Part shown: positions 1 through 64,000 of the stretch, piece by piece
Layout: each line of letters opens with the position of its first letter
Numbering within the stretch: position 1 is the first letter of the stretch
DNA from: Trichoplax sp. H2
Taxonomy: Eukaryota
NCBI GenBank assembly: GCA_003344405.1
Contig: NOWV01000156.1
Coordinates: 1-64,000 of the forward strand
Direction of reading: 5' to 3'
DNA: 64,000 nt
The notes under the pieces: generated by a model
Told to the model about the DNA's origin: nothing
Seen by the model: the letters and a program-made list of their open reading frames with translations, nothing else
Database searches by the model: none
Position numbers and translations under genes: made by a program

Positions 1-620
1 GGGCAAATTGTCTGGCGTGGAAATGAATCACTCCTGATGTCATGGAATTGATGATGTTGTAATAAATATTCCATTTGACCAATAACTTGAATGTATGGTA
101 TTATGTTAAACTTATTTTTAGAAGCATGGGCTAAAATATCTTTGACGTCGTCAATAGTATAACTATGAGGTGATCGAGCTAAACTCAAATTGCCTGCAAA
201 TGGGAAAGAATCATCATATTGTAGCATAACTGATTTGGCTCCAAAGTAGTTTAAATGGGCGAAAATCTTTCGTAGATAATTGATTTTCACCGGATCTTTG
301 CTCAAATCGAAATGGACAATTGGGCTTAGAGTATTCTTAGGCATACGAAAAGCAAGATACATCTCGTAGATAGTATCACGATAAACCCTTAAATCGTTTG
401 CCTTAATTTTATTTGTAGCTTGAGTATGATGGCTGGATACTATATAGCTTGGCAGATATCTTGATATATTGGAATAAACCCAAGTAGGTTCTGTTGTTAT
501 AATATTCAATCGATCATGATTACTCTTAAGACTGATAATCTGAATCCATGTCAAATGCAGAAATGTTATAATAATTACCGTCATCCATACACAACAATAT
601 CCTCTTCGAAACCAATGCAT
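1..620 (-). CDS. HEXD/HEXDC-like GH20 protein, copy A: 5' part, runs off the left window edge
   Basis: ATG at 620 on the minus strand opens an uninterrupted frame: MHWFRRGYCCVWMTVIIITFLHLTWIQII...PIVHFDLSKDPVKINYLRKIFAHLNYFGAKSVMLQYDDSFPF...IIPYIQVIGQMEYLLQHH...RQTICP. It is collinear with 29347..31017, and 1..~317 is near-identical to 30395..~30711. It is absent from the ORF track because it has no stop inside the window. Confidence 0.9.
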   Translation of the reverse strand, partial: MHWFRRGYCCVWMTVIIITFLHLTWIQIISLKSNHDRLNIITTEPTWVYSNISRYLPSYIVSSHHTQATNKIKANDLRVYRDTIYEMYLAFRMPKNTLSPIVHFDLSKDPVKINYLRKIFAHLNYFGAKSVMLQYDDSFPFAGNLSLARSPHSYTIDDVKDILAHASKNKFNIIPYIQVIGQMEYLLQHHQFHDIRSDSFPRQTIC

Positions 621-1225
621 ATTGGAATACAGACTGGCCGATCCAGGTCTATACTGAAAGCCCAAGTGCAATGTATACCGTGATTGTTATATTTCACGAT
701 AGGCTATGTAACTGAAAATGTTCTCATTCTATCTGCATAGTACGCGTGTAGTATTTCATAATAGATTGTAACAACGCGATTTTAGAAAGGCTAAGTTGAA
801 ATTCTTTCACATCTGCTTGTTTGGCATTGATAATAAGAATGATTCCATTTCTTTATATAGAAGATAAATTCAATCACGATCTATTGTGTGAAAATTCGTA
901 AAATTTAGCCCAATTCCTTTATCAAGTTCAAAGCTTAACTGTTAATGATTTGATCTGGTCCAGGTTGTAGATAGAGATCAACGTCGTACTTCACCCAACG
1001 AGTTACCGTAGTCAAGATTGAACAAGGTGCCCACTGCACAGTGTAAAGACTCTGTAGTACAATATATCATCCTATTGAAAACGTTGCGTTCATGATGATT
1101 CAATGAGCTGTTGCAATGCTTTTCGAGAGTGTTTCCCAATATTACTTTAATATCCAAATTTTGCTGTCTTATTACAGCTTTAACGTTCATTAATTAACTC
1201 GAATTGATTGCAACCTCAACATAGT

Positions 1226-1405
1226 TTTACTGTGCACTTTTACGAGCAGTTTGGTACAGTACCGACAAAAAAGTACTGTACACTGTACACTGTACCTTGT
1301 ACAGTTCCATTTTGCACTGAATACTTTTGCCCTTACAGTACTGTACACTGTACACTACAGTGCAGTATATTGTACCGTATGGACGGACTAGACGTACAGT
1401 ACTTA
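1226..1405. repeat. Degenerate TACTG/CAGTA low-complexity tract
   Basis: Dense gtactgtacactgtac and tacagtactgtac words in both orientations, about 600-800 bp upstream of the copy A start codon. Confidence 0.8.
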
Positions 1406-2671
1406 CTTATGGGCTTATGGTATCAACATTCACCTTTAACTTTGTCGTTAAGGTTAGAATGAAATATTTGAATATCGCATGTCGGGTTATCGTAGAACCT
1501 TTTTAAAAGTAATTTGATGCGTAGTTATGTCGAACATATCACACTTTATGGTAATATAAAGTCAAATTAGTGCCATAAATTGATCAGCAGCCATTAATTA
1601 ATTAATTATTAATGCAAATGCAATCAATATAAAGTCAAAGATACCACAGATTGTGCTTTTTTTAGAAGTAATTCATTCATGACTAGTATTTGATTGATAA
1701 TAAATCATTTAGTAATTAATTCAATGTTGAATTAAGGATTAACAACAAGGCATGATCGACCTATCCATATATCAAACTACTCTGAATTGGTCCTAGGTAA
1801 CTTTTGAAAAACAGTTATTTTCTTAACCAAAGTGATAATCCAACGCGCATCTATCATCATATAACTTGAACAGCTACAGTAACTGAAACTTTATACCAAA
1901 CTCGGTCTAGTCAAAAGTCAGCTATAGACTACTCTTAGACCGAAGTACAGCCACCGAGTGCAGCATGCTGCTAAATTTCTCCCATTATTATTCATTCTCA
2001 TTTTTCCTGATATTGCTTAATAATTCTACCAGTAAATAATGGACCATAAATAACATCGAATCACTTACTTTCATGATTAATTACTCGAATATTAAGGCAT
2101 ATTAACTAAAACAAAGTCAAATTTAATGAAATTTGCTCATTAAGAGTCGTTCTGATACAGGATTATGGAAACTATTTCAACAAGTTCGGATAATATAAAC
2201 GTGGAGCCGTATAAATAAACTACAGCAACATGATACAAACGGCAGTGAAGCTATCAGTGAATTCAAATGTTCACCATGACTTACTTTACAGTACAGAATT
2301 TCAGTAAATATAATTTCCGTTCCTTGAAAGCAATTTACTTTAGCTAAAAAATAGAGTTTGAAAAAATGTATTCCGTCCGTCAAATAGTTTACTGATTCAT
2401 CAACTGACAGTGAAAATATCAAAACCAACGGTAAATGCAATGGTAAACTATATAGTAGCATACATCTAAAATACAAAGTACACGCGTGCATGCAACCTTT
2501 GTTGGATAGAGACACATACTAGTATGGTAAAACTTCGTGTTAAGTAGTTTCAAGTCCATCAACATCATTTCCCGCATATTAAATCAGATATAGATCGTTA
2601 TATGAATTTTACCAAGATCTAGTACAGTATACTGGTATACATACGTATATAGATACAATATCAACAGCAAA

Positions 2672-3484
2672 TTAAGCTTGCACGGTAACATGCAATACAT
2701 GCCAGTACAGATCGTTGACCAAGGTAGTGAGTGGTCGAACATGGCGATAACGCCATTCATCAATGCTATAATCATTATAAATTTCTTTAAACGCTATCTG
2801 AATTTCTTTATTCAAGCTTTTCAATGCTTGTCGAAGATACGTGAGTTCGTCAACCAGCAATGACTTATATAACTGATCACCAAGCAAGTATCGATTTTTG
2901 CCTAATTTAGCCATTACGTTAGAAACACGACTCTTCAAAACACGAAGTATAGACAGCAACCGATAACTTTGTCTGCCTGGCATTCGATCGCAAGTTTCAA
3001 TAGTGTAATCTTCCTTTAATTCAATTTGTAAATAGTCAATACATCGCAGTGCACAGACAGCAATTTCTGATGCAATATACATATGATATTCGCATGCCTT
3101 AAGAGTGTATACATTAAGTAGTAAGGAAGGAATACTCGCGGGTAAAATCTGACATGTAGGTAGAGAATAAGTTGGACGAGAGAAACCCATTAAAGAGATA
3201 CCTCCTACTTTTAAACCAGTTCTTTTTAAGCCGTTGGATAATCTAGCCCATGTGATCGTGTTACTTAGTCGCTTAACCGTTGGAACAAAGTTATCGTCGC
3301 ATTCTTCAGCACCTTTATATGCTGCGGCACCCCATATTTGATGAAATAATGATTTATACCTTTTCCACTGTGGCTGATCGAGGATATGAGTAACGTCGGG
3401 ATGAAAATCTAGAACCATTGGTTCTACTAAATCTTTCAGAGGTTCCATTTCGTTAGCTGTCATACTCCTTAAGCGATTATCCCA
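2672..3484 (-). CDS. HEXD/HEXDC-like GH20 protein, copy B: 3' half, 5' end lost in the assembly gap
   Basis: Open frame from the gap edge (WDNRLRSMTANEMEP...WGAAAYKG...LMGFSRPTYSLPTCQILP...HVTVQA*), collinear with the C-terminal half of 29347..31017. Confidence 0.9.
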   Translation of the reverse strand, partial: WDNRLRSMTANEMEPLKDLVEPMVLDFHPDVTHILDQPQWKRYKSLFHQIWGAAAYKGAEECDDNFVPTVKRLSNTITWARLSNGLKRTGLKVGGISLMGFSRPTYSLPTCQILPASIPSLLLNVYTLKACEYHMYIASEIAVCALRCIDYLQIELKEDYTIETCDRMPGRQSYRLLSILRVLKSRVSNVMAKLGKNRYLLGDQLYKSLLVDELTYLRQALKSLNKEIQIAFKEIYNDYSIDEWRYRHVRPLTTLVNDLYWHVLHVTVQA

Positions 3485-3504
3485 NNNNNNNNNNNNNNNN
3501 NNNN
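3485..3504. other. Assembly gap (20 N)
   Basis: Run of n. It falls inside the near-identical GH20 core, as expected for a repeat-induced contig break. Confidence 0.99.
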
Positions 3505-3940
3505 ATATGAATTGATTACAGACTGATTAGACTTTCATGTCTAGAATGACTTTATGCTGAAAGCGATCCAAAATTTATAATGAAATTTTGAGAATTTTGT
3601 AAATTAATTAATTAACCTAAACACATCTGTAGCAAAAGCCATTTCTTCGTAGCAGATTGCACAGAAAGCTACAATTCCAATTCTATTACTCATTACTGAT
3701 ACTTTATGAATATGACATCATAATTATTTTCCTTAATAAAAATAAACACCAAGAGGAAATGACTATCACCAGGTCTAGGCGCTGTTCTATTCAAAATTGA
3801 AGCAAAGATTTCATACCGATACCGATACTAATTCAGTCTATTACAGCCGTAGTGTTTACTGCTACCCAAAGCAGTATTTTTGGTATCCTATGTATATTGA
3901 CCTTTATTAAAGTTTATTTTTATAAAAATAAATTAATTTT

Positions 3941-4129
3941 ATCATTATCTCATAAACCTTTAAAGTGCTCTAGTGCACTATCCACATTTAATCTCAGTTA
4001 CTAGAAGCGATATCTCAAGTAGTAGCAGGTCCTTTTAGTTCATCATTATTTCATAAATCTATAAAGTGCTCTAGTGCACCATCCATATTCAATCTCAGTT
4101 ATTAAAAGAAATATCTCAAGAAGCAGCAG
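3941..4129. repeat. Two-copy tandem duplication, period ~101 bp
   Basis: atcattat.tcataaa...taaagtgctctagtgcac.atcca...aatctcagtta...tatctcaag.ag.agcag at 3941-4028 and 4042-4129, immediately upstream of the kinase ATG. Confidence 0.85.
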
Positions 4130-4161
4130 TTTTATTGCATTGATATACTAATGGATAGATA

Positions 4162-6100
4162 ATGACGGACCAGGATGTTCCTAACTTCCATTTACAGGAA
4201 GAAAAAATTTCATGTTGGGTAAGATAATGAACTAATTAAGCCTTGCACGACTGAAAAATGAAAGATAACATCGGCTATAATGAATAATTTTTTATTACAC
4301 AATACAAATATTTCCGCATATTTCATTTAGACATGCCTTCGACGTCAATTGGATGAATGGTGCTGTTATAAATCTGGTCACGATGACGTCTATATTAACA
4401 TTATGGAAGGGGGAAAATATCCATTCTCGGGAATGCCATATTATTCTATGCCCATGCTATCAGATTCGGTAAACTATTTAATGTAATTATAATACTGTTA
4501 ACATCAAGTTCTTTGAGGCTAATATTGAATCATCTCTTTCTTTATCTAATGTAAATTGTGCTGATGATTCTGGTTTTGAACATTGCTTATCCAGACTATA
4601 CAGCAGGCTTTAGATGTAGGCACCTGTAAACCTGGATATTATAGCACTACTTACCAGATAACAATTAGCGATGTCACATACGCATTTAAGAAATGGAACC
4701 CGCAGGTTACTTTTTCGATTAGGCTTCTATCTTAGTTATGGCTACAAGAATTTAAAATGAAGCGCTTCGATATCATATCTAAGCTACGATGCAATATCTT
4801 TTAGATGAAAGAATACTTAACGGACAAAAGATATACTTTTAAATATCTGCTAAGGTATTTCTAACACTTGCATCGATGAAGGTTAAGACTAATGATTAGA
4901 ATAGCAGCAGTAAATTGAATTTCATCTTTCCAACGTTAGCTTAAAACATGATAATCTACGGATGCTGCATTCATATCATCCATCTCTTGGAGGTCTATTG
5001 CTGGAATATCTACCGTTTTCGTTACGAGAGTTATTAATTACTTCGGTAATTTCAAACCCTCTCAATATTAATACAGTATACTAATGCAAATTTTCTGTAA
5101 CTAAATTGCTGATGTAGTGATAACTTTAAACTACCTCTAGGAAAGCACAGTACCTCGCTGTCTGCAAAGATTGATAATATTGAAGAACATTATCGATGGA
5201 TTAGCTTTTCTTCATGATTGCCAATTGGTCCATAATAATTTAACCAGGTAGATAGATTAGATCAAAGGTACAATTGCAGGATTACAAGAAATCCAACAGC
5301 TAACGTTGTTTGTGTAATTAGTAAGAATATTTTACTGGATGAAACGCTTAAAGCGAAATTAAGCGATGGATGTCTAGATTATAATCTTCACAAAATGAAC
5401 CTTGATAGAAGTACATTTCCTATCCCTTGCCATGTTGGAAAGATAGGATATAGCTGTCAGGATGCTCTAGCTGGAATAATTCGTAAATCCAATGATATAT
5501 ACAGCTTTGGGGCAGTAAGTGGTTGTTTTATAAGGTCTGCTGCATGTCCTTGTGTGGAAGCTATTGCTCTGTTCCTTGATACTCAGTTCATTTATCCATT
5601 TCAACAGATTTGTTTAGAAATAACTTCCGGACTGCAAGTGTTTGAAAAAGGCAGACGTCCACCATTGCTGGTATAATTAAAATACATCATGTTTTTTGAT
5701 ATAATACGGCAGTTATTTCGGCGAAGAGAGTGAAATGGAATAAAATGTTATTTTGTAGAAGGATTACTTGATTAGTTCCAGAAATCAAAACTGGAAAATG
5801 TTGAAGGATAAGAGAATATCGTGGAAAATGCAATGTACAAAGTCTACGTTCTGCCGACCAAGGAAAAAAATATTAGAGTTAGCAGTAGTTTGTTTATCCG
5901 ATATAGTAAGGCAAAGACCTGCTGTCATTCAAGTAAATATTTCAAATTTTATAAAAGTGCTTCCAAAGAAAATGTGATCCTAATTTAAGAGAGGATGTAA
6001 ATTTTCAATGTTCTTGTATTAGGTGCAGGAAAGGCTTGAAGCATTGATCGTCAAGAGTGTTAATGAATCATCCAAGTTGGAAAAATATGTACCAGTTTAA
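4162..6100 (+). CDS. IRAK/Pelle-like (TKL group) protein kinase-fold protein, probable pseudokinase; 10 exons
   Basis: Phase-compatible GT-AG exons 4162-4218, 4331-4468, 4595-4705, 4805-4854, 4940-5045, 5141-5247, 5322-5514, 5608-5670, 5759-5932, 6023-6100. The spliced product has kinase subdomains PGYYSTTY / YAFKK / LKHDNL / LLLEYLP / GLAFLHDCQLVHNNLTSKNILLDETLKAKLSDGC / GKIGY / NDIYSFGAICLEITSG / LAVVCL...RQRP...VQERLE. Confidence 0.85.
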
Positions 6101-7399
6101 ACTATTTTAGTGTGTGTATTGTCCATGGAATTCAAGAATGAGTAGAGAGAGAATAGTTCTTGTAAGCTAATATCATCATTAATTAGTAGTTAACACTTAC
6201 TTTCGATTAATATACTTAGTTAGAGTGATGTTTGTCTCATTTTTTATTAAAAATACTATTTTTATTTAGAATTTATTTGATTTACCCTGATGCTGTTTGC
6301 ATATTTATTCAATTTTAATGTTAATAAAAATCTGCTGCTTGAAATATAGAACTGCTTCATTAGAGGAAGCTACAAGAAACGAATTAATAATATAACCTTA
6401 AACTCTCCAGACTTTAAAATTTAAAAAAGAAGAGAAGTTGGTTAGCTCCCCTTAAATGATCCATTTAAAGAAAACTTAGCATTAATAGCGTAAGATAATT
6501 TACTATTTCGATAATAGGGAGAAATCATAACAGAAGAAAGTCAATTGTACTGCTTCTATTCGATATAAAACTAGGCTTTAAGATCTTTCTAAGCCTTTAA
6601 CAACATATCATTTTAGTATCCTGAGAAATAGAATAGCAAAGACGGGTAATTCTGATTCCATCGACGCTGAATTCCAATTTTATCCGCATTAAACAGTGCT
6701 TTGATTCAAATAAGAAAGAATTACTTAATGAAAATCCTTTGTAGTTATGCAGATATCGAAATCATCTTTCAGCAATGATAAAGATAGGCTATACCTGTAT
6801 CCAAAGATTAAGCTTTGACTAACTTTCAAAATAATATGCGAGCATGTTGTCGATAAACTTCTTAGCGCGAGTAACTCTACAGCAACAGCTTTAGTCCTTT
6901 CGGGTTAGATGACCATAAGATCGATGGATCAAAGTTAAAATCGGAATGCAATGAATCCATAAATAACTTGATCGAGAAGCCATAACTGCAGCACTTGATT
7001 ATAGCTTGTAAACAAATTATAGTCTAGGCTCATCTCGGCAGCTGTTGAGCTTACCTATGGATTTTAGCTTCTCAATATTGTGGTTTACCCCGAATTAATT
7101 TTTAATTATATTGAACAATTATTAGTCATAATTACTTTTTTAAAAATAGGAGCATACCATACCTTGTTCTTAATAACATTTGTTAATCTAATTAAAGTTA
7201 TTTAAATAACATACTAACAAATATGATGAAGTTAGGGACCGGCCAAAGTTAAAATATTCATGATATATAATCCAATAACGGTATTACTTTTTGCAGATTT
7301 ATAGTGCAAAATCAATCTGTAAATAATGGATTTTGTTCCTCTTTCTCTTGATAAGTTTCCACTTGTTGAGCTGATGTACTAGTTTACAAGGAAAAAACT

Positions 7400-7960
7400 A
7401 TTTCCTTAAATAAACTCCAATAACTTGTGCCAAAATCTTTATTAATTTAGCTACGCTTTTTCATCCCTACCAGTATAAGATTAAAAGTGGGTGCATGTTA
7501 TTAAATTTAAATCAGCGAAGTAATTGAATAGTATGTAAGGAAATTGTTAGTGCCTTAAATTAATTTTAATAACTTGTGTCAAGAATTTCTATTAATTAGC
7601 TGAGTTTTTCATTCCCACCAGTATGAGATTGAAAGTAAAAGCACGTTATTAAATTTAAATAGGCGAAGCGATTGAATAGTATGCAAGGATACAGTAGTTG
7701 CTGCCTAAATGCTGTAACATGTTTCGAAATCTCTATTAATTAGCTAAGTTTTTAATTTCTACCGGTATAAGATTGAAAATGAATGCATGTTATTAAATTT
7801 AAATCGGCAAAGTGATTGAATAATATACAACGTAATAATATTTGCGATAATAATTGCTGCCTTAAATGAACTACGATAACTGGGGTAAAAATATCGATTA
7901 ATTAACTCCACCAATTCGTTTAAGATCGAAAATAAGTACACATTATTAAATTTAAATAAT
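7400..7960. repeat. Degenerate tandem array, ~4 units of ~145-152 bp
   Basis: Anchor ttattaaatttaaat recurs at ~7498, 7647, 7791 and 7943, with shared flanks (ccagtat.agatt.aaa; tgcct.aaat; ctattaatt.agct). Confidence 0.8.
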
Positions 7961-8084
7961 CTCTGAAAACCCTCAAAATGATGCAATTGGATTATTTACA
8001 GGTTTCTTCTATCCAATCTAAAATGGTTGCCTGTGATCTAAAGTGCATTTGTCTTTAGAAATTTCAGCCACTAATTGAAATATT

Positions 8085-10004
8085 ATGGCCGAAGTTGATC
8101 TAAACACCTGTGTAGCATGGACACCAGATTTAACATTGAAGTTAATACATGATTTTCGCGAGCAGCCGCATCTATGGGATTTAAAGCATCCTTCCTACAC
8201 TGATCGAGAAAATAGAAAACATACTTGGGCTGATATTGGGACTAAACTAAACATAAGTCAAAGTGAAATAGAAAGAAAATGTCATACTTTACGTCTGAAA
8301 TTTTATCGTGAACGCCGAAAACTCTTGTTAGCTGATCAATATGGTATCGAAGATGGCAATCCCTCAACATCCGATTGGCAATATTATAAAGAATTGGAAT
8401 TTCTTACCGAGTTCTGTCAATCAGTAAAAGTAAGTCAATTCTGTCATAGCCTAACAACCTACCTAGCAGCACATCATTGCAAGACTTGTAAATCAAGTAG
8501 AACATAGCGTTCTACCAACTACTAACAGTAAAGCAATTTTATCATGCTATCAACCTAATCTATTGGTGTACTATTTCAGGATAATTTAATCGTGTATAGC
8601 ACAAATTTCTAATAGCTAGTAAGAGTAAAGCGATTATATCTCATTGTAGTTACTGTTAACAAAGGTTCTAAATCTGCAGATTACGATGTACTATTTCAAG
8701 ATTTGTTAATTGTGTAAAACACTCAATTTTATCCGCCAGTAGCGGTAAAGTGATTCTATCATGTAGTCCCTATTAACAGTGCTCGAAATCTACAAATTAC
8801 GAGATACTATTTCAAGATTAATTAATCGTATAGAACGCTAAATGCTACCAATCAGTAACAGTAGAACGAATCTTTCGTGCTACAAGCCTAAGACAGGAGT
8901 ATACTTATACTAGATTTGTTAATCGCGTAGATTTTATTTGATTATATCAATCAGGAACAGTAGCGTGATGTAATCACGCTAAAATTCTAAGATAGAGTAT
9001 ACTGTTAAAAGATTTGGTAACTGTATAAGACATCAAATTCTATCAATCAGTAACAATAGAGCGATTCTATCATGCTAAACTGTAAGATAGGGTATACTAT
9101 TTCAAAATTTGCTAATGCCTTGGAACACTGAATTCTATTCATCAGTAGTAGAGCGATTTTATCATGCTAAAACTCTAAGATAGACTATTCCTAAATTTTG
9201 TAATCTTGCAGAACATTAAGTTTACACATTTAATTTTTTAGACCGAAACGGAAAAAGGTGTTAAGGTATGAAAATTAATAATTAACTGTTAACGAACTCC
9301 GGTAGTATATGTGAATGATGCAATGTATTCAATTCAAAATTGTAGAAAGACTTAGAGGATTGTTCCCTCAATATTCCTGTCCAATCCTGTTCAATTAATA
9401 CTTTGGTAAGCAAGCATAAATCCTAGCCACTACCTTAGCCCTATATTTAATATTGCATATGATAAATTTTATTTTCAAATAATTAAAATAGTTTAATTAA
9501 TGAGCATCATCATGAATTATGCCATATAAATCTGTAGAAAAGCATGGAAGAAAGTAATAATTCCTTTAGCGAAGGGCCAGAAAATAATCATAGCATTGCA
9601 TGTAATGTAAGGACACTATGCGCAACTTAAATTACGGTTTATTTATGACCATTGCAAATTTAAATTTTAAATTATGTTGGAATTAGGACAATTCTATTGG
9701 CATAGTAAACGGACTCGAAAAGCCATGTGGAGTAACTATGAAGAGGAAAAGACTATCCTTACCTACTACAAATGTTGATGATCAACAGGAAGCTTGCCAA
9801 TCATTTCCTAACGTAAAAGACGCAAACATACAATATTACCTTCCAAAAGTAATTCAAATGGACCATATTGACTCATTCGGCCAATATGTAGCGGCGGAAA
9901 TGCACACATTCAAAAACAAAAGGTTACTGCAAGTTGTTAAGGATAAAATTTATGACATCCTTCGAAAGGCAAGATGCGATAAAGAAACCCTTTTGATGGA
10001 ATAA
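8085..10004 (+). CDS. MADF (Myb/SANT-like, Adf-1 type) transcription factor with C-terminal BESS-like motif; 5 coding exons
   Basis: Exons 8085-8429, 9242-9265, 9346-9405, 9538-9606, 9687-10004, all GT-AG and phase 0. MADF signature: LIHDFREQPHLWD...Y.DR..RK.TW..I...L...KCHTLRLKFYRERRK...WQYYKELEFL. C-terminal motif DHIDSFGQYVAAEM...IYDIL. Confidence 0.85.
8505..9215. repeat. Intronic degenerate tandem array, ~7 units of ~90-120 bp
   Basis: Recurring ttcta.caatcagtaacagtagagcgatt.tatcatgcta ... tactatttcaagattt.ttaat fills intron 1 of the MADF gene. Confidence 0.75.
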
Positions 10005-10019
10005 TCCTATTCACTCGCT

Positions 10020-10222
10020 AATACTACTTGTTTGTTTCGTCAATATCCACTTCAGGAAACACTTGTCTATCAAAATTAACAATTTTATTTATAGAAAATT
10101 ATTCTTTCAAGTCAATTAAACCAATATCGTGATATTACTTGCTTGTGCCTTTAATATCCACTTCGATAAAATAATTATCTACCAGATTTAACTCTATTCA
10201 TTTATAGGAAATTATTCTTAAG
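10020..10222. repeat. Two-copy tandem duplication, period ~112 bp (MADF 3' UTR region)
   Basis: ta.tacttg.ttgt...aatatccacttc and tttatag.aaattattcttt each occur twice. Confidence 0.7.
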
Positions 10223-11294
10223 ATTGATTGAAACTATATCTTGTAATTTAATGCAAACACTTCACAAGATTTAAAAAATTTCACATGGATTGAAATTATT
10301 ATCTAGTGTTATTACTCTCTAGAGTCTGAGGCAAAGCGAAAGAATTTAAATTGAAAATAAGAATTTGTCGTAGTAATACTATCAATAGTAATTCCTCTAA
10401 ATTGGTTTTGAAGCTTACGGACAAACAGGTTGCCATTAATTTTAAGACCTGACTAGCTTAGGATTTTGGAAATTAATTTAACTTGATAACGTACTTTGAT
10501 CGATGTTACTTCGATATCACAGAATTTGAGATAAAATAGAAACATTCTCGCCTACTGCAATAAAATTAATGACAAAATATATATTTATTGAAGTGATAAA
10601 CTGCTATTAAGATGGATCTATTATATGATTAGATTCTATAATAACATAAATTTATCAAAAAAGTCTTATTATTGGAGAAAAGGCCGATAGGATAAAGAAA
10701 ATCGCGGATAGATTTGTTAACTTTTGTAGTCCTTCCAAATACAGTATGCTAATAGAATACAAATAAATGCTAATCATTATTACAGCAATCATTCAAAATT
10801 TGGGATCAATTTGATACAGAATTTGTAAGTTCATCAGTCAAATTACTTGATGTTATAAGGACAAAGCAAATGTTCGCACATGGATAGGATATAACCGTTA
10901 TACTATACTTTGGAAGATTAGGACCTATTAATAAAGGAACTGCAAATCAATTGGTTAAATTCTTCGCCTCTGTCAATGACAATTTTATCCATATAACTTT
11001 AGAAGGATAGTTTTACTTTATTTGCACCTGGAGCTTCTGACGAGACTATAAAAGGCTGGTACCTGGGGACCGCTTTTTAATTAGTTAGTCAACTAGTTTA
11101 TCAATTACTATTGAATTGTCAAGACTATAATCTTGGTTGTCAAGAAGTAGTATGTAGTTTTACTTTGTCACCAGTGGTGTAGGATAGTTGTACTTTGATA
11201 GAAGTAAAATAATCTCATTCTGTATTGTAAACTATCAGCAGGAATAGCGCGATGTTATTCAGAAGAGGCATGCAGTGATGATAAAGAAATTACA

Positions 11295-11770
11295 ACTGCA
11301 CGAATGCTTGAATTCCTATCCTAATCCAGTTGATATTAAATTGACACGATCAATAACGATCATCAATTATCGCGCCTTAAATTTTAACAGTTGACAGAGT
11401 GTAATCGATAATACAACATTTGCAGTAGTTAACATTATTTTGTCAATGACTCGTTCCTATATACGCTGCATGAATACTTGAATTTCTAATCCTGTAGGTA
11501 TTAAATTAATATCATTAGTAACTCTAAATTTTAACAGTTGATAGAGCATAATCAATCATAAAATTCTTACAGAAATTAGCATTATCGGTCAATGACTTAT
11601 TTCTATCTGTGCTGCGTAATACTAGAAGTTCTAATCCAGTAGATATTAAATTAATACCATTAGCAGCGATGATCAGTTACCGCACTTTCAATTTCAACAA
11701 CTGGCGGAGCACGATCCACAATAGAACACTTGCAGAATTGGCATTACTTATTCAATGACTCATTTCTATC
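11295..11770. repeat. Degenerate tandem array, ~3 units of ~150-165 bp
   Basis: ctaatcc.gt.g.tattaaatt, aattt.aaca..tg and caatgact..tt.ctat each recur three times. Confidence 0.75.
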
Positions 11771-11819
11771 TTAATTTTTTAAAATTGAAATTAATTAAAG
11801 TCCAAAAGCTTTAGCAACT

Positions 11820-12075
11820 TGGAGTATACCAGATATTCCAAAAGCTATTCTATAAACAAAGAGTTCAACTTTAGTACATTTATATATTAGGATCCAAACT
11901 ATATAACTGACTACTTTATAAAGGTAACTTGGGCAGATGAATATCTTACTATACCAGATATTTTTGAAAGCTATTGCATACTGGTAAAGATAAAGTTCAA
12001 CTTTAATACATTTGTATAATACGATTCAAATTATATAACTGTACACCTTATGAAGATATCTTACATGGGTAAATG
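11820..12075. repeat. Two-copy tandem duplication, period ~125-130 bp
   Basis: tataccagatatt..., aaagctatt, agttcaacttta.tacattt.tata and atataactg each occur twice. Confidence 0.7.
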
Positions 12076-12903
12076 TCTTTATTCTAAATTTATATTCGCA
12101 ATTTTTACAGAATTTGATCTGTTTTAGTCATTAATCCTAATATTAATTTTGCTAGCAATGCGTATATTTTAATCGATAATTTAACATAAGGGAATAAGAT
12201 TTTATATATTCGCGCCCTATATCAGGAGTATATGTGCTAGTGTGATGATCGATATTGTTAAGAATTTAAAATTACATGATTTTTCGTAAAATAATTGCCG
12301 TTATTATATATAAATCAGTTACAAGGCACAGATTACAATTTACAGGATATTTAATAGCGAGTTCGTCGCCAGAAACGTAATCCTGTTTTAAGGTACTCCT
12401 CCTTTAAAAGGGATATCAATATCTAAAAATGATGCTTGCTTACTATAGAACACATCGGATTATTAAATATGCTTTCATGACAGTCCTTTATCGTAAGAAC
12501 GAAGAAAAGATTTCCCACATACATCAGCTGCCAACCTGTAATCGTATGACAGAAATAGCTACAGTATAGCCACCTTTTCCAGGGAAATACAAGTAGGCAA
12601 GTTTGATGTATGCTATCGATTTTTTTGTACTCATTACATGTTTTAGTCATGAGATTGAACTAAATTTTCATAACTGTTATATAGCAAAATTCCATATGAT
12701 ATCCTGAAAGAAGAAGGTTGATTTTATAATTTGCATATCTTCACTAGAACTCTTAGATGAATATATATTTCAAGACAAAATCAAAAGGAGAAATAATCAT
12801 TCGAGCTACGCATTTAATACGTACGTCTCTAACTTGGAACCAATTAAATCTGATGAACAAATAAATACGGTACTGTACTTTTGAGTTGGGGAAGAGAAAA
12901 AAT

Positions 12904-15900
12904 TTAAACTACAGTTTCTATGCAGTCACGTCTCAATAATTGAGATGATTTATGTAGCTGCGCATTTTTGGAAACTTGACAGTCATCAATATAAGACATT
13001 TCTTTAATATCTGACAAGTCACACTTTAACGCCTGGCTATATCTTTTTGCTGGCTTGATTTTACGATAGCTGCGATCAATCTGTTGTTCACGGATTATTT
13101 CTGCCGATAATACTTCACCAGCTCGATCTTCAGTAGATACCATACTACATCGAGGTTGATGACCAATACTGGAATTGCTTCCGGCTAAGTTAGCATTATC
13201 CGCGGGTGAATTGGATAATTTAAGTATCCTTGTTAGTCCGCCGAATACACTAACTGATAATCTATCTCCTCCTACGCTGCTATTTCGCTTTCGACTATCC
13301 ACTATTAATGAGGAGGCACGCGTTGATCGACTTTTCATACCAGTATTATGGGAAAGATTAGCGTTGGTAGCGCTGGATAATCGACGACGGCGATAAGAAC
13401 AGTTCAAATTCCATTTAGCAATGACATGATGTAAGTCTTTACGAAATAATTGATTAAAGATAGAGTAGAGGAATGGATTAGCGGTGGCATTAATGGGAAA
13501 AATAAATACTAATAGAAACTTGGCACTAGAAACTGTAATTAAATTCAATTTTAAGGCTGCACCAAAGCCAAAAAAAGCGATAGGCGTCCAACATGCAAAA
13601 TTAGTAAAGATTAATAATGCCATTCGTCTGGCAATACGACGATCCGCTTCCTGTGTTGCCCTATTCCCTCCACTGCTATGCGTTGAATGTACTGTATAGT
13701 ACATGACACAATAGCTATAGACAATCAAGATGAAAGCTAATGCGTTAATGCCGACTAATATCAGAATATAACCTACCGACATGGAACTTGTAAAATCAGC
13801 TGGTAAGCAGATACATATTAATGAATAACTATTCACTCCAACAATTGGTAATAGTGCCAGTACAATCGATAAAATCCAACAAATTGACATTGCAATACAT
13901 GCACCAAATAGTTTTAACTGCTTCTCATAATACATTGCATGGACGATGGCTAAATAGCGCTCGATAGTAATAACCGTTAATGTCATCGTAGATAATTCTG
14001 CCGAGAAAATAGCAATAAATCCAGCAGTAGCACAACCACCACCAGTTTGCCAATTGATGGCATAATTAGCATATTGATTTGCTGTTGTTAGATCAGTGAT
14101 AGCCATCAAAGCTAAATAGATCCCCATGCAAAAATCTGCAAAAGCTAAATTGCAAATTAGAAATTTAGTAACTGTTAGATGGCCTTCTGCATTGAGTATC
14201 ACCATCAAGACTAAAGTATTGGCTAAAAGGGATATAAAACACATGATCCATTCTGATATTTTAAGGTACCAATCGCCCAACATATCTTCACATGGCGTTA
14301 ATTCATTGGGTTGAGGCAAGCATTGAACTAATTTTAACCCACCATAACCATCAAGGCAATCCGCTTGATCTGGTGTACAATTGAAATGGCTAGAATTTGT
14401 ATTCCATTGATGAAGATCGGTAATGTTGCCATCGACCGTTGTTTTATTGCCAGAAAATCCTCCGCCACCTTGATTAATAATGCCAGTATCGCCTTTTGTA
14501 GGCGTAAAAAGTGTTGGAAATAGAAATTCTCCAAATGTTGCAGCTTGACTTGCTGTAGATTGTGCCCTACGTTTCGATAGGACATGGTTTTTTGATTTAT
14601 AATCGCTTACTTCGTCATCATCATGGTATCCTCTTTCATCATAATCTTCATCATTATTATTGACAGGTGATCTTATTGCTTGCATTGCGTCGACTTTTGT
14701 TGTTGGATTCTCCTTTCTAGGTTGCGGCCGTAGATTGCTACTTTGGAATTGCTTTAAGCGTTCTTCGGTTTGATGGCGATGGAATATACAACATAAATAG
14801 GGATAATGAACTTGAATTTTTTGAACTTGAGGAATCTGCTGAGGTAAAGGTAATCGCTTGAATGCTTCAGCCTTTGCACGGAGTTGGCGAAGACTTTTGA
14901 GTCCATTTTTTGAAAAGTCTTTTGGATTATTAGGTACCGGTAAATATTCCAAATCAGTTTTGGTAATGTCTCTGTAAAAGGATATAAAGAGTTCTATTTA
15001 TATTAGTATAGAAGTGCTTATGGTGTTATTATATTATATAATTGAAAACGTCGAATTTATTAAAACAAGGTTTAGACATTTATTATAATCTTACAACGAT
15101 ATCAATCCAATCGATGATGGATTTAAATGCTCAAAGGCTTTAGCATGCATCTCTTTTAGAGGATTATTCGCTAAATTGCTGTAAATTGTTATGGAAAGAT
15201 TGTTCTTAGCGTTCATTTTTTTATCATAATTGCTGAAATTAGCATGGTCCAACTTACATAGTTATCCCGTAAGCCCCTCCGGTGTTATTAAAAACAAATT
15301 CCTGGATTTTGCTGATTTTATTGCTGTCCAATTGACTAATAAATGGTTAAAAGAGTAAACATGATAGAATATCTATAAGAATTCAATTTTTAACGTAGGA
15401 AAAGATGTACTATAGTATGAATTTTTACAATAGGATCTTACATATTGTTGATCTTTAATAAATTATGAAACGAATTTTCAGGTATAGTCGCTATTTTACT
15501 TCCTCGGATAATTCTAGAATTTTATTTAAACCAAAAATAAATATAATCAACATGTAAATGATATTATATTATCATAATTGGAAATAATTGCAAGCAAAAT
15601 AGTTCGAAATATGATTGAAGAATCTAAACTTTATTGTGATGACAGAAAAAATTCTTGATATGATATTGATATCGGGCGAAGAGATTAGTACAACAGTACT
15701 ACCTACTTTGCAATGGTAATACTAGAAATAGCAAGTACAGCGTTATAAATTTAGCAGTGAGATTAAATTATTATTTTAGTATCATAAGACTGCAGCCGCT
15801 ACTTAATTAGCAAGCCATGTACTAGAGTTTAGAAATGATTGTATCGGGTAAATAGGGAGTAATAAGTGGTAGATACTGTTATAACTTGAATTAAATTTCA

Positions 15901-18900
15901 TTGTCATAAAGCTTAATTCGGCTTTGTAGATCTTGTAAATCGGGTTGATTATAAATTTGGAGAATTAACTTTACTACTGTATGCTTAAATAGATGGCATG
16001 AAGAAGGTGCTAGTTTTGGCAAATGATATAACATAGTTCAAACTTTACAAGCGACATTTTATGGCATCGCATGATTCCTTGTATGCTGCCATATGATGCT
16101 TAATATCATGCAGTACTTAGAACCATTAATTAGTTTAGAGGATCTTTATAGCTAGAGTTAAAAAACTTGATAACGAAACTATTAGTCCTATATAATAAAG
16201 TATTCATCAAAATAACTGATTTATGTGATTCGAAAATCGCAAGAACTATATTAGCCACAGAATTCTTCTACAGACAGCTACTAGCCATTTCATCTTAGGT
16301 GGCTATGCGAGATTTAAACTTAAATTGGAGTTAACAATTTCTTATAAATCATTTTGCGTGATGATTTTTTAATATGGGTCTATATAACAGGATAAAATAG
16401 TACTTTACTCAAATTAAAGGGAGATAACCTCAGATTTAGTTTCTACATCACTCAGAATGCATGCAAAATTATTTGGAATCGCACTGATTTTTTAGGTCTC
16501 TGTATAGAGTTACTTTATCTTGGAGGTATTCAGGAGGAACCAGAAATATTTAATAGAGTTCCGTGCTCGGAAGATTTATATAATAAAGTTTTCAATTGTT
16601 CCTATGAGGATTCTTAATTTACTCTGCATATTAAGTGATTGCAACGGCAGTTAACAGAAAGGATCGTACTGTATTATCACACTTACACTTTTTCAAGTTT
16701 AGAAAGCATCAATAATGTCGGAAATTTAGATAGCTTATGACATCCTATTATAGCTCTGGTTAGTAAAAAAGAGATAGAAAAGGGGTAGTAAGAGAAATTT
16801 ACTCCATTGATATCCATCGATGAACTACAGATTCAAATTTAAATAAAAAGGGTCATACTAGTAAAGTCTGTTAGAATAGCCAAGTAACAAGATTGATCTC
16901 TATATGCAATACTGAAATAGCTTTTACAATATACAGAATTAATGCTTAATTGTCTTACAGTTCTTGAAGGTTATTTAAACCGTAAAATGAAGTTTTATTT
17001 ATGGTACGAAGGTTTTCAAGGATTAATTCGCTAAGAATGGAAATAAAAGATCTGGTCATAAAAATTCTATTTATCACCGCATTAGATAGCGCACAGACTA
17101 AATGATTTTATCAATTTGAAGGCTTAGTTATAAAATTAAATTCCTTACAGTGAAACCAGATTATGAAATTGTCTAAATACTTTAGATGGCAAGGTCTGGT
17201 CGTCCAAATCGAAATGCGTATTGTCAATACTCCTAAAATCAAAGTCGAAATTAACCATAAAATCAGTACAGATTATTTTTTAAAGTTTGCTATTTTCTTC
17301 TATTGCACTTAGTCGGCAACAACTAATGCGAAAAACAACATATTTGCCTTGAAATAAGGACTACCACACTCGTAAGATCAATAAATATGTACAATACGCT
17401 TAAATTGTACGCTACTAAGTTACAATTTAATTAGATACTAGATAGAATTATTTATTATCAATTTGATTTAAGTTATGAGTTCAACGAATGACATTTTATT
17501 AAATCGTTGCAGACCAACTCGATACTTATTTTTAAAATAAAAATTAAGTTATAATGATTTCCAAATTACTTTATGAAATATAGATTAATAAATAGTTCCA
17601 ATCGTATTTTAATCGTTCTGTAGCGACGAAACTGTCAGCAAAATATGCCACTAGATTACAAAGAGGCATTTTTATCTACAGTGTAATCTTTCATCATATT
17701 TTTACATACAATGTAATAGCTACAAAATTGGCAAAAGCATACAAGAATTTCCGTTATGAAATTAAAACTCTGTCCTGCGCAATACAAAATACGGCAATGG
17801 CAACTAGTGTATTTAGTCGATATTACTGTATTTAAATTGTTATGGAATTTTTAAACTTTGGACGGCAATTGCAAGAGCTATGTTTCTAAAATAGATTCCG
17901 TATTGTTTCTTAATGAGATCGTGAAAGAAATTTTGTGGACACTGCTATATTTGAAATACAGCAAAGACTGAAAATTTTTATACGTGGTTCGAGTAAATTT
18001 CTATATAGTTTATCAAAGACATTATATGGATATCATTTTCTGTATTGCAAAGAATCAGATATTTACAAGTCTGAGATACGATAGTAGAATATTATCACTA
18101 TGAAATAAAAAATTTTCATAATAGTTAATGAGATTATAAAGGCTGATTTATAAACGTGGCTTCCTATTATTCTAAAGAAATATCCAATAGGATAAATATT
18201 TCAAACAGCATTACTAAGATGGTCATACCAAATTTAATAACTTTGTTTGATATCTAATGAAATTGTTAAGAGGGCTTTGCGGATATTTTCTTTCTGTATT
18301 CGTATAATATTATAGATTTAAAATGGAAGATGGCAATACTGAAATTGCTACTGCAATAAAATACACGCACCATTACCAACAAAATTGTCAAAGATATTTT
18401 CACGAATACTGTCCTGTTCTATTTCAAGAATTTAAGATAGTTTAATAGATTGTGAAGGCAAGAGTAAGCTCTAAGTTACAACAGAATTAATGTGTGGATA
18501 TTCTATAGATTTTGATCTATGTATTCAACAGATCTCGAATAGTTTAAAGTTACCAAATGAAATTGTATGATTTTGATTTACAATAATTGAATCTTATACT
18601 TACTGAATAGCATTACCGATACTATTTCTATATTTTATAGTAATGAAAAATCTCGAAAATTGCTATATTAATACTTTAATCTCTGCTATTTCCTGCAATT
18701 ACTATTATATAGCCTGTTTATGGCATATGATGTATTTAATTCTACAATCCTGCCCTCAGTATGTGTTCTCTTTCTAAAACTATGAATGCTGAAGATTTTG
18801 CCTCAGATTTGTTCAGTTGCACTTGTTAGTGTTAGTATTTGCACGAGTTACTTCACGACAGCTTATACACTGATCTACCAGTAACTATCACACTGTACCT

Positions 18901-21064
18901 AGTTATTCTCTACAATAAATATCTGTTTTTCTAATAAGCCCTTGTATCATTATTGTGAAATACCTAAGGAGTCCATGTCTGCAGACTCTTTGAACCCTCC
19001 ATCACAGGTACAAACGACAGTATTCGCCTAGTTCATTGAATGAACATTTAGTATAATATTTAGTGGGATTCTAAAAATAATTCTTTATCGATGCTGCTTA
19101 TTATTATTTAAAAAAGATTCCATAATTTAGATACTTATAGATATTACCGTCAAGTTAAAAATCTACTAAGTGATACTATGAGACATTTAAAATGTCACTT
19201 ATATTTCCATTACACTGCCAATTACGCCTATATACTGGTATACAATTTCGGCCTTTATTCCTGTCCGTGCAGTAAAATAAAGCTACTTTCTTACCTTATG
19301 CTCGAGACTATTACTATCCTGACGGCACTGTAGAAATAGATTACTGTAGTAGAACAAACATTACCAATTCATAATAGACCTTAAAGCTATGTTATGTACC
19401 AGTAGTTACAGTATTTTTATAACAAGAACATCCTATAGTTTAGATATTTATGGTTATAACCGTCATGTATAAATTGATCAAAGTGATGCTATGAAATATT
19501 TAGAAGGACAGTATCTTCTATCTTGCGCATCAGTAGTGACTGTATTTCTACGATATCTTAAATAGTTTAGAATATTTTTTATACATCTCTTTGATTACAG
19601 ATGTATTGAGCATACTTCGTAATTGTTTGAACAGCATTTGTACATCAACTTCTCGATTCGATACGTCTTAGAATATGGATAATGTCTTCAAATCAGTGTT
19701 TAACTAATTGAAAATTTTTCGTGAATAAAATGTAGCATTTGTACATTTTAAATCCATTGATGGCTATTGTATAATAATTGATCAATTAGCTTAGGTCATG
19801 TCATGCTGGTGAGTGGATAATAATATCGATCAATTAATTGAAAATTAAGGCATATACGTCAACAAAAAATGCTCTCTTTTCATACAGAAATGTATGTACC
19901 ATATCTTAATTTATTTTTCTAAATATTAATCTGCTTTGTCAAGATTAAGACAGAAATCGTAAAGTAACTATATATGATTGTTTACCAGATCTACTTCAAT
20001 AGTTCGTCAGACGGTGTTTATTGACGATATTTTTATTAAGTTACTCATTTTTAATCGTCACTATATCGGTAAAAATTATGATGTCAAATCAATTACCCTT
20101 AAAAATAATGTTCGTATTTAGAGATATTTTTCATACTTAAAACCTATTTTCTACGTTAAATGAGAATTTATTCATGATGTATGTATCAAAGTTGAAAGGT
20201 CTCGTTTAAAGATAGTATAGAACGTGAAAGTATGCATTTCTGTAATCTTTTAAATGTAAAAGTACAAGTATAGAATATAAACTGACTACCTGATGGCCAT
20301 TATTGAGACACGGTTACCACTGTAGAAAGTGTACTTATACAATAGATGTAATTTAATTCCACGCTAAGAATTAGTTCTTTTATGAAGTTTTTCCTACCCA
20401 TTTATTTTATATCGAACCAAATTTTCTCATTTTAATCACTCATAAATATTGACTAATAGATTATTATTGACCGTCATCAGCAATAATGTTTGCTGAATTA
20501 GATCACTGAATGTTGTAAAATGAATGGCAAGTGAATTGAAAATGAAATGTACATTTAGACATATTATGTGATTTAGGATTATACTACCAGGTGTAGACTA
20601 GTAAATAAAGTCTTCATGTCTATGGTAACTAATCATATTTAATGATTTCATTTTAAAATGAAATATTGATTCTTTTTTAATAGTATCATATAGAAAGATA
20701 TCACTAATTAGTAAATAGAAATGGTTTACTTTTAGTATAAGATATTGCATAGATACAAAATACTTACTTTCAAAAAGATCATAACAAAAGTATAATAAAT
20801 ACTACGACGTTATTTACCCGATGGTTAGTCTTTGTTTTATGAGTTGTACAACATTGTTAACTATGTAGCTTATACTTACAATCTGGTAACATGGCTAGTA
20901 TTGACAGCCTGAGCAATGCTACTGATGTTAACATTATGACACCACCAAGATGTACTTGGCTGACATTGGCATCCAACCGGGCAGCATAGTATGCCACGGA
21001 TCGTTATTAGTCCACATAAGACAATTAGTTGCAATGAAATAGATGGGAAATAAAATATTGCCAT
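12904..21064 (-). CDS. Glycoprotein-hormone-receptor-like LRR-containing GPCR (type A LGR, TSHR/FSHR/LHCGR family); 8 exons
   Basis: Exons 21064-20880 (signal peptide plus LRRNT CCPVGCQC...C), then six phase-2 single-LRR exons 17232-17149, 17030-16959, 16755-16687, 15513-15442, 15335-15258, 15178-15095, then the large exon 14971-12904. The large exon has hinge motifs HYPYLCCIF and CLPQPNELTPCEDMLG and 7TM motifs FLICNLAFADFCMGIYL, WQTGGGC, TLTVITIERY, RMALLIFTNFACWTP and ANPFLY. Confidence 0.93.
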
Positions 21065-24000
21065 AGTTCTAATCAATCTTGTTAAGTAAACGAAATATTG
21101 ATGTAAAATCCCAATTCGTCTTGTCTTTACCAAGATAAACAATTAAATACGAGTTAAGACAGAAACAATAATAATACCGAATTAACAAATTGTTCCGGTT
21201 ATTGAAATGAAATTGTTAATGCAAAATTTTTGTCAGATAAAGATTTTGTCGGTGCTTTTCGAATTCGGCTGAGATAGAACGATTTACAACCCTTCCAGTT
21301 AATACTGAATAGGTCTAGTAGAGCCTAAAATACCAATTTATTTCTATTATCTAACGATAAGAATAAACCCATTACTAGACCAAGCTGTTATCGGTAATCC
21401 TGTAGCCCATATTGTCATTAGCTTACCCAAAGTAAAAAAGCACATTAAGGTTTAACGTTCCAAATTGAAATCTTGCTGATTGAGAGATTGATTGTTAAAT
21501 GTAAATTTAGTTACAAGATATTAGAAGCCTTTAAATTTATGAAATAATTGCCATTTGCTCAATCGGTTGACTATAAACATAAGAGGCTCAATGGATTATC
21601 TGCTATAAATTTTTAAATGTGAATAGATCAACTTCAGATGTCAAGAAATACTGTCTAGATGAGAGCCTTCTAGAGGTGTTATCGATTCCTTGTTAGTATT
21701 GACGAGATTTTCAAGGAAGCCAAGTGGCAATTTTAGTCAAGATTGCATCAGTCCAAAAAGATACATTAGAAGAATCACAGAGAAGCTGTTAAATGAAAAA
21801 TGGAAGATATAACGTTACTTTTACTATCAAGGTAAAAACTAGCGTTTGTGAAAATAATTTAAATGATATTTGATCAATGAAGTATCTATTATCATCTTCT
21901 TTTCCTTTTCATGGATCAATATGAATATTGATCAATTTTTAATTGGATCAATTAATCGGCCATCTATCCCCAGCTATAGGCTATAAAATTAGTTACTGAT
22001 ACTTTTTAAAGCCGACCATGATTGATAATTATTGGATTAAACAGTAGATAGCGTAGTTTCAATTCCTTGCTCTATCAGTAATATCAAGATTGAAAAAATA
22101 TACTGTAGATTGTTGATCATAGTGGATTATGAATAATGACAACAGGATATTTGCACTGATTTTACTAACCAAAGCTAGACTAAATTTTTATTTATCATAG
22201 AACTACTATTAATTATAGAAATGATATAAAGAGATTAAGATTATTTTAAGATAACTAAGATACTATAATCGCTATAACTAAAAGATCGAAGTGTTCACCC
22301 TATTTCGTGTAGAATCGGCTAAGTCAATTAGGTTGAGCACCCTGCAAAATTGGTGTTAATGGGTACTCAGGGTCCAGTACCAGTACCAAATGCTTGCGAG
22401 TAACACATTACAAATGTTCGATTCTGAAAATGTTAATTCGCTATGAGCCCCATCGATTTTCTGAATGATATTATCTCCATGTGTAGTTGTAGACAGTTGC
22501 TAGTTTCGATGATAGCTCATGAGTAAATTAACACATATTTCCCTCCGTAGAACACGAATATTTCTTTATACTAACGATGACTGATTGAATTAATTATTAG
22601 AGGAAATCTTCCTTGTCCTCTATCGTCTATTTATCAAGTAGATTTTAATTCCGATGCTTTACAGCAGAGTTTAATAGGAACTATCTAGATATAGGTTTCT
22701 TCATTGATAAATGAGCAAATAGAAGCCAACGCTATCGCCGAATTGATTAAGAATGTTCTCTCATATGCTAAAGACAAGTTTTCACTCAATATTTTATCGT
22801 TTTTAATCGACATTGGAATCTTACCTGACGTCATTGGTTTGTCCAAGAAATAACAAATTTAGGCCATGCAACCAAGTACAGTAAGCATAATGAAAACATA
22901 AGCATAGTCGGCACGTTTTCTTAATTGCCATCTAGATTGGACGGTAGATGTACTTATAAATAAATCCTTTGCCGCCACCGCCTATTCAATAAAAGTACGC
23001 GTACATAATCCTTGGCCGAATATGCAGAATGAGTGTTTAAAGTTAACGCACAATTTCATGTAGATAATTATATTATTGTAACATAAGTTTTGAAATCAGA
23101 ACAATATCTACTTCTACGTCAATAAAAATGATTCAACCTTGTTTACAAAGTAATCAAGCTGAGAAAATTTCAAGGGATCTATTAGATGGAAAATGCTTCA
23201 TTATTTGCTGCTACTTTCGGCTCTGTACCAACACTGAATTAAATTCTATTTTGTGTGGAAGGTGGAGCCATAAATCTATTTATTGTATTGTAATGAGTAA
23301 ACAACAGAGGAAAAAACAAGTGATTATCCTTCCGTTCATAGTAGATAAATCAATTGCTTAAACTATCGTAATACAGGATCATTTGTTTTTCCCTAGTAAC
23401 AATGATAACGTTATTTGTGCTTTGATGCAGACTATCACTCATAAAAAACTGGAAAAAGTCTTTGAAAATTAATTTATCGCGTGCAATAATTCATAGTAGC
23501 ATGAAGCTATAACAACACTTTTCCTACCTTTTACACTACCAATCTTATTTCCATTTCTACTACGATAGTGTGGTCTTACTAAAAGAGCTTAGAACTTTTC
23601 TATAAGATAGTTTCTGCAATAATAGAACGAGGCTTCGATTTCGTATTAAATTTCACTGAATTACATTCATCAGTTCTTATACTGAGGACTATTCCGATAA
23701 GTCTCGCTGTGCTACAAGTATACACTTGTTCAGTATTACGATTTGACCTACAAGTATAGCAGGATGTAGTGTGGATCTATGCTATTCTTTACATTCTACT
23801 CTTAAAATTTATAACTCAAGATATAGGCATTTTAATCATGCTTTCTGGTTTCAATGGTTATCTGAACTTTGCCTTTCCTGTTTTAGAAATCATCCAACAG
23901 AAATAGCGTTCTTTGTATTATCCACGTATAGCTGATTTAAGCAGTTTTGTTGCCACAAAGGAGATAGTGATCTGATTCCTATCTAACTTTACAAATTTTA

Positions 24001-27000
24001 GTACAGCCTATTTATAGAAATTTTAAGGTCTAAAAGCCAGAAATAGCATCTATTTCTCAGTATCCTTCATAAGTCTAAACCGAAAATTGTTACTCCTAGC
24101 TCAGACCAAAATTTAGCTTATAAGCCAGCTGAGGTTAGCCCAGATCTTAAATAGATATAAGAGTATGCTATCTGATGATTTATCCAATACTTTAAAGAAA
24201 ATTACTTTATTTGGCTTAAGAAATATTGCATATTCTGTTAAGTAAGAAATCAATTGAAAAAATTTGAAATTTAAAAGAACATTATTATATGCTTAGAACG
24301 CTAGCCGATACTATATCACTTCGTTTCATAGATTGACCGACATTACTATTACCTCGTAAATATGATTAATAGAAAAGGAAAAACTAAAATTGCGTCTAAA
24401 CCATGACCTTGACCAAATTAATCTTTTGGTTATCAGCTGGTTTTTTATCACTCATAAGAGTTTTTTTAATTTATGAAAAAAAACATATCATTAAAAGTTA
24501 TGGCATTCAAATTTACGGCGATGTCAAACAGTTATTTTGCTAATTATATATACATATAGTAAGTGAAATCTATCTCAGATTTATAACTTTATACCACACT
24601 TAAAGTCTTTTCATTCCAAAGACATAAATATCGCTAATTTTTATGTTTCTATCTCAGCTGTTGCGGTACTGACCCGACTAGTTATTATAACTGTTAGCGC
24701 TACCAATTTTAGTCATGTTACTTTACGGCAGCTTACATCTCGATTTACAGTAGTTGCCTTCAATCTTCTGCGATTTATAGTACTCAATAGAAATCTATTT
24801 TTTTATTCAAACGCATCAGTACATGTAAATCTGCGATGACTACCAAATTTACCTATACCAATTTATTCTACCCCATTACAGTGCTGAATCAGTAAACTTT
24901 CAAAACTTGATTTAAATGTATAGGATGCACTAAGGATCATATATCTAGATATTTTAATGGTGAAATAATAATACATTGTATACCGTAACATATACAATTT
25001 AACTTCCAAAAGACCAGTAGTGTGCTACGCGTAAATAATACCTAACTACAATTTACTACACCAGGCCATTTAATACAGCACATATCCTATTAAATACTGT
25101 GGAGAATCAATATATTGATGCTTTGATAGAATAGATCCAAGGTTGATCTAATTTAGGTAAGGTTACTGAATCATACTAACTGCAAATGAAATTTCCCTCA
25201 TTCTAAAAATAACGTTGATTAGTTGAGTAAGAATTGTTAAGAATGATAATTTATTCAAATAAGTCATCATTAATTAATGTTATATTGGTCAATGTTTTAA
25301 ATAAATGCTAAGTTAAAGAGTTTCGATTATTAGCCGCAGCATATGTATACGAGTATACTACGATGACAATTACAGTATGGAAATGCATTTAATACAATCA
25401 GTATTACTAAACGAATTTTTTTAACAACTTTGAATTATAAAATAAAATTAGTATTCTTTACTAATATCGATTCATAAGATATCTTACGATTAAGACTATT
25501 ACTAATATTCTTTAAGCGGTCGCGAAAAAGATCAGAAAATTTTGTTATTGATAAAATATAATTGCTGTAATAAGCTACTATTACTATATGACTGCAGCCT
25601 TCTAGTTTCTATTTATATAGTGTTTATGAATAAAAAGGAAAGATTCTGTCGAATTATTTCTATATCATACCGATATACTATAGATTTTAAGTTTTGCAAT
25701 ACATTAACTTATAACACTCACAGTAGATTTTAATACCTACCAATGTCAGAAATTTTTAGTGGCTTATTTGTGCTTTAATTGCATTTATAGAGTTTGTTTG
25801 TAGTAATACTATCAAACTTAACAAATTTTGTGAATGAATTCGGTATATGCCTATTTAATGCAATGACTTTATTAAATAACTTATCTAGATAAATATTTGG
25901 ATAGTTGCTTCTAAATTCTGCTGGTCTTTTGCTTGTTTAAAGTGATAACAGGGCTTCAATCATAATATTACATAATACAACACTTTCCTAAATTAATTGA
26001 GTTAATGTCATACAAATCGAAATACTTCGTTATAGCAGCCCATTGTACCGTAATGCAGCTGTTGAAAGAATGACGATCGTCATACCAATTGTGAAATTGA
26101 TACTCTAGCAAAAATACAAAGCTCTATCTATAGCTTCATAATCATGGATGATTGCAAAGATCAATGGTAAAGATTAATCAATTACCTACAGTAAGCTCTC
26201 ATTAGGACAAATTTAGTTTAATAAACTAAATTAATCTTGTTAGAAGTAGTTTAATAACGTACATTGAAATCCTTTCATATTTTTAGTCGCAAAATGACCA
26301 ATAAAATTGAAATATATGAAAACTTTGTGCATTTTGTTTCATCCATTATTTAATTAAAATTAATAAATAGAATGCGACAAATCTTTTTTCGACACAATTG
26401 ATCGCAACAATAAAACGATATTTTCGTTTCTTAATTTCCAATAATATCGACCTGATGTTATTTACTATGATAGTATGGGAAACGAGTACTCTTTTCATTA
26501 CTAATGTCAACTACAGCTACGCGTAATTAAAGGGGCTAAATTGTATCAATTCCAGTCAAAAAATTTTAGACATATTAGTTGATATCTTCAATTGAATATT
26601 ATCATTATCCAATAAAAGGTCGAACAAGCAGAAAAATCTCTCTGTGATTAAACCAGTTTATTTTTGGCATTTCTTTGCAGGGTTAAGATTCTTTATTGAC
26701 TATAAAATATCAAGCGTTTATTACGAGGCTAGTAAACTGGTTGGGTAGAAATAAAACAAAGACATTCAGTTTAATAGAAAAAATCTTTATTCAGACTTTG
26801 ATCATTGAATAGTAGATATTTTTAGCATGAACAGTGTTGTTTTTGCTTTACAACTAACAATTAAATCGAATTTGATAGTTTGTTTGGAGACATCATGAAT
26901 GGTAAATGTTCATGCTTAAATTGTATTTTATTTTATTGAGTGAAATTCATCGATAATATTGAATTATGACCAAAAAGTAACCAAATTTAATTTGAGCTAC

Positions 27001-27295
27001 GAACTATTTGATATAGGTACATCTAGTAGTCCTTACTTGAGTTAATTATGTATCATGAATATTCTTAAACTAATCATTTCTATTAACATAAGTCTAAAAA
27101 TAATCATAGTCGCCGCGATGACGATTGAATTTGGAAATATACCGTATATTAATATCATAAATAAAAGGTAAAGAACCACTCTTTAACTGGGTAGTCAGCA
27201 TAATTTGAATTAATCATAGTGTAACTCTGTCCTTTGACTAATTTTTGACTTTGTTTACTGAAGTTGACCGCGTCAAGATGTCTACGTCAATATTA

Positions 27296-27362
27296 ATTTA
27301 CCATTTCCGTATTGTAGAGCTAGCAAATTATTTGCTAGCTCTACAATACGGAAATGGTAAAT
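27296..27362. repeat. Perfect inverted repeat, 33 bp arms with a 1 nt spacer
   Basis: ATTTACCATTTCCGTATTGTAGAGCTAGCAAAT-T-ATTTGCTAGCTCTACAATACGGAAATGGTAAAT, no mismatches. Confidence 0.97.
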
Positions 27363-29346
27363 GCAAATAGCTTCCTAAAGCATTTCTGATATACTTCTTT
27401 TGATTCATTAAGCCTTTTATCATAGCGCTATTGATCAAGAATTTATTACTTCAGTGTTAGTAGCACTATAAATTGAGATAGACTATTGTAAAAACAATTA
27501 GTGATTAATAATCGTAATGCTAATTCTAAGTGATGAGACTACGGCAATTAGACAATAATTCTTTTATGTAATTTTTATGCACGTCAAAGATCGATTTCTT
27601 AATTTTGATTCAGTTGAGAATCGAAACTGTGTGATACTATTTATAAAATCAAGTATTAAATAAGTAATTATGATTTGACCATATGTGTATTATATGTATA
27701 TTAATTAAAAAAACTGATTGATTTAACAGATTTTATCCTTCTATTTTGAAATATGAGATAATATTAATTCATTAATTCTGGCCTAATGCAAGGTAAGCTA
27801 TTTCGATGGCGGTTTTAGATGGCGAATATTTATAGCTTGAGTTAACGTGATTGATACAATTAACAAAAATGAACTAATACTGATGTAATTTAACGGATTT
27901 TGTAGCGTAAATTCGATACCTATTTACAAAATTTATTCTAGACTGTGATAGTATCTAGCGAATATTTGTTTTCAGGATGACTTTTTTAGCCATTGTCATT
28001 TGTTACTATTATAATCTCCTTCAAAATTTATCATTTTTAGTTGAAACATGTTTTCTTGCCGATCGCGGATTACAGAATTTACAGTAAACATGCTAAACAC
28101 TTCTGGCTTCAACTCCTTAATAGTTGCTTACCGACGAAATCCACTAGATCATTTCTTTCTTATTATTGAATTACAGAAATCTGAAATCAATACTAGATTG
28201 CCACATGGTAATTGTCTTGGTTTAAACTATCGTATAAGAGCCGTAAAAACTTGATAATTCGCTTGCTAACTGACTTTGATAAGGATTTGTTTTATTATAA
28301 GATTCATTGAATAGTATAGTCTTAACTTCAAGCTTGCCTATTGAATGAGACTAGGGCTTGAAGAACTGAATCATAATATCTGTAAATAACAGATGATTTT
28401 AGAATGCGGTATAACCCTGCATGAGATTTTGTATCTTCTGCTATGTTTCGTGCATAAAATTATTATTCATGTAATATTGTTTATGTAAATATAGCAATGC
28501 ACGGTAGTTTTTGTAGTGCTGGCCATATATTAATGATCAAAATTGTTAATTATGTTCTTCTTTCGCTTGATAAACCAAACCAAGTATTATCCAATCTATA
28601 GTCATGTCACACAAATTAAGCCACGAAAACATATTTGATTACTTGAATATCCGTATAAATTTCGTTACCAAGCTGATACATATAAAGCCATATAGCCGTT
28701 CGAAAAATGGAGTAGCGTTCACTATTTCTATCGTATAAGCATAACAAAGTAACAGGTTTTATCGTTTCGATAAATTAAATTTAATCTATCGAGAAGTCAT
28801 AAAAGTAAGAATGAGCAATGACACATAGATTGATGAGGCTTCATAATTTCACATCAAGCTTTCCATAACTTGAGAGGGAATTTAATAACGCATCTCAAGA
28901 ACTAATAAAATGTCTATACGATATAACATCAATATCTAATAAATATTACATATGTATAACGTAAGAATTTAATTCTCCAGATTTACGTAAAGTTTATAAA
29001 TTTTAATGTATAAAAGTACTCTCATAATGATACTAAGTTGATTCTTCAAATTTTTATATTACTTTTTCAAAGATGAAAAATCAACTATTTCTGCCAATGG
29101 TATAATAATTTGCGATGACAATTTACATATTCTAATGAAGTTTTCACATCTAAAGTCGCGCCAAGATACTCGTACCGAAGCTTTAGATTATCCAAATTTT
29201 ACTTAATATCAGGTGTTTTATAATTTCAAAACCAACTATTATTATAACGCAAAGCAGAAACTTGTTTTACAATAATTACAGTGGTAAAAGTATTGCTGTA
29301 CCAGAAAAAAGCTCATTAGCGACTACAAATTAAAACTGTTGCGCTA

Positions 29347-31017
29347 CTATGGCTGTAAAATAATGCGCGTATGTAACATATGCCAGTAAAAGTCATCTAT
29401 TAAATTTTTGAGAGGTCGAATATGACGATAATGCCATTCTTCGATAGTGTGATTATAGTAGACTTCCTTAAATGCTAGTCGAGTTTCCCTATTTAGGCTT
29501 TTTAACGCACTCTGAAGGTAGATTAATTCGTCTATTACTAATACCTTGTACTGCTGATTACCAAGAAGATTTCGATTATTGCCTAGTTTGGCAAACAAGT
29601 TAGAAATACGACTTTTTAATACCCGAAGTATGGATAATAATCGATAGCTCTGACGAGCTGGCATTCGACTACATGTTTCGACTGTGTAGTCTTCAGTTAG
29701 CTCTACATGAAAGTAGTCATTGCATCTCAAGGTACAAATAGCAGCTTCACTATTAACATATTTATGGTATGCATTAACTCTAACAGCTAGGGCCATAAGC
29801 AAAAGAGTAGGAATACTCGCGGGTAAAATCTGACATGTAGGTAGAGAATAAGTTGGACGAGAGAAACCCATTAAAGAGATACCTCCTACTTTTAAACCAG
29901 TTCTTCTTAAGCCGTCGAGTAATCTAGCCCATGTGATCGTGTTACTTAGTCGCTTAACCGTTGGAACAAAGTTATCGTCGCATTCTTCAGCACCTTTATA
30001 TGCTGTGGCACCCCATATTTGATGAAATAATGATTTATACCTTTTCCACTGTGGCTGATCGAGGATATGAGTAACGTCGGGATGAAAATCTAGAACCATT
30101 GGTTCTACTAAATCTTTCAGAGGTTCCATTTCGTTAGCTGTCATACTCCTTAAGCGATTATCCCATATTAAGATAATCATTTCTGGAAAATGTTGCTTGA
30201 TATATTTACATATCTTAACAATATATTCGACATAAACTTGATTTTCATTTAAATGTTGGCCTTTGCAACGATTACAAGTTAAACGTGAATTATAAAAGTC
30301 ATGACCGCCGATATGAATAGCTTTAGCGTTCTTATGTAAATCCATAATTTGTCGTATTATCTCTTTTATAATAGTAACACTTCGATTACTACATGGGCAA
30401 ATTGTCTGGCGTGGAAATGAATCACTCCTGATGTCATGGAATTGATGATGTTGTAATAAATATTCCATTTGACCAATAACTTGAATGTATGGTATTATGT
30501 TTAACTTACTTTTAGAAGCATGAGCTATAATATCTTTGACGTCGTCAATAGTATAACTATGAGGTGATCGAGCTAAACTCAAATTGCCTGCAAATGGGAA
30601 AGAATCATCATACTGTAGCATAACTGATTTGGCTCCAAAGTAGTTTAAATGGGCGAAAATCTTTCGTAGATAATTGATTTTCACCGGATCTTTGCTTAAA
30701 TCGAAATGGACGATAGGACTTAATTTACGTTTGAATGACGGTATACCGATAAACATCTCGTAGATAATATCACGATAGACTCTTAAATCGCTTACTTTAA
30801 TCGTATTCTTACTCTGCACTCCATGATCCTTAGTTAATATATAGTCCGGTTGAAATATCGACTCATTGGAGTAAATCCACGTATCCAGATCTGCTTTAAA
30901 ACTCGTTACATCATCTATTTCTTTAACATTGATAATCTGAATCCATGCAAAATGCAGAAATGTTATAATTATTACCACCATCCATACCGCGCCATGCCCT
31001 CTTCGAAATCTCTGCAT
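29347..31017 (-). CDS. HEXD/HEXDC-like GH20 hexosaminidase-fold protein, copy C: complete, intronless, N-terminal signal anchor, probably catalytically inactive
   Basis: 556 aa ORF. Basic N-terminus followed by hydrophobic VWMVVIIITFLHFAWIQII. HEXD-type motifs IVHFDL..., QYDDSFPF.GNL, IIPYIQVIGQME, IHIGGHDF, IWDNRLR, WGATAYKG, CQILP. Confidence 0.92.
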   Translation of the reverse strand: MQRFRRGHGAVWMVVIIITFLHFAWIQIINVKEIDDVTSFKADLDTWIYSNESIFQPDYILTKDHGVQSKNTIKVSDLRVYRDIIYEMFIGIPSFKRKLSPIVHFDLSKDPVKINYLRKIFAHLNYFGAKSVMLQYDDSFPFAGNLSLARSPHSYTIDDVKDIIAHASKSKLNIIPYIQVIGQMEYLLQHHQFHDIRSDSFPRQTICPCSNRSVTIIKEIIRQIMDLHKNAKAIHIGGHDFYNSRLTCNRCKGQHLNENQVYVEYIVKICKYIKQHFPEMIILIWDNRLRSMTANEMEPLKDLVEPMVLDFHPDVTHILDQPQWKRYKSLFHQIWGATAYKGAEECDDNFVPTVKRLSNTITWARLLDGLRRTGLKVGGISLMGFSRPTYSLPTCQILPASIPTLLLMALAVRVNAYHKYVNSEAAICTLRCNDYFHVELTEDYTVETCSRMPARQSYRLLSILRVLKSRISNLFAKLGNNRNLLGNQQYKVLVIDELIYLQSALKSLNRETRLAFKEVYYNHTIEEWHYRHIRPLKNLIDDFYWHMLHTRIILQP

Positions 31018-31989
31018 ATTGGCAATGATGATAAATGGATGTAATAATCACCTTGAAAGATAACTTAACGGAGATACCAAGATGAGCATTCTATTGCTGT
31101 CTACTAAAGTAGTTGTTTTGGTAGACTCAGAGAACAGCACTGACCAACCTTTTCTTCTTCTCCACACGAGTTCCAGTTGGATGGGATAATATATAATAAT
31201 AATCAATAATAAGTGGTTAGGGCGTTCAGCGCTTTCATCTTTCCCTAAGGCTTGTAACTTTTACAGTACAACGTACAGTACTTGCAGGCTTAGAAAGCTC
31301 ATCAACTTACAGTACAGTACTGTAGAGTGAGTGTGTTCAAGTCAAAATCACTTGACCCAAATTGGTGCTACAGTGAAAACCAAGCCATTGTACAGTACAA
31401 TGTACCCCTGAATGTACAGTACACCGTTTTTAGTCAAGTACGAACGGTGCTGACAATCAACTAGTCCAGATAGAGACCGTTGCCGGTCCAGTACCACCAC
31501 CTTAGTGACGTCAGCCCCTACCGATACGGTACACTGTACTGTACTGTACTACAGTAAGAGTACTGTAACTGTCACTGTATTGCATTGTAGCGACCGAACC
31601 TTCGACAGGTGTACTGTACTGTAGGTCTAGGTACAGTATGCCCAGGCCCTATAAATCATAACGGTTCGAACCGAACCAAACCGAACCTTTCTCAGGTCTA
31701 GTCCGGGATACTGGTCCATCAACTGGTCCAGATAGAGACCCTTGTCGGTCCAGTACCACCGCCATAGTGACGTCACTGCATTGCATTGTGCTGTGTTGTC
31801 GACTGTTCATTGTTCCGATACTGGTTAACAGTCGACAATACAGTATAGCTACAATGCATGCAGTGACGTCACTAGGGTGGTGGTACTGGACCGCCAACGG
31901 TCTCCATCTGGACCAGTTGATTAGCAGCCTAAGCTTGAGGCGGTAAAGGGACCCATGGTATGAGGAAAGCCTTAGTGGCCTTGGTTAAA
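31018..31989. promoter_or_regulatory. Probable bidirectional promoter region between the HEXD-like gene (-) and PCMT1 (+)
   Basis: Divergent start codons 972 bp apart. Locally GC/CpG-richer than the surroundings. Contains three TGACGTCA (CRE) palindromes at 31506, 31768 and 31864, plus TACTG tracts. Confidence 0.65.
31456..31921. repeat. Three copies of a ~70 bp element (two direct, one inverted); copies 2 and 3 form a ~200 bp foldback (MITE-like)
   Basis: atcaact.gtccagat.gagacc.ttg.cggtccagtaccacc.c..tagtgacgtca at 31456-31513 and 31718-31789, with the reverse complement at 31851-31921. Inner arms 31791-31807 and 31827-31843 extend the stem. Confidence 0.88.
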
Positions 31990-34402
31990 ATGGCTTGGAG
32001 GTCTCATGGCAAATCTCATGTCGATCTAATCACTCAGTTAAGAGGTAGTCTAAAATACTAACTTCGAATCATCTTTTATGGTAGAATAATGCAATGGATA
32101 CAAAATTTCAAGTACAATTGTCGCAATTGGCTATGTTTGTCTCGATATAAGCATCACTTGTCATGTTGATCTTGCAACCAAGATTAACGATATTGATTAT
32201 ATAAAGACTTACCGTAACTTGCACACGTTAGTAAGGCAAGAGTGCAAACAGTTGGCATTTGCAATCATAATCATCGTTATTCCTGATACAAATTCTCACT
32301 TAATAGTCCCTGCTAGATAAGTATGCTATACCAGCAGAGTAGATACTCTGCTGTGTAGCATTCTATTTTTGAAAAGCTGATTGTATTTATGCGTATGTTA
32401 AGGCTAATGTCCGTTATCCGGCCATTACGCGTATCGGCCAACTTCGGACATTGGCCGCAAGCTATATACCCGAAATTCAATCTTCAATGCGAGTAATTGA
32501 TTTATTGCAGTACGATGGAATGCATTGACTAGTCTTTAATTACAATCTCGAATTGCAACCATTCAATAAACGCACTTGGAAACCAACAAAAAATGAAGTA
32601 GACTACTTTAGTCAAATATACTATAGATGTAGATATAGAAATGGACGTGTGCAGACTTATGTGTCATGACCTCGTACAATGTGGTCTGTTTAATGTAGAC
32701 ATGTTAACTTCATCTACCATCGTTTTATTTAAAATAAGGTTGATGCAACACAAAGTTAGTTTAGTAAAACTTTCACGATGATTGATTAATGACAATGCGT
32801 TTCCTGCCATGTTTAAATAGTCAACGGTGTTATAACCAGCCCTTATGTCGAGGAAGCAATGCGACAAGTTGATCGAGGCCTATTTTGTTCTCATAACCCT
32901 TATCAGGATTGCCCACAATCGATAGGTAAGGAATTAAACTAAAAAGTAATTCATCGTCAGTTAGCAATCATTGATGACTACTATGCCATATGAGATAAGT
33001 TCTGTTCTTGATCCGCTGTGACTGCCAACATTCATATAACATTACTCTTGACCTTCTAGTTACCGTATATATTGTCATTTCGTGTAAATGACAGCGATGT
33101 TACAATTAGTTTAAAACTGCAAAGTTTGTGCAATCTCAATTTTACAAATAGAGTGTTTGTAGCAATCGTAATGTTCATGCAAATCTTTATAATTTATCTT
33201 GTTTATATCGGATAGTTTATAAAGAGATACTTGATAATATTTTGGTTATAAACACCTTGTTAGGTTATCAAGCAACAATCAGTGCACCTCATATGGTTAG
33301 TGGCGCTTAGGAATTCTTTTAAATTACAACTATCAACTATGTATTGATTAGTAGTATTATACTACGAATTCAGTCATTGTTTTACTACTTGCAAACAATT
33401 CTATCTTACTGGATTTATAAGAGCGATTTTATAAAGTAGGATAGCATATTAAAGTCTAATAATAATCGTGAAGAAAACTAGTAAATGGATCGCTAACTAA
33501 TTCAATGCTATTCATTATAATCATTAGCATGCTCATGCTTTGCAAGTTTTGGCTAGTAACTTGAAGGAAGGTTGCACTATTTTGGACGTTGGTTCTGGCA
33601 GCGGATACCTAACAGCGTGCATGGCCATGATGGTAAGGACTAAGCTCTTGGTACTAAATTAATCTTCTGTTAGTACAAATTAGAAATACATAATCATAAC
33701 CTTATACATTATCTATCGAAACATATACTAGGTTGGCTCAAGCGGTAAAGTCTATGGGATAGAGCATATTCCTGAGTTGATATCGCTGTCTAGAAATAAT
33801 ATCAACAAATTTAATCCTTCCTTGTTGGAAAGTGACAGGATACAACTCATAGGTATGGTATTGCGTCTTGTACACTATCCATTAATCAATTGAATAGCTA
33901 AGCTCAAGAATTAAAAGCTATGAGATATTTCTTACTCGGATAACTGCAAACTATGATGCATTGTAATACAAAGTGTTCAAAATTTTCATTTTCTATTTTC
34001 AATATAGTTGGCGATGGAAGATTAGGGTATGAACTAGGCGCACCTTTCGATGCTATCCACGTTGGTGCTGCTGCACCGGTTACACCTAACGCGGTAAAGC
34101 AAGCCGTAATCATTAAATCAAATTTTGAATGAATTTAGTGTAATAATCAATTTACATAATTTCATGTGCGGTAGATGTAATCAATATTACTATCAAATTG
34201 ATATTTGATGTAGTTAATTGAGCAGTTAAAGCCAGGAGGGAATTTAATTATTCCTGTTGGACCTGCTGGTGGCAATCAACACCTAGAACAATATACGAAA
34301 CACGCGGATGGTAGTGTTACCAAAAAGTCATTAATGTCGGTTATTTATGTTCCTCTTACTAGTAAAGATAGTCAACTCAATGTCAGTTTTCGTCGTTCAT
34401 AG
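31990..34402 (+). CDS. PCMT1: Protein-L-isoaspartate (D-aspartate) O-methyltransferase; 7 exons
   Basis: Exons 31990-32044, 32821-32925, 33264-33295, 33528-33632, 33732-33852, 34008-34093, 34214-34402. They splice to [18 protein letters not shown]...[20 protein letters not shown]...[13 protein letters not shown]...VGDGRLGY...[11 protein letters not shown]...[27 protein letters not shown]...VIYVPLT. Confidence 0.97.
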
Positions 34403-35943
34403 TCCAAATTTTTCTACTTTCAATCCTAAATTTCATGTTAAGCAGGGAAATATCATAAAAGAATGAAATTCATTTATGCTATCAGAAATTGAAGATTTCA
34501 TTGTGTTTTACTTGTCATTCTTTTTCGTTAATCTATGGTGCGCGTAAAGCTGACTCTTATTTAGCGACTGTAAAGGTTTTAAAATTTTATCAAATTACAA
34601 AGTGATTCAGTCATATATAATCACTTAACGGCTTCCTCATTACTTGTTTATTTCTTATGCTGTTTAAATTATTTTATTCCTTTCGCCCGCCAGATCAATT
34701 ACTTGCGTTAGATTGCAATCTCTTCATTACAATAATCTGTGCTATAAGTCAAAGCACAGTAAGCGGTATACACATGTTAATGATATTCATATTGGGTTTT
34801 TCAAGGTTGATGGGCTTTAATGCCAGCAATCTTCACAAATATTTGATCTCTAAACTCGAGTGTATGTATTGTGCAGTGTGTATGTACACTTAAAGCGAAC
34901 TTTATCATATTTTTATTAAATAAGATGATCAGTTTATCTTCCCTAATGAAATTATTTCATCTCGGTATTAATATAGGATAGGAGATACAATACTAAAAAA
35001 TAATATTGTTATTACGTATTTAATTTCATTAAATTTATATGTTATATTACTAGTGAATTTTTTTTGCTAATAAAATCGAAACAAATTGAGCCTAACACCT
35101 TATAAATGAGAAACAGGCTATGATGAGTGCTATTAATAGCATTCCTGTTCATCATTATATTTAAACATGAAAATTATAGCAAATACTAGTAGAGTTAACT
35201 GTTGCTTACAGGTGCTATCTATTAAATTTTTTACGAAGGTTACGAAATTTTTTAAATCAAGAAATTTGCAAAATAGCAAGAACATTAGAAATTGTATTAT
35301 CGACCTACAGAATCATACTTTTAGAATGCTTGTGCAAAGTATATCAGAACCTAGCCGTTACACAACTTAAAATATGTTTTCCTTAATTAGGATAAGAATT
35401 ATGATTCATAGGAAATAATGCACTCAAGTAAGTGCTGAATGCCATGTCATAAATTAATCGTGGCAAAATAATATAATACTCAGGCATCCTTTAATATCAT
35501 CATGTTAGTTTCATAGCTTCAATCATAACTATGTAAGTAGACTTACGTCCTTATGTTGTAATAAAGAGGAACTAAATTTTAGCGTATCCACGAAGTTAGT
35601 GGATTGTCAATACTATAAGTGGAAGATAAAAGGTAACCCATTGCTGTATACAACACAGTATCTACACAGTATCTGTATATTTCCGACCATACTAAAAATT
35701 TATACACTAATGCATATGTCACAAGTGCGACATATGCAAAAGCATCGAAATTAATACAGTCAGGATATAAGTGATTCACGTACATTCTTCTATACTATAA
35801 ATTTTGAAGCATAGATATTTCGCCACCAGTCTAAAAATGACGTTATTTATTTAATTAGTTAACTTAATTAATATAAGTCAAAAGAAGGTCAGATCTTTCC
35901 ATCTAGTCGTAGAACAAAACCCGCTATTTAAGCGCCGATAACG

Positions 35944-37683
35944 TCAAGATAAATTGGATTGGCGGCAATCACTATGTGAGCTTCTACTTACTCCCGCCTC
36001 ACCATATATTGGCATATAAAATTTATGTTTAACTTGTTTATAAATTAATAATACAATTACTAAAATTATCGGCAGACCAAATGTAACAGATATACCGATG
36101 GCTTCAATTGGTACTACAGCATTACCACAAGTTGCTTGACTATTCTTGCGACATGGAATGTAATTATAGCCTACTTGTGACAAACTAGGAATATCAGTGA
36201 GGTATTGATAGGCTGAATTACAACATGGATCTTTGCAAGTAGATTGATACCCACAATCGCATTCTTCGCCTTCATCAATAATTCCATTGCCGCATAGAGG
36301 ATAATACGCTTGTGTTAAACATGGCCTTAACTGATCAATTTTTAAGATTAAATTTTGCTTAATTTCACTTCGACTACAAGTAGAAAAATGAAAATTGTTC
36401 CTTTTACTACCATCAACTAGTTTTTCATACATTACGTAATTGCCTTGATGATTATTAGGCGAACAACTTGATCCATTAGTATCATGCAAAGAACCAAATA
36501 AATGACCAATTTCATGAGCGATAGCAATTTCACGTGTTGCAAATGGAATGACATGATTTCGATCATTGATTGAAACAACAGCAACATTAGAACTAGCTAC
36601 ATGATGATCTTGATTAACGTAATAACCGGTACAGATACCTTCATTAGCCTTAAAGCCACTATTAGCCATTCCTAGGACATCTTTATCAAACTTTTGGCCA
36701 GTTAAATAAAGAGCTAAGCAAGAATCTGAATAATTCTTAGCCACAGTCAGTCGATTAAAGAATTCCACTGGATTATTAATTTTCGATAATATGTTTGAAG
36801 TTGTAGTGACTGTAGTTGATATTGTTGTAGAATTGAGATTGATACCAATCAACTCATCAGATAATCCAAACGTTAAATTTTTAATGGCTATACCAATTCC
36901 ATCTGCTTTGCCATCTTGATCAAAGTCAGTACGTCGATAAAGATGATTAACTCTTTGTACTAAAATAGCAACATCAGAAATAACATAAGCAAAGTTATTA
37001 TGATAATGCTGTAAAAATGTTCTATCGATATCAATATGAGCTAAGCACGTAGTATCATTCATAAGCAATGAAGTGATCTGATTATTTTGATTGATACTAG
37101 AAGTAGAAGTGGATGAAGCCGTTTGTTGATTATTCCCATCATTAGTATTGATTACTGATTTCTGCGAACCAATATCAATATCACGATAAATAAAGTACTG
37201 TTGCTCATCACTCCATTGATTGGCATATAATCCAATCCATTCTACGTAATAAACTGTTTGATTGGTATAAAATACGCCATGATAGCTACTCATTTCATCG
37301 ACATAACCATATGCATAAGAATGATCATCATCTTGTAAAGTTCCAGATACAAGGCGAAAACGATCAAACTGGCCAAAAAGGCCCGTTTCGCTTTCCTTAT
37401 CCACATTAGCTTCATTAATGAAAACTTTAGAATCAGTTTTTAAACTAAGTTTAAAGGTTGCATTAAAAGCATCAAATTGAATATGGATAGATTGTCCAGC
37501 TTGAATATTATCTAGTGGTTTATTGGAGAATTGGATAAATTGATAATATTTCAAATGTTCTAATTGAGGTGCCGAGGATTGCAATGATAACATTAAATTT
37601 AACCTTTGGCATTGTACTCTTGAGATAGAACATAGAAGAAGGATTGTAAAGCTGAATCGGTACAATGGGATTATAATAGCCAT
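35944..37683 (-). CDS. ADAM10/ADAM17-like membrane metalloprotease, intronless, truncated disintegrin region
   Basis: 579 aa. Signal peptide, prodomain, reprolysin domain with HEIGHLFGSLHD and Met-turn (GNYVMY, FSTCS), disintegrin start CGNGIIDEGEECDCG, TM helix IGISVTFGLPIILVIVLLIY, short tail. Confidence 0.93.
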   Translation of the reverse strand: MAIIIPLYRFSFTILLLCSISRVQCQRLNLMLSLQSSAPQLEHLKYYQFIQFSNKPLDNIQAGQSIHIQFDAFNATFKLSLKTDSKVFINEANVDKESETGLFGQFDRFRLVSGTLQDDDHSYAYGYVDEMSSYHGVFYTNQTVYYVEWIGLYANQWSDEQQYFIYRDIDIGSQKSVINTNDGNNQQTASSTSTSSINQNNQITSLLMNDTTCLAHIDIDRTFLQHYHNNFAYVISDVAILVQRVNHLYRRTDFDQDGKADGIGIAIKNLTFGLSDELIGINLNSTTISTTVTTTSNILSKINNPVEFFNRLTVAKNYSDSCLALYLTGQKFDKDVLGMANSGFKANEGICTGYYVNQDHHVASSNVAVVSINDRNHVIPFATREIAIAHEIGHLFGSLHDTNGSSCSPNNHQGNYVMYEKLVDGSKRNNFHFSTCSRSEIKQNLILKIDQLRPCLTQAYYPLCGNGIIDEGEECDCGYQSTCKDPCCNSAYQYLTDIPSLSQVGYNYIPCRKNSQATCGNAVVPIEAIGISVTFGLPIILVIVLLIYKQVKHKFYMPIYGEAGVSRSSHSDCRQSNLS

Positions 37684-40600
37684 ATTGGTAAAATTGCGTT
37701 AGCTTTAACACCAAATTGTGTTCAAAAGAAAAGAAGCTTACGGTTTAATATTTATCTTGCCTTGTATTAAACAAAATAGCTGAAGTAATTCAACATTTAA
37801 TTAGTATATAGTAACATATATATATATTACGCAAGTTTGAGGTATAATTGTATCATATGAAGCCGCATATAATGTTGAAATGACCTTTTAAATAGGCTAA
37901 TATCGTATATGGTGATTTTATTGTCGTATTTTTTGAAGAAGAAACTGCTCAACTTGGTTTGCAATCGTTAAATTTCATTAATCTCTTATTTGGCTTGATT
38001 TATAATAAAGCAGATCTTTCTAGTCAATATCAGCTAGAGAGAGGAACGTCTAGCTTTATGGGATGTACTAATTAGAAGCCAAATACATTAAAAATACTTT
38101 TATGCCCCAGTTAATCGGACTACCCCAGTAGAAGGCATTAGGTGTTATTTACCATACACTATGAAATCTAGGTGTTTTCTATAAATTCAATATCATTCAC
38201 GGCTTTAGTTCCAATAAATGTCTTTTCCGCGTTTCCAAAAATTAGATCAGAGTCTATGCACTGGTTTTAATAATTTTTACTTGCTAAAGTACTTCGTTAA
38301 CCATAATTGGCCTGCAAATCGCAAACAATAAGATGCAGAAATCTAGAAAGGTCAAATATGAAAAAGAGCATTTATTAGAAAAATATTGATCTAACTGAAC
38401 ACTTACTGCTTTCATGTAATCGACATTTTTGCTTTAATATTCTATTAGTTAGCGCCAATTGCATTATGAAATTAGAGAAGTAGTGATGTAACGTAGTATA
38501 TCAATTAAAAATATATTTTATAACATATCAACATTGGGCATTCACAAATGACGCTAGAGAAAATGAGCTAGATTAGGATAAATCATTGGAATTTCGGAAA
38601 TTATTTTAGGAGTAGAGAGCATTTCGATAATACTTTTAATTTACATTTTTATGAAATTTTTCTCTAGTTAATACAGTAACCCTAGTAGACAGGTTGATGC
38701 CTTTGTCAACAGTTTACTTGATCAAAATATATCCCATACCGCGCTGTCTGTACATACTGTTAGACTGATTGATTTTCCTTTATAAGGTCTACCAAATGAA
38801 GTAATGTTAGATATTTAAGTAAATAAGGGCAAATAATAAAATAACAGGCCTATATAATACTATCAAATACTTATGGAATAACAAGATATCTGTAGCGGAT
38901 TTGGCGCAAACTAAATAATTGTAATATAAAAGCTTTAACTGGACTCTTAAAATACTTGGAGTCGAAAATTATTTTTGGATGTTCCATTACTATAGCATGA
39001 ACATTACTATCATTATTATCGTCACAAATTTCTCTATAAGTACGTATTCAATAGCGAAATTTTATTGCGATATTATTAATCGTAGAAAGAAAAACTGAGG
39101 AAAGAAAACGATGGAAATATCCATAAAAGAACAGGACAGCTAATTAATCTCCTAAAATCAAAATACATAATAATTTACGGAGTTAAAGTAAATATTCACA
39201 ATCATTTATCGTTAACCTTCGAAGGAATATTAAAAATAAAACAAATGTACTCGTATCATCGCGTAATGGAAGCCAAGTTAGTATCAATGATTTGTAAAGC
39301 TAGTGATGATACTATAAAGTTAGAGTAATCATATAACTTCGTGTTAGTGAGGTCTATGTACGTACTACTCGCGTTTCGTTCCATCAATAGTTGACTAAGA
39401 ATTTAAAACATTTTTGAGTTTCAAAAAATAACTCTCATAATGTACTATAGCAAAATACAGTCGGGTACCTTGATTAAAAAGGCATCATTAGTATCCGTTG
39501 CCTATGATTAAGCTGTTTTAATCAATGGTAGATTATTTAAATCATCTCTAGATATAACGAAAATGATGGATATTATAGCAATAAACTATAGGCAACGTAA
39601 ATTATAGACTAGAGAATAAGTTTATTAATTGAAATTGGTATAATTTGCTGTACTGTTATTCTCTTAAGACTAAAAGATGTGCATTATTAAAAGCAAGCTT
39701 ACGCATATTATTATAATATTTTCCACGGAAATTGATACTTTCAGTTTGTATTAAATTATTTTCGCTGTAGATCTGATATTGCTGGAATATTCATGGGCTA
39801 CAAATTATAAATCGATATCTACATCCTAATTGTTGTTATTCATACACTTGAGAAAGGAATTCAAAGATCATTTTAAAATATCATGGGCACGCTATTCACA
39901 ACTAGGAATAATTTAAAGATTTAAAGAACAGGAATTTTATGAAGCCAGCTGTGTAAAAAATCCTTGCTTAAAAAAAATCGATAAAGTAAGTGATATCTCT
40001 TGCAAAGATATTCAGGTATTTCATGACAAATCATCACCAGCGCTAAGCTATTTTATCAAAATATCTATAATGATTAATAAAGTTGATGATGACGAATGAA
40101 TTCGTCATGATATAATAAAAATTGGCAAACTTTATGATGAATAGTGCAATTTTGGCGTTAGGATAGAAAAAATCAAGCGCAAACCTGAATGTTGTTAACA
40201 CTATAATGAACTGTCTTGTCCTAAAGCAAATTATGTTTTGTGATAGTCTTAATGATCCCGTATCAAAGTTTAATGTGGATCAATTTAATGCTACAAGAAA
40301 AATGGAAAATCACTCTTATACACGCCAAGCATACACGTAAAGACATCAAAGCTAGCAAGCGGAAACCATTAAATCCAATTTCTACTTCTCTATTAGTTGC
40401 GTACAATGATCAAAACAGGTTCTACTAAAGTAGTTCCTTGTCTTTATACCAAATTTACTATATCAGCTTATTATGATATTAAATTAAAGTAGAATGATGC
40501 TAGTTCCGTATATGTTAGTGATGCTACTAATTAGCCTAATTATGCCAATTACATCCGACCAGTTTATCTATTGTTACCGGCTGTTTACTATGTCATCTAG

Positions 40601-43600
40601 AAATTGATCATTAAATCTAACGACGACCAATGATAGGGATTCTATATTATTCGAGATAATCATGATAAGGCTAGCACCTGCACAGTATCGTGTTTACAAA
40701 GTATTCATTAAAAATGATTCCCACGCTGATAGAATAGTGCCATTAAGGGGTAGTGAAAATTAATACGTTCCGGCGTAACAATCATTACTAAGCCTCTCTA
40801 TGGCTTACGCTGTTATATTTGCAAATCAACTTATTACATAATACATTTGCAAATATACAAATATATGTAATAATCTGTACAAGATAACTATAGAATCTCC
40901 GACATCATACTATACTATTCTTATTTCCATCGAATGTCATTTTGTCATTATTAGATATCAGGTCTTATTTACGTATTTCATATAAAGCAGCATCGTCATT
41001 ACTTAGATACCTTAACGAAATATGTAAAATGTATGAAGTAAGTTAGCATCTTTCACCGCCTTAGAGAGTCCATATTATATTTATTTTGTGTAATAGTACG
41101 CAATTGTAATGACCGAGTAATAGTCTCCTACTATTACTGTAGGTTCACTTACGTAACCCAAAATTTGAATTAACAAATTTGAGTAAATCCCTAATGTATG
41201 TGATACAACTCTTATATTAGAAACAGTGCAAGTGCGCTGTTTCATCCTATTAGCCACCTACTGTACTACTAAAATTAGCTGAAAACATTACTGCAATTTA
41301 TTTAATAACATACACTGCAAAATGGACCTAAATATTGCAAACTTAATTGATAAAGTTACTGAAATCTAATAATTTTACGTAAATTTTGTAATCAATATGA
41401 TCACATGATTCTGGATTAACATAAATCGAATTGATAATTGCTTGTATACATGTACAATATCCTATAAATGACTACATTTCGGATTTTAAGCATGGAATCC
41501 ATTCAGAAAGATGTATTGCACACACTAAAAAGTAAACCGATCATAAAAATTAGAAGCTATTGCTGTTATGATAATATTTTGAAGGAATATATTCACATCA
41601 TCAAGAAGAATTACTGCTTTCTTAGCGATAGTGACCGAATAATCTTTTAATGTCATGTTAGTTAACATGAGTCGATATCTTGCATTAGATAGTTTGTCTG
41701 TGAAACTGTAAATTAAATAAAAATAGTTCTAGGATTTACTAAATAAAACTAAATTGAATTATCATCATTATTCTATTGAGTATCGCTTCATGGAGATTTT
41801 AATAAACTTGTTCTAGTCACTTACTGTATAATCAAAGGTCGATAAATAGTATAAAGGATTAGAGTTAGAACTAAATGGGAAGATTAATCTGGTAAATGAA
41901 TAAGTTTCAAGAGTATCTTTATTGCTTACATATATATGTATAATATACACATAATCATCTTAATAAGAGTAATGCGGAGGAGAGTACAGGATGATCAGCA
42001 ATTCCATATTGATATAGGCTAATGAAATGGCAGTTCAGCAAAGTGAGAAGAGGTTTTCACTCTCAATTTTATATCAATAAAATCTCCGTATTTTTACATA
42101 ACACTTAAATTGGAATTCTGCAAAGGCAAAGCTAATTCGTAAAGCAGATCAAACAAGAGAAGTACTGTACATGACAGTTATTTCCGATCTTCTCTGCTAT
42201 TGATTAATTAATCAATCTAACATAATTAACTATTAATTAGGATGATATCTTTGCCAAAGCCTGAGTGAGATCATATTTTTTTATTTCTCAATATCTAGTA
42301 TTCATTCGTCCAATTGAGAGAAAGATTATAACTTCCAATTTTAAGATAGCATCTAGTGTAAATTATGAGCTATTTGACGACTTATTTAGCTTGGATACCA
42401 CGCAACAACGATTTTCTCAGCTTTTGTTATCCCATTTAGAGCCGATTATAATCAGTCATATTAAAATGGATTTAAAACTAGCACTTATTGAAAACATGTA
42501 GGTTTTTTAAAGCTGCATATATGCAGTATATTGTAATAATAACCGCGGGCATCTTATAATTTTAAATCCTTATTATGTCATATACTGCTTGATCAGATAC
42601 TTGATCTTTCACGTATTACTTTGCCATCTTATATGGCAGCTATTTCCCTTATTAATTTTGCAAAATGATTGTATAACTAGTTATAATTAATTCCCAATCG
42701 AACATAATAATATCCTTACACCTTTTGGCATAAAAATGCGATTTACTTCTTATGAAAGCAATCCCATACCATTATTAATATAATTTGATTCTAAAATATA
42801 ACCCTTGAGTTATTTTTATTACGTAAACTACTGCATATGAGACATTTCTAGACAGATTAAATATCTAACTTAAATTTCACACTTGTAATGAACTTGCTGA
42901 GAATTATCCTCAGTTAATACTTCAACATTCGTATTGCTAACATGAACATCTTCGCTAGCAATGCAATCAGTTAATGTTATTTATAAGATAGAGGAATATA
43001 CAATATAACTCATACCGGGATATCTTATGAAAAAATGCATGTGTAGTATATTGTATCAAATTTATACTGTATTTTGCTAGAAATCGCAACAAATGGATGG
43101 AACTTATTATTTCTTTAATACATTGCAATTTAAAACCTATGGTTCCACCCGGTGCTGTTATAAAAACTTATTATACGTCTGTTAAGTAATTTTAACAGAA
43201 TTTCAATACTTTCTTGATCATGATACTTTCTATTTTGATATTATATAACTTCGAAAATATAGTAACTCAAAATTAGTTCAGGTCAAAAAGATAATCGCAC
43301 CGAACTGTAAAATATATTCATTTCCAAGATGTTTGAAAAATAAAAAATGATGTAACATTATTACCTGATATTAAAGCTAAGAACGCAAAAAATTTGAATT
43401 AATTAGATTAGACAGCAATGGCAGTTTTTAAAAATAGCAATGAGGAAGAAATATGAAGAAAGATGTAAGCAAGATTACGCTTCTATTAGCTTAAGGAAGC
43501 AAAGTTATAAACCTGGGTGATATTCTCTTTTATGGTAAATTTAAGTCTACTCGACCTCTTTTATCATATGTTTGTTTATTTATGGCTTTATGATAACCTC

Positions 43601-46600
43601 AAAAGCTACTATTATAGAAAAGACTAGAGTCAAAATATAAAGTAGTCAATATGATTACGTTAATTATAAATCGTAATATTTTCATTTGGATCGGAAAGAT
43701 CGCTGTATTGAGACTAATATTAGTATAAAGATTTACATGATTGATCTATTTCTTCTCTATTTAAGTCAATTTATATAGAAAAATGAGCCAACAACTTTAT
43801 CGGTTGGAATAATGGAAGTAGACAGTTTGCCTATTTCTACAACAATTTACTGGAAATAATTATTTGCATATAAGTATACAAACTCATATCACTCTCTTTG
43901 CGTTCGATGAGCAATCTACTACGATCGATTTTTTACTTTAACTTATTTCAAAAAATAATGAATTTCTATTTAAGTTAATATCGGAAGATTACTTCGGCCT
44001 TAGTATGATATATCTAAGAAAGAAAACGTTATGAATATCTCTTAACGGTGAAGTTAATACCGTACTTAGTACTTCTTGATCCCATATAAAGTAATTGAAA
44101 GAGAAGAGATTGAAAATAGAAAAGAATGTCGATAATTTAGAATCACAGCATTTGTGCTCATGTGCTCATATTAATAGATTTATGTGAATAAAACATTTGA
44201 TCGTAATATAGAAAATATGGTTTCAAAGAGAGTTCAATAGCATTGAAAAGGGTATAGATCGTGTAATTAATTCGGCAGTCTCTCATTTCTACATTTCTTC
44301 AATTTAAGGATCATAACTTTAGATATAGAATGTAAGGGTAGACAGCATTAAAAATTAAAATTGCTAAGGATTACCAATTTAACATCTTTGTATTAGTCTG
44401 ATGATAAAATAAAGTCGATTTTGAAGTAATAGTAAAGTAATTAGCAAATTTTATCGAAAATCCCTAATGCTATTATATTAAAGTTTAAGATAATTTTACG
44501 TTTAATTGAATCCGGTGCGATAGATACCTTAAGTGACAGAACTGGTAATTAATATGAATATTAACATTAAAATTATAACATAGTTAATCTACTCTAAGCA
44601 CCTTGCATTACTTACAGAGAATTAAGATCAGTTCTTTCTTTCTAATCCACTGAAATAGTTATTTTTATCGCGATTCTATTAAACTTGTTCGATTTTTACC
44701 ATTTCAATAATAAGCTGATTGATGCTTGTAGCACTATAGGTAAGCAGAAATAAATAGGAAAAGAAGTTAGAAAATGATCGTATTTTATTTGTGATCTCAA
44801 TTCATAACAAACTGTAGAAATTAAGTTTCAACGATGCGACATTAGATCAATAAAAATCAAGATTGTATTTTACCTTATCAGTTATATCTATTTAACGTAA
44901 ATCATTTTCGATTATCAGCCAATAGTGATTTTATTATGATATCCATTTAAGATTAAAAGTCTACTTCCTTGAAAAAATAACCATCGCTATGAGTAACCGA
45001 TACGATTATTATTTAACACAGCCGCTGCTTTAGGCAGATAAATGAATTTGTTTACCGTTATTGACTTATAAGCTACAACAGGGCTAAGTAAAGTCAGGAC
45101 TATAAAATCAATAACTACAACAGGATATAACTAACAATCAACAAATCACTTATTTGGTAGTAACTCCAGTCAAGGAAAGGTAATCTACTAACTGCCATAA
45201 CCAGTAAATTTGACCCATAAACCAGATGGGCTATGGCTGTTTGATCAAAAATGAGATAATTGTTAAGTAATAGAAGCAAATAAATTCAAAGAATGCTAAA
45301 GGTATTGTTTATAATTTTGGATAGTTATTGAAATCTACTCCTTCAGTTATGCCTTTGATGATATTATTCAATGATTTAATTATAACAAAATAATAAAAAT
45401 TTACTCTATCTATTGCACCTGCTGTTCATTAGTATGAAGAATAAAAGAATACAAAAAATCGACTATTAGTTTTACTATGACCTCTTTACTTTAGCTAAAT
45501 TTGCTTAAATATTAGCGGTATCCATTAATTATATAGCCAAGATTTAGCTATTTAGCGTATTAAAACTTTAAAATTAGTAAAATACAATATCAGAATGAAA
45601 TTTTAGGCTTAAATTGAAATTATAATTTAGCATGATAAGGGACTACTTGAAGTTATACATGAAAATGATATGATTGGAACATTTTATTTATGCGATTATT
45701 GAAAATGCGTGTATTGGATGATAAAATCGTGAGATTCAAGATTGGAAAATATAATATTGGTTTCTGTTTATGTAATAATAATAGTTTGATAGAATATGCT
45801 TAAAAATGGCTTTATTCTCGTCATTAACCATCTTGAATAAAATATATTTCATTTCCATCAACCTTTAACTGAAGAAAGTCACACCAATTTTAAGATGTCG
45901 TTTGATTTAATTAACTAAACTTTCTCTACAAATTCTATTAGCTTATTTTGATGAATGCATGAGAAAAATCTTCATCTTCACAAGTAAAAGGTACAGATAG
46001 GGATACATCAGCCTGTTAAATTTAGATAGACTATACATACCCTGTATGACTTTTAAGCATCAGAGGGAAAAAGAGTAGATGAAGAGGTAAATTAAAATTA
46101 AATCGTTGGCTCATTGTACAATGTTATAAGATTTTACAAATTTAAAAAAATAGCCATCAACTATCAACGATAAGTGCACAATACTGATAACTATGACTCA
46201 TTATTTTAGTGAAAATTATAATTGGTCTTTGGTTTCAAACTTACAATGTAAAAAGAAAAATTTCACACTGAAAGCAACTGCAGTTATTAGAACTACATGT
46301 TCAATTTTAGAGAAAAAATATCATTAATCATTTAAATATCAAATTAGAATCAATTAAGCCTACAAAAGGAAAGTGTGTAAGATTTACTTGGTGAGGTAAT
46401 CGTGCAGAATTATCATGTAGCTGATGTAAAAGTAACTTTTTAAAAAGCCACACCATCATTTGTAAGCCTATATGACACTATTGCAACAGTAATTATAATA
46501 AAAAACTTCTAGCTTCTATTTGAAATCACAAGCAATGAAATTCATTTAGGTACAAACAAGCCATTCAAAGAATATGATTTTGTCATAGTACTGGACATAA

Positions 46601-49200
46601 TTTCAATGATATAACCATATAAAAATTATAATTATCTTGTGTGAGGTTGATAGATCAAGAATCGTCAAAACTTTAGAAAATTAAGATTTATTGTACAAAA
46701 CCTCGTTTACGAAGGTACAACGTAATCGATTAGCTGAGGACCTCTAATTAGAAAGAACTCTCTTTTTATACTAAACTACTCGCTTATATACTTTTCCGCG
46801 TTTACAGACTTAGCACCTTTACTTACTACACACTTCAGTATTAGCATCTCAAATACAGGATAGTTTACACCTTTCATGCGAAGCTCTTGTGTGAGCACTG
46901 TAGTGCACCTCTTCAAAAGGATTACAGTTACTAAGCTAGCTATATTTAATACTTAAGTCTCTAACGAGAATATCTATCACATGTTGAACACAACACCTAT
47001 GGTAGACATTACTAAATATATCATCAACTTATAATACAATATCACACTGTCTTACACCTTGGCTGTCCACAGAATTGCTGATTATCATTACAATAATTGA
47101 GAACTACTGACCTGACCAATAACTTGTTTGCATAAAAGCCCTTCAAATATTTGTAAGTATACCTCTGTGAATAATCAAAGTGCCTTCAGAGCATTGGAGC
47201 TACAAATGGCATTTCTAATTGTATAGGTCATTTGATTGATCTGAATTAGAAGCATAGTGACACAATGCTGCAATCTTCACTATAGATATTACGTTTAATT
47301 GTATTTCTATCTGGCTACCAGCTGCGGTATAAAATTGAAACAACAATAAATTTATCCAATACTATATTAATGTTAGTATTAGATAACAATCATAACCTCG
47401 GTTTTAAACAAACTTAATTGGCAGATATAATTCGGAAATATCAGCTTACGGTAAATTCGATGATAAATTTGGTAGTATAATTGAATACCATTTGAATATA
47501 CCTGATATATTAGATTTAGATGAAGGATTATCAAGGCGATTAGAGGTAAAGCCAACTTTAATTCGAAACTATACATCTGAATAATAATACGTGAAGGATA
47601 CTGCAATCCTAAAATCATTTATATTTCAGCTAATTGTCAAGTAACCATATTTGGACGAAATCGTTCTTTAGTATCCTCTACATCTTAATGCAACTAATTT
47701 TAAGAAATCGAAATTTTTATTGCATATAAATGTTTGTGTGTACTAGTGTTAGATAGAAATTATTTGTGACGGATAAATGGCCGAAATATACATCTCGTGA
47801 TTTGATAAAATTTTATTTATTCTTGGGTAATAAAATATTTAAAATAGCTGTATATTTTTTAACTTATACCCATATTTTCAAATAAAAATGTAGAACATTA
47901 TTTTATTTATTGGATGAAACCGAAACATTTTATTTAAATCCATATATATTGACCTAATTCAATCAAACTAATCGATAATATATCATACACTTTTTATTGC
48001 AATATAAATCTTTATCAATGAAGGGATGTACACACCAAAATAAGATCTTATCATTAAGAATCAAGGACATTTTAATTGCTGCATACCCGATTATATCATG
48101 CGAAATGCAAAAGTCGTTTATGTGGTGTAAACAATATAGATAGTCCGTCAACAATAAAATTAAAGGCTATTGTCCTGAAGATTTTTATACAAGTTTATCG
48201 TTGGAAAATTGAAATTTTGTCGCTAGAGAGATAATGATCATAATCGATAAGAATTTAAAAAGCGAATGGATCTTAATGTTCTACTTAAATGTTAGATGAT
48301 GGCCACTGTTGTTAGGCTTAAATAGAAGAGTTAAATTCAGATAATTTATAATTGGATTAAATCGCACGCTAAAAATTTATTTTGCATTTCTTTAAGATAG
48401 CTCTTCAATGTTAGCGTTTTTTGAGTTTTCATACTATATTTTATCATCATATTTCTTGAAAGTTAAGTGTTCAGCATGTTAATTATAGCAATAGCTAAGC
48501 TATATTTGATAAGGACGATAATAATAGAAGGAAAAAATTGGAAGAGAGAGAAATGTTTACTCTAAATTTATAAAAGTGCTCCTTCATAATAGCTGATTTC
48601 GTTACGAGGTCAAAAAATCACTGCATTCAAATAATTGGCTAGATTGTTATTAACTAAGCCATATGAATATAATATTATATCGTTTACGGTAAAAGTGATC
48701 ATAATGGAAAGAAATTTTGAAAAAGTATGATAGATATCAACGCTACACTACAAAAGTACTACGGCATCATAATCCTAATATATAACTGCGATATCAGATG
48801 CTGCAGTAGATACTGTAGTAGTTAGATACAAGACGACGAACTAAAGCAAAAGCCAGAATCATATTCACTCTTTCATACAAGACGAATGCTCCCGAGGATA
48901 CGATATGACTGACGGTGGTGGAAAGATATTTTGGAAGTGAATAAAACATCTATACTGAATCTATAAATATCGTTTCAAAATTTGAATCGAGTTAGGTAAA
49001 TTTTGACAGATTAATGACGTAGTATGCATCCCTTTCCACTTTTTTATGTCTATCGATCTTTATCTTCATCAATTTGATCAATAACTTAATAAAATCAGCT
49101 GGAAAAGAATTTACAGTAAATATTATAAGGTCTTAAATTATGACAAATAAGGCGCTTAACTGAGATGCAGTGAACCGATAAAACATCCATATTAGAGGTT

Positions 49201-49374
49201 AATTTTCAAAAATAATACTAACCCCGTATTGCTTTAGTCATCATTCACAAAAATGTCATACAAATTATTAGTATCTACAAATATTAGCAATCAATTTTCA
49301 AAAATAATACTAAACTCGTATTACTTTAGCCATCGTTGACAAAAACGCCATACAAATTATTACTATCTACAAAT
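49201..49374. repeat. Two-copy tandem duplication, period 92 bp
   Basis: aattttcaaaaataatactaa...catacaaattatta.tatctacaaat at 49201-49282 and 49293-49374. Confidence 0.85.
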
Positions 49375-52300
49375 TAATAAAGGTCTTAAATAACACAAAA
49401 CACTTGCTTACATTCATCTTACTATCATAGTAGTCATAAGTAAAACAGGCAGTTATTTATGACGATTACAATGCTCTTGTACTTTATTTTTCTGCTAGCT
49501 ATCGGTGATATTGACATTGAGGGTGGTAATAGTTCCGAATTAACGTCATGGTTGATATTACTTCCGGCTGACTATATCAACATGGTTTAGGGATGATTAT
49601 ATGTTTTGCTAATCATTACCAGCTTAATAATGGTAAGGCAGGTAAATAAATGTCCTCATCAGTCAGTAAGCGTTATTATTACTATATAAGAAATTAAAAT
49701 ACTGTAATAATTACGGCTTGTATTATCGCTCCTTGTAAATTTTAACCTTCCAACGGCTCACATTTGTCAATAAATGCTTTGGTTACGGTATATGAAAGAC
49801 AAAGATAATAGGATTATGAAGTTATGACGACATTATACAGATTTTGTATTACTAAGAATTACGTAGCTATCTTATAAATTTCCGAGGAAAGGAACTACCG
49901 CAATAGCACAAGGTTCCTATAAAGTGCAAAGACTTGATAGTAATATTTATGTATATCAAAAAATTATGGTATTAGCTTAGTTCCTCACAACTTTACTGCC
50001 ATTATTAGAGGCAAAATTCTTCATTAGAATAGAATTACTGCAAATATATTATTGTAACGGCATAATATTCTATTTTTAAGGCAATACCAATTAGTATCAA
50101 TAGGACTGTTGTCAAAAATTATTATAATAATTCCATATCCAATTCAATAATTGATTTTATCTCTAAATATGAATAATATTTTACTGTTTTACAGGCAAAA
50201 TAAGAAATATATTCCTTCATAGCAATATTCACTAATTGCTGCCATTGCTTAAAAATTTGTATATTACGTTAATATATGAACAATGCATAGCCATGTTTTA
50301 GCAGTTTCAAAATTAGTTCTCAAAGTTATATTAATTTATAGACGGTAGGGGTTGATAACCTTCTATTACCTTACGATGATTTTTAAGGTATACTCTTTGG
50401 TGTGATAAGAATAATTTATGCACATATAAGATCTCTCTTACTACACTTCACTTATATTTGATCAATTTGCTAGAATTAGCTAAACACTATCCTATCTCAC
50501 AATAAGAATAGCCGATATAGATATAGCCTTCAAATTCAAAAGGTTTATTAAACCGCTATGCAAACCACGCTCTGGGAGATCCGTCGTAAATCACTTCTCC
50601 TCCCTCATAAGAACAGTCGAAAGTGGTTAAGATAAACTGAATAATCAGACTTTAATCAATCACAATTCCATACAAATCATATATCTAAGATTCTCTATTC
50701 TCTATATAGTAATCCCTTACTTGAAAATCAATCGAACCCAGAAACGACACTAAAATAAGCCGGATAATTATCCTGATACTTAAGACTGTAGAATCATCAT
50801 ACAAATTACTATTACTTTCTATAGTACTTAGGACTCATAACTAGAGTATTACTTAGCTAGTCAATACTGAAAGAATCTTAAAATTTATGCGGCACTACAG
50901 CACATAATGCACTAGCGAGAAATTAGTTGTATAATGAAAGCAGTATAGCTCAATTAACAGCTAATATCTTAACACACCTTGTATAGTATGATAATACATT
51001 TCAGTTAGATACCTAATTAATTATAGATCAGATCATGTTCTGATCGTGATTAATTTTGTATTACATGCATGCTCTAACTTATTTTAAAAGATTAGTATCT
51101 CTGTTTAACTACAATTCTGTTCTCCCTTTATGACATTAGGCTCAGAACGCTATATTATAGACATGTAGAGTGCAATCCTGTTTAAATGAGGCTGAGCTTG
51201 ATTTTGAGATTATTACAAATAAGATTAAAGGCCTGAAGTTAAAAGCAAAACCAATTATAACGGAATTACTTCCGATGCTTACTATTTAACACCTTCCGAC
51301 CCAAAACATCATACTTATGGACATCTATCGAAACTAGTAAAAGTATCATCATGTTGATACCAATACGTCGAAATCTATATAATATAGCTCATATCTAAAT
51401 TAATACAATAAAATCTTTAAGCACTAATATAGATCTAGAATCATAAAATTAGTTACAATATTACCTTTACAATTCTAATTCCAAATATACTATATTGCTT
51501 AATATTAAAAGGGAAGCATTACGCTTATACCTCTGCTTCTTATATTTCAAAGCAATAAAGAAAGAGCCAATAAATATAGTCAGTAGTTGTCATGATAGGC
51601 CGTTTTATAGCCTAATTATCTTCAATCACTATTAAAATATTAATCTTTTCAGTTCATTTCTTAATCAATAGATAGATAGTTACAAAACAGTCGAGGATAA
51701 ATGTCACCAGTATGTATCATTCAAAATAAATTTTAGCGAAAACGTAAACGAAGTGAATTTATCAACTACGCTAATTTCGGTTTGATGAATACGTATGCGA
51801 ACTGGAAAAATACGTAAATACGACTGCACTACAAATAGCTCGATATAGAATTGAGACGCTTTATCAGTTACAAAGTGATGACATACTGCTATTAGTTATG
51901 AATAAGCGTAAAGAATGGATGTGGTCTATCGGAATTTACTCCTGATTCAGGCTTATTGACCCAGGTCAAGGCGTCAAACAGCTACTACAAAATTGTGAAT
52001 TAGAAAGTATACTATAGCAATTTCTAGGCTGTTTGTAATAAAATATATCTTGATTAGTGCAGCTATTTGGACTTCGTCTCCGTGAAATTTAAAAATACTA
52101 CGTTAAGAGGATCAATATAAATGATTTTAAAATTATTCCTACAATCACAAATTAACTAAACTATAAGTTAATAAGATGATATAATAAGCAATCTGCAGAT
52201 AGCCTTGACTAAGATGTACGGGTATACTATATTTACATTATTTTCTAGCAATACTTTGAGGTAAATATATCAGATTGTAGTAGCTTCTAATAACTAAAAA

Positions 52301-53565
52301 ATGAAGATTAAACAGCTCTGTGTCACACTGTCATATAGTAGTACAGTACAGTCTATAAGAGCTATTTTAACAGGCTACAATTTACTTAACTTTTGCTCTT
52401 GTTGATATCCACAAGATTGTGTCCTACAACTTCCTTCCTGCTCATTTAAACTCCGAAATGAATTTAGCTCGCCTAATCCGACCCCAACCTGAAGCTCTTA
52501 GGCTTATAGATGTAATGTTTACAGCGACAAATAATTCCGGTATGTTCACTTAAAAATTCGGATGTGGAAATAGTATATGCTTCATTAAATAACAATTACC
52601 GCGTACGGGTTCAATAACTAGTAGCCAATTACTAGAATAAGCCTTAGGTAGCATACATATAAGAGTATTCAGTTTTTTTCTGCGAAAAAATGTGGCAAGA
52701 GAAACGGTAATCATTTAATAATTAGTAATTAGATGAAATTTTTTGCATAACATTATTTTCCATCAAAAATATATAAAAGTCCCAATGATGTGTAAATAGT
52801 GCATAGATTTATATAAAGTATGTACACAGTACACTTTCTAATTTAAATATGGAATAAAAGTTTCTATCTGATCAACAAAGGATACATTGTCTATTTTGTA
52901 TTCTTTCCGATAATAAAAGCATATGAATATTAGTTATTTTATTTGTGTAACATGTATAATTTCTTGTATAAGATTAATGCTGTAATTGAACGTAAAGAAA
53001 TGTAAACTTTAGCTTGATCATGCAGTTATTAGTATGGGGGCATGGCTAGTATGTTAAGATAAGAAGGTGATTTTAGCTAATCTAAAATTACAATATACTA
53101 GTGCTAGAAAATTATCTAATAACAACTTATGTAATAATAATGATAATCTTTCTTTAATTCTGAGCTGCACTTTATTGTATATGCGGAAAAAAATCAACGT
53201 GCAATTTGACCAGGCTTACCGTAGTGCAGTAGCCCTTGCAACATCATACTTATCTAAAACTTGGACAGTGATTCCGTCCTAGAAATCTATCTTGTAGTTG
53301 TACCGGAAGATTTGGACGTTTGCAACTATTGTATTCATATTTGAATTAATTTTACAAACACTTGCGGCTTCCATTTTATCTTCGCTATATTATTATACCC
53401 ATATATTATTATATTGTATGAGGAATAAAAGAACTCTTATACAGTTTTAATGCCTTAGGCAAAATTACTTATGAAAAGGTACAGAATTGCTTACTGCCAC
53501 GAAGGTGCATTTTTATGAGAATGAAATCGGATTAAAGCGTTGAATTACTAGCATATAGAATTATA

Positions 53566-53585
53566 NNNNNNNNNNNNNNNNNNNN
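53566..53585. other. Assembly gap (20 N)
   Basis: Run of n. Confidence 0.99.
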
Positions 53586-53669
53586 ATAGCGATTGCACTC
53601 ATTTCGGGTTCGAAAATCATCCATTTTATCGGGTTCGGGTAGCGTTTTCAGCCCATGGCAGAACCCTTG

Positions 53670-54110
53670 GTGTACAGTGTACAGTACATTCCAGTATCAG
53701 TGTACTGTACGTACCGTACTACGTACTGTACTGTACAGTACAGTATGTACAGTGCATGTTGCGTACAGTACAGTACTAGGGACTTGTCATTGATAAATCA
53801 TACTGTACTCTACTGTACAGTACTGTACTGTACAGTGTACAGTACCTTAAAAATGGTCAAATTTCAAAATTGTAATAAAGAGAGACTACGATTTTGAAAT
53901 TTGACCATTTTTTGGGTATGATTTATCATTGAGAAGCCCCTGACTCTCTTTATGGCGATCTTGAAATTTGACCATATTTGGGGCATGATTTATCATTGAG
54001 AAGTCGCTGATAGTAGAGTACAAATAAAATGTGATGGTGATGGATAGACTTTTATTACGGTACCGCTGTACTCTGCAGTCATTTTGCAACGTCTAGTACA
54101 GTACAGTACC
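53670..54110. repeat. Repeat-rich mini-contig: TACTG/CAGTA tracts plus ~67 bp satellite-like units in opposite orientations
   Basis: Units cgat.ttgaaatttgaccat.ttt.gg.atgatttatcattgagaag start at 53889 and 53956. An inverted unit spans 53779-53886 and is interrupted by a TACTG tract. Confidence 0.82.
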
Positions 54111-54138
54111 ACGTAAGGCTGTCATAAGCATTGTTACA

Positions 54139-54158
54139 NNNNNNNNNNNNNNNNNNNN
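54139..54158. other. Assembly gap (20 N)
   Basis: Run of n. Confidence 0.99.
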
Positions 54159-56224
54159 GTAGCCCTTGCAACATCATACTTATCTAAAACTTGGACAGTG
54201 ATTCCGTCCTAGAAATCTATCTTGTAGTTGTACTGGAAGATTTGGACGTTTGCAACTATTGTATTCATATTTGAAGTAATTTTACAAATACTTGCGGCTT
54301 CCATTTTATCTTCACCATATTATTATACCCATATATTATTATACTGTATGAGGAATAAAAGAACTCTTATACAGTTTTAATGCCTTAAGCAAAATTACTT
54401 ATGAAAAGGTACAGTATTGCTTACTGCCACGAAGGTGCATTTTTATGAGAATGAAATCGGATTAAAGCGTTGAATTACTAGCATATAGAATTATAAATTG
54501 AATGGAAACTATATCATTCCACAATAGTTTGTAACTGTAAGTTTTAAGTTTAATTACTTTTAAAATATCACGTGCTCGAATCAACACCAGGGGAGTAAAG
54601 ATGATGTCGTTTCTTATGTGCAATCTTACCGGCAGTTTTATACATTTCCGTAGACCTTAAGACCAACTAACGATATTTCTTGCATCAGAAATACCACTTA
54701 TTCCGCTATTTTTCCGTGAATTAAGCGATAAATCAACAGGATTAGTAAATTGATAGGTTTACTTATTGTATTACATGCAATCTAAAAGATAATAAGTTTA
54801 GATCATCAACATATTAGTCTAGCTATTGATAAAATTAATGAAAGTGGCGTCGATCGAATTACCGTTAGGGTTAATCAATGACTGCTTTCAATTATCTGTA
54901 ATATCATGTCCAGCATCTGATCTTACAATAAATTATCAATGGTTCAAACAGAGAAATTTCATTTATTTTATCTCATAACTGCCGTATATTACGTTTAATC
55001 ATACAGTTTGTAGAATCATGGAAGAAGTTAAAATAACTCTTCTTACTTTATCTGTCTTAATTGATGGCCTTTTTTACTTCTAATTCCCGACATTGACGAA
55101 GATAACGTTCAGATTTGCCAAAAACTACAGCATTTATGACCTCTTAATTATCATGTCATTATTTGTTTGGTGAACATCAAAGAGAGTGATTTTGAATAAT
55201 CAGCTAATTAATGTTAGCATAACAAAATAAATAGGAAAAATACTTAATACAACTACCATTAACGTTTGTATTGAGAGCGTTCCACTTTAACAATAGATAA
55301 TTAGCCACCAAAGATAGATAACATTATAATAGTTATAATTAGCTATTGTACCTATTACGGTTAGTAAAATTACATAAGCTCAAGTTCTGCCTCTATCTGT
55401 TTAAAAATTATTTAAGAGTTGTTTATTGACATAGATCTTTTTCCAAACTACAGAGGAAGCGGTTAGGTACTACGTGTTAAGGATTGAGCTATTTATTAGA
55501 GTAAATAAAGCTACTGTAGGAAAAGTTATCAACGTGACTTAGAAAACAGAATTGATCTAATCGTATTAATAACGATCAAATGTAAGTCATTAGCCTTAAA
55601 AATGATGTCAATTTAACCAATCTATCGTCTACAGATGTTCAATTTAATAAGGCTGTTTATATAATTTATTTCTTGTCATGTAAGATTTGATAGTCAATAC
55701 CGTAATTGATTCCACCTGATTTTGATTTGTAATGATATTGTTTCCTTATTTCTTAGCACGATTTGAATATTATGCTAAATATACACCGTAATAAGATTGA
55801 TTCATAATTAATCTTTCATCTTCATCATTGACCAATAAAATTGACTGGTCATCGTAACAATATAGTAACATTTCATTTCAATTGCATTTTGTTATCCATG
55901 CTGACCTCTAGATTATTTTTTCTTTTCATAGTAACCGTCAATATTATTACCTAAAACGGTTGCATTAAACTGGTAAACAAGTAATTACCCTCTTGGTGGT
56001 GAGACGTCATTTTATTTTTCTCTATTTTAGCATCAATTTGATGGAAATAAGCATTCTGTTTACTTTGCATTGATAGCATAATAATATTAATAAATATATT
56101 AATAACATACGAAAATTTATTTGGGATACTATTAATAAGAAGGAAAATTGCAGGGACAGCTATTTTCACATTTCATCAATCTGCTCCTGTTTAACTAAAA
56201 TTTTCATATCCAAGTTTTGATGAT

Positions 56225-58453
56225 ATGGCCAAAATGGTTATAAACTCCATATTCATCGTAATCACAGTACTCACTCTTATTTCAAGCCATGGCATTACAG
56301 GTTATCCTGCACGACCTGATTTTATGCCAATCGATAAGCAGTTGCGATATTATGAAGTTATTACATTTCCAAAGATCAATAATCGACCACAACAAATCGA
56401 ATCAACATGGGTAACCATTAACTTTACGGCTTATCAACAACAGTTTATTCTAAAGTGCACCACTGACCGTACATTATATTCCTCTGATTTTGACATCATT
56501 TATAGTAATGGAAGTAATTACAACGACGATAAATTCAATCGACGTCGCCTTGTTACTGGATTTGTCGCTGATAATGTTATGTCCAATGTATATGGCTATC
56601 TACATGTTAATGGGGCGTTTCAGGGTCACATTCGTTACAATCGGACACACTATTTTATTGAGCCTGCTGAACTTTACTTTTCAAATGTATCTACTGATCA
56701 ATTTATCATTTATGCATTAAATGATGTGATATCGCTTAAAAATTTAACTTCTAAAAATGATGAAGAGACAACAGGTAGAAGTTCAAGATCGATTTCGAAT
56801 AATGCTAATAAATATTTCGATATATTAAGACCAAATCCGGATAATCGACTACAATTTGATGATGAATTCATAGATCATGAACGTATAAAACGGACTGCTA
56901 ATGCAGCTAGTGCACCGATGGCGTGCGATATTTTGATTCATGTAGATCATACCTATACAGAATTACATCGCACTCCATCAAATGTGGCCATTTCTGTCAG
57001 TATCTTATTACAAGGAATTAATCAGTTGTATCGTCCAATTGATTTCGACGGTAACGGTCGTGGCGATGGGGTTAACGTTTTATTCGGACGGTTAAAAATT
57101 AACACAACTAGCGATCGCTACGCTAGCAATAATCCTTATTCCGGAATTATTGGCTCATCAGTTGACTATATCTTAGCCGCTTCTGCTGAAAATAACACCG
57201 ATTATTGCTTATTTTTTGCTTTATCAGCTCGAAATTTCAGCGGAGGTGCATTGGGAATTGCATTCCAAAGTCCAACTCCAGGTGATGCTGGTGTTTGTTC
57301 CTATTTTGGTACTTTCTTTCATTTGAGGCTTGGATTTAATACCGGGATTGTAAGTAATTTATTCCGTAGGCATATTATGCCCTATGCACGCTTACTTTTA
57401 GTCTGGGCTCATGAAATTGGACATTCTTATGGTGCTGACCATGATCCTGCAGATAATGCAACTTGCAGCCCAAAAAAGCAAGGCTTGTACTTAATGACGG
57501 CAAAATCAGAATCGATCGATTTACCTAATAATGATGAATTCTCGATATGCAGCAAGTCTCAGATTGCACCTCACTTAGTTCGTGGTAAGTCATCAGTTGG
57601 CTGTTTTAAACATCATCCCGTACCTACATGTGGTAACGGAATCATCGATCCTGGTGAAGAATGCGATTGTGGTTACTACGGACATTGCAATCAGCCTTGT
57701 TGTAACCCACCCTATCTTCGCATCCAGGATACACCTTATACTCAACCTAATGGATTTCTGTATGTTCCTTGCAAACTTAAATCAACTATTTCCTGCAATA
57801 TTACTAGCAATCCATGCTATAACAATGCTACAGGAATGTACTACAGTACGAAAGATAAGTACATTTGTATTCCAGAAACAGCTTGTACTTATGCATCACA
57901 TTGTACCGGCAATCAACTTTTATCAACTTGTCTACCAGCTCAAAATAAGCCCAATATCATAACAACATGTCTTGATGATTATAAAGTCTGCCTAAATGGT
58001 CACTGTAATGGTTCATTATGTTTGCAACATGGTTATAGTCAGTGTAAGAGCTCCAATATTAGCAGAGATTGTGAATTATGCTGTCAAGACTCTCTCGGTC
58101 AATGCTCAGCCATATCAGAACTAGCCAAATTCACCAATACCAGTCGAAAGCATGTCCTACGAGGTTCAGCATGTTCCCATTCGAAAGGTTATTGCGATCA
58201 AAAAGGCCGCTGTCACCTTGTTCTCAATCCAACTTTTAGCTATGGTCAATCATTTCTAGCAGTATCAGCAACTTTTGGAGCTATTATAACCCAATTTTTA
58301 TCTAATTATTACTGGATTCCAATTGTTATTCTAGCGATGTTTTTTCTTATAGGGGTAATCTACTTTTGGAAAAAAAGTCAGAGCAAAGCTAATGATGACA
58401 AATTTTACCAAAACGGAGGTTATCATAGCTATACCAAATCAGTAGCCTTGTAA
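56225..58453 (+). CDS. ADAM17/ADAM10-like membrane metalloprotease, intronless, full domain set
   Basis: 742 aa. Signal peptide, prodomain, furin site RIKR, HEIGHSYGADHDP plus Met-turn (YLMT, FSICS), disintegrin CGNGIIDPGEECDCG, Cys-rich domain CELCC...GYCDQKGRC, TM YWIPIVILAMFFLIGVIYF, short tail. Confidence 0.95.
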   Translation: MAKMVINSIFIVITVLTLISSHGITGYPARPDFMPIDKQLRYYEVITFPKINNRPQQIESTWVTINFTAYQQQFILKCTTDRTLYSSDFDIIYSNGSNYNDDKFNRRRLVTGFVADNVMSNVYGYLHVNGAFQGHIRYNRTHYFIEPAELYFSNVSTDQFIIYALNDVISLKNLTSKNDEETTGRSSRSISNNANKYFDILRPNPDNRLQFDDEFIDHERIKRTANAASAPMACDILIHVDHTYTELHRTPSNVAISVSILLQGINQLYRPIDFDGNGRGDGVNVLFGRLKINTTSDRYASNNPYSGIIGSSVDYILAASAENNTDYCLFFALSARNFSGGALGIAFQSPTPGDAGVCSYFGTFFHLRLGFNTGIVSNLFRRHIMPYARLLLVWAHEIGHSYGADHDPADNATCSPKKQGLYLMTAKSESIDLPNNDEFSICSKSQIAPHLVRGKSSVGCFKHHPVPTCGNGIIDPGEECDCGYYGHCNQPCCNPPYLRIQDTPYTQPNGFLYVPCKLKSTISCNITSNPCYNNATGMYYSTKDKYICIPETACTYASHCTGNQLLSTCLPAQNKPNIITTCLDDYKVCLNGHCNGSLCLQHGYSQCKSSNISRDCELCCQDSLGQCSAISELAKFTNTSRKHVLRGSACSHSKGYCDQKGRCHLVLNPTFSYGQSFLAVSATFGAIITQFLSNYYWIPIVILAMFFLIGVIYFWKKSQSKANDDKFYQNGGYHSYTKSVAL

Positions 58454-60485
58454 TTATAGATATTATAAGTTAGTTATTAGTTGACTAGGTTAATTTACGT
58501 CATCCAATACTGCATGATCACAATCAGAAATAATTATAATAGAGCATCCTAAATAAGCAAAGCTTTAATGTTAATCGCTTCAAGAATTGTTGTTTCTGAT
58601 AGTAAAATCTCAATTAAACATATCTACCCGGTTGATGTATTATTGTTTGACTAAATGTTTAAACATGAGCCTATATGCAATCCTATTTAGCAGCTACAGT
58701 AGAATTTTGAATAATTTCATGCAATTATAATATAAATGAATAGCTATCTGAAGTAATGAAATATATTGAATTCTTATAAAGACATGAACATTTTACAGCA
58801 TAGATCTTGTATTTATTCTCTTTCTTAGAAATTAGTTATTAAATTATAATATATCAAGTACCACCGTGTGATTTTAATTAAAGCTTAGCTATACTCAATC
58901 ATGCAGATAATGTGAGTTATGCGCATTGAATCGTGTCATGATTTGACTAACGTTAGCTATTCCAAAATTAAAACTTGGTTATTTCATGATAATTATTGTA
59001 TGTGCACTACTTACAGCTGCTGTGCTATTGTCTATGTCAATTACAAGTTATAAATTGAGGAATTAATATTAAGATTTAAAATAAGCGTAAAATTTAAATT
59101 AAATAAATTAGTTATTTACGTATATCACTTACCTTTAAAATTTACTAATTCAAACATATGATATAAGCATGTAAAAATCCTTAACATTGGTTTACATAGT
59201 CGGTAATTTGATTTGATTTTAATAGATTGTGCTAGAATATTCAATCATTAATGACGTATTTAAATAACGCTTGTTTAGTACCTTAGCGATGTACCTTAGA
59301 CAGAAAACTTATATAAGATATTCAATAGTGTCATGTATCTAAACTGGTCAAGAATGCATATATATCATCCATGACTAGAATCTCCAATAAATCTTAATCG
59401 AGGCTTCCAACATGCAGTAAACTACAGCAAATATTTTCTTAAAGCTACATTTCTGTGGTATTTATCATATGCTGTAATCTAAGAGTAGATTTGGAAAATA
59501 CTTGAAAACATCAAGAAATAACAATGTTGAAGACGAATAATTATTATTCAATATTAATCAATCTTAATTTCAAGTGAAATTAATCACCGTAACTAAACTG
59601 GATAATTCAGTTATTATCCATTGAACTTCATACTCCTATTCTTTCATACATAAATTAATAGCATCCGCGGTAATTAAAAAATGGAATGAAAACGATAGCT
59701 TTAAATTATGATGATTATGAGCAGGTTATCTTAATCAGCGTATTTGTTAGTGTCAATAGGTGTGCAGCGGTATACAGCTCTTGACCATTTAACGCAGTAC
59801 ATTATTTTATATCTAATATAGAATACTATCACTGTATTCTATCGAAATAACGATCTGGAGTTTATACAATTTAAGTAACCATCAAAGTGGATGAAATTGC
59901 ATTCATAGAAAATTATTTTAATTACCGTAACTTAACCAAAACCAAATTGTACCTAGTCAATAGTCTTTTAGGGGACAGATACGATAATGTACTTAGAAAA
60001 TAATCATTTAATAACAATTAGATTATGATATTAATTAAGTAGACAATAACTGAGAACTGAATATTATGTTAATAAGATGTTTAATTTATTGAATAGCAAA
60101 AATTTTTTAAATTTAATGGAATTTATCCAAAAAAACTGCTATTTGTCTACTTTATAGACTTATATAAAACTGTAAAAAATCATGTTTATGAGCACAATGA
60201 TTTCTTAATTTTAATTGATAATCAAAATACTTTTAATACTTTAAAAAATCACCGAATCAGTTAATTAATTTGATATATTTAAAACAAAAAATTAATTAGG
60301 TCTATTCGTTCTAATCAAGTATACATTCAAAAGGGTTTCTTTGTCAGAAATTGTCATTTCTATTTGAAACTTTCTGGGATAATGTTTGATAAATTGTTTC
60401 ATATAAGTAAGCGTATGTTCAATCTAAGTATATTATTCGAATACTTCGTTATCAATTTTAGAACAGATGGCTATGGATTTATTGA

Positions 60486-63400
60486 TCAATATCGACAGTT
60501 TCGAATTTGAGTCATCAACTGACAAAATATTGACGTAAAGTCTTTGATACTGTACTCGTTGATTTGATATTCTTTCGCGTAATAAAAGTATAATAGATCT
60601 TGGTATGCTTTTATAGCTACTTTTCGGGAATCATGCAATATCTTCATTTCTTTCTCAGCTGAATTTCAATTGAAGATAATAATAACAAGTTGATTATTTA
60701 GGTTAATAGTATGAAATTATACTTAACCAGTAATGAAATTTGAGCTACAAATATGCTGTTACAGTCACTTAAATTATACGGTATAATACTTGCTAATAAC
60801 TATAACATTTACTTTATTAGCTCTTATATTTTTTAATATCGCTAACCTCTTTTAATAAACTTGTGCAACTGATTATGAACAGGAGAGGAAGAGGAAATCT
60901 CAGATAGAATATGCTTAGCCCCTTGCTCGCAATCTGTGTAAAAAACTTTATTTTATTGGTGAATTCTTTATTTTTTATAATTTACTATCTCGAAGTTTTA
61001 AATTAAAAGATATCTTACCTTTAAATTCTGTATCTAATTTATTTAGTAACTCATTAATGACATCGAAATCTAACTGAGACGCTTTCGATAGCAGATTTAT
61101 ATCTGGTAATGACAACTGAAATTCCTGAAATAAAATGATATACTGACATTATCGAGATACTTCAAAATTAAAATTTCTAAATTTACGAAGCAGTAATCGA
61201 TATTCTAACTCTCTGAAATAATAGCTCCTATACGTTGCCAATAATTATAATATAACGCACTAATAAGACTCAAATGAAAGCAGAGTCATTGTGTAAGCAT
61301 CTGTGTTATCTAGGTCCATGATGTGTAACTCAAATGCCGCTCATCGTTGACATTCATTACTGATGCATGCTTAGGTATTGAAAACTAAGTAAATTACTAT
61401 TTAAACACTCAGGTAGTACTTAAATAATTAGAAATATTTTACATATTTAAATAGCATGCCTTATCGAGATGTTGTCTACACCAAAGCACTAAAAAGGCTA
61501 ATAAATTTGACTTCCCATCCTGAAATTGGACATATGACTTATCAACAAGGCAACTATAAATAACATTTGCGAAATAGATACTGAAAAAATAATACACGTA
61601 TGTTAAATTACAGCTAATATAGTATTCATTAAATTGAATTGGATTTAGTAATACATTTAAATGTTTAAAATATCATAGATGTATACGACGCAAAATGATC
61701 TAACATACGTAGACCAATAATCGCAAAATTTCGATTTAGGAAAAATTAAGATTGATAGCAGAAAAGTTTTTAATTTTCGAATACTCCAGTTTTACTGTTA
61801 CACCTTATTTACGCAAGAATTGACCTTCTAAAGAGACCATTCCATACAATCATCATTTATCTATCGCTTATGAATATCTTCAATAGAAAGAGCCAAAATA
61901 CTATTTTATTGACAAATGATCTACCTGACTACGGATATCCTTCAACTTGGTTAAAATTACAACATCAAAACCATCTGCATTTCCTCTTTGTAAATTGCCT
62001 GCTCAAGGAAATGATTAAAATTTACGGTGTGTCTATTTTAATTATCTCCATAGTTTAATTTCATTTTTTCAGTACTGTATATGGATCAATTTATATATAA
62101 TACTTTCTTACTTTTAGGCTAGAGTAATTGCTAGCATGATCTATTTCATTTTGTTTCTCTACGGTACTAATTAAAAGCTGCTAGCAGACGTTTTGCTACA
62201 GTACATGATTAAGAATAACTTTCATAGCCAGATATATATTCTTTGTCTCGAAAAAATTATTCGAATTTATATGGTTTGCATATTATTTTAAGTGTTAGCT
62301 ACCTAAATTCATGCGATTTCCAATAGTTCTTACAACAGACAATAATTTCCGAAGACCAAGACTTTCACGTAATTCCTAGAAAGTAATCAAAGTTTCAATA
62401 TGAAATAAACAATTTTATTGCTTAATTTCTTCGCTTTTGAAATTATTGCACTATCATAATCTTTTTGTCTGTAAGTCTAAGTATACTGCAAACCTTGCAC
62501 ACACTCTGGCAAAGTTTCAACATTTCCTTAATCATCGTTAAGTTGTCATCAAAGCTTGTAGCATAACATATATAAGCAAGCCGCTCGTTGAGAAATGGAA
62601 TTTCAGACAATTTCATGATAAATCTGCATAATAAAATAGGGAATTATTAGCACCTAAAATTTTCTAAACGGTGAATTATAATTCCGGTATTAATAAATAT
62701 TTATTGTGACAATAACTGGTTGTACAGTATAATTAGTAAATAAAGACAGCCATCTCCGTGGATGATATTAATATACACGCATCGCTATTAGAAGTTTATA
62801 TTAGTATGTTGATATTTCTTTTACTCTTCTGGTTCATCTAGCGGTTGTTGCGGCGATTTTTTCATATGTTGTTTAATTTTATTGATTTCTTCTAATGTTG
62901 GACGCTGAAGTAGACAAATATTGATAAAATATACCATAAAGTATTGCTGTTTGCTTACGATTCTCTAACTTACCAATCGGTATAGTGTCTGATACAGATC
63001 TTCGGGTAAAATGTTAATGTTGAGATTCAAAATCGCTGTTCACAGCAGAAAATGATCATTATATCAAAATGATGGTAGTTGAAACGGTTTGACCTTAAGA
63101 TTTAGCATATGTGAAAAATTTCAGAATTTAAAATGTACAAGTTCACTATATCATAGAGAAACACATTTGATGTTTGATTATCTTAAAGAGTGCCGGATTA
63201 CAACATCCTGGTATGATAAGATTTATTACCAGTTACGGTATATCTTGACGAGAATTTTAGGAATAAAGGCTTAATAGGTGACATGAAATTCGGGATTGCT
63301 TGTAAGATTTGTAGCTACATTAACGGAATATAGTAGACTGTAGGTACTTTATAAGCTTACAATTGAATATCTACACTCTATCGAAATAATTGAATAATAC

Positions 63401-64000
63401 CGGCATCTGTTAACTCACTCACATTCGTTCAGATGATTATGATTAAGATTTTACTTTTAAATGTATCATAGGGGTAAAAGAGAGGCTTTAATTTCGGAAT
63501 AGCATTCACCTTAACACCACACTGCATGTCTCTTACAGAGCTTAAACTTCTATCAACACCTCTAGATCTAAGTGACTAGAATGTAATTAGATTACCTCTA
63601 TTAAATACCTTGCCTAATTTCAGCGAGACTATAGCGTAATGTCTTCATAAATATTCCGATAGATTGCGATCTTTTATGGTCAAGATACTTTGCTCTTGAC
63701 TAAACAGATCAATAAAATGATAATTCCGATATAATTTTATAAAAGATAGATAATTTAATAAAACTTGATTAGCAGCTAATAAAGGCAATTTTACAGCTTG
63801 AAATTATTTATATTTCTCGACTAGGTCCATTAAGTCCATTATTATTTTATTATACATCTTACATAAGAAATGAAACTTTTAGTAGATTGAACCTATCTAT
63901 TTCTGACCGGTTTTATAGGTTGTCGATTTATCTTTCTGGTTTTACTTAAAGGTTTAGTCCGTGATGGGAATAGAATACACAATTCTGTATCATCTACTGT
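60486..64000 (-). CDS. Formin (FH2 domain), FMN/Cappuccino-like; last 11 exons, 5' part beyond the right window edge
   Basis: Exons (minus) 64000-63908, 63699-63609, 63035-62974, 62904-62825, 62623-62494, 62375-62303, 61998-61925, 61519-61460, 61124-61019, 60933-60847, 60658-60486. They splice in frame to ...YLDHKRSQSIGIFMKTL...AILNL...RPTLEEI...PLDEPEEFIMKLSEIPFLNERL...TIGNRMNLGNLQRGNADGFDVVILTKLKDIRSQDGKSNLLAFLV...LPDINLLSKASQLDF...RNCRY*. Confidence 0.9.

Follow-up and report, generated by a model that had tools for sequence, protein, structure and literature searches.

GH20 enzymes are the textbook case of substrate-assisted catalysis. An open reading frame in the genome of Trichoplax sp. 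H2 that belongs to this family and has lost the usual catalytic residues raises a simple question: does it still encode an enzyme, or does it represent a sugar-binding protein, a protein with some other function or a duplicate in decay? We addressed this question within a window of 64,000 nucleotides, the whole stretch of DNA analysed (contig NOWV01000156.1, positions 1 to 64,000), in which we distinguish the main locus, copy C, from two partial paralogues, copies A and B.

An intact HEXD-type GH20 protein

Copy C is a single-exon open reading frame of 556 amino acids on the minus strand (29347..31017), intact from ATG to stop and homologous to GH20 subfamily 1 proteins of the HEXD/HEX-2 type. 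The protein scores 32.2 bits with Pfam PF00728 (cutoff 22.3), and aligns with PDB chain 8qk1_A over residues 101–539 (E = 1.4e-51) at an identity of about 23–30%. Relatives are numerous (1612 at E ≤ 1e-3, 221 at E ≤ 1e-30) and distant. The closest, P0003 from Darwinula stevensoni, is only 29% identical to copy C; P0003 and its own relatives bear the names hexosaminidase D(-like) or beta-N-acetylhexosaminidase. Identity of copy C to any relative reaches at most 33% over alignment columns and 35% over matched stretches, whereas the arthropod protein P0003 and named HEXD proteins from other phyla share 35–48% identity in their best local alignments. The HEXD proteins of arthropods, molluscs, cnidarians and vertebrates fall in the same sequence family as copy C, and a search of the ESM Atlas returned look-alikes at the family level only, in clusters described as ‘hexosaminidase D-like’.

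The AF2 model of copy C has a pLDDT of 85.8 and a pTM of 0.82, values that are not independent evidence for the fold since the model was built from an alignment of active relatives. Its strands and helices delimit a TIM-barrel domain at residues 101–404 (29806..30717, minus strand), which corresponds to the tract homogenised between the copies, and a C-terminal helical bundle at residues 405–556 (29350..29805, minus strand), with model helices at 455–553. Searched with this model, Foldseek returned 8qk1 first (E = 3e-32, TMt 0.90), followed by GcnA of Streptococcus gordonii (2EPO) and GH20C of S. pneumoniae (5A6K), both at E of about 2e-15, with TMq of 0.60–0.67 and 10–12% identity. The succession of TIM barrel and helical bundle known from HEX-2, GcnA and GH20C is thus present in copy C, as judged from the predicted model and Foldseek; the two bacterial proteins share this architecture but are active enzymes and, unlike copy C, have no membrane anchor. 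The best solved relative is Trichuris suis HEX-2 (PDB 8QK1); like HEX-2 to HEX-5 of C. elegans, it belongs to GH20 subfamily 1. Four cysteines, C207, C248, C251 and C395, conserved in 93–113 of 120 relatives, are kept. By sequence family and predicted fold, copy C is a HEXD-type GH20 protein.

Other genes in the window code for a rhodopsin-type GPCR, two ADAM10-like proteases and a MADF protein. Rfam and tRNA scans found no RNA genes in the window, and inspection by eye of the A+T-rich DNA within 300 nt on either side of the open reading frame yielded no usable expression signals.

A type II-like signal anchor

A hydrophobic segment at residues 11–29 (30931..30987, minus strand) has the properties of a type II-like signal anchor, with a Kyte–Doolittle mean of 2.29 over the 19 residues starting at position 11. 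Three arginines precede it within residues 1–10, the AF2 model places a helix at residues 5–29, and four N-x-S/T sequons lie on its C-terminal side. A short basic N-terminus, one hydrophobic stretch roughly 19 residues long and a protein body lying C-terminal to it are type II features; from hydropathy and the positive-inside rule we infer a type II topology.

The original prediction had recognized this anchor and set it beside the soluble mammalian HEXD. The anchor itself is present, but it is no departure for this subfamily: an N-terminal hydrophobic segment occurs in 60 of 120 relatives, and HEX-2 is anchored as well. PMC11308363 describes cytoplasmic, transmembrane and stem domains in T. 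suis HEX-2. HEX-2 and copy C share one layout, in which an N-terminal cytoplasmic tail is followed by a transmembrane segment, a stem, the TIM barrel and the helical bundle; the same source gives mammalian HEXD as nucleocytoplasmic. The soluble mammalian protein is therefore the wrong comparator, and an anchor is ordinary in GH20 subfamily 1.

Replacement of the catalytic pair

The GH20 motif H/N-x-G-x-D-E reads HIGGHD in copy C, at residues 235–240 (30298..30315, minus strand; codons CAT ATC GGC GGT CAT GAC), which confirms, to the exact coordinates, the altered motif originally predicted in an intact frame of 556 residues. It is visible in copy C only, as copies A and B do not cover the site. 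Two independent alignments with PDB chains (8qk1_A and 7pul_A) place H239 and D240 opposite the catalytic Asp–Glu pair. Among 150 matches, the pair is Asp–Glu in 140 and another pair in nine, and the remaining one, copy A, stops short of the site (140 of the 149 that cover it). Copy C alone among the matches covering the site has a His–Asp pair, and neither a histidine at 239 nor an aspartate at 240 was found in any of 120 relatives. HEXD proteins, unlike copy C, retain Asp–Glu.

On the tree, the 10 sequences lacking Asp–Glu, copy C included, require at least eight changes of state. This suggests that loss of the pair recurs among the relatives, with copy C as the most extreme case. Of the 121 terminal branches in the FastTree phylogeny only one is longer than that of copy C (1.37; median 0.67), and the position of copy C is unstable: it joins P0122, or P0077 once P0122 is removed. 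Both were flagged as long-branch joins, and we put forward neither sequence as the sister group of copy C.

The change at position 240 from glutamate to aspartate leaves an acidic residue at the acid/base position. Copy C could accordingly be read as an enzyme still, in which D240 would serve as acid/base, H239 would orient the participating group or take up its proton, and substrate specificity would have shifted, or as one performing a different chemistry on new His, Asp and Glu residues around the pocket. Variant pairs have precedents in other families: GH84 O-GlcNAcases achieve the same substrate-assisted catalysis with an Asp–Asp pair, and NagZ of GH3 has an Asp–His dyad. That His239 and Asp240 are both absent from 120 relatives speaks against such a reading, as does the state of the substrate pocket.

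Remodelling of the sugar-binding site

Substitutions extend well beyond the catalytic pair. Against the consensus of 120 relatives, copy C has VHFDLSKDPV for VHLDLKGAPP, QYDDSFPF for EYEDMFPY, IGQMEY for FGHLEF, IWDNR for IWDDM, VLDF for VWxY, GFSRPTY for GWQRYDH and CQILP for CELLP. The HEXD motifs listed in the original prediction all agree with this consensus, save that its GHME is GHLE there; the GHME form occurs in at least one relative (P0049).

We compared conserved with variable positions. Copy C departs from the consensus at 34 of 87 columns in which at least 80% of the 120 relatives agree. When the relatives were scored in the same way, the count for copy C was 33 of 86 conserved columns, against a median of 6 for the relatives and no more than 22 in any of them. 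At variable columns the identity of copy C (0.197) is within the spread of the family (median 0.235, minimum 0.180), and the divergence measured there predicts 11.4 changes at conserved columns (residual z = 6.0). As divergence at variable columns is ordinary, the loss at conserved columns goes beyond chance.

Table 2 of PMC11308363 lists nine substrate-binding residues in HEX-2, an active enzyme that removes GalNAc and GlcNAc: K66, D198, E199, W246, W272, Y274, W348, G305 and Y351. In the same order, a hand count on the 8qk1 sequence alignment gives S108, H239, D240, W285, L309, F311, F385, G342 and P388 as the equivalents in copy C. Seven of these nine HexNAc contacts thus differ from HEX-2, the positions holding the acetamido group among them. 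Of the aromatic cage and tyrosine around the 2-acetamido group (W246, W272, Y274 and W348 in HEX-2), only the first has been kept, as W285; the three positions now occupied by L309, F311 and F385 are Trp in 116, Tyr in 116 and Trp in 114 of the 120 relatives. S108 stands where 117 of 120 relatives have lysine, and the adjoining K109 where 116 have glycine, in the sequence alignment. A basic residue contacts O3/O4 in HEX-2 (K66) and in GH20C (R94), and K109 might take the place of the lost lysine through a shift of one residue.

Polar residues are affected as well. The changes at positions more than 89% conserved include E135Q, E137D, H183Q, K189Q, E198S, H265Y, D287N, H390Y and E396Q, and D389T affects a position conserved in 99 of 120. 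A systematic replacement of catalytic and sugar-binding residues, as originally proposed, is supported by the contacts and conserved columns alike.

These data bear on two alternatives. In the first, copy C would be a lectin comparable to the chitinase-like lectins, with the ancestral HexNAc pocket kept and only the ability to cut lost. The altered catalytic pair in a preserved fold fits this idea, as does the survival of W285 and G342 in the −1 subsite. GH18 chi-lectins, however, keep their sugar-binding aromatics, and in copy C three of four are changed, together with the lysine that binds O3. As seven of the nine contacts listed for HEX-2 are changed, the acetamido holders among them, the glycan binder with a retained pocket suggested in the original prediction is disfavoured, and we regard it as distinctly improbable.

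The second alternative, continued enzymatic activity, gains something from W285, H235, G237, R387, K341 and D138, all retained, and from acidic residues and a histidine that are uncommon in the family (D310, H312, E344, E345, D347 and D348, positions mostly occupied by small or neutral residues in the relatives). The loops carrying the equivalents of D310, H312 and E344–D348 line the −1 subsite in HEX-2, by the loop ranges given in PMC11308363. Against it, the position that hydrogen-bonds the acetamido O7 has changed from Tyr to Phe, the walls of the acetamido and ring sites from Trp to Leu and from Trp to Phe, and the O3 contact from Lys to Ser, all of which would remove the grip on HexNAc; ten more near-invariant polar residues are neutralised. 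We consider an enzyme unlikely, though it is an alternative to be taken seriously.

Homogenised barrels and diverged flanks

Copy A, on the minus strand at 3..620, is the N-terminal part of a paralogue, about 206 amino acids long and cut by the start of the window; by tblastn it is 75% identical to residues 1–207 of copy C, and its protein is identical to the database protein P0002. Copy B (2672..3484, minus strand) comprises the C-terminal 270 amino acids and stop codon of another paralogue, aligned by tblastn to residues 285–552 at 77% identity. A 20-N assembly gap (3485..3504) cuts it inside the homogenised tract, and its upstream part is lost.

Over a tract of 912 nt, corresponding to the whole TIM barrel, the copies share about 98% of their nucleotides, whereas the flanks are 60–70% identical. 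Block by block, copy C shares 56–60 of 60 nucleotides with A and B inside the tract and 29–47 of 60 outside, and pS between the copies is 0–0.1 inside the tract and 0.5–0.95 outside. Near-identical barrels between deeply diverged flanks would most simply be accounted for by gene conversion, and the locus would offer an example of conversion limited to a domain. The substitutions of copy C do recur in copies A and B wherever their sequence is visible, as originally observed; because the tract has been homogenised, the two copies do not constitute independent evidence, and the catalytic motif lies outside the parts covered. Likewise, the ‘expanded family’ of the original prediction amounts to three loci in the window, with no more members in the protein collections searched: the word-indexed ‘near’ and ‘shorter’ searches of these collections returned only copy C itself and copy A, and homologue searches there found no orthologue with the same substitutions.

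Conversion also enters a more specific reading, in which the barrel would have been rebuilt as a new active or metal-binding site, with H239–D240, D310, H312 and the acidic loop E344/E345/D347/D348 as candidate residues within a de-charged pocket. Conversion would keep this site identical in at least three paralogues, while diversifying stems and bundles would direct one new chemistry or ligand binding towards different partners. We think this quite unlikely; if true, it would provide a GH20-fold protein with a mechanism that is not substrate-assisted, or with a ligand other than HexNAc.

Selection on the copies

The divergence of the flanks allows selection to be estimated there, as had been proposed as a check on the paralogues. 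For the C-terminal flank of B versus C, pS is 0.81 and pN 0.23, giving pN/pS of 0.28 (bootstrap 0.21–0.37; none of 1000 replicates at or above 1). The N-terminal flank gives 0.59 between paralogues (0.39–0.86), with 5 of 1000 bootstraps reaching 1. In the barrel, conversion has erased the signal and pN/pS is uninformative: the few differences from copy C are five synonymous and three non-synonymous in A, and one and six in B. The flanks, on which alone selection was measured, indicate that copy C is under purifying selection.

The altered site might also result from relaxed constraint on decaying or functionless duplicates. The long terminal branch, the lack of orthologues in homologue searches and the excess of non-synonymous over synonymous barrel differences between B and C would agree with decay. 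The flank ratios argue against it, as do the retention of the structural cysteines and the survival of an intact frame of 556 codons in DNA with a G+C content of about one third, where the whole 64 kb contains only nine stop-free frames of at least 120 amino acids. We judge decay very unlikely.

Discussion

The interpretation we favour, and hold to be moderately probable, is that copy C encodes a pseudo-hexosaminidase maintained by selection, its pocket remodelled and its role in the secretory pathway non-catalytic. The locus descends from animal GH20 subfamily 1 hexosaminidases of the HEXD or nematode HEX-2 type, and its product would be a type II membrane protein of the secretory pathway, probably Golgi-type. 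It has kept the fold of the TIM barrel and C-terminal bundle, the conserved cysteines and the layout of anchor and stem, it has lost the apparatus of substrate-assisted catalysis together with most of the HexNAc −1 subsite, and purifying selection maintains it. Judged from its residues, beta-N-acetylhexosaminidase activity would be gone. There are at least three nearby copies, whose barrels have been held near-identical, most simply through gene conversion, and whose stems and C-terminal bundles have deeply diverged. Such a protein may bind, scaffold or regulate within the secretory pathway, its likely tools being a remodelled, largely de-charged pocket and the paralogue-specific surfaces of stem and bundle; it would be no lectin for terminal HexNAc.

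Glycosidase folds that remain under selection after replacement of the catalytic acid are known from the chitinase-like lectins of GH18 and the Klotho proteins of GH1, and copy C resembles them in this respect. Chi-lectins, which belong to another glycoside hydrolase family, largely keep their sugar-binding pocket, whereas that of copy C is remodelled. A full-text literature search found no description of a natural GH20 pseudoenzyme; as far as this search tells, the copy C lineage would be the first one described. Members of GH20 subfamily 1 shape the N-glycans of invertebrates, and the role of mammalian HEXD is still unclear, according to PMC11308363. A GH20 protein maintained by selection without the Asp–Glu pair and the acetamido cage would reveal other uses of the GH20 barrel.

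An intact GH20 homologue with a predicted membrane anchor

The reading frame at 29347..31017 (-), hereafter the main copy or query, runs from ATG to stop over 556 aa, and no other ORF reaching 80 aa lies between 28000 and 32500. Since the window averages ~31% G+C and stop-free frames of 120 aa or more number just nine in its whole 64 kb, an intact frame of 556 codons is not due to chance. Both the intact ORF and the altered catalytic motif of the original prediction were confirmed by ORF scan and codon reading, HIGGHD (CAT ATC GGC GGT CAT GAC) lying at aa 235-240, 30315..30298 (-).

Pfam assigns the protein to GH20 (PF00728, 32.2 bits; cutoff 22.3), and the sole strong match among PDB sequences is 8qk1_A, that is HEX-2, the GH20 subfamily 1 enzyme of Trichuris suis (E 1.4e-51, query aa 101-539). 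Exhaustive HMMER searching of 1.84 billion representatives returned 1612 relatives at E<=1e-3 and 221 at E<=1e-30; the best, with copy A (P0002) set aside, is just 29% identical to the query. This best relative (P0003), a beta-N-acetylhexosaminidase of Darwinula stevensoni, shares 35-48% identity in best local alignments with its own relatives from arthropods, molluscs, cnidarians and vertebrates, which carry the name hexosaminidase D or HEXD-like. From 120 relatives, AlphaFold2 produced a model (pLDDT 85.8, pTM 0.82) with a barrel at ~aa 101-404 and then helices up to aa 553, and Foldseek places 8qk1 first (E 3e-32, TMt 0.90), followed by S. gordonii GcnA and S. pneumoniae GH20C (E ~2e-15). 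The HEXD/GcnA-type assignment made earlier was thus right. By sequence homology the main copy belongs to GH20 subfamily 1; it descends from this subfamily and retains features of its fold.

Three Arg within aa 1-10 precede a hydrophobic segment starting at aa 11 (Kyte-Doolittle 19-residue mean 2.29), which falls in a helix at aa 5-29 of the model; four N-x-S/T sequons and ten Cys lie beyond this segment and none ahead of it. The N-terminus fits the type II signal anchor originally predicted, and the protein would be a resident of the secretory pathway whose barrel faces the lumen. The anchor does not, however, set the main copy apart. T. suis HEX-2 too has cytoplasmic, transmembrane and stem domains (PMC11308363). 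Among the 120 aligned relatives, 79 have a Met start and at least 40 aa ahead of the barrel, and 60 of these 79 carry an N-terminal hydrophobic segment (Kyte-Doolittle >=1.6, start inside the first 80 aa), so that a membrane anchor is, on these sequences, the common state of the subfamily and no novelty.

Active-site residues

The HEX-2 paper (PMC11308363, Table 2) gives nine residues predicted to bind GalNAc/GlcNAc, which we mapped to the query by hand count on the 8qk1_A sequence alignment. Seven of the nine are altered: K66 (contacting O3) to S108, D198 (N2) to H239, E199 (O1) to D240, W272 (N-acetyl) to L309, Y274 (O7) to F311, W348 (ring) to F385 and Y351 (O6) to P388. Those retained are one Trp (W246, N-acetyl; W285 in the query) and one Gly contacting O6/O4 by its main chain (G305; G342). 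Alignment with 7pul_A, the EndoE GH20 domain, likewise places H239-D240 on the Asp-Glu pair, and the main copy has neither the H/N-x-G-x-D-E motif nor the aromatic cage of GH20. In a MAFFT alignment of the query and 150 hits, Asp-Glu is present in 140 hits and another pair in nine; the one further hit, copy A, stops short of the site. His-Asp occurs in the query alone.

As judged from these alignments, the main copy has lost its catalytic pair along with most contacts to HexNAc, and it would no longer remove HexNAc, acting instead by binding. The glycan binder proposed originally is unlikely to be a lectin for terminal HexNAc, because the main copy no longer has the residues that hold O3 and the acetamido group. 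Alternatively, the protein may be an enzyme of altered chemistry; GH84 enzymes use Asp-Asp and the GH3 enzyme NagZ an Asp-His dyad. Consistent with such chemistry, D240 provides an acid at the acid/base position, and the unusual D310, H312, E344, E345, D347 and D348 lie in loops matching those that line the -1 subsite of HEX-2 (ranges as given in PMC11308363).

Conserved positions and phylogeny

We aligned the query with 120 of the 150 hits, omitting copy A and 29 others picked by eye as later, shorter or multi-stretch rows, with no motif used. The seven motif changes listed in the original prediction all agree with the family consensus in this alignment. One residue is shared by 80% or more of the relatives in 87 columns, of which the query matches 53 and departs at 34; with conserved columns set on all 121 rows (n=86) it departs at 33, whereas the relatives (n=120) do so at 6 on median, 6.7 on average and 22 at most. 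Its mean identity to the others over 390 variable columns, 0.197, is the fourth lowest and within range (median 0.235, minimum 0.180). At such an identity, 11.4 changes in conserved columns would be expected from a regression over the relatives, which leaves the query with a residual of z = 6.0, the next largest being 3.0. The losses thus fall mainly on residues that define the family. Ten further changes, E135Q, E137D, H183Q, K189Q, E198S, H265Y, D287N, D389T, H390Y and E396Q, amount to a broad loss of charge at conserved polar positions of the barrel; this list was selected for query departures and illustrates the pattern without testing it. The query retains C207, C248, C251 and C395, conserved in 97, 93, 94 and 113 of 120 relatives, respectively. 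HEX-2 binds a structural Zn2+ near its pocket (PMC11308363), and a tie between that site and these cysteines would be a guess.

On a FastTree phylogeny of the 121 rows, the query has the second longest end branch (1.37; median 0.67). The ten rows without Asp-Glu, query included, need at least eight changes of state on the tree, and loss of the pair thus recurs within the subfamily. The query joins P0122, itself without Asp-Glu, with a long-branch warning, and joins P0077, also without it, once P0122 is left out; given the warning and the shifting partner, we draw no conclusion on either as sister. Nine of the 149 relatives covering the site lack the pair (P0015, P0017, P0074, P0077, P0079, P0085, P0108, P0122 and P0128), carrying NE twice and GE, QQ, GG, AG, GR, DA and DQ once each. 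Several depart at 15-22 of the 86 conserved columns, and of all nine, seven carry a hydrophobic segment at the N-terminus.

Paralogous copies, probable gene conversion and selection

Two partial paralogues lie on the same strand. Copy A (3..620 (-); tblastn aa 1-207, 75% identity) is truncated by the window start, and its database entry, P0002, is the same truncated 206 aa protein ending at the same residue. Copy B (2672..3484 (-); aa 285-552, 77% identity) breaks off at a 20-N gap, 3485..3504. On the minus strand B comes first and A downstream of it, so that, as assembled, the two are parts of different genes. Identical bases per 60-nt block number 36-47 over main-copy aa 1-100 (against A), 56-60 over aa 101-207 (A) and aa 285-404 (B), and 29-44 from aa 405 onwards (B); pS between copies is 0-0.1 within aa 101-404 and 0.5-0.95 outside. 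The homogenised tract, 912 nt, matches the barrel domain almost exactly, and the simplest reading of these sequences is old paralogues whose barrel was homogenised by gene conversion. The homogenised barrel is present in at least three loci. The substitutions of the main copy are indeed shared by A and B where visible, as first claimed, but count as one observation and not three, since the barrel is homogenised. The catalytic motif is present in neither A nor B as assembled.

The paralogue comparison suggested with the original prediction yields evidence of purifying selection on the unconverted flanks: pN/pS is 0.28 in the C-terminal bundle (pS 0.81, pN 0.23; bootstrap 0.21-0.37, 0/1000 at >=1) and 0.59 in the N-terminal 100 aa (0.39-0.86; 5/1000 at >=1). 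In the barrel the differences are too scarce to interpret (5 synonymous and 3 non-synonymous against A, 1 and 6 against B). The assembly appears to break on the GH20 barrel repeat, as both the gap at 3485-3504, inside near-identical repeat sequence, and the window start that cuts copy A fall within it; further 20-N gaps lie at 53566-53585 and 54139-54158.

Other features of the window

The 9-mer GTACTGTAC occurs 27 times in the window against 0.28 expected, a count reached in 0/100 shuffles. Its clusters lie at 1254-1402 (upstream of copy A, ~630-780 bp from its ATG), 31273-31619 (upstream of the main copy, ~260-600 bp from its ATG) and 53679-54109 (between two assembly gaps, ~2.1-2.5 kb upstream of an ADAM10-like gene), with single sites at 12870, 42162 and 52341. 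TRF reports short ACTGTAC arrays at the clusters; a dispersed repeat of microsatellite type and a shared upstream element are both possible readings of the 9-mer.

Two single-frame ORFs for ADAM10-like reprolysin metalloproteases, 35944..37698 (-) (584 aa stop-to-stop) and 56195..58453 (+) (752 aa stop-to-stop), are a diverged paralogue pair. Both have a signal-like N-terminus, an intact HExxGHxxGxxHD-type zinc motif and a C-terminal hydrophobic segment, and the second additionally matches the ADAM10 Cys-rich domain. An uninterrupted 697 aa stop-to-stop frame at 12904..14997 (-) encodes a rhodopsin-family 7TM receptor (PF00001, E 1.9e-35, aa 260-511) with ~250 aa ahead of the 7TM domain and a Ser-rich C-terminal tail, and a 142 aa open frame at 8079..8507 (+) a MADF DNA-binding domain (PF10545, E 3.8e-18). 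Two adjoining open frames at 5141..5676 (+) resemble a protein kinase C-lobe, with what we take to be kinase motifs (an HNNL-type sequence in place of the usual HRDL, together with a DIYSFG-like stretch); on 5239..5676 (+) Pfam returned nothing at E<=0.001. The frames may represent an exon from a gene for a kinase or pseudokinase.

Likely function

Pseudo-glycosidases exist in other families, such as the GH18 chi-lectins and GH1 Klotho, and by analogy the main copy would work most like these. Whereas GH18 chi-lectins keep their sugar pocket, the main copy does not. A better fit than a lectin for terminal HexNAc would be a protein that scaffolds or regulates glycan processing, or one that binds some other ligand. 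Full-text searches of the open-access literature turned up no paper that describes a naturally occurring GH20 pseudoenzyme, nor did term searches of PMC2492878 find one mentioned. Judging from the relatives aligned here, pseudo-HEXD proteins may be a recurrent phenomenon that has yet to be described.
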